Notes under the pieces: model-generated
The model's database searches: none
Told to the model about the DNA's origin: nothing
What the model saw: the letters and a program-made list of their open reading frames with translations, nothing else
Program-made: the position numbers and the translations under genes
Assembly (NCBI GenBank): GCA_036172245.1
Contig: JAYWIR010000050.1
Span: 1,054,001-1,118,000 of the forward strand
DNA from: Raillietiella orientalis
Taxonomy: Eukaryota
Direction of reading: 5' to 3'
Length of the DNA stretch: 64,000 nucleotides
Shown: positions 1 to 64,000 of the stretch, in pieces
How positions within the stretch are numbered: position 1 is the stretch's first letter
How the letters are laid out: each line of letters starts with the position of its first letter

Positions 1-82
1 CCTCTTCCTGATTCACATATAGTAATGCAGGTTGTGCGAGGGATTTTTTTATTAATCAAGATTTACAAGACATCAATGTATG

Positions 83-2194
83 TCAAAGAGGTGGCAAAGT
101 CTTTTCACCAGGTGATCCAGAAGTCAAATCTTCTTCTCTCAGACCAACACTCACCATAGGTCTACTGGCTAATTCAAGCAGTGCAATACCTTCTGCATTC
201 CTGTCCAGAATGCTGGAGCGATGATTCAAATGGACATCCTACATAAATTCTTACATTGGAGTGACAGTTTCTCTTTCCTACCTGTTTTGGAAATTCCTTG
301 CCAACACCCCACACTTCTAATTTATCCACTGTAAATTCAGGACTTGTTGCCAACTGAGGATTAGCATAAGTAGAGCAGGATGGCATGCAACTACCAACAC
401 CAAATTCATCACTTATCCAGAGACCAAAATGATGCAACTGTCCTCCAAATCCCATTCCATTGGGAAGCGTATGTTTTTGAGAATTCATATAAAGAAAATT
501 TGTATTATAGCCAGTGGAGGGGAATATTGCCAAATGTGGATGAAGAGAGAATAAGAAGCAATGCGAGGAACCAAAAAAATTACTATTCAAGTCCCAGCTT
601 TCAGAAGCAAAACCACCAAAAATATTACCGCCGTAGTCTCGAATTATGACGATAGATGGACCACAGTTTACTACATTATTCAGTAATTTGTAAAAACTCC
701 GACCATGATGCTCACTAGAGTACAACAAGTGCCAGCAGGATTGTAAATCAGATGGGATAGAGGAGTTCAATGTTAAAATGTGGGAGGCACACAACAGATT
801 GCTAGTTTCTAGGGTGGGCTCTTGTGCATGTAATTGTGGGAACAGGACAGGACTTTGGAAACAACTATCAGGAAATCCACATGCTACACCATACACTGCA
901 TGGCTCAAAAGTATTAGGAGGGAAGAATTTATCAACCATTTCTCCAAAGCTTCCAAATCACATTCTTTGTTATAAAAAGGCAAGTAAAGTGCATCTTTCA
1001 CTGCCATTCCAGGAAAAAGAAGATCACGCAAGAGCATCACAGCAAAATTTTCAGTTGACTCAAGAGTATCTCCCAAAGGGCCCCATGTCTCCAAAACTTT
1101 CTTCACTAATTCCAGTTGGAAAAAACTTTGCACAAGCAGAAGCAGATACTGTAAAAAAAATAAAAATAATATACATATAGATAAATAAATACAAATTTTG
1201 CTCTCTTTGTGAAAATTGCATCTGTCAGAAACAAGAAATGCATGCATACCTTTTCATAGATCTAATCAAATGTGACTGATACAAAATAATGAGAAACAAT
1301 GACTCCATATACAGATTAATAACATTATCAATTTTAATTGAAAGCAAACAGAGTTAAAGTATTTCAATGCTGACTTATAGAAATACAAGTCAGTATCTCA
1401 CAATGCCTTGTATTAGTAAATCTTAATCTGATGAATACAGAATAATACTGAATTATCTTACTGTATTCTTTAATTCGGTAAAGCACTGAACATCGAAAGA
1501 ACACTAGATGCTTATGTTTTCAAACTAATGCAATGCAACTCAATATGAAGAACATGCATTAGTTCCAAACACAGATTTCATAAATAACAGAAACTTGGGG
1601 AAAATGATACCCCTTAAGGAATGAAATTTAGTCAAGTACTTAGATAGGAAGGATTCTGCAATACCCACTGATAAATTACCCATTCACCAGATGATCTCTA
1701 TTGTAATAATGAAAGGCTATCAACATCTTAGTCCTAAAAAAATAATTAATTACTCACATTTTTTATTTCAACAGTTGAAATATGATCTTTAAAGAAAGGA
1801 GGATTCCAATCTTGGGATGCAATTGAAATTAAGCAATGTGCCAATTCATCAACAGATCCCCTTAATAGTATGCTTGCCAGCCATGCATAATCTGAATATG
1901 ATATTGCTTGATTATTACTTTCAGTCACATGAAGGGCTAAGATAAATAAATGATGAGCTATTTCAGCAGGTACATATTTGCTGAATTCTTTCTGTGTACA
2001 AACATATTGCAAATTATGTGAAAATCAAAGCAATCATGAACCTCAAAATCTTCCATCTTGCAATGCATAGTTCGGGAACTGCTTTCTCCAGAACTTATCA
2101 TATTTTGGAAGTGCTGAAATAAATATGCTTCTTCATCTGCTGAAAAGGAGACTGATCTTCTTCTTGTTACTTCTTTGCTGAACTTGACACCCAT
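83..2194 (-). CDS. MEAK7: TLDc-domain protein MEAK7/TLDC1; exons 2194-2042, 1991-1758, 1148-282, 238-83
   Basis: N-terminal MGVKFS myristoylation motif; TLDc motifs WHLLYSSEHHGRSF, FGGFASESW, GMGFGGQ, LEVWGVG; C-terminal SILD..ALLEL..GLRE. GT-AG introns of 50, 609 and 43 nt keep the frame to TGA at 85-83. Confidence 0.9.
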
Positions 2195-3530
2195 TATCTA
2201 GGTAAGATCCACGCCTATAAAATACAAATTTGATGACAGTGATAAAACTGAAACAGAAATTCAATATATCCAATTTTCCAATGTCTAAAATAAAAACGAA
2301 TACATGTTTTGGTTCAAAATTCTCAAGAATGTATATGATTTTAGCAATATGAAGCATTTAATTTTATAAGTGAAAACATGTAAGTTCATATATTCATATA
2401 GTATCTTTACTACAAACCTAGGCTGTACAAATTAAAAATCTGAAACAAGACTGCGCCATATTTCATGGAAATTCCTGAAGACTATAATGAGTTTTGTTAC
2501 TTTTTAGTTCAGTACTTCAATCAAAACAAATCAAAGGTTCTGTTACTTTCTAGTCCAGTACTTTTAGAAGATATGGCAGATCATCTGCTGATTCATAACT
2601 TGACGCTCTCTCTTTTGCACAAGCATGATCCATGTATATTGGTAAAGTAATTTGCACCCGTTTTTAAATGTCTCGACATGAAACCTCTTTCAGTCTCTGT
2701 TCCTGAATTCACAGGCAATTCAAAAAATGTATACACATGTAAGTAGCGTTACGTGTTAATTGCATCGAAAATTATGATACAGCCAAACACCAACTTTCTG
2801 AAGACAAAAAAAAACAATCTACACCTATCACCAAGCCGTTGAAATAATACATTCTGTGGCATATAGTACCACTGAGAAAAAAGTGCTGCACAGTGAAATA
2901 CAAAACATTCTGAAGTTCTTATGAATTCATAAAAAAACTGGGCAAACGGAGCGCAAAACGAATCCAACGAATAGCCCCAAGGGCTAGTTCTTCATCGAGG
3001 GGATCGAAAATGATTTTCAAAATGATTGCGGGCACCAAAACTCAAGTGATGCATAGCTGGAATTCTGAAAACCAAACTGGAGGAAACAATCCTAAATAGA
3101 AATGGGACATGCTGACATATACGTTTCATTTGATAAAGCAGCGTGTACAATACAACCATACGAAAACGGCAATTCGGGAACCTATGCAGGAACTAAACTA
3201 TAGGGACACAAAGTTTCCTATTCATACTGTGGAATGGAGACAGCTGCATTACCAAAATGCAAGGGGAACATGTCCAAACAGAAAAGTTTCAATAATGAAC
3301 GTCTGCCCATGGAAATAAACGCAACATCAATCTTCAAAACAATTCGAACACTGGGAAAAATTATCTCACACGACCGGTGCAACTGCAAAACCGAACGCAA
3401 AATACCATCTCTCCAACTTCAAGGAGGTGGAAAATGTTTTCCACATGTATTTTCCACGAAATCTATTGAGAAGAATGAAATCCTAAACTTTGCATTCACT
3501 AAAAAAAAAAAAAACTTGGATTTCTATACG

Positions 3531-3686
3531 TAGTATATATATATATACTACGTATAGAAAACTACGTATATATATGTATATATATATATGTATATATATG
3601 TATATACATATATACGTATATGTATACGTATATATATATATATATACGTATATATATTATATATATATATATAATATATATATTTA
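3531..3686. repeat. (TA)n microsatellite with TATACG/TATG interruptions
   Basis: Directly visible dinucleotide run. Confidence 0.95.
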
Positions 3687-6161
3687 TCTACACCCTCCAA
3701 TCAATGCTGCAGTTTGTTTTTGCATTCTGGAGACGAAATGTAAAATTTCGACAATTCATGGTAGAAACTCGTCTTTTGTAAGAGGATATGAAGATTCCAC
3801 TCAGCTTCGATAATCAAAAGTGATTGATATGGAAGAATACGTTCCATACCGATTGACAAAGACTTCAATTCAACGATGCAAAGGATTTCTAGGAAAAAAA
3901 ATGAAAAGAAGAAAAAAAAACATAAAAAGAAAAAAAAAAAACCATCCAGTTGCAGAAGTAACTTGTAGACAATCATGTAGATATTAAGACAAGCTTTTCT
4001 TATTCTTATTTAGATGTTTTTACACATTCTATTGCAAATGTAACAGTAGGCATTTGAACTCCTTAGCCTTAAACGTTTTTTCCCTTGTTATTTCGTTCAA
4101 TGGTGTTTCCTATTTAATGAACTGCGTTATTAAATGTGGACATATTCAAAAATTTTCTTTATTAGTAATGTGATCGTTTTGTACAGGTCAAAACAAACTA
4201 TATGCCACTAAACAATCTCTTTGCTGACCACATATCTGATTTCCAATTTCCCCTGCTTTACATTTACTGACAAAATAAATCATTTTCATTCCTGGAAAAA
4301 AAAATAAAAATCAGGCAGACTCGCACTGCTCGTTCATAATAAGGATAAGCCTATTGCGGTGACATCTTATCCTTAATACCGATGATGACCTAATAACCCT
4401 TCAAAAATCGGAGAATCCATTACTTGTACAATTCATGTACTCCGATCTGAATTCCAGTCATAAGTGGCAGAACCAATTTTGTCCTGAATCTTAATCATAG
4501 GCAATTTTAAAGTACTTAAGGGTTTCCTTAAATTCTGTATTTCATGCAGGATGCAATTCGCGCTGCAGAACTGTTGAAGAAACGCACTCAGTTTTTTCGA
4601 AAGCCGTCTCGGAAACAACAGAATTACTTTATTTCTTCTTATGGTTGCTCCGCAAAGAATACATTCTTGATTCTGTTATTCACTATGGATCGGTTTTTTT
4701 TCTTTCTAAATCAATGCTTGGCATCTCTGCTCTTATGGTGTTCATGCACCTGTTCTACTGTAGGGAACACGCAATTGTCTGGAAGTTCTGACTCGGAAAA
4801 ACCTGCCTGACTGATGGTTTGCTAAAACAAAAATATTTCCGCAGAATCGAATTGTACAAAGAGAATATAGTTCATATTTCAAGCGTTTCCAACTGCATAT
4901 AAGCATTTGTGCGAACAAGTTTATTGAACTCGAATTTGAAGCCTAGTTTTGAACAAAAATGCGTTCTCAATTAGTCTTATGATTACAATAATTCTCATAA
5001 TCTTCTATTTAATTGGATTCACTGATGACCAAACATATTCCAGTTTACTATCATTGCAAGGCTCCCTGCAACCTGGGGTGTTTAAAAAAGGTTTTTTCCT
5101 TCTTTTTGTGAAGGACGTGATCTCGAAAATCCATGCAAAACGTCTTTAAAAAATTGTAAGGTCTCCATAAATCATCATCAAATAAAACGCCTGAGGCAAT
5201 GTTTCGGCTCAAGTGCTTTTATGAAATTTGAGAGAGAAAGATATTTCTTATACATTGTGTATTACTCAAAAAGGTCGGAAACTAATCGTTATTAAGGATT
5301 TTTAGACTGTCTGAATGCAATAACTTCTTATTCTACCATTATTATTATTTTTCCGTTACTTTAATGGAGCAGCTATTAGCAGTATTGATAAGCCAGTTCT
5401 TGTGAAATTAACGTTAAGACCAAGACTTTTTCCTTGAATTCTGGAGCACAATTATTTCACCATTGGAAAAACAAGTCCGCTGAATCCATGAAACGGCTGA
5501 ATCTCAGTTAACGAAATGTTACGCCCTTTTAACTATGAAATGATTAAAACGAAAACACTGCATGTAATCAATAGTTTGGTGGTTTGAAGGGCAGTTCTAT
5601 CGGTGAAGACCAACTAATTCTTGGGATTCGTGGGGTGCTTGCTGCGTCAAAGTTTGCCTCATTTTCTGATAGCAAAAGGTCTCTCCGATCCAAGCAGATG
5701 AAGAGATCCCACGAGCGGATCACTAACTTGAAACTGCTCCCTTGAATTGACATTTTTTAATCCGAGCAAAAGGAAAATGGAAAAAAATATCCGCGTATGA
5801 AACGCAGAATAAACGCTGATCATAGATTAACTATTTCCGTGAATCACCGCAGACATACCATTCCAGCTCTCCGTATGCTTAGAGAAAATGCACATGAACT
5901 CTACTTTCCGACCTCCATTCATGGGTGAAACGACTGCTCAATGTTCCCTATTTTCCTTCTCTTAAAAAAGAGCGTGAGCATCGCCGAATGTTACAACCAC
6001 GTCTAGATAAACTGGAAACAGAAAGGCGATCGATCAGTGAGCATGGAGGCTTTGAAACCACATGACATCGTTTTTCTTTTAACTGAGAAATTTTCTGAGC
6101 AAATCCTGTGGAGATCACGCGTGCACGAGCTGCATGTGTTGAAATCAAAGGATTTCGGTAG

Positions 6162-6495
6162 TCTTCATGACAGGGGGGTACCCCGGGAGGGCTCCGCCCT
6201 ATGAATCCAGGAAGGACTCGGAGTCCGTTCCTCTCACGCCTGGGGAGGGATCCCCGGAAATGGAGTTCACCTCCACCCTGGTTGTCTCCAAAGGGGAATC
6301 CCGAAGAGAATCTCCTTCCTCATTCTCTCCGAAGAAAATCTCGTAGGGGTCCGCTCCAGTTTTTCTTCTCTGAAGGGAACCCGGAAAGGACCCGATCCTG
6401 GAGTTCCTTCTCCGGAAGGAGCCCCCGCAAGGGATCCGATCCTGTTTTTACTCCTCTGAAGAGAAACCAGGTTCCGAAATTCAGAAGGACGCAGT
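6162..6495 (-). repeat. Partial copy of the hairpin-array element at 45105-45940
   Basis: Reverse complement matches ~45530-45870, e.g. ccgccctatgaatccaggaaggactcggagtccgttcctct and accctggttgtctcc. Confidence 0.85.
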
Positions 6496-9400
6496 GAGGA
6501 AATGAAACACACAGAAAGTATAAACTCCTTCGTGGAACAATTCTGAACGGACTGCTTCATTATTACAACGGTTTCTTAAAGGAACAGACATCGCAAAAAG
6601 GAAAGAAAGAAACTGTTCAAAACTATGAAATTTTCATTGGCTGCCATTCTTTCCCAGTGGGTGGAAACTAATGTAACCATGATTCCAAGTCTCTAATGGA
6701 AACTCGACACTTGAGGTTTCAATACACGTACGTTCACGCGATGGCAGACACGTGTGCGTTTGATCCGTGTACCACCGTTTTTCGTTCGAAGCAGCATTTG
6801 ACAGCAAGTACAAAATGGGGGCGAGGCTGTATCGGGTTGCAGGATACACGCACATCCATTCCTTCGTAACCACGGAAGCGCATCCCTCGTGAGAAAACTC
6901 CCGGTTCCCCACATATGTTCCTTCCTGGAGATGCAGTCGCCGTTTCCGGGTGATCTGCGTTGCGTAGAAAGCTCACGGATGGCTGGTGCAACACGCCAAT
7001 CGATCTCTGGATCTGGACCGCGAAGATCATTGCGAACCGCTTTTCAACTTTCTGCAAAACCAGTTCCTATTTTCCACGACTTGCTCTTTTCATGCACGGT
7101 AACTTTAGCAATCAGAAACGGCTTCCGGTAAGGCCAGAAGGGCTCCGCAAAGCAAAACCAACCATAAAACCCGCAACATCTTTGCTTCGGAAAACAACGG
7201 AACACATCACGAAATCCCAAGTTCCTGGACGAGTGAAACGAAAAGCGGGTGGGTCAAGAGATTCGCTGTTGAACCACGAGAGATCATGTCGTCACATGTC
7301 TGAGCCCCGTGATCTCACGGCTAATGAGTAATTCCGCGATGCTCTCCGGAAGACACGCAAGATCTTTCAAGCACGCAGTTTACTGTCCCGGCAAAACATG
7401 AGCCACTTACTTTCCGTGAGTGTTTCTTCGAGCAGTATCGACCAGGTTATCGAGGATTGGTTTGCCACATCGAATCAAGCGTTCCGCACTGTCCGCTGTC
7501 ATCGTGTGAGTCGCAGTACTCTCTCGGCTCCTTATCGGCGCTGCAAGAGTAAATATTTTCGCAAGAAATTTTGCGCAACTCCACATTCGCCAGCCTGCGA
7601 GCTTAGGAAAACCGTTTACAGATAAGAAGCGCTGAGGCAGGCACACACCACAAACAGCGCTCCGGAACGTTCAAATTTGTGGACGTTTGTTTGCAAATAT
7701 TCTGAAGCCATGTGGCCGAGGCGGCAGCGTAACCAGGCGATCTGCATTCAGCCGGAAACCTTCTTCTCACCTCCTCCCCTCCCCTCCCCTCCCCCCCGCC
7801 CCCGCCAACCCAAGGGATTCGGGAAATTCGATCTGCAACCACATCCCGCACCTCATGCTAAGACACCTTGCTGGCGGATGATGACACTTGGTGAGGTGCG
7901 ACCGCACACGTCAAGAGGAGGAAGCTCTCGATCAAATCCACCACCGGTTCGAAGTTGCATCAATGCAAGTAAGGAAATCCATCTTCCGCGCATCCGCAGC
8001 ATGGAATAATGAAGATGCAGGAAGAAAAAAAAAAAAAAAGGAGAGACGAAAACGAAATGTCGAAACGTGGAAACGTACAACTCGTCACGAAATTCTCCCA
8101 ATATGAGAAACTCCACCTACAGCAACTGATGAATCCCTCGGTACGGAAGATTCCACACATTCTTCTTTAATAACACTTTAAGGATTTTTCAGTGGAACAT
8201 ACAAACTAAAGTGCTGTAGCGTGTGATTAAGGGTTAACGATAATCAATTAGATTAGGATTGTAAAAACGAAAAGCTGAGTTCAATACTGCACATTAAATA
8301 CATACACATAGTTGCCCTAGACACTTCCCTAGTGATCCATGTTTGTTTACATACAAACTTTGAGTGCAATCGAATGATTGGATTAATCTTCATTAACCCA
8401 ACGTGTGGGAATGAAACGTGCACCTTTTGCAAATATGTAACCTTTACTTATGTAACCATAAGTACATCAGTAAGTACAAGGATGTACTATATCCTACTAT
8501 GTTAAGTCGTTCAATGTAGATGTACAAAACTTGGAAAATTTCTCTTAAACGACATCATTTGCGCACGCAAAGTTTTCATCATTTGTAAATCAAAATGCCT
8601 GAAGTTCACATACAACAGATTGGATGTTTACCTGATGTTTTTTTGATATACACCTTTCCGTCCACAAATCCTCACTCACTTCTGTGTGAAGCCTGTCTCA
8701 AGATTGTATTGCTATCTTTAGCTTTAAAACTCCCACAGACTAGAAACAGATGTTGCCTGACAGACGATCACTTCATGTTGCTATGTCTAGCCATCAATGT
8801 TAACCAGTCCAAAAAGGAGTATTCATGACTCCCTGAGGGACTATCATTTCGAATCCTCAGAAAAATGCACATGCGTACATAACGCATTGAAAGTTCTCTT
8901 TTCATGTTCAGTTGGAGAAATCCTAATCAAACGACTTTTTTCAACAATGACTCGTATTCTGAAATGCACACCTAAGCACACGTGAAACACATCTCTTTAA
9001 AAAATATCAAGAATATGTAAATGAATTTATTTTTATACTAATTATGCATCAACGACCATGGTACTACCTGATATTTGATCGCTCTAACCAAAAGACTGAT
9101 TTTCATACGTATCTTCTGATTTATTTTGGGAAATGAAAAAGTGAAGATAAATTTACAGTTTGCACGTTATCACCAAACACGAATGGATGCTGAATCAAAA
9201 CAAGTATTATAAAAATCATTCCAAACAACTCGAGAAATCTTGCAATGCTTTCTGTATGGGCTCAACGGAGTGCCCTCGGAAATAACGTAGCCTTTTGGTA
9301 GGCTGAAGTTTTCGAGGACCACTTCCTCTACGATTCTAAATGATTTCCATCTGCCAGGACGTCGCTACTCGGCTGCATCACAGACGTCGGAAAGCACGCC

Positions 9401-11686
9401 AAAACTTTCGATTCATTTCTTTGGTGCCAATCCACTTTCCTCATTCTGGCAAACCTGCAGCCTTCCTGTCTTTCACATCAAAGGCGGCGGCACTTTTCGT
9501 TATGATTCAAACCAATGATACAGCTGCTGACGAAAAAGCGGTGCACAGGAATTTTCCTAAGAAGGCCAAATAATTGTAACTAAAAACCTAAAAATTAATA
9601 TCGTGCAAAAATTACGTATAATCACACGGCAAAGCACTGAAATCAAAAGAGCCAACTTCAACATGTGGTTTACGTTACGTTCAAAAAAAAGCCAATCAGG
9701 GAAACATTAAGGCGAGCGCAAACTTCCACTTTTACGGAATTTTTTTTCCTCTTGAACATTCATATTGTACCCTTTCATCTTAGTTTTACTGTTTTAAGGA
9801 ATATGCAATCTGCAGTATCTGCGAAAGGTTCACCCAAAACAATTGAAACCCCAAAATCAGAATTCAATTGTACCGTTTCCCAGATTTTCACTAGGCAAAT
9901 ACGAAAATCGAAACCATGACCAGGAAACCAAATCAAAACGAGATTAAAAGCAGATGATGTGTTGTTGTTTTTCTTCTTCTTTTGGCTTTTTCAAACCTTG
10001 AATTTGCATTTGGATTTTTCAATCCTTCCTCAAATATCATCCATATTGGAAGACAACACGTAACAGGCCACGCATTCCAACTCGTACGGCCTTTCCACAG
10101 GTATATACTAAACCTCAAACAAGCTACTCGTCAGCTGTTATGCAAAGGTAAGTTTCCACACTAAATAATATTTGATTCAAACTCTAAAACTGAGACTTAT
10201 TTTCATAGAATTCACACCACATAGAAAGCTGTTCAAACAACCATAAGCTTAACCTTAATCCTCATTGTCATCTGATGCAAAGTAGACTAATGGCAGTTGT
10301 TTTATCTTGTGAATAATGAGGCAAAACTACACTGGACTACATCATAAACTTGCAACTCGATTGGAGAAGAATGATGTACAAACTAGCAGTGCTAACGTTA
10401 AAGAAAAGAATCCTGTGCTTTCACTGACATCTGACTATAATCATCTTAACCACGATTATGCAACTTTCATGCAACCTGATTTTTTTTCTTGCTTGCAATG
10501 TACTTTTTCCCAATTACTCTGCTGGATAACAAAGGCATACAATAATTTACACAAAATTCTTTATTGGTGGTACATAAAATATTTTCAAAAAGCTTATCAA
10601 CACTGTGTGGGATCCTGAGTTCTTAAATAAATTTAACTCAAGAGAGCAACATCCAAAATAATTATACTGTCACCTAATCTTTGGAAAAATAAACATATTA
10701 CAAGGAGAAAGCTAAGGTTTACAAGATCCCAGAATTTCCACTGCTTATCAAAATAATCTTTGATAAATAACAAATTGGTATACCAAGATTCAATAACTTT
10801 AAGATTAATGTTCAACAGCGTACAAAAATGGGATAACTGTTTAAGTGATTTCTTAGAAATTATCCTAGTAATACAAAGTATGAAAAATTACTGTTTGGCA
10901 GTGGGCAGAAAGAAATCATGAAGAGCACAAAATGTATTATGAAAGCTACACAGTGTAAACTTCACAAAAATCTTTAGGATTTTCCCTGGCAGGATCCATG
11001 ATCATATATATTATACAATTAACTACGTAATGCAGCATGAGAACACATGAGTTATATTAATGATTTCAACAACCAAATACTCTTAGGATGATGGATGGAA
11101 GAATGAGGAATCCTCTCAGCATAGAATGCAACCTCCATAGCAATCTATTATTCCACATGAAATTTCCTGTTGTTAAACATAAATAGTCCTAAAGGCATGC
11201 AAAGGATAGGTGATTTCATTTACATATACAAAAGTCAATTCATTTGTTCAACTGCCAACCTTTCATGTGATGGGTTTTCCCATAAATCCCTTGATTAGTT
11301 GTGAAACATGGAAACTATTCGCTATGCAAAGTGCAAAATAAATTGCATGCTGGTAAATACTAAATTACAAACAATTATGCAGTTACTTTTGCTTTGGGAA
11401 CATCAAACCACCACAAGCTGTGCAATTAGTGATATTGTTTAGGCAGATTGACAAAACCTGGAAATGATCCTTGAATTTTAACCAATGTAGCTCAAAAAAG
11501 ACCTCAGCAGTGAGAACCAAGTATGATGCAACATATTTTAAATACATAAACTAAATTCAAAGGTAAACAAAATTATTAGATAAAATGAGAACTTTATTCC
11601 ACATAATACATAAAAACAAAAATGCAGTAGTTGTCCATTAAATTATAAAACATTAAAAAATAAAAAAAGCATATAATACTTTGCAA

Positions 11687-12676
11687 TCACATAGTACCTA
11701 ACATTGTTGTGGATCCAGTTTTATTTAGGGATGAAAATGAATTGGAGCGGGCAATTCCTATGTACTTAAATAATATGTGATACATACAATACCACACAAG
11801 CATGGCAACTAAACCACCAACAAGTTTTTGAGGTAACGTATGGAAATATAATATGGTAGCAAGGAGCATAACGTCCCATAAAATGCTTAAAACGGTCAGC
11901 ATGATGAACACAGTTCTAACAAATGGTGTAATTAGGACATAGAGATGTTGTAGATAATGAAATTCACTGTCAGATAACATAGAAAGAGGCGTTGTATTTG
12001 GTATATCATTCTTCCGAGAATAATTTTCGTTGAGAAATACATGCTCTAGATTCTCCCATCCCTTCATTGCACGTGCTTCTTCTTGGATGAACAGATTACA
12101 AAATATCAGGATAAATGCATGACCAGATATATCAAAGCCAAACCATTGTAATTGCAGTTGTTCACAACATTTCTTCGTTGAACATAATTCACCCCCTCTT
12201 CCGTGGCATCGTTCAAACCATTTTTCAATGAGATGAAAACTTTGAATGCTGAGAAACCAGCCAAGCGACCCCAATACAGGTCTTGACAACTGTTTCAGGA
12301 TTTTTCTTTTATTGCCACAACAATATACGTAACCGGTTAATGAAATAAAGCACGTCACAATACAAAAAGTCCATCCCCAAGAATATTTTACAAAGTATTG
12401 ATTGAAGACATTTTCCTTCGCACTCAAATAAGACTTTGGAAAAGGTAAGAAATCCGTGATGAGGGATCCAACGAATAGTAGTAGAAAATACACAGGAATT
12501 CTTGTCTCGAAATTCAAGAACAAAATCTTTTTACAAATATGCATCAACAATAACAGAAAAACCTTCCGTATGGAAGTGGGTTTGGGCAAGGGCTTCAAGA
12601 TGGCATTCCCCAATTTCTCGCATTTCGAGTCTTCCTCGAAATAACGAAATTTTAACGGTGCCTTCCGTAAAGGCAT
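11687..12676 (-). CDS. FITM2: Fat storage-inducing transmembrane protein (FIT family acyl-CoA diphosphatase), intronless
   Basis: 329-aa ORF with NVFNQYFVKYSWGWT, GFDISGHAFILI, IQEEAR and YFHTLPQK motifs of FIT/Scs3 proteins; several hydrophobic segments. Confidence 0.93.
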   Translation of the reverse strand: MPLRKAPLKFRYFEEDSKCEKLGNAILKPLPKPTSIRKVFLLLLMHICKKILFLNFETRIPVYFLLLFVGSLITDFLPFPKSYLSAKENVFNQYFVKYSWGWTFCIVTCFISLTGYVYCCGNKRKILKQLSRPVLGSLGWFLSIQSFHLIEKWFERCHGRGGELCSTKKCCEQLQLQWFGFDISGHAFILIFCNLFIQEEARAMKGWENLEHVFLNENYSRKNDIPNTTPLSMLSDSEFHYLQHLYVLITPFVRTVFIMLTVLSILWDVMLLATILYFHTLPQKLVGGLVAMLVWYCMYHILFKYIGIARSNSFSSLNKTGSTTMLGTM

Positions 12677-12699
12677 ATTCCGAGTTCCTTATTACAATA

Positions 12700-13400
12700 C
12701 AACGTTTTGATGGTCACACAATTTCATACCATTTTTTTATGAAAACATGGGAACGGGGGTGCGGGTTGCGCAATACAGCACGAATCCGTCCGCACGGAGA
12801 CGCCCGGCAACGCGACGAGCCCTTTGCAGGGTCTCGAACCCCATAAGGGCCGGTTTGCTCCACAAGGAAACTGGGGAAAAAGATCAAATGCTTCGACACG
12901 TAACCCTCATTACCTTATCACCGTACGAATGCATCAGCGCGACGTGCCTCCGGCCGGGCGTGCCTCGGCTTCGGCCGCCAACGCTTCGCTGGCAACGCGG
13001 AAACACCGCGCATCCTTGGCGCCACTGCTTCCGAGAGTGTGAGGCTGTCCACGGCATCCTTTCGTTCCAGACGAGAAAGAAAGGCCGAGGGGGGAGAGGG
13101 GGAGAGAACCCGATGCTTACACGCCAGACGAAGTGTTGGTTGCCTTTGGTTTCGTTTTGCTTCCCCGTCTGTCTGCGATTCTCGGTTCGGCGAGCATCCC
13201 TTTTGGCGCCGCCTCATAAAGTATACTTTTTGTATCGTTGCAAAACTCTTTCGATTATACAGGAAGGCCGTCTATTTTTGCATGGCACTTTGAGCACACG
13301 GTTGCACATTACATGGCCTTCTTTGCTGGGAAGGGGGATTTGTGCATCAGCAGAAGGAAGAATGTAAGGTTCGGTTGTCCGTTTTTTTTTAGAAGTAGGA
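12700..13400. promoter_or_regulatory. CpG-rich island, likely divergent promoter for FITM (-) and EB1 (+)
   Basis: GC/CpG-rich block directly upstream of the FITM ATG, ending in a + strand donor-like site (aat|gtaagg, ~13344). Function is inferred. Confidence 0.5.
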
Positions 13401-16400
13401 TTCGGAACAAGTTCGTTCTAGACGATTTGGCTAATGAGCTGTTTCCACTTGGAATTATCAAGAATTTCGTTCCTGTTCACCCAACTGCATGAAATTGAAA
13501 TCTGATTGCCGTTTTTCGTGAAAAAGCATAGTAAAATTTATGAAATGCTTCTTGGGCGGAAATAGACAATGAGCATTTTCTTATAATATTTCATTGGCCT
13601 TTCTTATGATGTAAGTGGAAACGTATTGATCATTTCATACACTCTTATTTGACTTTTGGATTGTTAACCAGAAGCTTTCCTATCTATACGTTATCATGTT
13701 CTACCTCACTCCATTGAAGTACCATTTAGTGAACTCTTGACTATTAGACTTCAACTTTCTTGCTGTTATTGCCTCTAATTTTTGCTCTCATGTTCTCATG
13801 ATATTCTTCTTCTATCAAATAAACCATTATAAATTAAGCACAGAATTTCAAAAAAATGTTTTTGCTTGTATCGGAAATTCCATCTACTTTGACTGAAGTT
13901 AGTGCACTTAAAATAAAAGAAAACATCATCTCAAGATTCTTTAGCTGACCAGTCAAGATATTTTTACCCGTATGTATACTTTTTTTCTTTTTGTCTCACT
14001 GAGCAGATCAGATGACTGCTTCTTCTACACCAGAATATCCAGGATATGCAGGCTGCCCATTTCTTCTTAACCTAAGGCGTTATCCAAAATTGACATTTTG
14101 AACAATAAGGCATGTAACATCCAATCTCTTTCAGAACGAAAGAAAGTTTCTAAGGCGGAGCCAACTGTTGTGGGTGCCTTCAACTCTATCACAACTACGA
14201 ACTAGCCTGCACCTGGTAATCACTGTCGACAACCTCACAGGAATAAGATGAAAAGGATGATGTCAGGAACACCTCTGAGTTGAGACGATAATTTGTCTTT
14301 GCTATCTCGGTACCAGTGATTAGTACAAATTTTTAGTCTTTCCTTCCACAAATTCGAAGCGTGTCGATGATTGCAAACAACCTTTCGCGAATTCCAGTGT
14401 AAAGCTCGAAGGTCTGGTTGTGTGTCCTAGAACGATGACCCAAGCTTCTTCCTATAGGTATTATTAAAAAGGTGAGAGAGCCACTAAAATTTTCAATTTC
14501 GTGAACACCTACAAACTTACTGTTTCCTATGTTGCCAAAGATAGCATCTGCATCACGAAGTTGGATGACTTCTCGAAAGCAAAATATACATCGTATTCAT
14601 AAGCAATCAATTCACTTTAGAATTATTCAAGTTGGAATTCAGCATCCAACAAAAGTATAATGATGAAAGAATAAAAGCGTATTTCTGAAACAAGTTAAGA
14701 AACACAACTTTCACTGGACACAAATGCAGGATCCAGTTCGCTGTCAAATATTCTGAATCGGTTTATGATCACATTTGATCCAGCTAATCCCATCTTAATT
14801 ACTCATCTTACTGTGTCGATGAACAAGTGTTCCATTACTTCCAAACAATAATTTGAACTAGAGAACACTGAGAATTCATAAGCCTCCTTTGCAGCAGTAA
14901 GAGAACTTTGTTGACGCTTTTTACTGCAATATGAATTTACAGCTTATTCAAGTACATATTCTTGCTTATTTTGCTGTTCATAAATTGTGACATCCAGAAT
15001 TTTAGTGTATAAGAATTTAGCTTACTCTGACCAAGGCAGTTTGGAGAACTCCTCAGCACTATCTAATTATGCAAGGAATTTCTCAACGATGAAGAAACCC
15101 AGAATTTCTTTAAATGGAAAGATAAGTTCAAATGATTCGTTACAACACGTGCTACAAACTCGCATTACGATTACCAAATAATGAAATGTTTTCAAACTAC
15201 GGGAAATCTAAATAGAAAACCTCAAAATATTGGAAAATTGAGAACACATCCAGTACTGAAATTTTCTCTGCTCCATTAAAGCTTATAATGAGAGAAATCG
15301 AAAACATAGAAACGAAACTCGCAATCAGTTTCTCAAAACAAATACGTTTCTTCAAGAGAATACCAAATGTAAAAGGTGTTTTTTTCTCCATATAATATAT
15401 AAGATCATCGATCAGTACCAAAAATTCAAGATTGTCTCTAGTGGAACGAGAAGTAATAATGAATGTTTTAGATTTAAAGCTATTTTATATCAAGGAATTG
15501 AAAATATAAGTACAAGATAATATCAGGAATTTTGTTTTCAAGAAAGTAAAACATGATAAATTTTCAATGCCTGAATACTGGATTAAAGAGCTGGATTAAC
15601 GCACTTGCTTCATCTTTCAAAATTTTCTTCCACAACATAGGAACATATGGAAAACGAGCTCAATGTCATAAATAATGGAAATCCATGATGAATATGTGAA
15701 TATAATTTGCTAGCTAAGTACTGATAAAACAAGAAACTTGAATTTGTTTACACATGTCAACTTTTTCATGGGGCATTTATGGCCTTTTTCGTACATTTAA
15801 GTTTTCTTATACTGTGAAAAAAATCCACGATATTTTTACACAACTTGTGTTTTATGGTTGCTTATTAATATGGGAAAAGAAGTCGCACCCATGTGTGAAA
15901 TATAAATTATTCTACCTTCCGAGACATCTGGCACGATTCTTGCCAACACATGAGGAAAAATAAATTTTGTATGAAAGAATCAAATGCAAATAACATAGCG
16001 GCTGCCTGTAAAACAATTTAGCCAATTATTTGACTAGACTTCGAGACGTGTAGAGAGCATCAACTGTCACCTTATGAATTCATTTATTATTAAATAGGCA
16101 ATGTCCACTGAATTGGAAGACATTTATTTAGGGAAGTAAATAACACTCAAAAGTAACCTCCACTAGAGATTTTGCATCACTTGTGGATATTTTCAATAAA
16201 TACAGTAGATTTTTGGATTTAAAGTCTCTCTAGAGTTATCTGTAAAGTTAGCTTTCAAAATCGTCTATTACATTTTCTTATAGAACGAAAAGTTCGAATT
16301 TAAAAAACATCGAAATTACATTTTGCAGCCATTTCTGTTTCAAGAAATATTTTTCATTACATTTTAATGAATAACTGATCTGAAAAAAATAACAAAAACT

Positions 16401-17057
16401 TATTTGAGTGCTGTATTCAGAAAGACAGAATGGAATCCTATTAATAATGCTTAATGAAAGAAAATTTTCACCATTGGAAAAGGAAGCTTCATGGAGAGAA
16501 TGCTAACTTCCACTGGAACAATTCGAGGTCAATGACTATTGCATCACTTGCTATATAGAAGGGAGTAAAGCAATTCTTTTTTAATCGTCTTGAGAATTAT
16601 TATTTTGATAGTTCTAAAAAGCAGTCAATTAATTTTTTTTAGTTTTACGTATGATTTTTGAATATTAATTTTAAATCTTTTAATGTTCTGATATTATTGT
16701 GAACTGGGTTTGCGTGTAATGATTATTGTGTTCGATTTGTTGTGTGTTAAAAGCATGGAAAATGAATTTGATCCATATTACGCATGTGTGGCCGTAAGAA
16801 TAGTAAATCGTTAATTGTGCTGAATGAATTAATTAGTTATAAATGTGATACTGATGGGCTTGAACCGATAAAAGTAGGATTAGTGACTTGCGCAAACAGT
16901 GTAGATATTAATTTTGTTGGAATTTCGACATTCTTTTTAAAATAGAAGTATTGAAAATTAGTCGAGCATTTCTGCATCATTCGTTTGTCTGCACATAATT
17001 TTTGTGTCTGCTCGCGTATTCTTATTTTCAGCTTTCGCTTTAATTTCTAGAGGAAGC

Positions 17058-19409
17058 ATGGCCCAAGCTATCAATGTAAAATCTGTAGCAACAAATGATA
17101 ACATGAGTAGACATGATTATTTGGCTTGGGTAAATGAATGCTTACAATCTTCGTACTCAAAAATAGAAGATATGTGCACTGGTGCAGCTTACTGTCAATT
17201 CATGGATATGATGTTCCCAGGTGACTGCCTTTAATTTGCTGTATCATGTATCCCAAATCACAAATTGTCACGTTAAAGTCTATTAGAGAGAGCAGTGTCA
17301 AATCATTTTGCTTGTCCATAATCATTCTTGTGAGCACCCTCTACATTGTGTGTTATGACACGGAATTGTAGGAATAAAACTTCCCTATTCAGAGCAGCTG
17401 ATCAAAAATACGTGCATTATCTGATGGTTGTAAACAAAATCCTAGGTTCATGTGACAAAAAATGTCGAGCAATAGAACCTTGGTGCTCTGTGAAAAAACT
17501 GTTTTAATTTCTTATATCTTTTTTCATGGGTTTTTTTATTGATTATTTGTGGTACCTGTGTTTGCTGTTTTTTTTCCTTGCAGCTGACTAGGGTACAATG
17601 GACTTAATGAAAGTACTAGTGTCTTGAAAGAAAATCAAAATAACTTTTCATTTTCCGGATACAAGTTGAAATTGTTTGTATTTCAAAGTTCCAGCCATTC
17701 TGATGACTTGTAAATTGTATGACTTTTTATGAAACCGAAAACAATGTAAACACTGAACCATAGACTCAGACTTTGTAGAAAATAATAATGTCGTTTAGGT
17801 ACAAATGTATGAAGTAATTGAATTAAAAATACGAAACTGTAGTTGATGATGCTTTAAATGGGAATGGAGATTTTTTTTTTTCCGTTTTTTCAGAATGGTG
17901 TTGTATTTTCTCTTTAGATTTGCAAGTTACAATCAGTTTATATGATAATTATCTCAATGGATTAATAAGTTTTCAGTTCAAATTAAAAAAAAAAGTGTAT
18001 TCTTCTATGTGTTTTTTTGTTTTTATATTTGTAATTCAATTCGTTTATGGTTTAGCATCAGTGATTAGCACATGTAGCATAGCCGTTTTCTTCCTCCATG
18101 TTACTAATGAGGCTATTTGAATGTATTCTATCATCCACTTTTGTTATGAAGGTTGATGTGTACTTCCAGTTTTTTTGGCAAAAGACCTGGAAAGTAAAAC
18201 TAATGTTTGATCATGTAAGCTCTTCTATATGGGTTTGTTTAGTTTCTTTAAAGTATCTTACTTGTCTCATTTTATTGTGGTTCTAATGAATGCATTAAAA
18301 ACACAAGTCAATGAAATTCACTGAGCTCTCAATAGAATGCACATTCAAAAATTTGTGTAAGAATCTAATTTTGGTACAGTTGTTTTGTTTCCTGTAAATT
18401 ATTTTTCGTAATTTCCCATACGCTTTATAGAAATATGTTGTACTGCAATTGAATATAAGTTGTGTGCGTATTTGGAACAGCATACTATGCATCCCGCATA
18501 TATAATTTTGTAATTTATGACATTCAAAAAATGTTCATTTAATGTTCTAATTTTTGCAGGTAGTATTCCTTTAAAGCGAGTCAAATTTCGGAGTAATCTG
18601 GAACATGAATATATCCAAAATTTCAAATTGGTTCAAGCAGCTTTCCGAAAATACAATGTTGACAAAGTTGTATTTCATGTTTTTTGATATGCTCTTAATT
18701 CTGTTTTCATAGAATATACCTGTGGATAGATTAGTCAAAGGAAAATTCCAAGACAATTTCGAATTTTTGCAATGGTTTAAAAAATTTTTTGATGCTAATT
18801 ATGATGGCAGAGAATATGATGCATATTATGCTCGTGGAGGAGAACCTGTTGGACCACCTGGGATGCAAATTCAACCACGGAGATCAAATGGCCGTGTATC
18901 ACAGTCTTTCCAAGGTTTGAAGGGAAACTTGTAAGATTGTGCAGTTATAATGTGTTCATATTTATTTGTTGCAATAGCCCCCAGAGTATCAGAGGCACGT
19001 CCAGTTGGTAATGCTACTCGTATGCCAGGCTCTGTAACTTCCAAAATGCAGCTGATGGGGGCAAGTGGAGACAATCGCAAATTAGAGGAGCTAAACTTTC
19101 AGGTATGTAAAACTCATTATCAAGTTTGACTCTATGGCCCTTTTCAGCTGACAGAATTGAGATTGACTGTTGAAGGACTGGAAAAAGAAAGAGACTTCTA
19201 TTTTGGGAAGCTACGTGAGATTGAAGTATTATGTCAGGATCAGGATGCAGACCATGATCCCTTTATCAAGCAAGTCACAGACATACTCTATGCAACAGAA
19301 GTGAGTATGTGAAATCTAGACTATCCAACTGGCACATTTGTAGGATGGGTTTGCGATTCCCGAGGATGTAGAAGAAGAAAATGTTCCACTTCCTTTGGAT
19401 GATTACTGA
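17058..19409 (+). CDS. MAPRE1: Microtubule end-binding protein EB1; exons 17058-17220, 18560-18666, 18713-18914, 18978-19102, 19148-19300, 19344-19409
   Basis: CH domain ([46 protein letters not shown]), EB homology domain ([26 protein letters not shown]) and acidic tail ending DDY*. All introns are GT-AG and in frame. Confidence 0.95.
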
Positions 19410-19552
19410 ATCTCTTTACAATATAAAGTATTAATGAAAATGCTATTTAAGGACAATGTGCCCTTAATGTATCCATGTGGGAGGCATTAGCCGCATAATA
19501 TACACCACTGTTATGTTGAATTGATTGATTCTTTTGATCATGTTTTGTGTAG

Positions 19553-20218
19553 GATTGTCTGATAGGCATCGCTTTTCGTGATTATGTTCTGTTGGCTGCA
19601 GATCGTACTGCAGCACATAGCATTATCGCATACAAACGTGATGAGGATAAAACATACAAGTTAGCTGATCATTTGTTATTGGCAGCTGCTGGTGAACCAG
19701 GAGATGCCGATCAGTTTGCTGAATTCGTAGAAAAAAACGTAGCACTTTACCGTTTGCGTAATGGTTATGATGTTAGCCCAGCAGAGGCAGCACATTGGAC
19801 TAGACGTCATTTAGCAGAAGCATTACGAAGCAGGAATCCTTATCATGTTAATCTTTTGCTAGCAGGGCATGATGCTGAGAAAGGGCCACAGCTCTTTTAT
19901 TTGGACTACTTGGCTACTTTGGTAAACCTTCCATATGCTGCCCATGGCTATGGAGGTTTCTTTTCCCTGGCTGTACTGGATCGTTTCCATAAGCCTGGTA
20001 AGTGTTGCTAACGAAAACATTTCATGGTTGTAGATATGACACTGGAGGAGGGATATCACTTGATGAAACAGTGTATTATGGAAGTTCAAAAACGATTAAT
20101 TATCAGCATGCCTGATTTTCAAGTTCAACACGTTAGTGCTGAAGGTGTACGTGCTCTTCCAGACATCAGTTTTCATCAGCTTACCCCAAGTGAAACATCA
20201 AAAATCAGTACTTTTTAA
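19553..20218 (+). CDS. PSMB2: Proteasome subunit beta type-2 (beta4); exons 19553-19997, 20034-20218; start codon unresolved
   Basis: DCLIGIAFRDYVLLAAD, GEPGDADQFAEFVEKNVALYRLRNGY, LRSRNPYHVNLLLAG, AHGYGGFF, EVQKRL; one 36-nt GT-AG intron. Confidence 0.93.
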
Positions 20219-20249
20219 GATGTATTAAAAGTTTTGATATCCAGATATC

Positions 20250-21906
20250 TCAGTTGTAAAAAGGATTATATGTTACCCAGTGAGCCTCATGCTTTTTCTG
20301 AGCACTTGGGTGACTTGTGAAAATTGATTTGTAAGTTTCACTACAACAGGGATCCTTTGCAACAGTATAAGAAGGATGACACTTTGAAATGCTTGTTTCA
20401 TTCTGCCCTGACGATAGTTTTGATTTTTTTACTTGTTCAAGGCTGTTTGATGTAGATTCCCTCTTTTTTTGTGATCGACAATTCAGGTTTTCTAACATTT
20501 TTTCTGCTTCTTCCTCGTTTGGATTAAGAATAATGACATCATCTTTGTTAAAAGGCTGCTGACACTAATGCAAATCGATTACCATCAGAAAGCTCGTACT
20601 GTTTTACCTTGTGACATGTGCTAGTGGGAATATGTTGTAATGAGCGAACAGAGAATGCACATCCACAGCTCCACAAATAGCAAAATTTATAATTTCCGTT
20701 CATTTCAAGTCCTGCCACAGGACAAATATAAGGAGAGATGTTAGGGTCTACATAAACATCGCCCTTGTCAGGTCCATGATCTTTGTAAGCTGGATTTGGA
20801 GTTAGATTCAAAACTTTAACATCCTGAAAAATTATCTAATACAGGAGTGCAATCATCACAGTAAGTACCTTGAGGCTTCGAATATGACTTATAATATCAG
20901 ATTTGCAAGACCGATTCAACAAAGCTTCAATGAGCTTATCTTTGTTGTATATTCTACCCAGTTTGCATGCAACTATGGGAGGATTGAGTTTCTCTTGACT
21001 CAAGGCACAATGCTGCCATCGGAAAACTTGCTCTGCTATTTTATCTTTCTATAAAATAAATAAAAACAATTAAAAATAAGATTTCTTTGAAATAATTCTA
21101 AAGATACACTTAGTTTTTGTTTAGGAAATAGTGATCCCAATAAATTTCTGTCTCTAATACGAAAAGCTATTAACAATTACCAATTACTGATACACAACAA
21201 GTATTTAATAAAAATGCTAAATTTCATAAATCATAGGCCTATGATAACTTTGATCACATTTTTCGGGAATTGAAAAAAAATGAATTACAACAAAACAAGG
21301 TTTCTACAAAAAAGCTACGTTTTGCAAATAAAAAATTATATTCATTCAGAGATTCACATATTATTCTCTTCAAGTTTTCTAAAAAGGCTATCAGAAAAGG
21401 ATTGACCAATCAAGCTCTTCAAACTGCATGCATGAGTTTAGTGAAACACTTGCAAACATAACATTTTTAAATTGAGGTCTTACTTCATATTTATTCAATT
21501 AAATGGCTGTTCAGACACTAACAGACTACAACTCATCAATGCTGGACACCTTCAGAATAATTTAAAGAACTTCTACAAACAACATCTTGTCCTTTCCTGA
21601 ACAAATCATCCATTAATAAGGATGACCTGAAGTACACAATAAACAAAGCCCATACGTATAATAAGTTTTTTCGTTTGGATTCCACCTTGTTTGTCAAACA
21701 TATTGGTTTGAAAACTTTATCATGTAGAAATCCTACCAGTGGCATGCTTTGAAAAAGTGCACTGCCAAATTACCCATATATCTATATATGTATATCGACA
21801 ACTTACACATGACACACAAACTACATGGAACAGTTACCTGCTCTGGCTTCTGTTTTGTCTTGACCAGCTCGTCCCTCTTGGGGATGGTTCCACCGTCGCA
21901 TCCCAT
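20250..21906 (-). CDS. RTF2: Replication termination factor 2; exons 21906-21838, 21048-20869, 20823-20608, 20564-20250
   Basis: MGCDGGTIPKRDELVK start, WQHCALSQ, LGRIYNKD, YICPVAGLEMNGNYKF, CGCAFS, YKSIFTSH and HWVTYNPFYN end; canonical in-frame introns. Confidence 0.95.
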
Positions 21907-24900
21907 TTAGTTCGTAGATAATTAATATCGGTAAAGTATTCAAATCATAAGAAAACAAAAGTTCTTAGCACAAGTATCGACCCCACAGAGAATGTCGCAC
22001 TACTGAAGTAAAGTAAAGCCGAAAAAGTACCATTTCTCTATGGTGTGATTAATATCTTGCATAGAATTATACAAAATTCTGCGCCATTTTATATGATTAC
22101 TGAAATACTTTCAGATACGAAATTCACGATCTACAAAACTAGCTGTGTGTACAAGGTAAATTCAAGAAATTCATTACAGCTATAATGTGTGAACACGGCA
22201 ACCACACCATTTTATTCGTTCTTTCATTCAGTAACTTTATTTACAAAAAAAAAACCATAAAAACAATGCATATACTCTCTTGCTCGGAAATCAAAAAAGC
22301 TTTGTGAATGGAATCATCAAACATGAAACCGAAAACTGATACACAACTTAGTGTTTTTTAGGCAGTAAAGCACAACCTTAACATGCTCAACTAAAAAATT
22401 AAAAAAAGAGTATTTGTAATGTCTCAGAAATAAGGACAAAAATTTCACGATTTAGGACTGAAAAGCATGATCACTTACCTGGGAAATATATAAAAAAGCA
22501 TATACACACTAAATTATTTCTCTTACTAATGCAATTAGTATACGTTAGTAAAGTCTCTTACGAATAAATATTAATAATCCGAACAGATTCAGGGAATAGG
22601 ATTTGAATATATTAAAAAACATTTCAGTTCATGAAAATACGACTCGTCAATAATATCGTTGCAAAGCATTTTTGTTGTTTGAAAATCTAGCAATGAGCTC
22701 AAAGGAAATAAATCAGTTCGTTGCGGATGTTGTGTACATAACATAAAGTGGAAAAACCAGAAAATTTGAAGAAAAAAAATCTCATTCGACAGCTGTAGAA
22801 ACGATCGAATAATGGCAACATCATCCACGACTGGGTCATGACTAGTAAATAATTTCAGAATGGTAAATTATGACCCTTGGATGTGCATATGTACAGGATG
22901 TGCGTACGTATACATTTATTTCCATTCCATATAATTTGAAAATGGAATGGAAAGGAATATGCATATCATAAAATATGCATTTATGCATGTAGAACATTCA
23001 CATGTGCATTCACATTTCCATGCAGTATACATATGCAATATAAATTACATTTCTTTCGGTAAAATTAGCAAAGCTTGGATTTCATAAAAAAGAGTATAAT
23101 AATAAATGCAATTCAGTTTTTTACTGGAATATGTATAGTATTCCATTTTAGCATGCTTCAAGAAACTTCAGAGCTTTATCATCAACTTGATGTTCGAGAC
23201 ATATTCGAAAAGGAAATAAAAAGTGTTTCTAAATTGTTTTCCGTTCTGTGCTTGTATCCGTGGTAGTTGATTTCTTCTAAAGTTCTACACATAAAAGTAT
23301 GTTAAAAACAGAAAATTACACATGACGTAAGGCGATTCCATCATATTTTCCTGTCTTGTCTACTCAGCGCTTTTTGTGATTTTCGGAGATTGTTTTATTA
23401 TGGGGAATAACCCATCCCTTGCTTCCAGTACATTTGCAGTACATATCTTAAGGAAAAATTATCCCTGAATAATTTTTCCTTGAATGATGTGACATACATA
23501 GGAACTCCTGAACGACTTTTTCAAATTGCCGAGGGGTAGGTGTAGGGGGAGCTTTTCGCGATCCGGACAGCTTCTTCGAACTGTTTTCTCGGTGTCCTTT
23601 TAGAATGTGGACAGCTACAGAATTATTGACGGTGGCGCACATGATGCCCTCAGTAGATCAGTCGGAAGTGCTGGATGTCGCTAGAAACAGTTACGTTCCT
23701 ATGGTGGTCTGCTTGTCTGTTCTTCAGGAGTTTGTCGTTAGCGGGATCCTATGCTCAGAAAGACCACACAATGAGAGCGTGCATAGAACCGGGCACTCCT
23801 TTGCACAAGTGCATACCAAGATTCCAGTGCTTTCTCCCTTTCCTTATTTCGACACTATCCAAAGCTATTGCTTGGAACCATCCCTGGAGTACTGTACATT
23901 GGAAAACACTGTTTTTTTCTGATGTGATTCGCCTCCGAAATTTTCAGTTCCCTCAATACTTCGTCGTATTCAGGATCACCAGATCCCAGAGATCCTATCT
24001 ACCGTGTAGTGGCTTTAACAGTCGCAGGAACCTTACGAGCTTACTTTTAAGAGCCAACCTCCGATTACATTTGCTCTTCATTTGTGTTGCCTTTTCCAGC
24101 ACCGATGATGATAAAAGAAGCACGCGACGTTCATGATGATACATCTTCTCCAAGGAGCAGCAGATGCGGCTCCAGCTTTAGGTCTCTCCCCCGAATAGGT
24201 TGATTGGAGACAACTATCTCGATTGCATGGCTCTTTCCAATCATCGCCCGGCTGTCGATGCAGCTATTGGAGAAAGTGTTTCGTGGAGATTTTTCCATTT
24301 TCTGCACAGCAGATCAGCGGCTTTATGGTGAGCGATGCTTATGCAGCCAGGGAGTTAGGTCGCTTTGCATGAATGAATATTCGAAGGGAAAGTGCTAGGC
24401 GTTATGTGTTTGATAGAAAATGCTCTGACGCTCGGCACTGCTTAACACAGCCCGAGGCTTTTCCTTGAGGCGTGTGTTTTGTGACATGGGACCGCATGCT
24501 GCCTTGCGTTGAACTGTGCTCGGTCTGCCGGCAATTTTCTTCCCATGTGCGTGTGGAATGTGCACTCACCAAACATGATTCTTGCTCCTTTCTCGAACGT
24601 CCATTTCACCTGAACTAAGCTGGACAGTGATTTCTATCCAGATGTTTTCCATGTTGCTTGACTTAAAATGCGGATCTTCGTACGTTGTCGCCGTTTCTAT
24701 GGTTTCCTTTTCAACGCTGAACGTCACGTCCTTCGATATGCATCTTTCATTGCCATACCCAGACAGGGTTAATCGTGTGAAAGAACTATCAGCAATGAAT
24801 GGAGTTGTCGACTTCGTCAGACAGATTGGAAAGGTAACTGCAGCATCCTGAGGATGGTAAAGAGGGTGGTGAAGCAAATGTCAGAAAAGGAGTTTTTCCA

Positions 24901-26969
24901 TGAGATCGAGGTATGTCTGGTTTTACAAACTATGAGGCTACATTTAATGTTTCTTGCAATGTTGAAACTGAGAAAAGTCCTTGTTTCCTTACAAGAAAAT
25001 GAAAAGAAAACTAAACGAACTCGCTTCATATGTTGTCCAGTTAAACAAGTTTTCCTCTCTTGAATTTTTCGCCATGCCTCATGCCATTAAGTCTATCTCT
25101 CAATTATAGGAATCTTCTAATCATGCATTTCTGAATGTGGAAAGAATCAGTAAATGGTAGAACTGTTGGGATTTCAGTATGGATTTCGAAGGCAGCTAAT
25201 CCCCAGCTACATACTCATAGATTGTCCCCTGATCGCACAAGACGATTCATGCGTTATCTGGTTTCAATAATTGGATCTTATGGAGAACTTGATTTCTGTG
25301 CATGATTTATGCTTAAGCTTGAGAACAAAGAACTAGGTACTGCCACCTCCTAGGTTTCCCCTCCATGCCTTAGTTTTGATCAGAGAATTATTGTAAAGTC
25401 AGATTTTCTTTTATTTATAATGTTATGAAGATAACAGTGGAGTGTTTTGCCTTGGATGTCAAAGAAATAGTGCACATACTTATTTGGTTTCGTTTGCTTT
25501 GTTTACATTTTCTCGATGGGAACACTGAAGGGTTGGCGTGCGACAACCGTCCGAAATTCCACATATTGATGAATATCCTTCACCCCAACCACTGTTGAGT
25601 TTCTTATGTGACCACGTGTGCATTTGACCCAACAAAGGGGCACAACACATAGGTGTAGCTACTATGCACATAAACTTAGATTTTCCAACAAAACCAGATG
25701 CTGAACCGTCTCTTCAAGGAAACATTTATGATACTCAGAAGTTAAACACAAAACACTCAAAGAGCATTTCATGATGTAAAGTAACAGTATTTTTGTAAAA
25801 CTACGACAAACACAAACTTGCCTAGTGTGAGTCGGAGTAGTAGTTACAGATTCTGACAATCCACAGATCTCATCTAGATTTTCATATGAATATCTACATA
25901 ATCTATTTTATCGAATTTCGAAAAACATCGACGAAAAAGAATTCATGCCTTGATAGTTTTGGATATAAATCGTAGCTGTAATGAATTATATTCAGAAGGG
26001 TCTATAGGATCAGGATTTAGTTAGTGCTGATTTTTGTTTTTAAACCAACGTCAATAGAAATGAAATCTGCTTATTCCATTAATCGGTACTTTGAAAAGCA
26101 GGCCGCCTACAAGAGCTAATTCAATTTCTTGGAATGCACACATCTTGTATTGTTTTCATTTCAGAGATGACTGGCTTTATTATTTACAGGCACTTGTAGG
26201 TGAAATCAACAATCAAAGGAAAAATGATTACCCAGAGATCATTAAAAAATAACGGTCATGCTCTATTCCATGGGTTTACTAGGAAAACATTTGAAAAATT
26301 GATGAAATGTTCATGAAATTCTATAACGAATGCACTACTGCTGTACCACTGTATGATTAAGGATTGCAACTTTCCTGATTCTCATCAGCAAATTGCTTGT
26401 GAAACAGAGTGCAACTATAAAATTATTTTTCTACTTGAACTATAGACTTCCACGTAAAGTGACATGGCCAAATTCCTTTACCTACTCCAATGTGCTGCTG
26501 TGTATGCAACAACATTGGGTTTTATTCTTGTCAAAGTTGTAATAAGTATATTATGCTATAAAACAGATATGGAGGAATACACTCCCAGCAAACTTCAATG
26601 TGGAATGAGAAAAAAGATCGCATCAAAGTTAAATTAATCCAAGCTTTTTGGTCAATCCCCATTCCAAGAAAAAAGAAAGAAGAAAAGGAAAAGAAAAGAA
26701 TCTCGCGCATTTGGCTTGCACGAATTTTTAAATGTCCATGTTGTCTGAGATATCCTATTCTAGAAATAATGCAATGCAGTTTCCAGAAGCTCTAAATAAC
26801 CAGGGGCATGTACAGCAGACAGTTCTTTCAAGATATGGCCCCAATCAGTTTTCTATTTGTTGTCAAATATTTTTTTTTTGAACTACTCAGTTGAATGTGC
26901 TGATTGATGTATGTTGCCACAATGGTACATCCCATGAGATTAAATTTATGTATGTTTCTCATATGTTTT

Positions 26970-29583
26970 TTATGTCAACTCTGGATCAGGAGATGCATCA
27001 ACAAAATCTTGGATCATAGCTTGTAATTCCTCACTCATAGGAAAACCAGATTCAAGCTCTGAACTATTGCAAACTGAAGCCATGTTTTCAGGTTCAGGCT
27101 CCTGAACACTGCAAGATGAAGAAATATGATCTGAAGTGGTGTCAGTAGATATTCCTAATCTTGGTTTCTTGGAGAAAAAAAAATTTTCAGTTTCATATTC
27201 TGTTGTGGTAGCCATTAGGACATCATCCATATAATGCATAGGGGATTCTGAATCACCAATAGTTACAGTTTCCTTGTCAAGAGCAGTTACGTCTCTCTCT
27301 GAATCAACATCCCCTTGAGATATTAAATCCATCACATCCTCTCTAACTGTCACCAAGGTTTTTTCTGCAATAAAGGAATGATTATCTCCTTCACTTCTAT
27401 CCTGTGATAGAGTCATGGTGCTGTGATCTACCACAGATTTCAACTCTGTGGCGGACAAGGAATTAGGAAAAAGTAACGAGTCTGAAGGCATGCTACTTTC
27501 TTCATCTAAGTTCAATGCTGGGCACACTGGGTGGCTAAAAGCCAGACAAATCATAGAACCACGCAAGCACACAGCAGCAACATCTACACTAGGATCATTT
27601 CTACCTTGCTGAAACAGATAAATGGCTTGCTGCAGAGGGGATGGGGGTGTTAATACAAGACTAATGAGGACCTCATACAGTAAGCAACGATTGTGTTCAT
27701 CAATAAAAGGATGACAAGGTTCATCTACTATCATTTGAAGCAGCCATGTAATGATAGTCTCATGCAATCCCTAAAAATCAGTCCACATAATGCTTTCTAT
27801 GCTCTTAATACCTTTAGAATATCAGTAGGTATGCTTCTACCTGATGAATAAAGCAAGTATTGCAACATATGCAGAGCTGCATTACAAACTTGTTCTTGGA
27901 GGAAGGAGTGGTCTGGGTCTTTCTTGGGTTCACTGGTAATGGGTAGCATACCTTTTCTTTTTCTCTGCTTTTTCACAGAAGTACTAGAAGACATCTGGTT
28001 GAAATTGCAATTAAATACCCATGCTTTTAATCTCTAACCTTCACACAGATAATCTCTGGTCTTAATCTTACATCCTGAAGACACTGTTGTAACAGTTCTA
28101 CCTTGTTAAGGGTGAGTAGATTAGGTAGTCGCTGTAGTACAAGAGTCAGAGTTTCATAAAGAAGTTGTCTAAGTGCAGCTTCTGTTGATCCTTTATCCTC
28201 CCAATTAATTGTCCATTGCAAAACTTGCAACAATATACAGCTCACCATATTAGACTTTGTCAAAAGTTCTTGCCCACAACTGTAGCTACAGGCATTAGTG
28301 TGGAAACAAATCCTCTATTCACCTGACCACCACTACTTTTAGCAGCTCCAAAATACTACAATGAACGCTAGGTAGTAATGAGGATAAAACAGAGCATTCC
28401 AATGTGCTGTTAGTAATTGGAACAGCTGATGTGCAGTAAATCATCAATGATAAAATTCGATGCAGTGGAACAGGCACAGCACATGGCATACGAATCCTGA
28501 TAAACATATATATTTAGCTAAATTGCATTCATGATTACTTCAAAAGTTCCTGTACGAGAATGCAAAGATTGCAGAATCGCACCTGGACCAATCTCATCTT
28601 CTTTAAAGGATCTGATTCCAATAGTGGAAGTAAAGCATATGGGATAGGAGCATCCTGTTCCTGGAAAACATACAGTAAGCCAAAGTTCATTGGAATTTTT
28701 TGAAAGATAACTCAGGACACATTACTAATGATTACAACAGTATGAAACATACATGATTATTCAAACAATCAACATAGAATTCTGCTTCATTAAAGTCTCA
28801 ATCTTATAAAAAAAAAAAAAACTGGTCTTACCACTAAGCAATTCCCAAGAATTGGTTCACACAAAGAGGATGCATAATCACCAATGGAAGACAAGTAACT
28901 TCCACATCTCTTGGACCAGTGTGCCACATAATTTGCAAAGGCTGAGCCAGCATTACCAAGAAGGCAAAAACTGCTAAGACACCTGCCTACTAAATGTATG
29001 AGATCCTGATCAGTCTCATCAAGCAGGGAAATCAATTTGTTTTCAAGAGGAATCTAGAATAATCATTCACATTAATCTATGATTTCATAGAGTGATTTCT
29101 GAGGGAAAAATACTTAGTAAGCTATCTTCTAATTTATCATAACATTTCATCAATATGAAGATAAATTATATTTTGGCCTAACCTGAATGGATGTGACGCT
29201 TGTTTTGAATAATTTCAGAAATAAGTCCATACATCGTAATGCTTCGTATTTCCACTAAAAAAATTGATACAACGCATATCATGACATTGAAAAGTTGTTC
29301 AAAATTGTTTACACAAGTCTATTAGATGAAAAATTTCATTTACCTTCATACTTAGTCCACACAATAAACACTGAAGAATCTCCGGAATGCAAGGCACATC
29401 TTTTTTGAGGCATGCCATGTCGGAGTAACTTAAGGCAATAAATAATTTATCGCAGGCTTCACGGCATCTTTCGGTTTCCAGTTCATTCTTTTGCAGCATT
29501 TCCTTTACTTCGTTGAAAACTGCGTAAGAATGACTGTCAAAACCCTTTTTTGTTGATACTTGTTCCATCACCAACTGTTTCAT
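26970..29583 (-). CDS. PELP1: PELP1/RIX1-like rixosome subunit; exons 29583-29344, 29254-29183, 29053-28832, 28660-28539, 28496-28323, 28279-28039, 27994-27812, 27770-26970
   Basis: Spliced frame stays open. Motifs WSKRCGSYLSSI, AVPVPLHRIL, LLPSVHCSILELL..VSCGQELL..ILLQVLQWT, RCLLYEVL; acidic tail ending AMIQDFVDASPD resembles PELP1. Confidence 0.8.
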
Positions 29584-29999
29584 TTCTTATGGCAAACTTT
29601 ATCCGCAAACAGAAACTAAAATGCCACAACTTGACACACCAAGCTCTAGCACTGACATGTGTTTCGACACCTTTCAAAGTACACCAAAGTGGTGGTAAGT
29701 GCACCACAATGAGAGACCCTTCCAAGCAGATGTACGGCGGGCACACCGCATGGGAAACATCGCTCCCCTGGCAAGTCGCATTCCCAAGGCACGAATTAGC
29801 AGGGAGACCAGACAAAAATAATTCCAGTTCTCAAAGCCACACTGAGAGACAGCATCCCTTTGGCATTACGATTCTTCACATTTCTGTACATCATGGTTCA
29901 TCCTTCGATCTTTACATTTGCAATTCAATGTGCTGTTCTGTATGAATTTCTATTGAATGACAAACGGTACAACTGGTCGCATTTTCAAGGCAAGTACAT

Positions 30000-32020
30000 T
30001 TATCACCCGGATATGCCGGGGCATTTATTATTCTAATTTACAATAAAATTAGATAATAAAGTCTTTTAACAGTTTTTTGTGGAGGAACACTTGGTTCTCC
30101 CACGTTGGCTGACTTGTCGGGAACCGGTGCTGAGACCGGAGAGGTCCTCTCCAGAGGCGCAGGGGATGGGGAAACTGAAGCAAAAAGAGAAATAACGAGG
30201 AGGACATCCGTTATATGGGAAGTAGAGGGCAGGGAAGGGATCACTGGGCGCCTGGGTCGGTCCTTCGCATCCTATTCAGGATGCAGACAAGTTCTTTTGT
30301 CAGTGGAAGTAGACACCACCTTGTCGCCGTCTCCAAAGAGATCGTCGTCCAGTGGATGGCGTCCCTGCATCTTGGGCCTCTTCTTGCGTGCCACCTTTGC
30401 ACGATGCCGCGCACGCAGCAGAGGACTGCTAGAGACGCAGAGGGGCGCAGGCCGTCACGCAGAAAGACGCGTCGGTATATGACCTTAGGGTCGCCTACTG
30501 GAAGATGGAGGACGGGGCAAGTCGACTCCAAAGTGCGACAAGGGCAACACACTCGAAAGTAAGATGCGAGAAGGTTTCCCTTTCGCCGCACTCGACGCAG
30601 CGGGCATCCACGTCCCCCAGTGTCCAGTGTGACAGGCGTGTTCTGCTTAGCAGTCCCCAATGCAGAAAGAGCAACGCCGTCTCCTGCCACTTCAACGGGA
30701 GGGTACCGCTATCCCAACACGTTGGGGGCCACTTCACCTCCTCCGGAGGTATTACGAGCAGCTCTCCTCAGTGCACAATTCCTCGAGGCTCGGGGTGGCA
30801 GCGTCCGCTAGCTCCCGAGTCGTCCACGCCTTTAATGGTTTCCTCCTGCCTCGGATGAGGCAGGACACTTCCCACGGTGCTCCCTCGTTACTGCTCCTAA
30901 TGTTCTCCAGGGAGGACAGAACGGGGGCCAGGGGGGTGAAAGAAGCCCACAGAAACTTCCGCGGCTTGTTGATGATCTCCTGCAGGGGCTGTCGAGCGTT
31001 GGGTCCTCGGCGGAGGCAGTTGTACTCCGCCTCGCTCGTGCCGTTGATCTTGGCCCACACGGAAACTGACTCGTGAACCCAGGCAGTGCAGTTCGCGGGG
31101 AGGCAGGAGATCCAGGTATTTTCCCTCATCAGAGGGACCATCTGGCGCAGATGAAAGCCACAGTTGTTGTTGAGGCTGTGCTGGTAGGCCACGAGGATCG
31201 AGGACAATCCTTCGCAGCCGGTCGCTATTCTGGCGAGGAGCCGTAGGGGTTGGCACCATGGTGTCATCCATAAGCTAGCCGAAAGGGCTAGCTTCCGAAA
31301 GGTCACTTGAAGTTGCATGTGCTCCATCATCAGGAGGCCCAAATCACCGTCCCTGCGTGGAGCGCACAAGTCTTTCAAGAGGACTCATGACCTCGCTGTG
31401 CACCAAAGGGCAGTCCTCAGGAGGGCTTTGGTCCGTCTCTTGATGATTAGTGGGGCGGGGCAAACAAAAAGTAAGGGGCGAAGGAGGGGGGCCGCGAACG
31501 CGTTCCAAACCGCTGCCCGTTCCTGAAAGTAAAACTTGCAGTTCCGGAATGGGCCGATCGCCAACTCCACCTTTTAAAGACGGTCGGACGAGGCTTCTGC
31601 GACGCAGAAGTCCCCCAACGGAACGCCAAGGTACTTGAAGCACCTGCCCGTGGGGATCCCCAAGCGGATCCAGTCCGGCCGTCCGGCCCACGCCGTATTG
31701 GAAAAAAGCAGTGGTGATGTAGGAACGATTGTAGATTTTTCTCTGTTCACCTCGAGGCCCGTCCCGCGGCGCAGCAGCTCAAAGAAATCTTCGAGCGCCG
31801 ACGCCGGGGTGGACCCGGGGAGCAGGAGCAGAAGGTCGTCGGCATAGGCCGACACGGCAGGAGTGCCTGTACACGAGCTCGGCAGGGTTTCCAGAGTCTC
31901 CCTGTATGCCCTCAGCACCAACTCGAAGTAGATGCTGAAGAGCAAGGGGCTCAGACTGTCACCCTGCCTTATGCCTCGGAGAACCGGAACGCCGCACACG
32001 TGTCGGCCGCTGAAAGTGAT
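30000..32020 (-). mobile_element. 5'-truncated L1/Tx1-type non-LTR retrotransposon (family B), disrupted RT C-terminal half
   Basis: GIRQGDSLSPLLF, SAYADD, KYLG and C-terminal CVECGERETFSH..FEC motifs; 3' AATAAA plus hairpin at ~30030-30003; 12-bp TSD aggcaagtacat at 29988-29999 and 32021-32032. Confidence 0.92.
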
Positions 32021-33949
32021 AGGCAAGTACATAGTAAGTGTACAGACTGTCTAATTGCTGATTCACACATTCTTGCATTCAATAAGTTGTCTAAAAACAC
32101 ATTACATACTAAAATAACCAATTCCTCCAAATGCTTAGGGTAACGAATTCTTTTTGAACAACTATTCGCAGGCATTGTACTTTTGACGTCCCGATATGAC
32201 ACTTGCTGAACTCGATTTATGATAGAGAGCAAGCATTTCTTTTTTTGTTCAGATTTATAAAGTTTCCTTTCCATCTTTAAGTGAAGGATTCACAAAAGCG
32301 CAATTATAACATCGCTGTGAGCGTGCAATCTATCTCAGAAAGCAGTTTGTATTCTCTTCAAATGCATACATAGCATCACACCTCTTTGATTTCTGAAGTA
32401 GCTTGAGCAAGTTCCAGTAGCTTCAAATTAAAAGGGCATAGCAAATCAAGCTTAAAATAATCATGTACATCCCCCCCAAAAAAGGAAATAATTGCATCAC
32501 AACAGTACCTTCTGAAAGAAAACGAAAGGAATGGGAATTCAGAATAATATTAGCACATCGAATTCGTTTTGTCACGAAATAAGTAGCAGACTTACATGAA
32601 AGAAGAGTTTAAAGATTTTAAAGTTACTTTGAACCATGAGAGACGACCCCTCGGTCTTCATCCCACTTTCAGTTTCACTTCATTCTTTTGAAGTATGTTT
32701 CCAAGTAAGGCTGTTGCTTGGTTACCTTGCGCAGCAGCAGTTTCCAAGACGGTCTTTTACTATTACAAAAAATGAAGAAATGCTTAGTGAACTCGGATGG
32801 AATGCTGACTGATTGAAAATTTATAACATAACAGAAGATAAACAATGATAATGAATATCAGTGCTAGACGAGTGAACTTGGCATTCCTGAAAGCTGATTG
32901 CTTTACTCTCTCCCATTTCTTCGTAAGCGACAACGGTTACTGAACTGAACAAACATGTATTCAAGGGCAGCTCAATACTCAAAGCAGTCTTCAGATTTAA
33001 AACAAGTCAGGTGTGGCCAATATTGCAAACGTGGTTCTTATACATCTGCATTCTTGTTTGACGTAAAGTCCTATGAATTATTCACCCAGAGTTATATTCA
33101 AAAGGTGGATTCCTGATCCTTTTCCTTTTGATATGGACCACATCTTTGCCCGCACAGACGAAATGCTAGAAATTTCGCCATTTATTGACAGCGATGCCGG
33201 TGGTATTCAAATTATTTATTTTTTCGCTAACTCCAATGCTTTTGAAGCAAACGAATTCCTAAGACATTTCAGAAATTAAATTGATGCTCTCTAGATTGAG
33301 AGGAGTCTCTTGAAGGATGTAGTCACCCGAAATAGAAGATTTACAAGCATTCCTGTCACATACTGAATGCAAAGATGAGTTGGAGTAGAGTTGTATTGAG
33401 CATGCAAAACTGATATCCATGCACGTCTTCATATCGCCTTTTAAAAGCGTCTCTTTGTTTGTTTTTTTCATTAGCATAGTTAGCAGTTAGCAATTTTTCA
33501 ATAACAAGGTGTATCCTCTATTTCTCTCAAAACCAATAGTGCTGCTTATGACCCAAGTTTGCAATTTGTATCCACGTCAAGTGAAAGACATAAGAGCAAT
33601 TAATTTCTCATTAGCAATAACTGATAGAACTCCCTTCCTTCTGACATATAGGAGTTAACTTCACCAGCATCATGTAGTTTAAAAATAAATTCCAGAAAGA
33701 ATGAAATTATAATTTCTAACGAATTCAAGAGACTTGAGGTGCAGCAGAATCTAGAGACTAAGTGTAAACCTGGAATAAATGTCATGAGCACTGCGGGCCA
33801 CTTCATCCAGCAGCTCACCCCAGTACAAGAGTCCGTGGGCCGCTGTACTCTGGGTCGCAGCGTCAGTGAGCTGACCCGTCTTCCACTCGCCCAGTCCAAT
33901 CTCCCTTCCGGAGATGATGATCTCCATTTCCCATTTCGTCACCATGCTG

Positions 33950-34980
33950 CTGCTCAGGTGCTCCCTGAGGAGAGCAGCGCTGCGTCGAGGGGATGGCAAA
34001 GCTAGAGGAATTCTTCGAGCTGATACGCCGGGGAGCGAGCTTGTGGGTCAACAGGACGAAGTTCACCATCGTGCCGGCTGGAGCGTCGTTGAAGGGCAGC
34101 CAGACTGGACCCATCTGAAGATCACAGGCACCTTGGCATGCCGATGGGCGCCTTCGACGCTGCAGAAGCGTGGTCCGGCTGCCTTCAAAAAGCAGAGAAG
34201 GCTCTTGACCATTCCTGGAAGGCAGGTTATACCTGCAGGGGTGGGCCTTGATCTGAAATTCCTTCGTGACTCTCCTCCTCAGACAAATTCTTTTTGTTTG
34301 TTCCCCTCCCGCTGAGCTGAGACAACTGGCCGATGATCCATCGAGGAAAGCCCTTTGGGGCTCTTTGCGGCCACGCTCCCTTCTCAAGGACATTGCTGCT
34401 CCTCGGAGGGATGCCAGACTCGATATCTTCACTTTGGAAAGGATGGAGCTGCAGCTCCATCTCCGAAGACTGGTTCTGATGAACAGGGCATAAAACCAAC
34501 AGTAGTGTCTACCCGCTGGCCACATTTTGCGGCGAGCCTGCAGGATGCCCTTACAGAGAATAGCTGACGAACCGACCAAGTGGGCTCGTGGATTCGCCGC
34601 ACCTTTGGCCCCAGCGCTGTCTTCCCTATGGGAAAGCAATTGCAGTTGCCTACCGGCCAGGTGGGAGTTCTCCTGCAACATCGATGGAGTGGAAAATTCC
34701 TAGGCAAGTGCTCCACGAAAATACTGTCCGATGCGAAGACGTCCTGTTTGCAGGCGAAGGGACTTCGCCGGTGGGCCGAAACTTTGAGTGTGATCCCTGA
34801 TCTGGTTTTGAACACTACTGTGCTCTCTCTCCGGTGGCAAAACGACGTGGTGCTGTTTTGGTCCGTGGTCCAACTTTTTTTTGGTCCTTTTTTTTCGAGT
34901 CACAGGTTACTACATTCCTTGCTTTTCTAGGAGTTTATTTTTTTATGAAAATAAACGCCCCGGCGCAACTCAGTGAAACC
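33950..34980 (+). mobile_element. Decayed family B non-LTR fragment
   Basis: LEEFFELIRRGASLWVNRTKFTIVP resembles LEDFFELLRRGTGLEVNREKSTIVP of the 30-kb copy; ends in aataaacgccccggcgca like the other B ends. Confidence 0.7.
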
Positions 34981-37900
34981 ATTTGTTTAATTCTGCTGGA
35001 CATATCCTTGACAGACGAATCCAGCCATCATCTTTACTCTCAGTGTGTTGTGCTCCCTTGAGCTTTGGATGTTTTCGTTCCGTGGCTCCGGAGAACTTAT
35101 AGTTATTACAAATACATTTTAGTATTCAGGGTGTAGTATCTGTGCGACTTCTACTCCGAGCTGGTGTTTCAGTAAACGGATTGCCAAGGCCGGATTTAGT
35201 CTTCCTGTATCGCTAGTCATCCTCATGTCGGCAGCTTTCCAGACATGACCAGTTCCGGCTAATCACTGTCTCTGCTAATCACTCTGTGCGATGGGAAACA
35301 CTTAGGACGACGAGTACTCCGATTTTTCACCCACCATGAAAATGGCTAAAAAAGAAAAAAAAAAAAAGAAAACAATCAGAGGAAATTAGGCCAGTCTCGC
35401 TTCCCTGATGGGCCTGAAGAGATGATGGTCTCAGGTGTTCAGTTTTGCACTGCTCATTGTGCATTCTTCTTGAAAGCACTGTTCTCCGATCAACTTCCCG
35501 TGGAAGCCAAAAGAGATCCAAGGCCTCTGCCACCTCTGGGACCTTGCCGTTCCGCACAACTTGTCTCCTTTCGCACATTCAGGCGTAATCTTCCTCGAGA
35601 GAGTGGAAAAAATATACATGCATTTCCACCCTATCTTCATCGTTCTCTATCTTTCTTGAAACCAGCTTATTGTCTCTACTTTCTCCTATCAGAACAATCA
35701 ATATCCTCCACCTACTGCTCCTTCCGTCCATTATTTTCCTACCTCCAGTCCTAGTCTTAAGAGACTAATAGGGGAGAGATATGGCAGCCTGGCATGTTTT
35801 CCGATCAGTCTATGCCATGAGTGCGAGCTCAGGACTTCATTGCGAATAGCATGAGATTATTGACATTGCTAGCCATCGATGGAACAGGAAATCCTGTGCG
35901 AGTAGCTGGATCTCCTTTGGAGGCGAATTGTGTGCATTTCATCCTGAAAGACGAAGATCCGTATGCATAAATAGCAAGTAGTGAGACAATAGGGCTTGAT
36001 AAGAAATTCAGCAAGGAACAGTTGCGGATCTTCTTGAGCTGGTCTGAGGTAGCTTTTCATCCATGGAAAGTGCCGCGTAACCCAGAATCTAAAGATCATC
36101 CATCAGCATCTGGACCATAGCGTCCTTGGATCGGCAGTAAATTCAGACGATTGCTGCTGCTCTGCTGGAGGCTAGGTTGGATAGCATGGAGTTTACTATC
36201 CATTTTCTTACTGGAGGTGACGACCTTAGCTTCGCGATAAGGATGCACATTCATATGGACCCACTGGAAGACTATTAGAACTCATGTGCTTACTGTAGGG
36301 TCATTGGCGTCCCAAGAGCTAAGGAGTCCTGCAAGAGCTGTCGATTCCCACAGCATAGATTTTGTTTATTGGTGAAATGGAGAGACTGAATAGAATAATG
36401 GCACTAGGATGCTCACTATCTTCACTACCCTTTCAATTTTATTGTCCTGCTCATATGCGTATGGCACCATTTCCAAAATCGTGCGTTTGCATCCATAATG
36501 GTTGGTGTCAGCGTTTCTTGCGTGCTGATGCTCTTGGCGTTTTCTTCATCGATAGAACGTCTTAACTTACAGATCCAAAATATCCCAAGGTCATATGGAG
36601 GTTAAAGGAAACCATCAACCTCTTCATTTTTCCAAAGTGCAGCCGTTGGATATCTCAGCCCACGCATCGCCTTTTCATTTTGTGGATTCCAGAATCCTAT
36701 AGAGCCGACTATTAGGATTTCGACTATTCGACCGTCCGAATCCTATGCTGACATGGAGGTACAGAGGTTTTTGCACTTCGTTTTCTTTCTCTCTTGAGTC
36801 CCCCTTAAGGCATTAGAAATGCTTACGAATGTGCAGGCGATTTAAAGGACGAACATTTTTTTTCGTTTGCATAGTGCTCGATTCGGAAGGAGACGATGGT
36901 ACTGTCGTTTAGCATAGAACATAAGCGGGACATTTTCTGCGCCCATCTACTATTGTAGGTATTCGCTTTCCAAATAACAGATCGAACCCATGCACTCAAA
37001 GTATCAGAAGACCACCTTTTCGCCCTGGAAGATGACAAGCGGACAGCATGGCAGGAATTCCATGACGAACGGCTACGGCTTGGAACCATACCGACTTTAT
37101 TCTCTAATAAATCACTAATTAAATAACATTTTCTTTTGTATCCGAGAAGCGACAGAAAGGAGAGACTTTTAATCAGTTTCTTGGATATGATGAAATCACT
37201 AAATGGGATATGGAATAATAGATTCTTTGATTTACATACCTGATTATGCCAATATTTAATCGGATGCACCCTGTTGTTTCAATAATTCTCGAGGATAATC
37301 TTTGTATTCTTCATGAAGGTAAGATATATTAAAAAATTCTGGACATGCAGCACACATAAGACTTAGCTGTTTCTTAATTACTAGTTGAAGAAGTTTGCAT
37401 GATTGACTTGTCCAACTCCCCGTTATCATTGCCTAGTCCACCTCATCAAACTTTTCCCTAAGCTGTTCACAATCTAAAATCAACGAGATTCTGACAGAGT
37501 GCCGTGATAAGTTATACAATTTATAGCTTCAATTTACAAACTTAATTAAACTGATAACGACAACAAATTTTCGTATTTGAATGTAGTTCATGTTCAAAAC
37601 TATTCAATGTCTTATATCTATAGATTTCTCTTCCAATTAGGACTGAAGTAACCTTTACTGAATCGTTCATTCTTATTTTCATTCTAATCTATTTGAATTT
37701 ACGATCTGGATTCTAGGTTTGCCTAGCAACCATTCATGTGAGAGGGTTTACTTGGTGATGTATCATTCAATAACGGACCTTATTCCCCTGATTCTGAATG
37801 AAATGCTCAGGGCTGCCAATATAGGGGTTTTCCCGCCAGATCTCGTGTTTTTGGAAACCCAAATAACGGATAAAATTGTTTATCCCGCTGGTCGGGAATT

Positions 37901-38215
37901 CTAGTGGTTTTTAATCACTGGCCGCCGGGTTCACGGGTTTTATGGTTGCAAGCAAAAATTTCCATTTCGGATGTTGTACATAGACTTCAGTAGAATTCCG
38001 GATATTTTATTCCCCTTTTTCAATCTTGGCGGTTCTGGAGTTAATAAATTATTGCATTTCTTTGCCGAATACTGTACAAGGAGCTCTGTGCGAAAAGACA
38101 ACTGCCAGTACGTAGCGGAACAGTTTGCAGCACAACACGCTATCTAAAGGAATGAAGTGAAGAAAAACATTGGGCAATGTTGGCGAAATCGTGCGTTTCT
38201 TCCGGCGCGACTCCG

Positions 38216-39799
38216 ATGGAAGCGGTGCAGACGACGATGGCGATGGCGGAGGCGGCGCCCCCGTAGACGGCGGTCGCCGGAGCGACGGGAGGGCCCGTAG
38301 GCCCCACCGTTGCTAGTGACGCGACGCCATCTTGCGCGGTGGCTGCGACCGTGGGGCGGCCACCGGCAGCGGCGGCAGCTTTTTCTTATGCGGCGGTGGC
38401 GGCTGGGACGGCGACCACCCAGCCGCAGAGGAAATTCGGGAAGCCAGAGTCTGGGCCGATACGAGACATCGACGAGCCCATAATTAAACTAGGACCGAAC
38501 GTGAAGACGGTCACGTTCAAGACTGGAATTATAAAAATGAACAACATCAAAGAGGTATACCTGGCTCTCTACAAACAACAGGTGGACTTTGACCGCCTGC
38601 AGGCGATCGTCCCGAACACCTCGGGATTCACAGTGTACACCGACTGTGAAGAAATAAGGGAATCCCTAATTGAAAAAGGGATCAACATCCAGGGCAGGAT
38701 AGTGTGTGAAATGCCGTACACCACCCTATTCCTGAGCGGAATCGGGCCGTTCGTCACCCAAAGGGCTCTGTGGAGGAAACTGTCGCAGTACGGCGAGGTA
38801 CTGGACAGCAACTTCCACAATATATCGGGAAAGATCTTTTCGGGGGAGGCGACGGTGAAGATGAAGTTGAAGGAGGAAGCCCAGGTTCCTGGGATGATCT
38901 ACTTCGATGGGGACGACATGGGAGTCTCCGTTCGATATAGGGCGCAGCCAGTTTTCTGCAACAGCTGCAAAACCTTTGGACACCGGCAGCGAGTCTGCCC
39001 GAGGGCCAAGTGCTTCCGCTGTGGGAAGCAGGGCCACCAGGTGCGGGACTGCAGCATGCCGGAGGTGTGTTCGTTCTGCAAGTCTCCGGGGCATGCAAAG
39101 TGGTGCTGCCCGGAGTTTGCAAACTACAGAACGATGCGGGGTCAATCCCCAGTTAGGACACGGGTGTTGGAGGAGGTAATCAAACCTCAAAGGGCGATGA
39201 AGCAGAGGAAGGCGAAGGAGGCAGCCCCAGTTTCGGCGGACGGCTTCACCACAGTGGGGAAGGGCGGCAAGAGGAGGATGCTCGTGAAGGAGCAAGAATC
39301 CTCTGCTGCGCAGGTCGAGGAGCAGGTTGGCGAGAAGGCCGAAGTAGGGCAGGTTGGCGAGAAGCAGGGTGTGCCGGAAGGCGAGGTGATGGAAATCACC
39401 GAAACCGTTCCGACATCGCAGGAGGCGGTGCAGCTCACCGAGGAGGTGGTGAAGCTTGCGGAAGAAGTGGAGAGGGAGAAAAGTGAGGTGCAGCAGGAGC
39501 AACTCCTGACTCGCATCAATGAAACCCAACAGGGAATCAACACCCTGGTGATCCAAGAAGAGCGTGAAAAGCTAGAGAACCAGCTTTTCGAAGTGAAAGC
39601 GGCGTACTGCGCGAAGGTCTCCCTCGAGACACTTCCGCGCAAGGCGATCGCCAGGGCAGAACGCACAATGGAGACGGACCGGGTGTCCACAGACCACACC
39701 GGCACGGAGAGCGATGCCGGGAGTGAGAAGTCAGCTTCCTCGACGGTGAGACGCGAAAGGTCTCCCCGTCAGAAGAAGCTGAGGAAAGCGAAGCATTAG
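38216..39799 (+). pseudogene. Family A ORF1 (gag-like nucleic-acid-binding protein), in-frame TAG at 38264
   Basis: Three CCHC knuckles (CNSCKTFGHRQRVC, CFRCGKQGHQVRDC, CSFCKSPGHAKWC) after an RRM-like region. ATG 38216 is in frame with the 486-aa ORF but separated from it by one stop. Confidence 0.85.
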
Positions 39800-39814
39800 A
39801 CTTCGAACCCTTTC

Positions 39815-42800
39815 ATGTCCTCGTCGCTAGCGAACGCCGGAGGCTAAACATCACCTCCTGGAACATCAATGGATTGACAGACCAAGGCAAAAGGAAGACA
39901 ATCTTGCGGACTATCGCAAGACAAGACTTAGTGTGCCTACAGGAAACCATCATCTCGGACAACAAAACGCCCAGGAGATGGAACGCCGGTTCAACGGGCA
40001 ACTGTTTGTCAGCGAGGGACAAAGGAAGACCATGGGTGTGGCGATCCTCATCAAGAACGAGCTCGTCCACACCCTTCTGGAAACCTTCTGTCCACTCGCT
40101 GGAAGGATAATCGGCGTGCGACTGTCCTGGTCCGACAACGTTCACCTGTTTCTGGTGAACGTGTACGGACCGCACAAGAACAAGCATCGGTGCGCGGAGG
40201 CTCTCCACGAGGCACTCCGCCAACGTGTAGCACCGAAGGACATGGTCATCGTCGCGGGTGACCTGAATATTCAAGACCACATCAAGTACCGTCAAGACAT
40301 CAGAGGAAGAGAGGCGTATCGACGGTTGTCCGACGACTTCGGACTCGTGTGGCGAACAGCCAGCCACAAACCAATCGATCACGTCCTTCATAGCGTGGAG
40401 ATCGACAACCGAATCCAGGGTTTTCGCGACATTCCTCACCTGCTGTCCGATCACCCTTTGGTTCGGTTCTCCCTCCGCATGGAAAATCCGCGACGGCGAA
40501 AGGCCACTAGGGCGGCGCTCACCTGCATGCCCGCCTGGTTTGAGATGCTTCCCTGTCACCAGGAGGTGATCGAGCGATTCTGCGGGACACCACCATCCGC
40601 AGAGTCGCCGACTGGGACAGGTTGAAGCATCGGATCCACCTGTTCTGCAACATGCAGTACTTTTGCAAGCGACTGAGGCAAGAAGCGTACCAGGAGCTCA
40701 ACATCCAAGACCACTCCCTCTCCAAGTACTACGATCAGTACGAGAGTCGGTACGTCTTCAATAATGTGAAAGGGGAGGTCGGCGTGCTGGAAAAGAAGAA
40801 TCTGGCGACAGACATCTTCTGCATCCAGTACGGCGGCCAGAAGCGGCACACGTCGGAAGACATCGTGGGAGCATTCCATCAGCACTATGAAGAACACTTC
40901 CGACGGCAACACACGTGCAAGTCTATGTAGAGAACTTTCCTGAGCTACCTCGAGAAGAGGACAAGCGATCTCCAGAGAGACAAACTGGAGGAGAATTTCT
41001 CCGAAGATGAGGTGAAAACGGCTTTTGGGCAACTGCGGAAGGACGTGGCAGCGGGCCCTGATAGTGTACCCATCACGCACTATCAGCGGTACCTGCACGC
41101 CTACCTGCGCTTGTTCCATCAGCTCACTCTCTGCATCCGTGAAGAAGGAAGACTACCCGAGTCCTTCTACGAGAGTCGGATGAGATTGTTGCCGAAAGGA
41201 GGCGACCTCACGCAGGTCGCCCAATGGAGGCCAATCTCCGTCCTAAACTCCGATGCCAAATGGTTGGCGAAGATCTGGGCCAACCGCTTAGGCAAGGTCA
41301 TGCCAAAGCTCATCTCTCCGGTCCAAACATGTGCGGTGCCCGGACGCCACATGTTGGACAATGTCAAGTGTGCCCAGGCCACCGTGGGACTCAGCCGGTA
41401 CGTCGGCGAGGACCTGGTGCTGGTGTTCACTGACATGAAGAAGGCTTTCGACTCCATCGACCATGGGATGCTGCTGAAGATTCTGGACGAGCTGGGCCTT
41501 CCGGAATACTTCAGCACCTTCGTGAGATTGGTACTCGAGAACCAATACTACCGAATCAAGATCAACGGCGAAGACACGACAGCAATTAGGATGGAACGAG
41601 GAGTCCGCCAGGGCGACTCGCTAAGTCCTATGCTGTTCGTTATTTACATGGAGGCGCTGTCCTCGTACATCGAGAAGAGTGGACGCCTCCAAGGCATCCA
41701 GATCGACGACCAGCTGCTCACCCACCTGGCGTACGCTGATGACCTTCTCTTCTTCGTCAAAGGAGAACGAAATCAGCGTGCGTTCCTGGAAGTGGTGACG
41801 CTCATGGAAGAAGGACTAGGATTAAAGATCAATGCAAGGAAAAGCCAACTTTTGCCCGTCGGAATCCTGGACCTCTCCGTCCTCACGGGGAGAGGATTCC
41901 GAACGGTGGATACAGCCAAATACCTGGGAGTCTACATTGGCGACGGCCCTGCGTCGAAGCTTTTGTGGGATGAAACCCTGGGGAAAACGGCGAAAGACGC
42001 AGCGAAGTACACCCGACAGGACCTTGGAATGAAACGCAAGGCCAACCTCTGGAATGGAGTCCTCCTTCCTAAGGTGCTCTTCGGGGCGGCCTTTGCGAGA
42101 GTGAAAAGGAACACCTCGAGGGAGCTGGAAAAACTGCAAAGGAAGACATTATGGGGCAAATATCGCCCAAGAGTTCGTTTGAAACCCCTATGTCGTCCCA
42201 AAGAAGAAGGTGGAACCGGGATGAAGTCGCTTGCACACTCCATGGCAATCATGGACACGCGACACATCCTGGATATCGCCGAACAATGGGACGACTGGCC
42301 GTACGCGGCGCATAGGGCCTACTCGATGTTGCTTAACAACTCGAAAGGTCTGATGACTGCGCTGCTAGGCCGACTAGGGGAGTGGATGACCATCGACCCG
42401 ACCTGGAGGAGGAAACAACTGCTGGTACGAAAGTACAAGATCAAGATCGTGCCAAGAAGCAGGGAACTCTGGCAACAGGAGTCCATCCTCGTGATCCCTT
42501 GGATGCTTCCGGTCCCGGACGATACCCGAGGATGGATCTACCGGCGGCACAGAGTTACCTTGCAATGAATCCAGGAATGGAGAAAAGGAGGCCACCTACA
42601 TCATGTTCGTATACTTCGGTATATCGAGAAGATGCTAGGTAGGTTCACCCACCGGACCCGCGAAGTGTGGATAAACCACGATGACTTTGCGTGGTCCAGG
42701 GTAACCAAAACAAACCTCCGAAGAATGATAAAGGATCAAGATGAAGACACCAGTACCCTCCAGGAAGCGGCCAATCGCTACGGAAGCAACAGGATCAACC

Positions 42801-43330
42801 TGTTGGCGATCGGCACGACCCTATGGAAGAGTGACCTTCCGCCGGACAGCCAGGACAACCTCCTGATGTTTTATCACGGAGGAATCCTGAGCGGGTCCGG
42901 ACTAAAGTACTTCACAAGAAGAAGAGGAGACGAAGACTGCCCAGCATGTGGAGACACGGATACCAGACTTCACATCCTGACGTGTCCCACATTGCTCCAC
43001 GACTGGCTGATCCTTAAACGGATCATTGGACGCACCACCAGTTCCACGATGGAGATCCTAGCCGGGATGTTTCAGGGAGATGGTAATGTTCCCTGTTACA
43101 ATCCCATGGTGAGGACGACCATTGCCCTCTTCATCACTGCCATTCTGGTGCGGTGGTGGAAGATGAGGAAAGCCAGGAGAGCCGCACCTCCGATGGAGAT
43201 CCTGCAAGGACTCCTGAAGAAGGAAATCGGCATAAGAAATTGTGGAAGGCGAGCAGCCTGGACGTACAGACTCATCCTTAGGAGGATTGAAGACGACGCC
43301 CGGGACCAAACACCCTCATACCCACCCTAA
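39815..43330 (+). pseudogene. Family A ORF2 (APE endonuclease + RT + CCHC), disrupted
   Basis: SWNING, LQET, GDLN, IDHV, SDH; WRPIS, KAFDS, GVRQGDSLSP, YADD, KYLG; CPACG..HILTC. Frameshifts near 39838, 39950 and 40575; stops at 40928 and 42566. Confidence 0.92.
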
Positions 43331-43883
43331 GTGCAGAACTTCAGTGAATCCCAAGGACTTCCAGTGAATACAGAACAAGTAGTGTATTGTATGAATGTGA
43401 CTGTAGTGTGAATGATATTAAAAAAATGGAAATAAATTTACCCCACCCCTTGTGGGACCTGGGAAAAAAAATAAATAAATAAATTATTGCATTGTTGATA
43501 AAGATTGTCGAGGAAAACGACCTCCCTATTATTAAAATATTTCGATATTTAAATTGTGATTTTTGTAATGCAGCAGCAACTGTTCTGAGTATTTAATTAC
43601 AATGTACAGACTTCTCACGTTTTGTATTAACTATAGCTAATAAGACCATCAGTACGGCGTTCGATACGTTTGTAAGGAGAGCAGCAGCAATAGTTTAAGA
43701 ACATAAATTTCACGTGATCAACAATTAATTCTCAGTTTGCATTTTACTTTTGTATTATTCTGTCTGAAGCTTAAATCACATTATGTGACATAATAATAAT
43801 AATAGTAACAATGAGAATAATAATAAATTCCTAGGTCTGGAGATTTCTTTGGAAAATCGCGGGTTTACGAGCACCATCTAGGG

Positions 43884-44345
43884 CAGCATTCTTCAACGTT
43901 TTTACTCTCGTGGACCAAGGAAAATAGGAGAAATATTTCGCGGACAGGCTGAAGCCTAAGACAGAAAGAAAAACCAATGTAGATAGTATTTTATTTATTA
44001 CATCCAATGTTATGCAATTACAATTTTGAGCTAGTGCGACATCTGCTTCTGTTTGGAGGTTAGGAAAATTGGTATACCTGGCTGGGGCGTTGTTCCTGAG
44101 ATGAAGCGCTGTCATAACATCCATTCGATTTTTCGATTTTATTACTGACATGGCTGAAATAGGAAGTCGAAAAAACGAGCAACAATTTGAGAGCTTCATA
44201 ACTCAGAGATAGATATTCTTTTTCGAGTGATAGCCAAAATTGAGACAATGATTGCATTTTATGTCTGCATAACAGAGTGATATCAGAAGGCAACTCGATC
44301 AGCTTTTCTTTTTCACGAAGATCAGTGCGCATGATTTTATTTCTT
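43884..44345 (-). mobile_element. hAT (Buster/Charlie-like) DNA transposon 3' remnant
   Basis: EKLIELPSD..LSQFWLSLEKEYLSLSYEALKLLLVFSTSY / SAMSVIKSKNRMDV matches the hAT dimerisation domain; TIR-like cagcattcttcaac preceded by atcTAggg (Buster-type NNNTANNN site). Confidence 0.75.
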
Positions 44346-44692
44346 CCAAGAAGGGAGGTTACCTTTACGCGGATCTTCATTTCCAGGAAAATAATATTTA
44401 AATTTTTATGCTAACGCCCTTAAACGTTGACTTCTTATGTTGAATATGACTTTCTGGTTCACATCAGCAGCGATCAAAAATTCTCCCCACGGTGGAAGCA
44501 TTGCTATATCTTCCTTTTGTACGCGACTATCCCAAAGAATGCAAATGACGAGGATGTTTGGAAGGTTTCATAGCGTCATTTGACAGAATTTCGGAACATA
44601 CGTAGACACAAAGGCAGCGGCGATACTTCACTGCCAGGGACTGCAATGAAACCAAGTTTTAAATGGTGCTTGTTGAAATGCCTAACAAAGTT

Positions 44693-46218
44693 CGCTCTGC
44701 GTCCTGTTACGGATGCTGACAAGTGCTACTTTAGTATTATTCCGGTGGGGCCACCTTGTCGCGGCCTCCAAGAAGATCGTTGTCCAGTGGATGGCGTCCC
44801 TGCTTTTTTGACCTCTTCTTTCGCGTTCCACCTTGCCAGGATGCCGCGAGCACCGCAGAGAACTGCAAGAGACGCAGCGGGGGGGTAGGGCATCACTCAT
44901 GAAGAGGCGCCGGAAAATGTCTTTCGGGTCGCCTACTGGAATATTGAAGCTGGATGATAGTCGATCCCAAAGTTCAACAAGGGCGACACACTCTATTAGG
45001 AGATCCCTTTCACCGGACTCTGAACAACAGGCATCCACACTCCCAAGTGTCCAATGAGAGAGACGTGCTCTGCATAGGAGGCCCCAATGCAAGAAGAGGC
45101 CTGCGTCGGAGGCTTTGTGGTTAAAGCTTCCGCGCGTGGCACCATGCGTCGCGGGTTCGAATACTTCGGCAGATAACTGACGCCACTGTGTCGTTGGGTT
45201 CCGTAGTTGCAATGGCGCTGGTTGGCCTAATCATTCGGACGTGGCACTGGCGGTGGATTAAGCCGGAGACCACCGATGAAGGCCGGAACAATGAAAGTCG
45301 ACCTTCGGGTCCTTCCAGGAATAAAGGAGTGGGGAGTTCCCCCTCCTGTCGTACAACGGAGAGCGGACCCCCATCACCGGGTGACCGCCTCCGGTTTCAA
45401 GATGGAGCAGGAGCCCTCACGGGCACCTCTCCAGTTGTTCAAAGGAGTGGACCACCCTGTTGGGGGGTCCCTCCGAGTCGTTGCCTCTCCAGAAGAGTGC
45501 AAGGAAGCACGCGACAGCGATCCCCCTGCGGGAAGCAGCAGCGTCCCTTCGGACTTCTCTTCGGAGCAGTGAACACGAGCGGTTCCCTTGCGGGTTCCCT
45601 CCGGAGAAGAAATTCCTACAAGCGGATCCTTTCCGGGTTCCCTTCGGAGAAGTTGAAATGGAAAGGAACATCCCCCATTAGGGGGGTGCCCCTCCGGAGA
45701 GAATGAGGAAGGAGATTCCCTTCGGGGTTCTCCTTCGGAGACAACCAGGGTGGGAGGTGCGATCCCCCCCCGGACGGGGGGGATCCCTCCCCAAGCGTCA
45801 GAGGAACGGACTCCGAGTCCTTCCTGGATTCATAGGGCGGATCCCGGGGTGTCCCCTATCCTGAAGAATTACACGCCCCCCTGCGGGTTGCCGTGGGCGG
45901 AGAGGCGTGGAAACAAAAAGAACCCAAGGATTTCCATCGTCCGTCTCTTGCCACTTCACTGGAAGGGTGCCACTATCCCAGCACGCTGGGGGCCACTTCA
46001 CCTCCTCCGGAGGTATTCCCCTCCCCTTTTTGAATCTTTTTGTTTTATTTTTTGTTCGAGTTTCCCCTTCCCCTCGCCCTCCGAGAGGACCTCACCGCTC
46101 TTAGCATCATTTGATGACAAGTCTTCGAGCGTGGTTGATCAAACATCATTACAGACTTCATTATAAGATTTTTGTATAAAAATTCTAATAATAAATGCCC
46201 AGGCACATCCGGGTGATA
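44693..46218 (+). mobile_element. Family B copy with 5' inversion, interrupted by an ~830-bp insert
   Basis: Antisense ORF2 segments 44693-45104 and ~45941-46015, sense 3' UTR ~46016-46218; 9-bp TSD aacaaagtt at 44684-44692 and 46219-46227. Confidence 0.82.
45105..45940 (+). mobile_element. Putative tRNA-derived SINE-like element with a mini-hairpin array
   Basis: Head 45105-45170 has acceptor-like GTCGGAG/CTTCGGC, D-arm GCTTT-GTGGTT-AAAGC and B-box GGTTCGAATAC; it splits a family B ORF between KWQET and AGLFLH; partial second copy at 6162-6495. Confidence 0.6.
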
Positions 46219-48462
46219 AACAAAGTTTCCTTTTCTCTTTTTGGTTTGTATTGCACATTCCAAAGTATCAACCTATTTCTTTGTTTCCTCTAAACTTGAG
46301 TCACTAGTGCTTGGCATACTTTCAGTACCATCACACCTTTTCTCCTGAATGTTGTACCTGCCTCTGCTAAAGAAGGTTAAAAGGTTTTGCTGTTTGTTTG
46401 ACTTTCGACTCCGTTTTTGTGGAATTTAAAATTCCACGAAAGAAAATACTTCTTTTCGGAAATAGCACAACACGGTATCAGAAAAGAACACTGACGAGCG
46501 CGACGAACGGAAAACTTGAGGGCCGCCTCACCGACGGGCGAGCTGACGCAACACTGCCGTCCGGCGGCCGCGCACTTCGCGCGTGCTTGGGGCGTTCCAT
46601 TGTTGCGTGCGGCCGCACGCTCGCCCCGCAACAATGCGGCGTCCGGATCGCGCAGCTGCCACGTGATTGGTGGGGTATTTTTGGCGGATCGCCGCCGGGA
46701 AGTTTCCGCGGAAGAGCGCTAAGCAGAGGCGTTCCACCAACTGCTGTTGCTGCTGGCAACTTCGGAAATGCTGCCGAAAAATTAGGGCGATCCTAAGGTC
46801 ACCTGGGAAAACAAATTCTAACGGGAATTTTGCTTTTGAGATTCTTCTTTTTGACCTGTGATCGCTGGATCACGGGTTAAAAAGGAAAAAGAGGAAAGAA
46901 CAAAAAGTGTTCCGCGGCGGATTAGGAAAGTTCAACTCTTCAATTCCACTTTATATCCATTTTTATTTACCATTTAAATTATTGATAATGAAAATGCGTT
47001 GAAAAGGAAGAATTGACTATTTTGTGTAGCTGCATTAAAAGTCCTGCAAATGCAAACAATTGTGAACTAGGCATGAAAGGAAATTCAAATTAACATGTAG
47101 CAGCTGTTTTTTTTGAAATATGTTTATAGTTTCATGTATTTTGGAATGATTTGCGTTGGCTTTATTTGATAAGTAATAAACAAGAAGGTATACTTAATTT
47201 CAGTTTGTTAATTATGTAGTTATGCATAACGAAGAAATGGAGGTTCTCTGATGATTTCTTCCCAGACAAGGAGGGATTTCATAGTGGTTGCTCTATCATT
47301 AAATTTCCAATCATGCCTATCCATAGTCTAAAATCTCGATGCTGTCAGCACTCCATGCAGAATGTATGATATGCTAGTTCTAGCAGTCATCATATTTAGT
47401 TAAATGGTTGAATTTCTTATACATACCCCGGATTTTCAACTACTCTCTATTACATTTCTCAAGTACACAAGCTACAAACGGTTGCAATCAAGAGATTTCA
47501 CATTTTTGATTTGTGTTTCCCTCTTTTACTATGATTTTCCCATACTAAAATGTTCAAAAGTAAATGGAGGGGTGGTTAACTTATTTGTCTGATTTTCAAG
47601 GCTTATAGCATTTTGAGGTTTATGATATCAAGGACAGTCCTTGAGACAACGGCAGTCTGTAAACAATTAACTACGAATCTCAGGCTTGAAGAAACTAATA
47701 AATGCCTGGCAATTCAAGTAATTAAGGCAATATTTATGAACTGGAATTTCCAAACTGCTTTGAGTACTTTTGTGCTGCAGGCTTGCTGCAGTCATCGCAG
47801 TGATGATGGATGCAGCTTGAAACTATTTCAAAAGTGTAAATCATATTGTTGCAAATTGTTCAAGACAAGTGGTATCTAGAGTATGCAATTCAGATTACAA
47901 AAGATGGTTATTTGATATAAGTTTTAATTTCATCTGGTTGATCAGTAAGTTCTTTGAAACTTTGAATTCTACATGCATCATCAAAACCAAAGCAATGAAA
48001 CATCATCATACTTGTTGTTTCTGTTATATTGCCTGGAAATATTGTATCAATGGTTACTATTTTAAACATCATATAATCTAATTAAAGATGCCACAGTTTA
48101 TTTTTGCACACTACTCTTCTAAGAAGCCATGTTTTACTTTAAGTTCTGAGCTTGAAATGTAGAATACCCAACCTTTCACTTTAATAATCTTGCATTTTAC
48201 CTTGGTGTAACACCTGGTTAGTGTGCATTTCTTATCTTATATCAGACAGCATGAAAATCTAAATTAATTGGTCACTCTTTAAATTAAATTGACTTATTAG
48301 ATGAATAAAAGTAATCAATAATATAATGAATTGATTCTCTTAAGGTTTTGAATTCCTTTTATTATGGAAATGTTACAAGTATTCACCCCTGATGCAGTTG
48401 TTGTGCATTTAATACTTTTAAGAATGATTGGAGTGAATCACCAACTGAAACCAAAGTTTGGG

Positions 48463-51400
48463 TTACATTTTGGTAGTTGATGCTGTAGCAAACCATTTTA
48501 ACTGTTGCCGGTTAGGAAGGTGTGGGTGATAATATATACAGTCAGCACGAGAACATTTAACACCGTATTTGCATGGCTAAAAAGATAGATTAGTTATCTG
48601 AATAATGATTGAGAAGTGACTCACCTTGGGATGAACATACATACATTGCATATTAGTACAAAATGGGAACTTTTTACATAAAACTTCCTTCGAAACAGTA
48701 CTTGTATGTGGTGACATCTCTACTGTTTGGGGGATATGACTGTATGGACAATTTGCTTTGTTACACTGTGCATTGTATTTACAGGTTGGATGAATAAAAA
48801 GGCACTTGTCTCCAAAGCGGCAATTTGGAAACATTTGACAAAATACATTTGGATGCGCAAACATACAATTAATATTTTTGCACTGAGGCCAATAACGGCA
48901 CTTTCCGAGTTTTTTAACTGATCCTTCCTCATTACTTTGCACTTCTTTGTTCTCATGTTCCCTAAATCCATTCAGTGAAACACCATTCAATGTCACAATG
49001 AAGCTGGGGCTTGGAGCCCTATCAGCACTGATTTGTTCAATTACAGTACGTTTTTTGGGATGTTCTTTGGGTTCATCAACTATGATACCCAGAGTTTCTG
49101 ATGAAACCCCATTATAGTTGAAGTCATCAGGTTTGTTTATTTGCTGGTGTGCATATGGAAACACATTCTTTAGTCTCTGATCATTTTCAGACTTTTGTGT
49201 AACACCAGTTAATGGCTTTGACCGGCTTTGTGTGGATGTTACAGATTGCTGTGCTTCTGCTACGGCTTTTAATAAAAGTTTTTTGTTGGCCTGCATCCCC
49301 ACAGGCAAAGTAGGCCTTGGTCGGACTCTCACAACAGAGGCAACACCTGGATTTTCCATTTTTTGGTTGTTCTGAATACAATTTTTTGTCACAATTTCAA
49401 TCTTCGATGCAGGACGTCCACTTTTTTTCTGCTTAGCCACAGCCAATGCTGATGCAAAAGGTGCAGAGTGAATAGAAACCTCTAAGGAAATATTAGAATT
49501 TCTATTGGCCTGGTGTCGAGAAGGAAGCATTGAATTTGAATTATGCTGAATTTTGGATTGAACTTTTAAAGATGTGTCTTTGATTTCGGAATCAAGCATA
49601 TCATCTAGTTCGTAGTCTTCACGTAAAGCAAGATACTCTCCATCATCATCTCCGACTGTTTCCAAAATTCCATGTACCATCTAAGAAAGAGAGAGAGAAA
49701 AAAAGAATTGTGCCAAGATCATATTAAATAAGTAAAGACCTGTACATCGGACAGCCTTAAAAATTCGGATCCCTTTTTATCTGGGGCAAATTTCGAGTCT
49801 TGAATTATCTTGCTGGCTAATTTAATCTTTTTCGGAGGACCACTGGGATCTGACGTAAAATTCCTTTTTTTCTGAACATTCACATGTTCCTTCTTTAATT
49901 CGTCTGTTAGTTCTTGTTTAGCTAAATCTGAAACTGGAACTGATGACAAATGTAAACTACTTTAAAGTAAAAACGTAAGTACCTGCAGTTTGCTGCACAG
50001 ATTCAAGTTTTTTAAGTACTTCACAAAGCCAACCAGTAAAAACCTGAGTATGAATGCCAAGAAATAAAGATAAATGTTCATCCATTTGAGTTTTTGACTT
50101 TTTATTGGCAATAAGGACCATAATGTACTCTGGAAGCTCTTCATCTAAAAACAATGAAAAACCATGAATTTGAAATGTAATAAGAGATTCCTCAATGTTT
50201 GCTATTTCACCTAATCTTAATTTTTTGTTTTAAAGATATCAACTTAAAGCAAATTTTGTTTCATTCAATGTTACCAACTAAAAGGTCCCCAAACTAAGCT
50301 TACTTATCATTACTTGCAGAGTGAGTTTTGCAAAATCACTGCAAATATGTATAGCAGTAATAATAAATGGCTTGAGGAATGGACCAAGCATTCTATAATT
50401 TCTCGATTGCATACTGCTAAGTGAAACATGAATTGAAAACCACGTATATGTGAATACGAGTGTACCATGTAAAAATGAATGTGCTACAGTGTATTAATTA
50501 TCTCTAAAAAAATGTCAAAAACTGTTATCCTTTGTACAAACGAATTACAAATTTGATTTACAATGTGCAACATGAAAAACTCAAAACTGTTCTTGGATGT
50601 TTAAGAATCGTTTACTTAATACTCGGACTATTTTGCAAATTCAATATTAAAGAAAAATGAAATAATTAAATTAAATTGGAAATTTTATGCATGCGATTTT
50701 TAAAGTATTGAAACAATTGTCAAAATTCCAACTGCTGGTGTTTATTGCACTGGTAAATAAGAAATCGTAGTACACACATAGTTCAGAATTTGGCATGAAT
50801 GGATAAAAATATAATTTAAAAGTGCAGCAGACTTTGAAACAACAGGGATTCGGTCTTGTGTGAAACTATGGCGTACATGCATTGTAAACACATATCATAC
50901 AAAAAAAAAAATCCGCTGTAAAAATGCTATGCAGATGAATCTGGGATTCTTCACAGTAGATGATGGTGCAGATCAAGCAAAAGTTGAGCATGCACTTCAC
51001 TAATGAAAAAAGTAACTTTTCCCAAGGGAAATGTAACCTTTCTTTGGGCACTTACCAAAGAAAAAAAATCCTGAAATTCAATAGAGCTATTTATCCCATG
51101 TTCTGTTTGGAGTTTATACATTGTTTTGATTTACTACATGAACATGCAAACTGTCAGTTTCAATTAAACACATACTAATTTAAAAAAGCAGCCTAAATAA
51201 TCCAGACATGCATGACAATCCTGGCTACTCTGGCCAAAGTTATTTTTATGATCAGAACTACACTCCAAGCATTGATGGCAAACTTTGAAGAATGCAAGAT
51301 ATGAATCAAAAAACAAGCATTGATGAACCATGATAAAGAAACCTCCGTTAAGTTCTGAAGATTTTAATTCACAAAGAATTCAGGGAGAGATTAACTGAAA

Positions 51401-53922
51401 CCATTCAAGTAAACATCACATATTTATGTCAAAACTATTACATAAATGTGAAAGTATTTGCTCGTCAGTTCCCAAAAGGTGAAAATATTGGAAAATTCAC
51501 CTGCAAATGTAATACAATTATGTCCAAAATGGCAGCTGTTCAACAATCATAGGACTTCGAATGTTCAATTTGGAAAATGATCTCAAAACAAAGATTTAAG
51601 AACATTGAAAATACAAGAAAAACATACAGACATATGAGAATCTTCATGTTAACTTTAAGAAGTCACATATCAAGAAAGCTCATTTCTGACTTTTTTACAC
51701 CAATAATGACAATAATGCATGCTACTCAACATTCCCGTAACTAATACAAATTATTACTCACTCAGCATAGTACTTTATTTACTGATATTCCGTTAGTTCA
51801 CTGTAAATTAAAATAATTATTGATCAATCTGTCCACATTTCAAAATCCTAGCACAGAATGACTGGGACACAGTTTTATTGCATTTTTAAATATAAAGAAG
51901 AAAAGAAGGTAATTACTAAATGAAATAAAGCTAATAAAAAACGCCAAATGCGGAATTCGAACTATTCCTTTTCCATTTAGTGTTTCTATTTATGCTCATT
52001 TGTAAGCTGTATTGTTTGCATGCCTCAATTGGAAATTTAAAGTATAAATGCTGTTTTGCTCATTAATAGTAATACTGAAAATGAAAACATTTCAAGTTTC
52101 AAGTAAATTTCAAGTAACCAAGTAATTATGACTTTGGTGCAACTAAAGGCCAATAACCTTCATCTCATATTAAAAATGAAAATCCATGTGCGTATTCTGA
52201 ATGCATAAAATGTACCATTCAATTTATACTGATTCGAATTAGCAACTTGACTCATGAAATGAAATGGAGTAATAAAATCAACTCAATAAATTATATTTCT
52301 TGAAACAGAAAATAAGCCTGGATCACAACATAAAACAAATTCTGCTTTCAATTCAAATAATTAAAAGTTATGATTAGTGATTAGCACTGATGAGATATAA
52401 GGATCTTTAATCTCTGAGCCAAGCACACTGTCCACATTATCCTGAAATCTGATTATCATAGTATTATCAAAAGGAATATCTTTACAGAGTTGAGCTTCTA
52501 AACCATGTAGACAGTCCAGGAAATTCTGAAATCTATTTATCATAAGATTATGAAAAGCAATATGTTTACAGAGCTAACTGAAGAAAAAGATATGGTTTCT
52601 TAGGGAAATTAGAAGTATAAAATCCAAACAGCCACCAGAATAAATCATGCATCAAATATTCACTATACCAAATTATTTATGACGAAACTACCCAAAAAAC
52701 TAAGTAATCAGCTCTTAATTGAAATCACTAATAACATGGAAATCATTAGCTACCATCAAGAATATGAATACCTTAAACAAACATACTTTGAAAAATGTTT
52801 AGAAATGAACGAATGTATGAATGTTTACAGCTACTATATGCTAGCAAAAAGCATAATATGGTTTTAATTCCAGACTCAACCAGTTTTGATGCAAAAATCA
52901 GCTTGTTAAAGAAAACAAGAAATGAATTCACTTAAAAGTGAAATTCAACAATGCAATTACGAAAAATCATGTGAAGGCATGACAAGATAGACAAGCATGC
53001 TGGCAACACACTGCCTATAGTGGAACACAAAAATAACATGAAACTAAATGAACATCCGAGAGCATCAACCATTTCATTTCCAAATAATATCAGTAACAGA
53101 CAAATACATGTCAGTTATTTTGCAATGCATAAAAGCAGGTATAAATTTCTCGTTAAAAAACAACTAGCTGTTTTCTAAGAATGAATAAGCTGTTCGAAAA
53201 TACTCAAAAAAAAAAAAAACGAAAAAAATACATATTTTAAAATTTAACTGAAACCATCACATGGATGGGCAACCATAGAATCCCAAAACTATAATACTAG
53301 TGTACAATAACAAACAAAACTCATGAGCATGCTTCAATATTATTGCATCACAATGTGGATGACCACACATAAAAATCATATAACAATTTCATCTCCCAAT
53401 GTTTTGCAAGTCAATGAAATAAGTGTACCTAAAACAGAAATAATATAAGAACTTTAATTAAACTTACCTACATAAGCCCCAATTTCAGAGAGTTTAGCCT
53501 TAACTGCTGACTGAAAGACAAGAAACAAATCTACAGTATCCACAAACAGTATTCAGAAATCATCTATTTTTAGGATAAAATAATGAAAAATTAATCAATA
53601 CTCCTAATGATCGACAAAGAGCACACAGAATTCAATTTATCCATTGAATACACTTCAACTGTTTGCATGTGTTTCTGCAATTCGAGTACATTTTGAAACG
53701 GAGAAACACAAAAGAAACTTCCCAAATTCTTTCAACTTGTTTTCAATCACAAGTAACTCAAGGACTTAACATTTACGAATGACGGATTAATGGATATGCT
53801 CATCCCGAAACTTCATTATCAATGTATGATTGGGTTTCAAAGTAAACCACCAAACCTCAACAAGCAAGTAATACAAAACAACTTACCTTTAGCTTTTGGG
53901 TAACTTCTGTTACTAATTCCAT
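48463..53922 (-). CDS. ZC3H14: Zinc finger CCCH poly(A)-binding protein ZC3H14/Nab2; exons 53922-53887, 53510-53468, 50144-49983, 49939-49740, 49680-48625, 48576-48463
   Basis: MELVTEVTQKLKSAVKAKLSEIGAYVDEELPEYIMVLIANKKS..LSLFLG PWI-like N-terminus, PSFIVTLNG, five CCCH fingers, LKW end; canonical in-frame introns. Confidence 0.94.
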
Positions 53923-54218
53923 TTCAATTTGTTGCATTCAAAACTTTATAAAAACAAATTTTATAAAAAATACTGGATCTCATATCACTTTGGAAATCAG
54001 AATTTGATTTTCTTCTGAAAGGCTGCTTTTCCTTTTAAAACATTGGTGTGTTGTGCACCTACAAATGAAACTGATTTCAGAAAAGGCAGTGGCGGTTCCG
54101 ATTAGTGCAACTGATCAGAAGGACGCAATTAAGCACACAATGTTTGAAACCTGAAGAGGAGTTTCACTTGCATTTCTGTGTGGTCACAAATTGCAGCCCA
54201 ATGCACTGATGAGTGGCG

Positions 54219-54238
54219 CACACACACACACACACACA
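54219..54238. repeat. (CA)n microsatellite
   Basis: Directly visible. Confidence 0.9.
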
Positions 54239-54347
54239 AACTCACAACCATCCATAAAACATACATTGTCTACATGTTGCTGCCCACTTGTCGTATGTGA
54301 AAAAGACAAAATGCTAAACGTCGTTCCCTTTCTTTTTCTTTCTTGCT

Positions 54348-54379
<32 letters not shown>

Positions 54380-54891
54380 CAAAAACAAAAAAAAAAAACC
54401 GAAAGTGAGGATTGACAATTCTACTTTGTTTTGAACGTAATATAGTGAGATGTGCTCATTATTCACGCACAATCAACAAAAATGTAACCGTTACAGCACT
54501 GCAAGTTTCAAAGAAGCACATAAGCACATAGGGATGGAAGGGAAAGCAAAACAAAACAAAAAAAGTGGTGTCGATAAATAGAAAGGACCCGTTCCTGTCG
54601 CTACAAATGAGGCAAATTGCAAAAGAAGGATAGTTCGTGCGTGAGCACTCATTTGCCTGACAGCGAGAGGACTTCCGCCGTTCGAAAATTTTTGCACAGT
54701 TCTTCGTTCTGTGCTGCATCGGCACGTGGACGTGAATGGGCCAGGGGTCATGAGAAATTCCTTGGTCTCACTCTTGCCCTTTGAAGCACAAACTCGAAAG
54801 CACGAGGCGACAACGCGTTCTGAACGCAGCACTTGCAACAAACTTCAGCTAGGACCGCACACACCAAACGTCGGAAAAAAGAAAGAAAGAG

Positions 54892-54922
<31 letters not shown>

Positions 54923-57900
54923 CCGGTACCCACATCTGCACTGTGCTAAATGATTTCTGCTAGATGGTCTTAAAACTGCTGCCAAATTACTCTAATGAGG
55001 AGCAGCATAGAGCAAGGCGACGGAGCACTAAAGTCACTAGGACGGATAGGTGGTCAGAACACATTCAGGTATTTCATGGATCGATACGCTGCATATTTGG
55101 CTTGGATCTTGCTGTGGACTGCAGAAACCCCGAGGGAAAAACTGCTTTCATAATTTGCAGCCATCTGCCCGCGAATCCAGCAAGTCCGTGAAGTGAAAAT
55201 CGAGATTCCACTACAGCCTGCCTCGACGATCAGGTGCCGCAGGGAGACTTCGTACACAGAAACCAAAATACCCAACAGAAGAATGCAAAACTGTACGGAA
55301 GATTGAATCAACAAGGTTGCTTTAGGGCATGCAAAACAAACTTTTGATTTCGCGGATCGGAAGGGCAATCACAACAATCCGAGGGCAACGACGATCATTG
55401 CATTCCGACTCGTAAGACCAACCCGCTAAATCTGAACCATAAGCCTTTCTTCGAAACAAGATCGAAACCGAAAATGCCACTTCTTACAGAGCCTGGTACG
55501 AAAAATCCTTCTTGTGTAAGAATTCGATTCGCCAATCTTTTAATTTCGCAGAGAGGACGAAAGTCTTCAGAGAATGAACCTTCCAGGTATCAAGAGTACA
55601 AATATTTGGACAAAAGACAGGAGCCAAATATCAGACAAACAGAGCACCTTCACTCTTGAAACCTGTGTGTGTGTTTTCAACGAAAACATCCCAGGATGTC
55701 GAGATCTAAAGATCCAAAGTGTGCTAACATTATTTTAAATAGTGTTGGCTCTTCCTGTTTTCCCGATTCACAGTGAGAGCTTTTTTCCTAAATTATTCTA
55801 CGAGCCGTGCTACGCAGAAACTTTCGTTGATACCGTGGAAAGAATTCTTGAGATGCGTTTACGAAGTGCAGGCAGCAGATTTCATCCATGCCGTGTGAGA
55901 ACGGACCTCTCCGTAAAGATATTCGTTTGACCTTCCTCAAAGACTTGTCCTGAACTGTCTTTGGATGGAATGAACGGAAAAGCTCTTCCGAGTGAGTCAT
56001 TTGCTAGTACGCTTCTCGTTAGCGTTCCAGTAAAAAAGATCGTTCTCTCCTGACAAAGGGGACAGTTTGGTCGAAAAAGGGCTGCACCCTCTGTTGATAT
56101 GAAGTTCTCTTCCGTAAATGTTGAGATGAAAAGCTTTTAAAAACCTACGAAAGTCCATTGTCTTTTGCATAGTGACGTAGGGAGACGAAGCTCCGTATAT
56201 TTTCGTCACTCAACTTGATTTCTTCAGGATATGCAAAATCGAGAAATCGAAACGCGCTCTTTGCAATAGAAGAGGCAGAATCAAAGATTCCAAAAACGTG
56301 CAACGGCCATCACCACTGAAGCACGTTTTAAGATCTTGCTGGATGAGTCTCGCCTTGCAGCCGAGGATTGATCGATGAAATCGAGAAATATGAGCACGCT
56401 GGTGGATATCAGGGGAAAAAAAAGTATGTTTCTATAACGAATAGAAATCGTTTGTTCATTCAGTTCGTGCAAAATAGCGGAACTATCGAATATACAATTG
56501 CGTGATTTTATTGCTGATTAATACCTTAAAAAAATAGTTGATATGACTGCATCTTAGAAAAGCATCATCAAGAGGCTGCAAACATTTGATTTCATAAACG
56601 TTAAGGACAACTGGAAAAATTCAATGCCATTTACTTTCAATTACAGAAGGCGCTTAAGATCGAAAGCATTTTCTATCGACGCAGTAACGTCGCCACCAAA
56701 AGGGACGCAAATATTTGCAGTTCGAAGAGTGTGAACTCGAGCGACATTCAGATCAAATACTAATTTCAGAGTTTGCTGCACATTCAGGCACAAAGTGGAC
56801 AAAAATTATTCTGAACAAATAGAAATGCGATGGAACGTGGTGGCATAAATTTCCACTCGGATACATACCCTGCATTTGTGCTTATCTTACGGAGAAGATG
56901 TATGACACCCGAAACAGGAAAAAAAAAGTGTGACTGTGTGATGTAAAGAAGTCTGCTGAAAGGTATCTTTCCTTTAGAGCATACTAAAGGAAAGGTATTT
57001 TTTTTGTTGTCCTGAAGATGGAAACCAACTGTATCAGCCATACATTAGGCTTTTCTCTGCAAGTAATCCTACTAAGTAGTGAGTAAAGGTTCAATTGCGA
57101 ATTTCAACTAAAATAAATTTGGAAATTTATTTTGTCCGCATCTCAATCACAGAGAGATGTGTAGGAAAACTTTTTCCATCTTACGCAAAAATCTTTCGAC
57201 TTTACTAAAAAATGGCACGGCAATTCGTGTCATTACCATCCCTAACGCGCTTAAATTCAACAAATTTCAGCGTCGAAGTACACTGAGATGCCCTAACAAA
57301 TGTGCCGCGATTTCCCATTTTTTTGGAAGGGTTTCTCATGAAAAAGAACGTGTGAGGATATACAAGAGTATACTCAAAGAGTATACACAAGTTCCCCCAT
57401 TCACACAACTCGATTAATACTCATCTCTCTGAAGAACAAAAATGAGTCCCACCAAGGAAAGGATTAATCCTGAGAGAAAACTGGAATGTTTGCTCGAAGG
57501 GAGGATGGGCTGCTGTTCCCGAAAACGTACGGAAAATCCCTTCGACTGACCACAAAACTCACCTCCTACCAAATTTCGTGATCGATCGGTGAGCTGATTC
57601 GGCACCCACCTACGCCCTTGCTGCAATTTCACACCAACCATACCCATAACACGAAACCACATGCCAGGAATTCTACATCTCCGTTCCATAGTTTGAATTG
57701 GATCCAAGTGGCTCTCTTTAGAAGGGAACATCGTAAAATTGTCAATTCAAGAACTAAATAATTCTTACTTTTCTTTAATATAAAGTAGCTGAATAGACGC
57801 AAGCATTTACATAAAACAAAGGACATTAGGAAAACCGTAAAACTGAAATCTGCCTGTTTCTAACGATGTAACACTGATGCTGCCTTCCTCTTAAACATAT

Positions 57901-57975
57901 ATCTTGAACATTGCAACGGCTGCTTCTTGGATTGAACTAGAAGAATAAGTTAAACGCCGAATTCTTAGCTGTGCT

Positions 57976-58453
57976 TTTACCCGGTAACGCCGGGGTCTTT
58001 ATTTACAAAAGAAGTTCAAAAGTTTATGAAAAAACTCACAATTCATCGGAAAGTGAGTTACTAGAAAACATCAACAACAAAAGAAGTTCCCAGGACACGA
58101 TGGACGGATTTTTTAAGGACGTCCAGAGTGGGAGGAAGGGGACAGTGATAAATTATAGCTTAAAATAAAATGGGAGGGGTGGGGATCGTGTTCCTTGGGA
58201 TGGAACGCTCCTTCGTCGCTAAGACTGGCTTTGCATGCTGGAGATCTCCCTCGTGACTTCTTGCTCCAAATGAGACCACCTTATTTTCTCCGGAAGCAGA
58301 CCTGCGAGCCGGTGGTCATGCATGTTAAACTTCATTTTGGCAAGGGGCAGGGAGTTTCTTGTTTCTTGAGGGGGCACCCTTCTTTCCCTCAGACTTGTGG
58401 GATATTTTGTTTGTCTGTTGCAAAATAAATGTTCCGGCGTAACCGGGTTAAAA
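57976..58453. mobile_element. Two family B-like 3' fragments joined back to back
   Basis: Minus-strand end aataaagaccccggcgttaccgggtaaa (~58004-57977) and plus-strand end aataaatgttccggcgtaaccgggttaaa (~58424-58452). Confidence 0.65.
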
Positions 58454-58454
58454 C

Positions 58455-59245
58455 ACCATCAGTTCCTGTGCCTGCAGCCGAGAGAAGGCCTAGAGCCTTT
58501 GTGGTCAAAGTTGATGTGCATAAAGTGTTCGACTGCGTCAATCAGGAACTCCTCTTGCAGCTCCTGGAGCGCCTCGGACTCCCGACGCACCTCCTAGCTG
58601 TTGATGGCGCAACGCGTTACTCAGTATTGGTTTCAGCGGCTGTCACGTGCACGGCGCCGCCATTCGCAGAAGCATCAGGCAGGGAGACAGCTTAAGACCT
58701 CTGCTCTTCAGCATCTACTTTGAGTTGGTGCTGAGATCATAAAGGAAGACTCTGGTAGCCCTGCCAAGATCGTGTCCAGGTACACCTTCCGTGTCGGTCT
58801 ACATCCACGATCTCGCGATCCTGCTTCCGTCCCGCCCGATCAGGAGGCGGGAGCTACGGCGCCGATTTCCCAGGAATGACACCTGGGCTCTCCTCCTACC
58901 GCCGAATCCTCTTGGCCTGTTGGAAAGTCAACGAGATGCAGGACGACGGCAGAAGACGAGATCACCACTGTGGCGTTGCGGTTCTCGCAAATCTTGTGGG
59001 GGGTGGACTACCGTGTGAAGCCAACCGTCGAAGCAGCCGCAAGGAACGTGCTCTTCGACAGGAAAGGTCGGGTCATCCGGCGGATTCTCAGGTGAAACCA
59101 CTCGATCGACCACCTCCGTAACCAACCTGTACGCTCCCAGCGGCAAAAACGGGTACGCGAAGAGAGCCGCGTTCTGGAACGACCTGAAGCGCCAATGGTT
59201 GGTCGAGGCAGGTGTGCGCAAAGCGCCCATGGTAGGCGGAAACTT
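58455..59245 (+). mobile_element. Decayed family B RT fragment
   Basis: DVHKVFDCVNQELLLQLLERLGLP and IRQGDSLRPLLFSIYFELVLR resemble the 30-kb copy. Confidence 0.8.
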
Positions 59246-59249
59246 CAAT

Positions 59250-62200
59250 TTTCCCCAAGTCTTACAAGGGGTGGGGTAAATTTATTTACCTACAATTCAA
59301 ACACTTTCATTTGCACTGTTTGGGGTTTCAAAAGTTTCTGTACTTTAAGGTGGTTTCCTTCGTGTTGTTGCCTGAGCGTCGTCCTCAATCCTCTTGAGGA
59401 TGTAACGGTACGTCCAGGCCTGGACTCTACCACAATTCCTAATGCCTATCTTCTTCTGGATTAATCCTTGGAGAATCTCCATCGGAGGTGCGGCTCTTCT
59501 GGCTTTCCTCATTTTCCTCCACCGCACAAGTATAGCGGTGATGAAGAGGGCTATGGTCGTCCTTACCATCGGGTTGTAGCAGGGAACATTTCCAGTTCCC
59601 TGAAACATCCCGGCAAGTATTTCCATCACTGAAGTGGTGTTCCTTCCTATGATCCTTTTCAGGATCAGCCAGTCTCGAAGCAGTGTGGGACATGTCAAGA
59701 CGTGTAGTCTCGTATCTATGTCTCCACATGCCTGGCAGTCTTCATCTTCCCTTTTTCCAGTGAAGTACTTTAATCGTGATCCACTCAGAATTCGTCCACG
59801 GTAAAACATCAGGAGGTTATCCTGGGTATCCGGTGGAAGGTCACTCCATAGCGTCGTGCCAATCGCTAACAGGTTGATCCTGTCACTCTCGTAGCGATCG
59901 GCGGCTTCCTGGAGGGCACTGATGTCTTGGTCCTCTTCTTCTATTATGCGACGGAGGTTCTGTTTATTCACTCTGGACCACGCAAAGTCATTGTGGTTTT
60001 TCCACACCTCGCGTGTCCTATGGGTGAATCTCCCTAACATCATTCTCTATAAACGACACCCAGGTGATTAAGTGCAGTGAACCTTCCAGAGACCCAGAGA
60101 AGCAGACTTCAAGTGAACACTAGTGAACTCATATGCAGTTTTTGTGCAATTTGTATGAATGAGATTGTAGTATGAATGAAAAAAGAGAAAATAAATCCAC
60201 CTCACCCCTTGTGGGACTTGGGGAAACTCTCTATATACTGAAGTATACGAGTATGATGTAGGTATCCTCCTCTTCTCCATTCCTGGATTCGTTGCAGGGT
60301 AACTCTGGTCCGCTGGTAGATCCAGCTTCTCGTGTCCTGGGGCACTGGAAGCATCCACGGGATCACCAGGATGGATTTCTCCTGCCAGAGTTCCTTGCTT
60401 CTGGGTACGATTTTAAGTTGGTGTTTCCGTACCAGTCGTTGTTTTCTCCTCCAGGTGGGGTCAATGGTGAACCATTCCCCTGCTCGACCCTCTTCTAGCA
60501 GTGCAGTCATCAGGCCTTTCGAGTTGTTTAACAACATCGACTTCCTTGGGATGACACAAGGGTTTCAGTCTTACTCTAGGGCGATAAGTGCCCCATAGGG
60601 TCTTACGCTGTAGCTTTTCGATCTCTCTTGTGATTTCCTTATTTGTTCTGTGGAAGGATGCTCCGAAAAGTGCCTTTGGAAGGAGTGCTCCATTCCAGAG
60701 GTTAGCCTTCCTCTTCATTTCAAAGTCTAGTTGCGTGTATCTTGCTGCTTCCTTTGCTATTTTCCCTGAGATTTCTGTCCACAGGAGCTTCGAGGCCGAA
60801 TCGTCGTCGATGTGGACTCCTAGGTGTTTGGCAGTATCCACCGTTCGGAATCCTCTCCCCGGGAGCACATAAAGATCCAGGATTCCAACAGGCAAAAGCA
60901 TTGATTCTGGGCATTGATTTGTAAGCCCAATCCTATTTCCATGAGCTCGACCACATTTAGAAGTGCTTTCTGTTCTCGTTCCCCCTTGATGAAGAACACG
61001 AGGTCGTCTGCGTAAGCTAAGTGTGTGAGCTTCTGGCCGTCAATGTTAGTCCCGTGTAACTGTCCGCTTCTGTAAATGAAAGACGACAGTGCCTCCATGT
61101 AAATGACGAACAGCATTGGACTCAATGAGTCGCCTTGACGGACTCCCCGTTCCATCCTGATAGCTGCCGTCTCTTCACCGTTGATCCCAATTCGGAAGTG
61201 CTACTTCCGGAGTATCATCCTTCTTACAAAGTTGCTGAAGTATTCCGGAAGGTCCAGCTTTTCCAGAATCTTCAGCAGCATCTCTTGATCAATAGTATCA
61301 AAGGCTCTCTCCATGAATCAAAGGCTCTCCTTCCAGTCAGTGAATACCAACACTAGGTTCTCGCGATAAATCGACAGAGTCCTGTAGTGGCTTGAGTACA
61401 CTTGACGTTGTCTGACATGTGGCGTCCGGGCACCGCACATGTCTGGACAGGAGAAATAAGCCTCGGCATTACTTTGCCTAAGCGGTTGGCCCAGATCTTT
61501 GCCAACCACTTGGCATCTGATTTCAGGATTGAGATTGGCCTCCATTGGGCAACCTTGGTTAGGTCGCCTCCTTTTGGCAGCAATCTCATCCGACTCTCGT
61601 AGAAGGATTCTGGTAACGGTCCTTCTTCTCGAATGCAGAGGGTCCGCTGGTGGAACAAACGCAGGTAGGCATGCAGGTACCGCTGGTAGTGCGTGATGGG
61701 AACACTGTCAGGGCCTGTCGCCACATCCTTGCGCAGAAACGCAGCCTTGACCTCTTCGGAGAAATCCTCTTCCATTCTCTTCTGCTGAAGGTCATCCATC
61801 TTCTTCCCTAAATGTTTCGTGAAGACTTTTTGATTTGCAAAACACAATTGTTGTCTTTGGAAGTGTTTCGTGTAGTGCCTTTGAAAGGTATCGACGATGT
61901 CTTCCGTTGTATGTCGGCTGTAGCCGCCGTATTGGATGCAGAAGATATCCGTTGCCAGCTTCCTCTTTTCTAGTACGCCGAATTCCCCTTTAACATTTCG
62001 GAACACGTACCGACTCGCGTACTGTTCGTAGTACCTTGAGAGTGAGCGGTCTTGGGTATTCAGCTCTCGGTACGCTTCCTGCCTCAACCTCTTATCTCCG
62101 AACTGCATATTGCAGAATAAATGGACCCTATGCTTCACACTGTCCCAGTCGGCGACCCTGCGGATAGTTTCATCTGGCAGAATCGCCTCGATGACCTCCT

Positions 62201-63430
62201 GGTGGCAGGGAAGCGTCTCGAACCAGGCGGGCATGCAGATGAGCGCCGCCCTGGTAGCTTTGTTTCGCCGAGGATTCTCTGTTCGTAGGGAGAACCGCGC
62301 CAACGGATGATCGGACAGCAAAGTTCGCATGTCACGAAATCCTTGTATGCGGTTCTCGATTTCCGAACTGTGCAGGACGTGGTCGATCGGCTTGTGGCTA
62401 GCTGTTTGCCACTGAAGTCCGCAATCATCGGACAGCCGCCGATACGCCGTCCTTCCTCTAGCGTCCTGGGAATGAGTGATCTTATTCAAAATATTGAGGT
62501 TGCCCGCGATGATGATAATATCCTTTGGTGCCACTCGTTTGCGGAGCGCTTCATGCAAGGCTTCCGCGCATCGATGTTTTAGTTTGTGTGGTCTGTATAC
62601 GTTCACCAGGAACAGATGAACTTTGGCGGACCACGCTAGCCGTACGCCAACAGTTCGCTCCAACATTGGACAGAAGGTTTCCAAAATGGTGTGGGCGAGC
62701 TCATTTTTAATGAGGATCGCCACACTCATGGTTTTCTTTTGTCCTTCGCTGACAAACAGTTGGCCGTTCAAGCGGCGTTCCAAGTCGAGGGTGATCTGGT
62801 ATCCCAGCTTGTGTGTTTCTTGTAAACATATTATGTCCTGTTGTGCGATGATCCTTATAATTTCTTTTCTTTTTCCCTGGTCCGTCAGTCCGTTAACGTT
62901 CCAGGAGGCGATGTTAATTCTCCTGGTGATAGATAAGAACGAGGCCATGAGGGGTTGGTTTTATTTTTTAGTTCTTCTGGTCTTCATCCGCCGAGGAGAA
63001 ACCTTCTTTCTCCCAGAAGCAGAAGGCCTTTCGCTTCCTGCATCGCTTTCTGTGCCAGTGAGGTCGGTGGTTTCTGCTCCTTGTTCCGACTGCTCACTGG
63101 CACTGGGTGGAAGCTTCTCAAGGCTCACCCTTTCGCAATATTCTGCTTTCACTTTAAGAAGCTTGTTCTCCAGCTTTTCACGATGGGTCACCTCCACCGT
63201 CCTGTTAATGTCGTCCTGGACTTCGCAAAAACGTCGAATTAATTGTTCTTGATCCTTCTTTCTCGCGATTTTTCCCCGCTGGACATCTTCTGCTAGCTTC
63301 TCTAATTCTTCGGCAACCTGCAGACTTTCCTCCGGTGCCGTGACACATTCTACCTCTACACTTTTGAAGTCCGCCATCACGCTTTCTCTACTGCTTCCTT
63401 TAACTCTTTTACCTTCTCGGGGATTTCCTT
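59250..63430 (-). mobile_element. Diverged family A copy (ORF1 3' part, ORF2, 3' UTR), disrupted
   Basis: ORFs 62948-61353, 61155-60820, 60901-60461 and 60043-59345 align with ORF2 of the 38-kb element; the ORF1 tail TGTESDAGSE is shared; 3' end aataaatttaccccacccc. Confidence 0.93.
60052..60227 (+). mobile_element. 3'-UTR-only family A insertion nested in opposite orientation
   Basis: Resembles ~43310-43465; flanked by tctctata at 60044-60051 and 60228-60235. Confidence 0.85.
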
Positions 63431-64000
63431 TTACACCCGGGTGCGCCGGGGCGTTTATTTTTTAGTAAAAACAAACAAGCAAGTGTAGGGCTATTGCCCC
63501 TACAGCGTCCTAAAAAAATGTTCTAATAAAGAGTCTGAAATTGCCGAGTAGCAAGCACGCAGGCTGGCGAGTTCGACTCGGCAGCGGGGGGGGAAAGGAC
63601 AAATAAAAACAAAAAGAAAACACTATTTACAAAAGCAGGGAGGAGTTGGGGAAGCGATCACATTCCGCTGGAGTCGTCCTCTACATCCTTTCCAGGATGC
63701 CGGCAAGTTCGGTCCGCATATGCCCCAAATGGGACCATCTGGCTGCCGTCCTTAGGAAATGTAGGGCGGAGCAGATGATGTCCCTGTCGTTCAGTCCACC
63801 AGTGGCGGTGCTCCAGGCCGCCACAATCCCTCGTAGGCAGCAAAGGGCTGCGGCAGGCCGAAGGGCGTCACGCACAAAGAGGCGCGTCAGAACGTCTCTA
63901 GGGTTGATCGTGGGTGCTCCTAGGGCCGTTGCGAAACGCAACCACAGAGACCGGAGGGCAACACAGTCAAGAAGCAGGTGCGTGAGGGTTTCCCGTTCCC
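63431..64000 (-). mobile_element. Family B 3' portion (runs off the window), abutting family A ORF1
   Basis: RLFVRDALRPAAAL..ICSALHFLRTAARW resembles the 30-kb copy; 3' end aataaacgccccggcgcacccgggtgtaaa. Confidence 0.85.

Follow-up and report, generated by a model that had tools for sequence, protein, structure and literature searches.

Structure of the EB1-PSMB2 locus

The question raised by this locus is from where PSMB2, the gene of a proteasome beta subunit, takes its start codon. Positions refer to the window, by which is meant the whole stretch of 64,000 nucleotides that was analysed (contig C50, 1054001-1118000; Table 1). The PSMB2 reading frame opens at 19553 directly after the acceptor TGTAG, the TAG of which is an in-frame stop, and the distance of 143 nt from the end of the EB1 stop to this acceptor is as stated in the original prediction. 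The first encoded residue corresponds to residue 2 of the family, a register that was confirmed by homologues and by the yeast and human PDB chains, in which Met stands directly before residue 2. The homologue search gave 76 matches, of which 11 do not reach the N-terminus and were left out. Exactly one Met before residue 2 is found in 62 of the remaining 65 (55 with ME and 7 with MD), while two begin further in and one has three extra residues. Among metagenome sequences, of which 17 of 36 PSMB2 loci were inspected, all 16 loci that cover the start have an ATG directly before codon 2, and four of these loci are apparently genomic. The acceptor at the border between codons 1 and 2 is therefore a derived state.

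PSMB2 is intact and single-copy, with only one match in the genome (210 Mb, 491 contigs). The protein contains the PF00227 domain, has proteasome beta type-2 as best matches and lacks a propeptide; Met1 alone is missing. The identity is 61-65% to arthropod homologues, with barnacle, beetles and mites as the best matches, and 51-54% to copepod-like transcripts. Judged from sequence, the host is arthropod-like. Over 19553-19999 the first exon has no Met in 148 codons, several being present in homologues, and the first in-frame ATG is found in exon 2. RTF2 lies on the minus strand with its end some 30 nt away from the PSMB2 stop (20218-20253), and the 3' UTRs of RTF2 and PSMB2 must therefore overlap.

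The gap between the two genes contains no ATG|GT, in agreement with the original prediction, and no ATG|GC either. Seven ATGs are found in it, and only the one at 19475 is in frame; its use would depend on one of three GC donors, at 19484, 19490 and 19493, all of them weak. This ATG had been overlooked, as had an out-of-frame ATG at 19540. The proposed poly(A) signal of EB1 is present and is of a non-canonical type, and the phase 0 assigned to the EB1 donor at 19301 agrees with the exon model. GCATTAG is indeed located at 19484-19490; as the trans-splice acceptor that it was suggested to be it is poor, having no pyrimidine tract. Introns in this genome are often 36-63 nt long. EB1 intron 2 (18667-18712) has a very weak donor, AAA|GTTGTA (score -6.3), which the reading frame demands.

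Table 1. Positions of the features of the EB1-PSMB2 locus and of three further junction regions
Feature	Position	Strand	Remark
CpG-rich stretch between FITM (minus strand) and EB1	12600..13400	.	from CpG count
Candidate shared first exon, coding part	13313..13363	+	ATG + 16 codons, phase 0, donor GTAAGG at 13364
Two acceptor-like sites (17031, 17050)	17017..17050	+	26 and 7 nt before EB1 ATG
EB1/MAPRE coding region	17058..19409	+	271 aa, open translation; Pfam CH and EB1
EB1 exons	17058-17220, 18560-18666, 18713-18914, 18978-19102, 19148-19300, 19344-19409	+	intron phases 1, 0, 1, 0, 0
Alternative phase-0 donor GTAAAT in EB1 first coding exon	17130..17135	+	candidate; would lend EB1 ATG + 24 residues
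ATG + 3 codons with donor GTAAGC (18215), EB1 intron 1	18203..18220	+	candidate exon from an intronic promoter
Gap from EB1 stop to PSMB2 acceptor	19410..19552	+	143 nt
Poly(A)-signal-like AATATAAA	19420..19427	+	about 125 nt before PSMB2 acceptor
In-frame ATG (19475) followed by weak GC donor (19484)	19475..19486	+	from sequence
GTGGGA junction motif	19477..19482	+	76 nt before PSMB2 exon start; overlooked in the original prediction
Two weak GT donors (19510, 19515)	19510..19520	+	43- and 38-nt introns; neither yields an in-frame ATG
Branch-point-like TTGATTGAT, T-rich tract, acceptor TAG	19521..19552	+	from sequence
PSMB2 (proteasome beta-4) from codon 2	19553..20218	+	exons 19553-19997, 20034-20218; 209 codons + stop
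TLDC1>RTCA	window 1-85 and L145 9940-10000	minus (window)	gap 129 nt, no GTGGGR
SUCLG>COMMD	C20, L125 950-1110 of minus-strand read		gap 140 nt; ATG of COMM-domain gene 10 nt behind acceptor
ZMAT2>CCDC93>NDUFA5>ZnF cluster	C6, L159 6480-9770	minus	gaps 69, 158 and 214 nt

An RNA library from a relative contains both EB1 and PSMB2. One run was used (share 0.05 of sampled words) and mapped on 16800-22200 at 80% likeness. Eight contigs were obtained, five of them at 90-99% likeness, and these cover EB1 (spliced at introns 1 and 4), PSMB2 (over 19586-19927 and 20079-20243) and RTF2. The contigs leave 19334-19514 uncovered and none reaches the PSMB2 start at 19553, a coverage gap that is no evidence. 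No loose end at 19553 or at the EB1 start and no leader was seen in these eight contigs. Loose ends at 18807, 21859 and 21906 were rejected as a leader; they resemble EB1 and RTF2 of another organism, and we take them to be close to the vertebrate proteins. An 80-nt joint upstream of RTF2 lacks canonical ends.

Junctions of the same type in the genome

PSMB2 is one instance of a genome-wide junction arrangement. Three further ATG-less genes were examined: MLH1, 178 nt behind the PLOD stop and with no ATG anywhere in the gap, MMAA, 144 nt behind the PAM16 stop, and CCDC134, 167 nt behind the stop of class II PI3K (PI3K-C2). All three open in phase 0 with a G directly after the acceptor AG. Together with PSMB2, four of four ATG-less genes thus open in phase 0 at an acceptor. 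By eye, we take the peptide at the CCDC134 acceptor to be signal-like and that at the MMAA acceptor to be mitochondrial-targeting-like. The junction genes were named from Pfam or NCBIfam matches and otherwise from the look of their peptides, the Pfam scan comprising 149 of 539 coding-like frames. In all likelihood the missing start codon of PSMB2 is a real feature and no artefact.

Five tight junctions in which the second gene does have an ATG were met in the inspected DNA, with gaps of 69-214 nt, which is also the range of all nine gaps; unpaired acceptors recur across the genome. The RTCA gap has an AATAAA about 94 nt before the acceptor, and the ATG of RTCA lies 11 nt behind the acceptor and out of phase. 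The ATG of TLDC1 is itself 3 nt behind an acceptor, and the first exon of this gene is apparently non-coding. The gene before COMMD is presumably a succinyl-CoA-ligase-beta-like gene (SUCLG). In the ZMAT2 cluster the downstream ATGs are found 6 nt, 6 or 0 nt, and 3 nt behind acceptors, all in phase, NDUFA5 by way of a second acceptor. A poly(A)-like word is present 87-167 nt before the acceptor in six gaps; neither AATAAA nor ATTAAA occurs in any of the three ZMAT2-cluster gaps. The second of these gaps (CCDC93>NDUFA5) has a 10-bp stem before the motif described below. A segment of a PI3K exon recurs some 9 kb further upstream and does so on both strands (L086 and L087, contig C15).

The seven proteasome alpha genes, used as controls, all have a genomic ATG. 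In two of them the ATG|GT exon is located 0.6 and 2.9 kb upstream, showing that far first exons are normal in this genome. With regard to the COMMD5/OFD1 pair, the genome has three COMM loci, none recognisable as COMMD5.

A motif shared by the junctions

The four ATG-less gaps have a single 6-mer in common, GTGGGA, located 49-80 nt ahead of the exon. Of 5000 dinucleotide shuffles, 6.8% yielded some shared 6-mer and 0.06% one with at least three G or C, this class being chosen post hoc. As background, 174 of 11,123 acceptor-like sites have GTGGGA at a distance of 49-80 nt. In the gaps of the ZMAT2 cluster, which were examined afterwards, GTGGGA was found once and GTGGGG twice, while the RTCA and COMMD gaps have neither. 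After inspection of the data the last letter was widened to give GTGGGR. In this form the motif is present within 160 nt in seven of nine downstream genes and is lacking in all 13 genes that come first or stand alone (Fisher p 0.0002); with the four discovery gaps removed it is present in three of five downstream genes (p 0.012). At the ZnF gene the distance of the motif is 135 nt when measured to the acceptor adjoining the ATG and 87 nt when measured to a closer AG.

The presence of the motif follows the reading phase. An incoming phase-0 ATG would be in frame with all seven genes that carry the motif and out of frame with the two that lack it. Junctions of the EB1-PSMB2 type recur, with this anatomy, phase and motif; the phase rule, the GTGGGR motif and the pattern of ATG donors among the partner genes (below) are newly found. 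GTGGGR resembles a 5' splice site and might bind U1 or direct a leader. GTGGGA was tried as a working donor and rejected, as an in-frame stop three codons upstream would remain for PSMB2.

A scan for further GTGGGR junctions gave 38 rows in which the recognisable ones were all already known. YCCCAC before ATG|GT gave three chance-like matches in 772 kb. TAYYTT, the Ur sequence, was not among the 6-mers shared by at least three of six gaps.

Origin of the PSMB2 start codon

As PSMB2 has no start codon of its own, splicing must import one from upstream, and the other gene pairs of like build seem to include several such cases. The weights given below to the competing readings are judgements and were not computed. 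The reading preferred here, to which we give slightly less than an even chance, is that EB1 and PSMB2 form one transcription unit and that the PSMB2 ATG is spliced in from a shared upstream exon. The unit would be driven from the CpG-rich stretch near 12600-13400, which is likely its promoter; the CpG counts per 300 nt are 24, 32 and 12 in this stretch, and in the flanks (8100-19500) 0-11 with the exception of one bin of 14. One route would give the EB1 mRNA, ending near 19440. In the other, a capped upstream exon would be joined to the acceptor at 19552 with omission of the EB1 body, whether within one transcript (in cis) or from one transcript of the locus to another, and would bring PSMB2 its ATG in phase 0. 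The GTGGGR motif, 50-90 nt before the acceptor, may mark such junctions.

The best local donor of the ATG would be the exon ending at 13363 (ATG at 13313). It would add 16 residues, perhaps trimmed inside the proteasome like the propeptides of other beta subunits. The exon is in frame with PSMB2, and its donor at 13364 is the best at the edge of the CpG-rich stretch. For EB1 it constitutes a short upstream frame, which closes before the EB1 ATG if the acceptor at 17031 is used. Four of the eight donors that score at least 3 in 12700-19552 have an in-frame ATG, and the candidate exon taken alone is therefore no better than chance; the donor score was built on approximate frequencies. Alternatively, the EB1 ATG could be supplied by way of the donor at 17130. 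No strong ATG|GT is present on the plus strand in positions 1-19552 of the window (best GT score -0.4), and one is found 35 kb away inside a gene on the opposite strand.

The partner genes of the other junctions point to the shared exon. PAM16 has a first exon ending in ATG|GTAAGT, 3.3 kb before the second exon, the signal-peptide exon of PLOD ends in ATG|GTAATT, PI3K-C2 shows ATG|GTAAGT twice, at codons 3-4 and at the last intron, and ZMAT2 has a first exon of five codons in phase 0. An early exon able to donate an in-frame ATG is thus found in the first gene of four of the five motif-bearing clusters, EB1 being a poor fit. Strong ATG|GT is rare in this genome (33 in 991,590 strand-nt, 0.033 per kb) and the four fits can therefore hardly be due to chance, even though several places were examined and the sites at the partner genes were identified post hoc. 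Against the shared exon, EB1 heads the only cluster of the five without a strong ATG|GT, and the exact cut between codons 1 and 2 is better suited to an exon ending in ATG than to one of 17 codons. The 62 homologues with a single Met before residue 2 have no N-terminal extension. The PLOD and PI3K routes would require leaky scanning past an out-of-frame ATG, the skipping in cis of a multi-exon gene of 9 kb is unusual, and gaps that lack a poly(A) signal together with the tight spacing suit operons resolved by a leader better.

A distant exon, or a leader ending in AUG, together with an operon-like unit had been offered as one option in the original prediction. This option gains support from the three additional ATG-less genes in phase 0 and from the shared motif, with the DNA leaning to the shared exon. 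In the version with a leader, which we consider unlikely, an operon is resolved by a spliced leader that is trans-spliced to 19552 and supplies Met1, with GTGGGR as the counterpart of the Ur element. Such a leader would yield exactly the conserved Met1-Asp2 without any extra assumption at PSMB2, and the phase rule fits a terminal AUG equally, the seven motif-bearing genes being in phase with it and the two motif-less genes not. The distance of the poly(A)-like words in the six gaps can be compared with the C. elegans operon median of 129 bp, and the distance of GTGGGR with that of the Ur motif, about 50 bp upstream (PMC7668243). Leaders also occur in crustaceans, as seen in two metagenome PSMB2 transcripts with the leader of calanoid copepods (PMC4664967). 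On the other hand, the ATG|GT that PAM16, PLOD and PI3K have at their 5' ends would under a leader be coincidence, a genomic ATG is found in all seven proteasome alpha genes, and flatworms are the only group for which the literature examined reports a leader that ends in AUG.

Searches for a gene of such a leader also count against it. The narrow pattern ATG|GTRWG with an Sm-like site had 25 matches, nine of which are the end of a LINE, rejected as a leader gene, and 16 resemble ordinary donors or chance. Two patterns anchored to a promoter gave no match (reversed controls 2 and 5); these searches are narrow and weak, the U5-derived promoter core being present in 3 of 14 U5 loci and absent at the U1 loci. 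Narrow scans near 5S and snRNA genes found no leader gene. Rfam had no matches in the 64-kb window, and the 3' parts of three copepod leaders are absent from 532 kb of loci in this genome. The Sm sites of copepods are variable (PMC4664967). It is likewise unlikely that this arthropod lineage has operons resolved by an AUG-ending leader of its own, convergent with flatworms, in which PSMB2 and MLH1 gave up their start codon and the leader is directed by GUGGGR 50-90 nt before the acceptor. The two mechanisms may also coexist: most downstream genes would then receive a leader lacking AUG, and those that lost their start codon a shared exon with the ATG.

Rather less probable than a leader is a promoter of PSMB2 itself inside EB1, with a small first exon nearby or a non-AUG start. 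Candidates are the ATG at 19475 with its GC donor, the ATG at 18203 with the donor at 18215, weak ATG|GT at 17424, 17895, 18047 and 18772, and a non-AUG start before the donor at 19510, and very weak donors do function in short introns, as GTTGTA (-6.3) in EB1 intron 2. The GC donors are however poor at positions +4 to +6, there is no rise in CpG in 17100-19500, most versions lengthen the invariant PSMB2 N-terminus, and a start local to the gap cannot be the rule of the class given that the MLH1 gap is devoid of ATG. A somewhat smaller weight again is kept for some other explanation of the PSMB2 start. That the assembly has lost one base from an otherwise ordinary ATG exon appears very unlikely, whether at 19513-19515 or the acceptor, the places named in the original prediction, or at the AT|GT donor 13364 or 13611. 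Each of four AT|GT sites (13364, 13611, 19477 and 19515) lacks a single base to be a working start, but stretches duplicated between C51 and C188 show nine substitutions and no indels in 9,247 nt, although the copies are perhaps not fully independent. The EB1, PSMB2, FITM and TLDc frames are all open, and an error of one base leaves the three other genes with the same missing ATG unexplained. The least probable reading is that the EB1 donor at 19301 or 19103 is spliced to 19552 and PSMB2 is cleaved from an EB1 fusion. The phase-0 fit on which this proposal was based holds for both donors, and the last introns of PLOD, PAM16 and PI3K-C2 are also in phase 0, making it formally possible. A folded domain at the N-terminus of beta-4 should block ring joining, a PLOD-MLH1 fusion would carry a signal peptide, and CCDC134 and MMAA keep their presumed targeting peptides at the acceptors. 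The lack of a longer homologue among 8000 candidates is weak evidence in the same direction.

Comparison with known systems

In Drosophila, ten pairs and one triplet of genes, for example Su(var)3-9/eIF-2gamma, share promoter, first exon and start, and 130 genes share non-coding 5' exons (PMC4528330). As in these pairs, the proteins here are unrelated and conserved, the genes lie on one strand, and the start of the second would come from an upstream exon; PSMB2 agrees with what defines such a pair in its strand, its start at an acceptor and the lack of its own start codon. PAM16, PLOD, PI3K-C2 and ZMAT2 offer an upstream exon that combines an in-frame ATG with a good donor, and EB1 has the 17-codon candidate. 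Unlike in the Drosophila pairs, the second acceptor is here located 70-215 nt after the end of the first gene, the pairs are many, one cluster has four genes, a motif is shared, and the splice itself is a prediction from the DNA (PMC4528330). Shared 5' exons with different coding sequences are also known from CPNE1/RBM12, two genes with a common promoter, where the shared exons are non-coding (PMC2568002).

The flatworm leader has a 3'-terminal AUG that acts as initiator, in frame in 28% of those S. mansoni transcripts that undergo trans-splicing (PMC9851317, PMC12582326). The likeness lies in coding that begins with codon 2 behind an unpaired acceptor and in tight pairs on the same strand; the differences are an arthropod-like host and the result of our narrow searches, in which no leader or SL RNA gene was found. 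The opening of the ATG-less genes in phase 0 is expected under a shared exon and under a leader of the flatworm type alike. In flatworms, cis-splicing is lowest at the acceptors that resolve operons (PMC12582326). The poly(A) signal about 90-170 nt and the short motif about 50-90 nt before the acceptor are similar to nematode operons of the SL2 type, which differ in having TAYYTT in place of GTGGGR, some downstream genes here being ATG-less and no SL2-like RNA having been found in our searches (PMC7668243).

The calanoid copepod leader shows that leader splicing occurs in an arthropod, and on PSMB2 transcripts (L091 and L092); this leader ends in AAGAG and not in AUG, and its transcripts keep their own ATG (PMC4664967). 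Both metagenome transcripts begin with the copepod leader at 1-57 and retain the ATG. Operons are not mentioned in the copepod leader paper (PMC4664967), and according to a second paper they were unreported in copepods or amphipods as of 2021 (PMC7986045). In the open-access literature, subscription journals being mostly outside its scope, neither an arthropod operon nor an AUG-ending leader outside flatworms was found. A donor-like motif that binds U1 and steers splicing is known from the intragenic trans-splicing of mod(mdg4), where it is located in the 5' transcript, while GTGGGR lies before the downstream acceptor (PMC4387717).

By analogy, we propose that the EB1-PSMB2 locus may work like the shared-exon pairs of Drosophila and be laid out like an operon of nematodes or flatworms. 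Under either of the two leading readings, the shared exon or the AUG-ending leader, operon-like units would be numerous in an arthropod genome and the housekeeping genes placed downstream in them would borrow their start codon; an essential proteasome subunit would be among the genes that rely on an exon from elsewhere. GTGGGR provides a handle for a genome-wide listing of such junctions. Automatic annotation will fuse or truncate these genes.

LINE elements and small RNA genes

The window contains, at 43443 (plus strand), 60202 (plus strand) and about 59270 (minus strand), a LINE family whose 3' end motif is fixed; it is also present at four other loci (L129, L133, L137 and L138). U5 and U1 genes have copies directly next to their 3' parts, and a similar end precedes U4- and U3-like matches. 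The U2 matches are mostly 3' halves with no promoter. The abutting LINE ends and the U2 halves suggest that the family consists of snRNA-targeting elements. A cluster of U1, U5 and U4- and U3-like genes is found twice with 99.9% identity, at the ends of C51 and C188 (L136, L137 and L139), and is probably a haplotype duplicate. A CCACTAC core about 57 nt upstream of U5 (L072, L073 and L075) is a candidate snRNA promoter element and is absent at the U1 loci. The 5S rRNA genes occur as inverted pairs about 1.2-1.6 kb apart and not in tandem arrays (L002, L006 and L007).

Follow-up and report, generated by a model that had tools for sequence, protein, structure and literature searches.

A deleted copy of a ~1.1-kb SINE-type retroposon with a hairpin-array body, and its likely tail-less source gene, in Raillietiella orientalis

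The window, 64,000 nt at positions 1,054,001-1,118,000 of contig C50 in the ~210-Mb genome of the animal Raillietiella orientalis, contains host genes identified by Pfam (CCCH zinc finger, FIT, TLDc and proteasome subunit), whose best matches are mainly arthropod with only 60-65% identity. It also harbors two L1/Tx1-like LINEs, designated LINE1 and LINE2; these names, like the unit numbers of the hairpin array, are working labels. LINE1 occupies 38267-43470 on the plus strand and displays in Pfam searches a zinc-knuckle ORF1, an endonuclease and a reverse transcriptase, followed by an A tail. A second LINE1 copy, 74-82% similar to the first, lies at 59249-63460, and both share the zinc-knuckle ORF1 and a short 3' hairpin. 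The LINE2 family is found at 29999-32015 and 44751-46220, with several hairpins in its 3' UTR. Two local inverted repeats were also noticed, at 3521-3691 (~170 bp) and 54325-54408 (~85 bp).

The element under study lies at 45099-45942 on the plus strand and interrupts a minus-strand LINE2 fragment, whose left part (44751-45098) is 76% similar to window 30316-30671 and whose right part (45941-46017) is 90% similar to 30677-30753. The empty paralogous site of the insertion corresponds to 30671-30677, with a small number of bases exchanged or lost at the junction, and an inverted LINE2 3' end follows on the plus strand at 46049-46220 (68% to 30186-29999). The first-pass annotation had placed an element at 45105-45940; a real element is present there, with both ends slightly displaced. 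It is a deleted and 3'-truncated copy of a ~1,050-nt family, 93% identical to the first consensus, covering consensus positions 1-850 and 987-1011. No target-site duplication surrounds it. A CACGCC/GGCGTG stem had been taken to close the element, but full copies extend ~200 nt beyond it and the window copy has instead lost positions 851-986, ending at 1011, short of the terminal hairpin of the family. The remnant of its 3' linker (45918-45942, plus strand) ends at a truncation hot spot of the family, and window 45935/45936 is the equivalent of the site at which a LINE subfamily has inserted in older family members. The diverged copy previously reported at 6.2-6.5 kb is also real: it is an older, headless and tailless fragment on the minus strand (6162-6465, consensus 453-800), 78-80% alike, in which the similar layout attributed to it holds only for the body.

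The tRNA-like head of the window copy (45099-45172, plus strand), defined by its sequence, tRNA identity and fold, includes a B-box-like word at 45154-45164, and its first 42 nucleotides (45099-45140) are predicted to refold into one long 5' hairpin. Comparison with a partial set of 58 distinct host tRNAs revealed 60-64% identity over 70-74 nt with tRNA-Gly, tRNA-Thr and tRNA-Asp, the values being 63.9% over 72 nt for tRNA-Gly(GCC) and 63.5% over 74 nt for tRNA-Thr(AGT). The resemblance to tRNA-His proposed initially was not supported, as this tRNA reached 58.7% and ranked 21st-32nd of the 58. ARAGORN detected no tRNA in the window or in 8 family loci. An Rfam search of the window and two full copies gave nothing near the gathering score, which agrees with the initial statement that no described family was recognized.

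The array itself (45293-45909, plus strand), delimited by self-similarity, unit tables and alignment, consists of ~14 related units of 25-45 nt, each able to fold as a hairpin with a purine-rich GGAG arm, a small bulge, an inner stem, a variable loop and a CTCC arm. The mini-hairpin stems first listed are present in the sequence, such as GACC-TTCG-GGTC at 45300-45311, and short perfect hairpins number 20 in the window copy against 11.2 +/- 3.1 in shuffled sequences (1 of 500 shuffles). The folding z score against shuffles is -4.9 on the plus strand and -5.3 on the minus strand. The word CTTCGG occurs 7 times against 0.42 expected, a count reached by none of 500 dinucleotide shuffles; these words are not independent, because all are repeats of one unit. 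Many cUUCGg loops had been described, and the words do exist, but loop formation is predicted at only one of the six consensus sites, that at 45300-45311 (plus strand), where the word persists in 73 of 82 copies. The pairing probability of this first loop is 0.97-0.99 in the consensus and in the putative source locus described below and 0.18-0.33 in the window copy, while the others do not exceed 0.07. As the source locus has in addition lost two of the six sites, a special role of UUCG or GAA loops finds no support. The most variable hairpins are those with C/G runs, and the array likely grew by duplication of a ~40-nt hairpin unit. A derivation of this unit from the 3' hairpin of LINE2 was considered weak, since 20 of 500 shuffles and 3 of 98 coding windows score as high, and an nhmmer comparison of the two returned nothing. 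In place of local unit hairpins, the equilibrium fold predicts long helices joining different units. Global folding also predicts a long-range helix between consensus positions 97-117 and 974-995, with a probability of up to 0.97-1.0, which would enclose the whole array as one domain; its 5' side lies at window 45195-45210 and its partner is partly kept at 45918-45926.

A genome search with the window element returned at least 45 matches among the 40 scored of 3,602 candidates. A 19-nt head pattern gave 2,340 genome matches (control 0), a number that includes older relatives because 2 mismatches were tolerated, and a 23-nt terminal-hairpin pattern gave 125 (control 0). Duplicate loci (L031, L033, L044 and L060) were removed before copies were counted. 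A consensus built from 83 copies measures 1,055 nt, and the 66 full copies have a median of 1,052 nt. From 5' to 3', the tRNA-like head is followed by the ~14 related bulged hairpins, an A-rich linker, the bulged terminal hairpin and a T-run, to which an A tail is usually added. The T-run stands before the A tail, and a run of 6 A is missing in 15 of the 92 copies that reach the 3' end. Target-site duplications of 11-20 bp, most commonly starting with AA, flank 33 of 66 full copies versus 6 of 66 shifted controls. Co-occurrence of head and array had been set beforehand as a test of the family, and both are found together in 35 of 37 loci; these were sampled in their listed order from the matches of the head pattern, after removal of L223, L233 and L238 from 40, and L229 and L236 are not among the 35. 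The ~830-nt or circular RNA considered initially is not supported, the unit being linear and ~1,050-1,095 nt long with a fixed 5' end. These data show that the family is a real retroposon of SINE type, over-long and built around a hairpin array, and support the initial reading of a structured, mobile RNA of Pol III type, unusually long for a SINE. Its synthesis by Pol III is deduced, the box-like words and the T-run stop being indications only; the lack of an internal T4 was discarded as a further sign, as 39% of shuffles also lack T4.

Hairpin units have been gained and lost between copies. One copy, L043, is a mosaic with an L054-type segment (consensus 69-98) within an L078-type body, which suggests template switching or gene conversion between source lineages. 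Older relatives, ~65-70% alike (L135, L211:1-740, L212:310-1520, L132 and L289), carry a second B-box-like segment and different sets of units with the same terminal hairpin and T-run; L132 and L289 may be older source loci, because they have flanks in common and no A tail. Two loci, L232 and L233, stop at consensus 834 and continue with the reverse complement of a related head, with an identical downstream flank. Portions of the family are present in two public sequencing runs, X1 and X2, neither of which is listed as RNA. In X1, 124 short contigs were found, mostly less than 95% alike; over L058:600-1750, loose contig ends carry hairpin-unit arrangements absent from L058, which may belong to other subfamilies or to a related species. 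A metagenome scan gave a single chance match, to unrelated sequence, and viral contigs gave none. No description of the family was found in the literature searched, Dfam and Repbase lying outside the comparison.

One locus, L054, differs from the other copies in several respects. It is located on the minus strand of contig C6 (5,520,685-5,519,594), measures 1,092 nt and ends in T5 followed by unique DNA, with neither an A tail nor a target-site duplication, and its flanks are unique among the fetched loci. The tail-less state is not unique to it, because of the 15 copies without the 6-A run mentioned above. L054 displays 46 non-consensus letters, which are common in nested sets to ever younger copies, and only 4 private changes (0-15 in other young copies). 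A TATA-like word is present at -30; among the 119 copies with intact heads, such a word within -34 to -22 occurs in L054 alone (1 of 79 and 0 of 40). Upstream flanks of host tRNA genes (L133, L136-L165) show a TATA-like block near -33 to -28, followed by a purine-rich stretch. Against the -33 to -1 flank of one U6 gene, L054 scored best of 79 copies (28; mean 4.2, SD 5.2); it was not the best against the flank of the second U6 gene and ranked 5th of 79 on a tRNA-flank matrix. Its stop, a T-run followed by GG, is the same as in both intact U6 genes, and no PSE-like block is common to L054 and the U6 genes.

Analysis of X2, a run with no recorded kind whose contigs total 62 million letters, revealed one 955-nt family contig and no other copy. 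This contig covers consensus 17-931 without flank. Among its 40 listed substitutions, 1 could not be mapped, 17 correspond to the consensus and 22 are non-consensus letters, 21 of which are those of L054; the next best of the 83 copies shares 16 and none of 57 further loci more than 14. One letter shared by X2 and L054 occurs in no other of the 83 aligned copies and in none of the 57 further loci. RNA data would be expected to yield just such a single locus without flanks. The contigs of X2 show no strand, start or level; expression of L054 is what we infer, with the X2 contig as a possible transcript. Two young lineages are 93-95% identical to L054 and 98.7-98.8% identical internally, with differing flanks, which implies that other copies also serve as sources; to judge from these sequences, at least two copies other than L054 have recently done so. 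We regard the stretch in the window as a defunct member of a SINE-type retroposon family of ~1.1 kb, for which the tail-less gene on C6 is probably the main source at present, and L054 would likely be a master gene resembling BC1/BC200.

Several observations bear on how copies arise. Among the 37 head-sampled loci, full length is reached by 2; several stop within the first A-tract, and in 5 the end falls at consensus 1008-1011, following GTC or ATC just before the terminal hairpin. In L238 (G000:C7:651295-652700, minus strand), the 3' half of U6 is joined to a near-full element within one 13-bp target-site duplication, and the 48 U6 matches in the genome indicate that it retro-copies Pol III RNAs. 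According to the portion of PMC4476161 consulted, L1 acting on small RNAs produces poly(A)-extended, 3'-truncated ("tailless") and U6-chimeric copies. All three types occur in the present family, which differs from those L1-made snRNA pseudogenes in having a kilobase RNA as template. Compared with the same account, truncation at single-stranded positions is not significant in the family (p 0.057 for unpaired positions, 0.35 for exterior loops), and truncation points are slightly A-rich (p 0.022). In the mechanism that we propose, Pol III would start at +1 of L054 through the TATA-like word and the internal A and B boxes and would stop in the T5 run, yielding an RNA of ~1,095 nt to be copied by an L1/Tx1-type reverse transcriptase. 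Full copies would result from priming on poly(A) added after the U-run, copies ending near 931 from priming on the internal A-tract, and tailless copies, such as that of the window, from priming on short internal matches. LINE1, with a young subfamily of at least 15 copies that are 94-100% identical at the 3' end, is a candidate supplier of the reverse transcriptase; 14 further copies match the one at 38267-43470 by 94-98% at this end. No LINE tail common to the family was found, and a tail shared with LINE1 was rejected, the loop resemblance being lost in the older LINE1 subfamily.

The family is also a landing site. Of the best 30 matches to a LINE2-type 3' UTR, 23 have an older family body upstream on the same strand, versus 1 of 38 and 1 of 11 control loci. 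In 18 of the 30, the family linker ends at consensus 1004-1020 and is followed by LINE pieces of ~220-1,050 nt, and visual reading shows target bases recurring on both sides in at least 8 junctions. The junction is seen again in L292, a locus retrieved for a different purpose. The pieces, seen in L259-L288 (e.g. L262:974-1700, L263, L265, L268, L269), L292 and L216, are 5'-truncated to many lengths at one site. This site lies just 5' of the terminal hairpin and was hit in full and in already truncated family copies. Since it coincides with the truncation hot spot, one endonuclease or priming preference may explain both insertion and truncation. The idea that the terminal hairpin is a LINE2 tail was rejected, because the LINE2 pieces are insertions located at that hairpin's base.

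The C6 locus could also be a host RNA gene with a cellular job, either regulating translation in the manner of BC1/BC200 or serving as an enlarged scaffold akin to 7SK, and its copies would then be mainly processed pseudogenes. We consider this possible, if rather unlikely. It accords with a single, untailed, TATA-flanked locus having the stop of the U6 genes, with the ladder of nested copies, with a terminal bulged hairpin and T-run kept in relatives only ~70% alike, and with copies that are mostly 5'-intact and 3'-truncated, as are the snRNA pseudogenes in the consulted part of PMC4476161. Moreover, no Arthropod_7SK exceeded the cut-off in the genome among the 22 of 3,456 candidates scored, 3 weak matches lying below it. 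Against it stand the other young source lineages (99% identical internally), a source lineage lying 46 sites off the consensus, as many as dead copies, the lack of any family match to the 7SK and Arthropod_7SK Rfam models at E<=10, and the missing PSE.

Whether the structure of the source RNA is under selection was examined from the substitutions, all counts excluding the A-rich columns 844-872 and 921-995. Variants present in at least 8 copies cost +0.29 kcal/mol each versus +0.96 for rare ones (118 versus a sample of 300; p 0.0017), and 7 near-identical partner copies were left out of the per-copy energy comparison. The gap between common and rare variants gave p 0.0002 away from C/G runs, 0.003 for transversions and 0.24 for transitions. 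On the 83-copy tree, pairs survived inherited changes more often than private ones (odds ratio 1.77, p 0.001); on the inherited branches, the excess of C>T is also seen at unpaired sites (37 versus 14). Two source lineages lost no folding energy, an outcome matched in 0 of 60 simulations each, the figure for L054 being 1 of 60; the signal is missing for the L081 lineage (14 of 60) and for transitions. The energy effect is equal in size for the two strands, and the simulated null goes beyond what old copies really show (0.62 versus ~0.95 kcal/mol per change). Compensatory changes in the stems, expected at the outset, did not appear as length co-variation of C-runs and G-runs in the three units parsed. 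No signature of ADAR (A>G 16.2 versus T>C 16.0 per 1,000) or of CpG was detected, CpG sites changing no faster. Taken together, these comparisons provide moderate evidence for the retention of stems in source RNAs with varying loops, suggestive of selection in the source lineages, and the stems would likely be kept for compact, stable folding of the source RNA and not for particular loop sequences. A mutational cause of the energy signal is possible.

An alternative is an ordinary multi-source SINE with a neutral palindromic minisatellite body, in which stems persist by unit duplication and template-switch repair and L054 is a young copy that landed by a TATA-like word. The gain and loss of units, the variability of the C/G-run hairpins, the strand symmetry of the energy signal and its absence for transitions are in line with this explanation, as is the number of private changes of L054, which resembles that of other young copies. 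We nevertheless hold it to be quite unlikely, given that inherited transversions spare stems (p 0.003), that only 1 of 119 copies, L054, has the TATA-like word and that the sole X2 contig matches this locus down to its rarest letter. A circular RNA of viroid or retrozyme type, inserted in the genome, which the high structure content and the 3'-end hot spot after GTC/ATC (5 of 37) might evoke, is very improbable in view of the fixed 5' end, the absence of permuted, terminally repeated or head-to-tail monomers among aligned copies, the lack of a self-cleaving ribozyme (no ribozyme family at E<=10 save a 12-bit archaeal RNase P fragment, and by inspection only degenerate look-alikes of hammerhead or HDV-like ribozymes, without an intact hammerhead core) and the lack of viral-contig matches.

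Few source genes of SINE families are known to have been traced to one locus, BC1 being the textbook example. In the present family, the candidate source gene can be set letter by letter against its nested copies and a possible transcript, which opens both the master-gene model and the idea of selection on the RNA structure of SINEs to direct testing in an invertebrate. If L054 is the source, the scattered copies would record the evolution of its RNA. The family is ~400 nt longer than the SINEBase (2012) range, and a LINE subfamily uses it as a place to land. What the present case adds is a candidate source gene, a moderate signal of selection and a LINE with a specific insertion site. Should the RNA serve the host, it would count as a new large Pol III RNA; otherwise, it stands as an instructive extreme within an already known class. 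More tentatively, and with little expectation that it will prove right, the C6 locus might be a long-lived, domesticated kilobase Pol III RNA gene of an arthropod lineage, combining a multivalent ~14-hairpin scaffold, an A-rich PABP-type platform and a La/LARP7-type 3' hairpin. Such a gene would have arisen independently of BC1/BC200 or replaced an unfound 7SK; its retrocopies would be a dated record of structural evolution, used by a site-specific LINE as a safe harbour.

Regarding known classes, the main text of PMC3531059 describes in SINEBase 175 families of 75-662 nt, with a working limit of <1 kb. Like these, the present family is interspersed and non-tandem, with at least 100 copies on many contigs, a head that reaches 60% or more identity to tRNA over no fewer than 60 nt, and copies that found subfamilies, as seen in the two young lineages. 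Its A tails, target-site duplications and U6 chimera correspond to the non-autonomous, LINE-retroposed state; overlapping frames are open in both orientations. With a consensus of 1,055 nt and 1,092 nt for L054, it exceeds the length given there (<700 bp; limit <1 kb), and is for this reason filed as SINE-type and not as a SINE under that definition; the range is that of the main text, and the supplementary SINE tables could hold longer families. As in the tRNA-related SINEs treated in the consulted part of the same article, including the quasi-oligomeric CHRS, a tRNA-like head, a body whose origin is unknown and an A-rich tail are found in more than 100 dispersed copies. The variable number of internal repeats is also shared with CHRS, whose repeat is a 20-nt motif, unlike the 25-45-nt hairpins of our family.

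BC1 is described as the master gene of ID repeats (PMC1802616, PMC13034634, in the parts available to us). Like BC1 and BC200 in these reports, L054 is a single locus with A and B boxes, an upstream TATA-like motif, a SINE-like 5' part, an internal A-rich stretch and a unique 3' part, without terminal poly(A). It differs in being five to seven times longer, in its hairpin array, in its invertebrate host and in the absence of homology, and other copies of its family also appear to be sources; the likeness is one of sequence layout. As in 7SK, to the extent of the accounts drawn on (PMC4381077, PMC8406779), a presumed Pol III product is predicted to carry a hairpin at its 5' end and, ahead of uridines, a bulged one at its 3' end. 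Unlike 7SK, the family has no M1 pairing, its 5' end being predicted to pair locally with positions 32-42, and no PSE; it has an internal B box and is ~2.5-3 times longer. Finally, the pages of PMC4494074 used here describe Tx1-clade LINEs that target other repeats, Tx1 in Tx1D and Tx1-Mar in Mariner-N4_AMi. The LINE subfamily found here has likewise inserted repeatedly at one site of another repeat, a likeness that rests on targeting and not on clade assignment, and its target, unlike theirs, is a SINE-type family.
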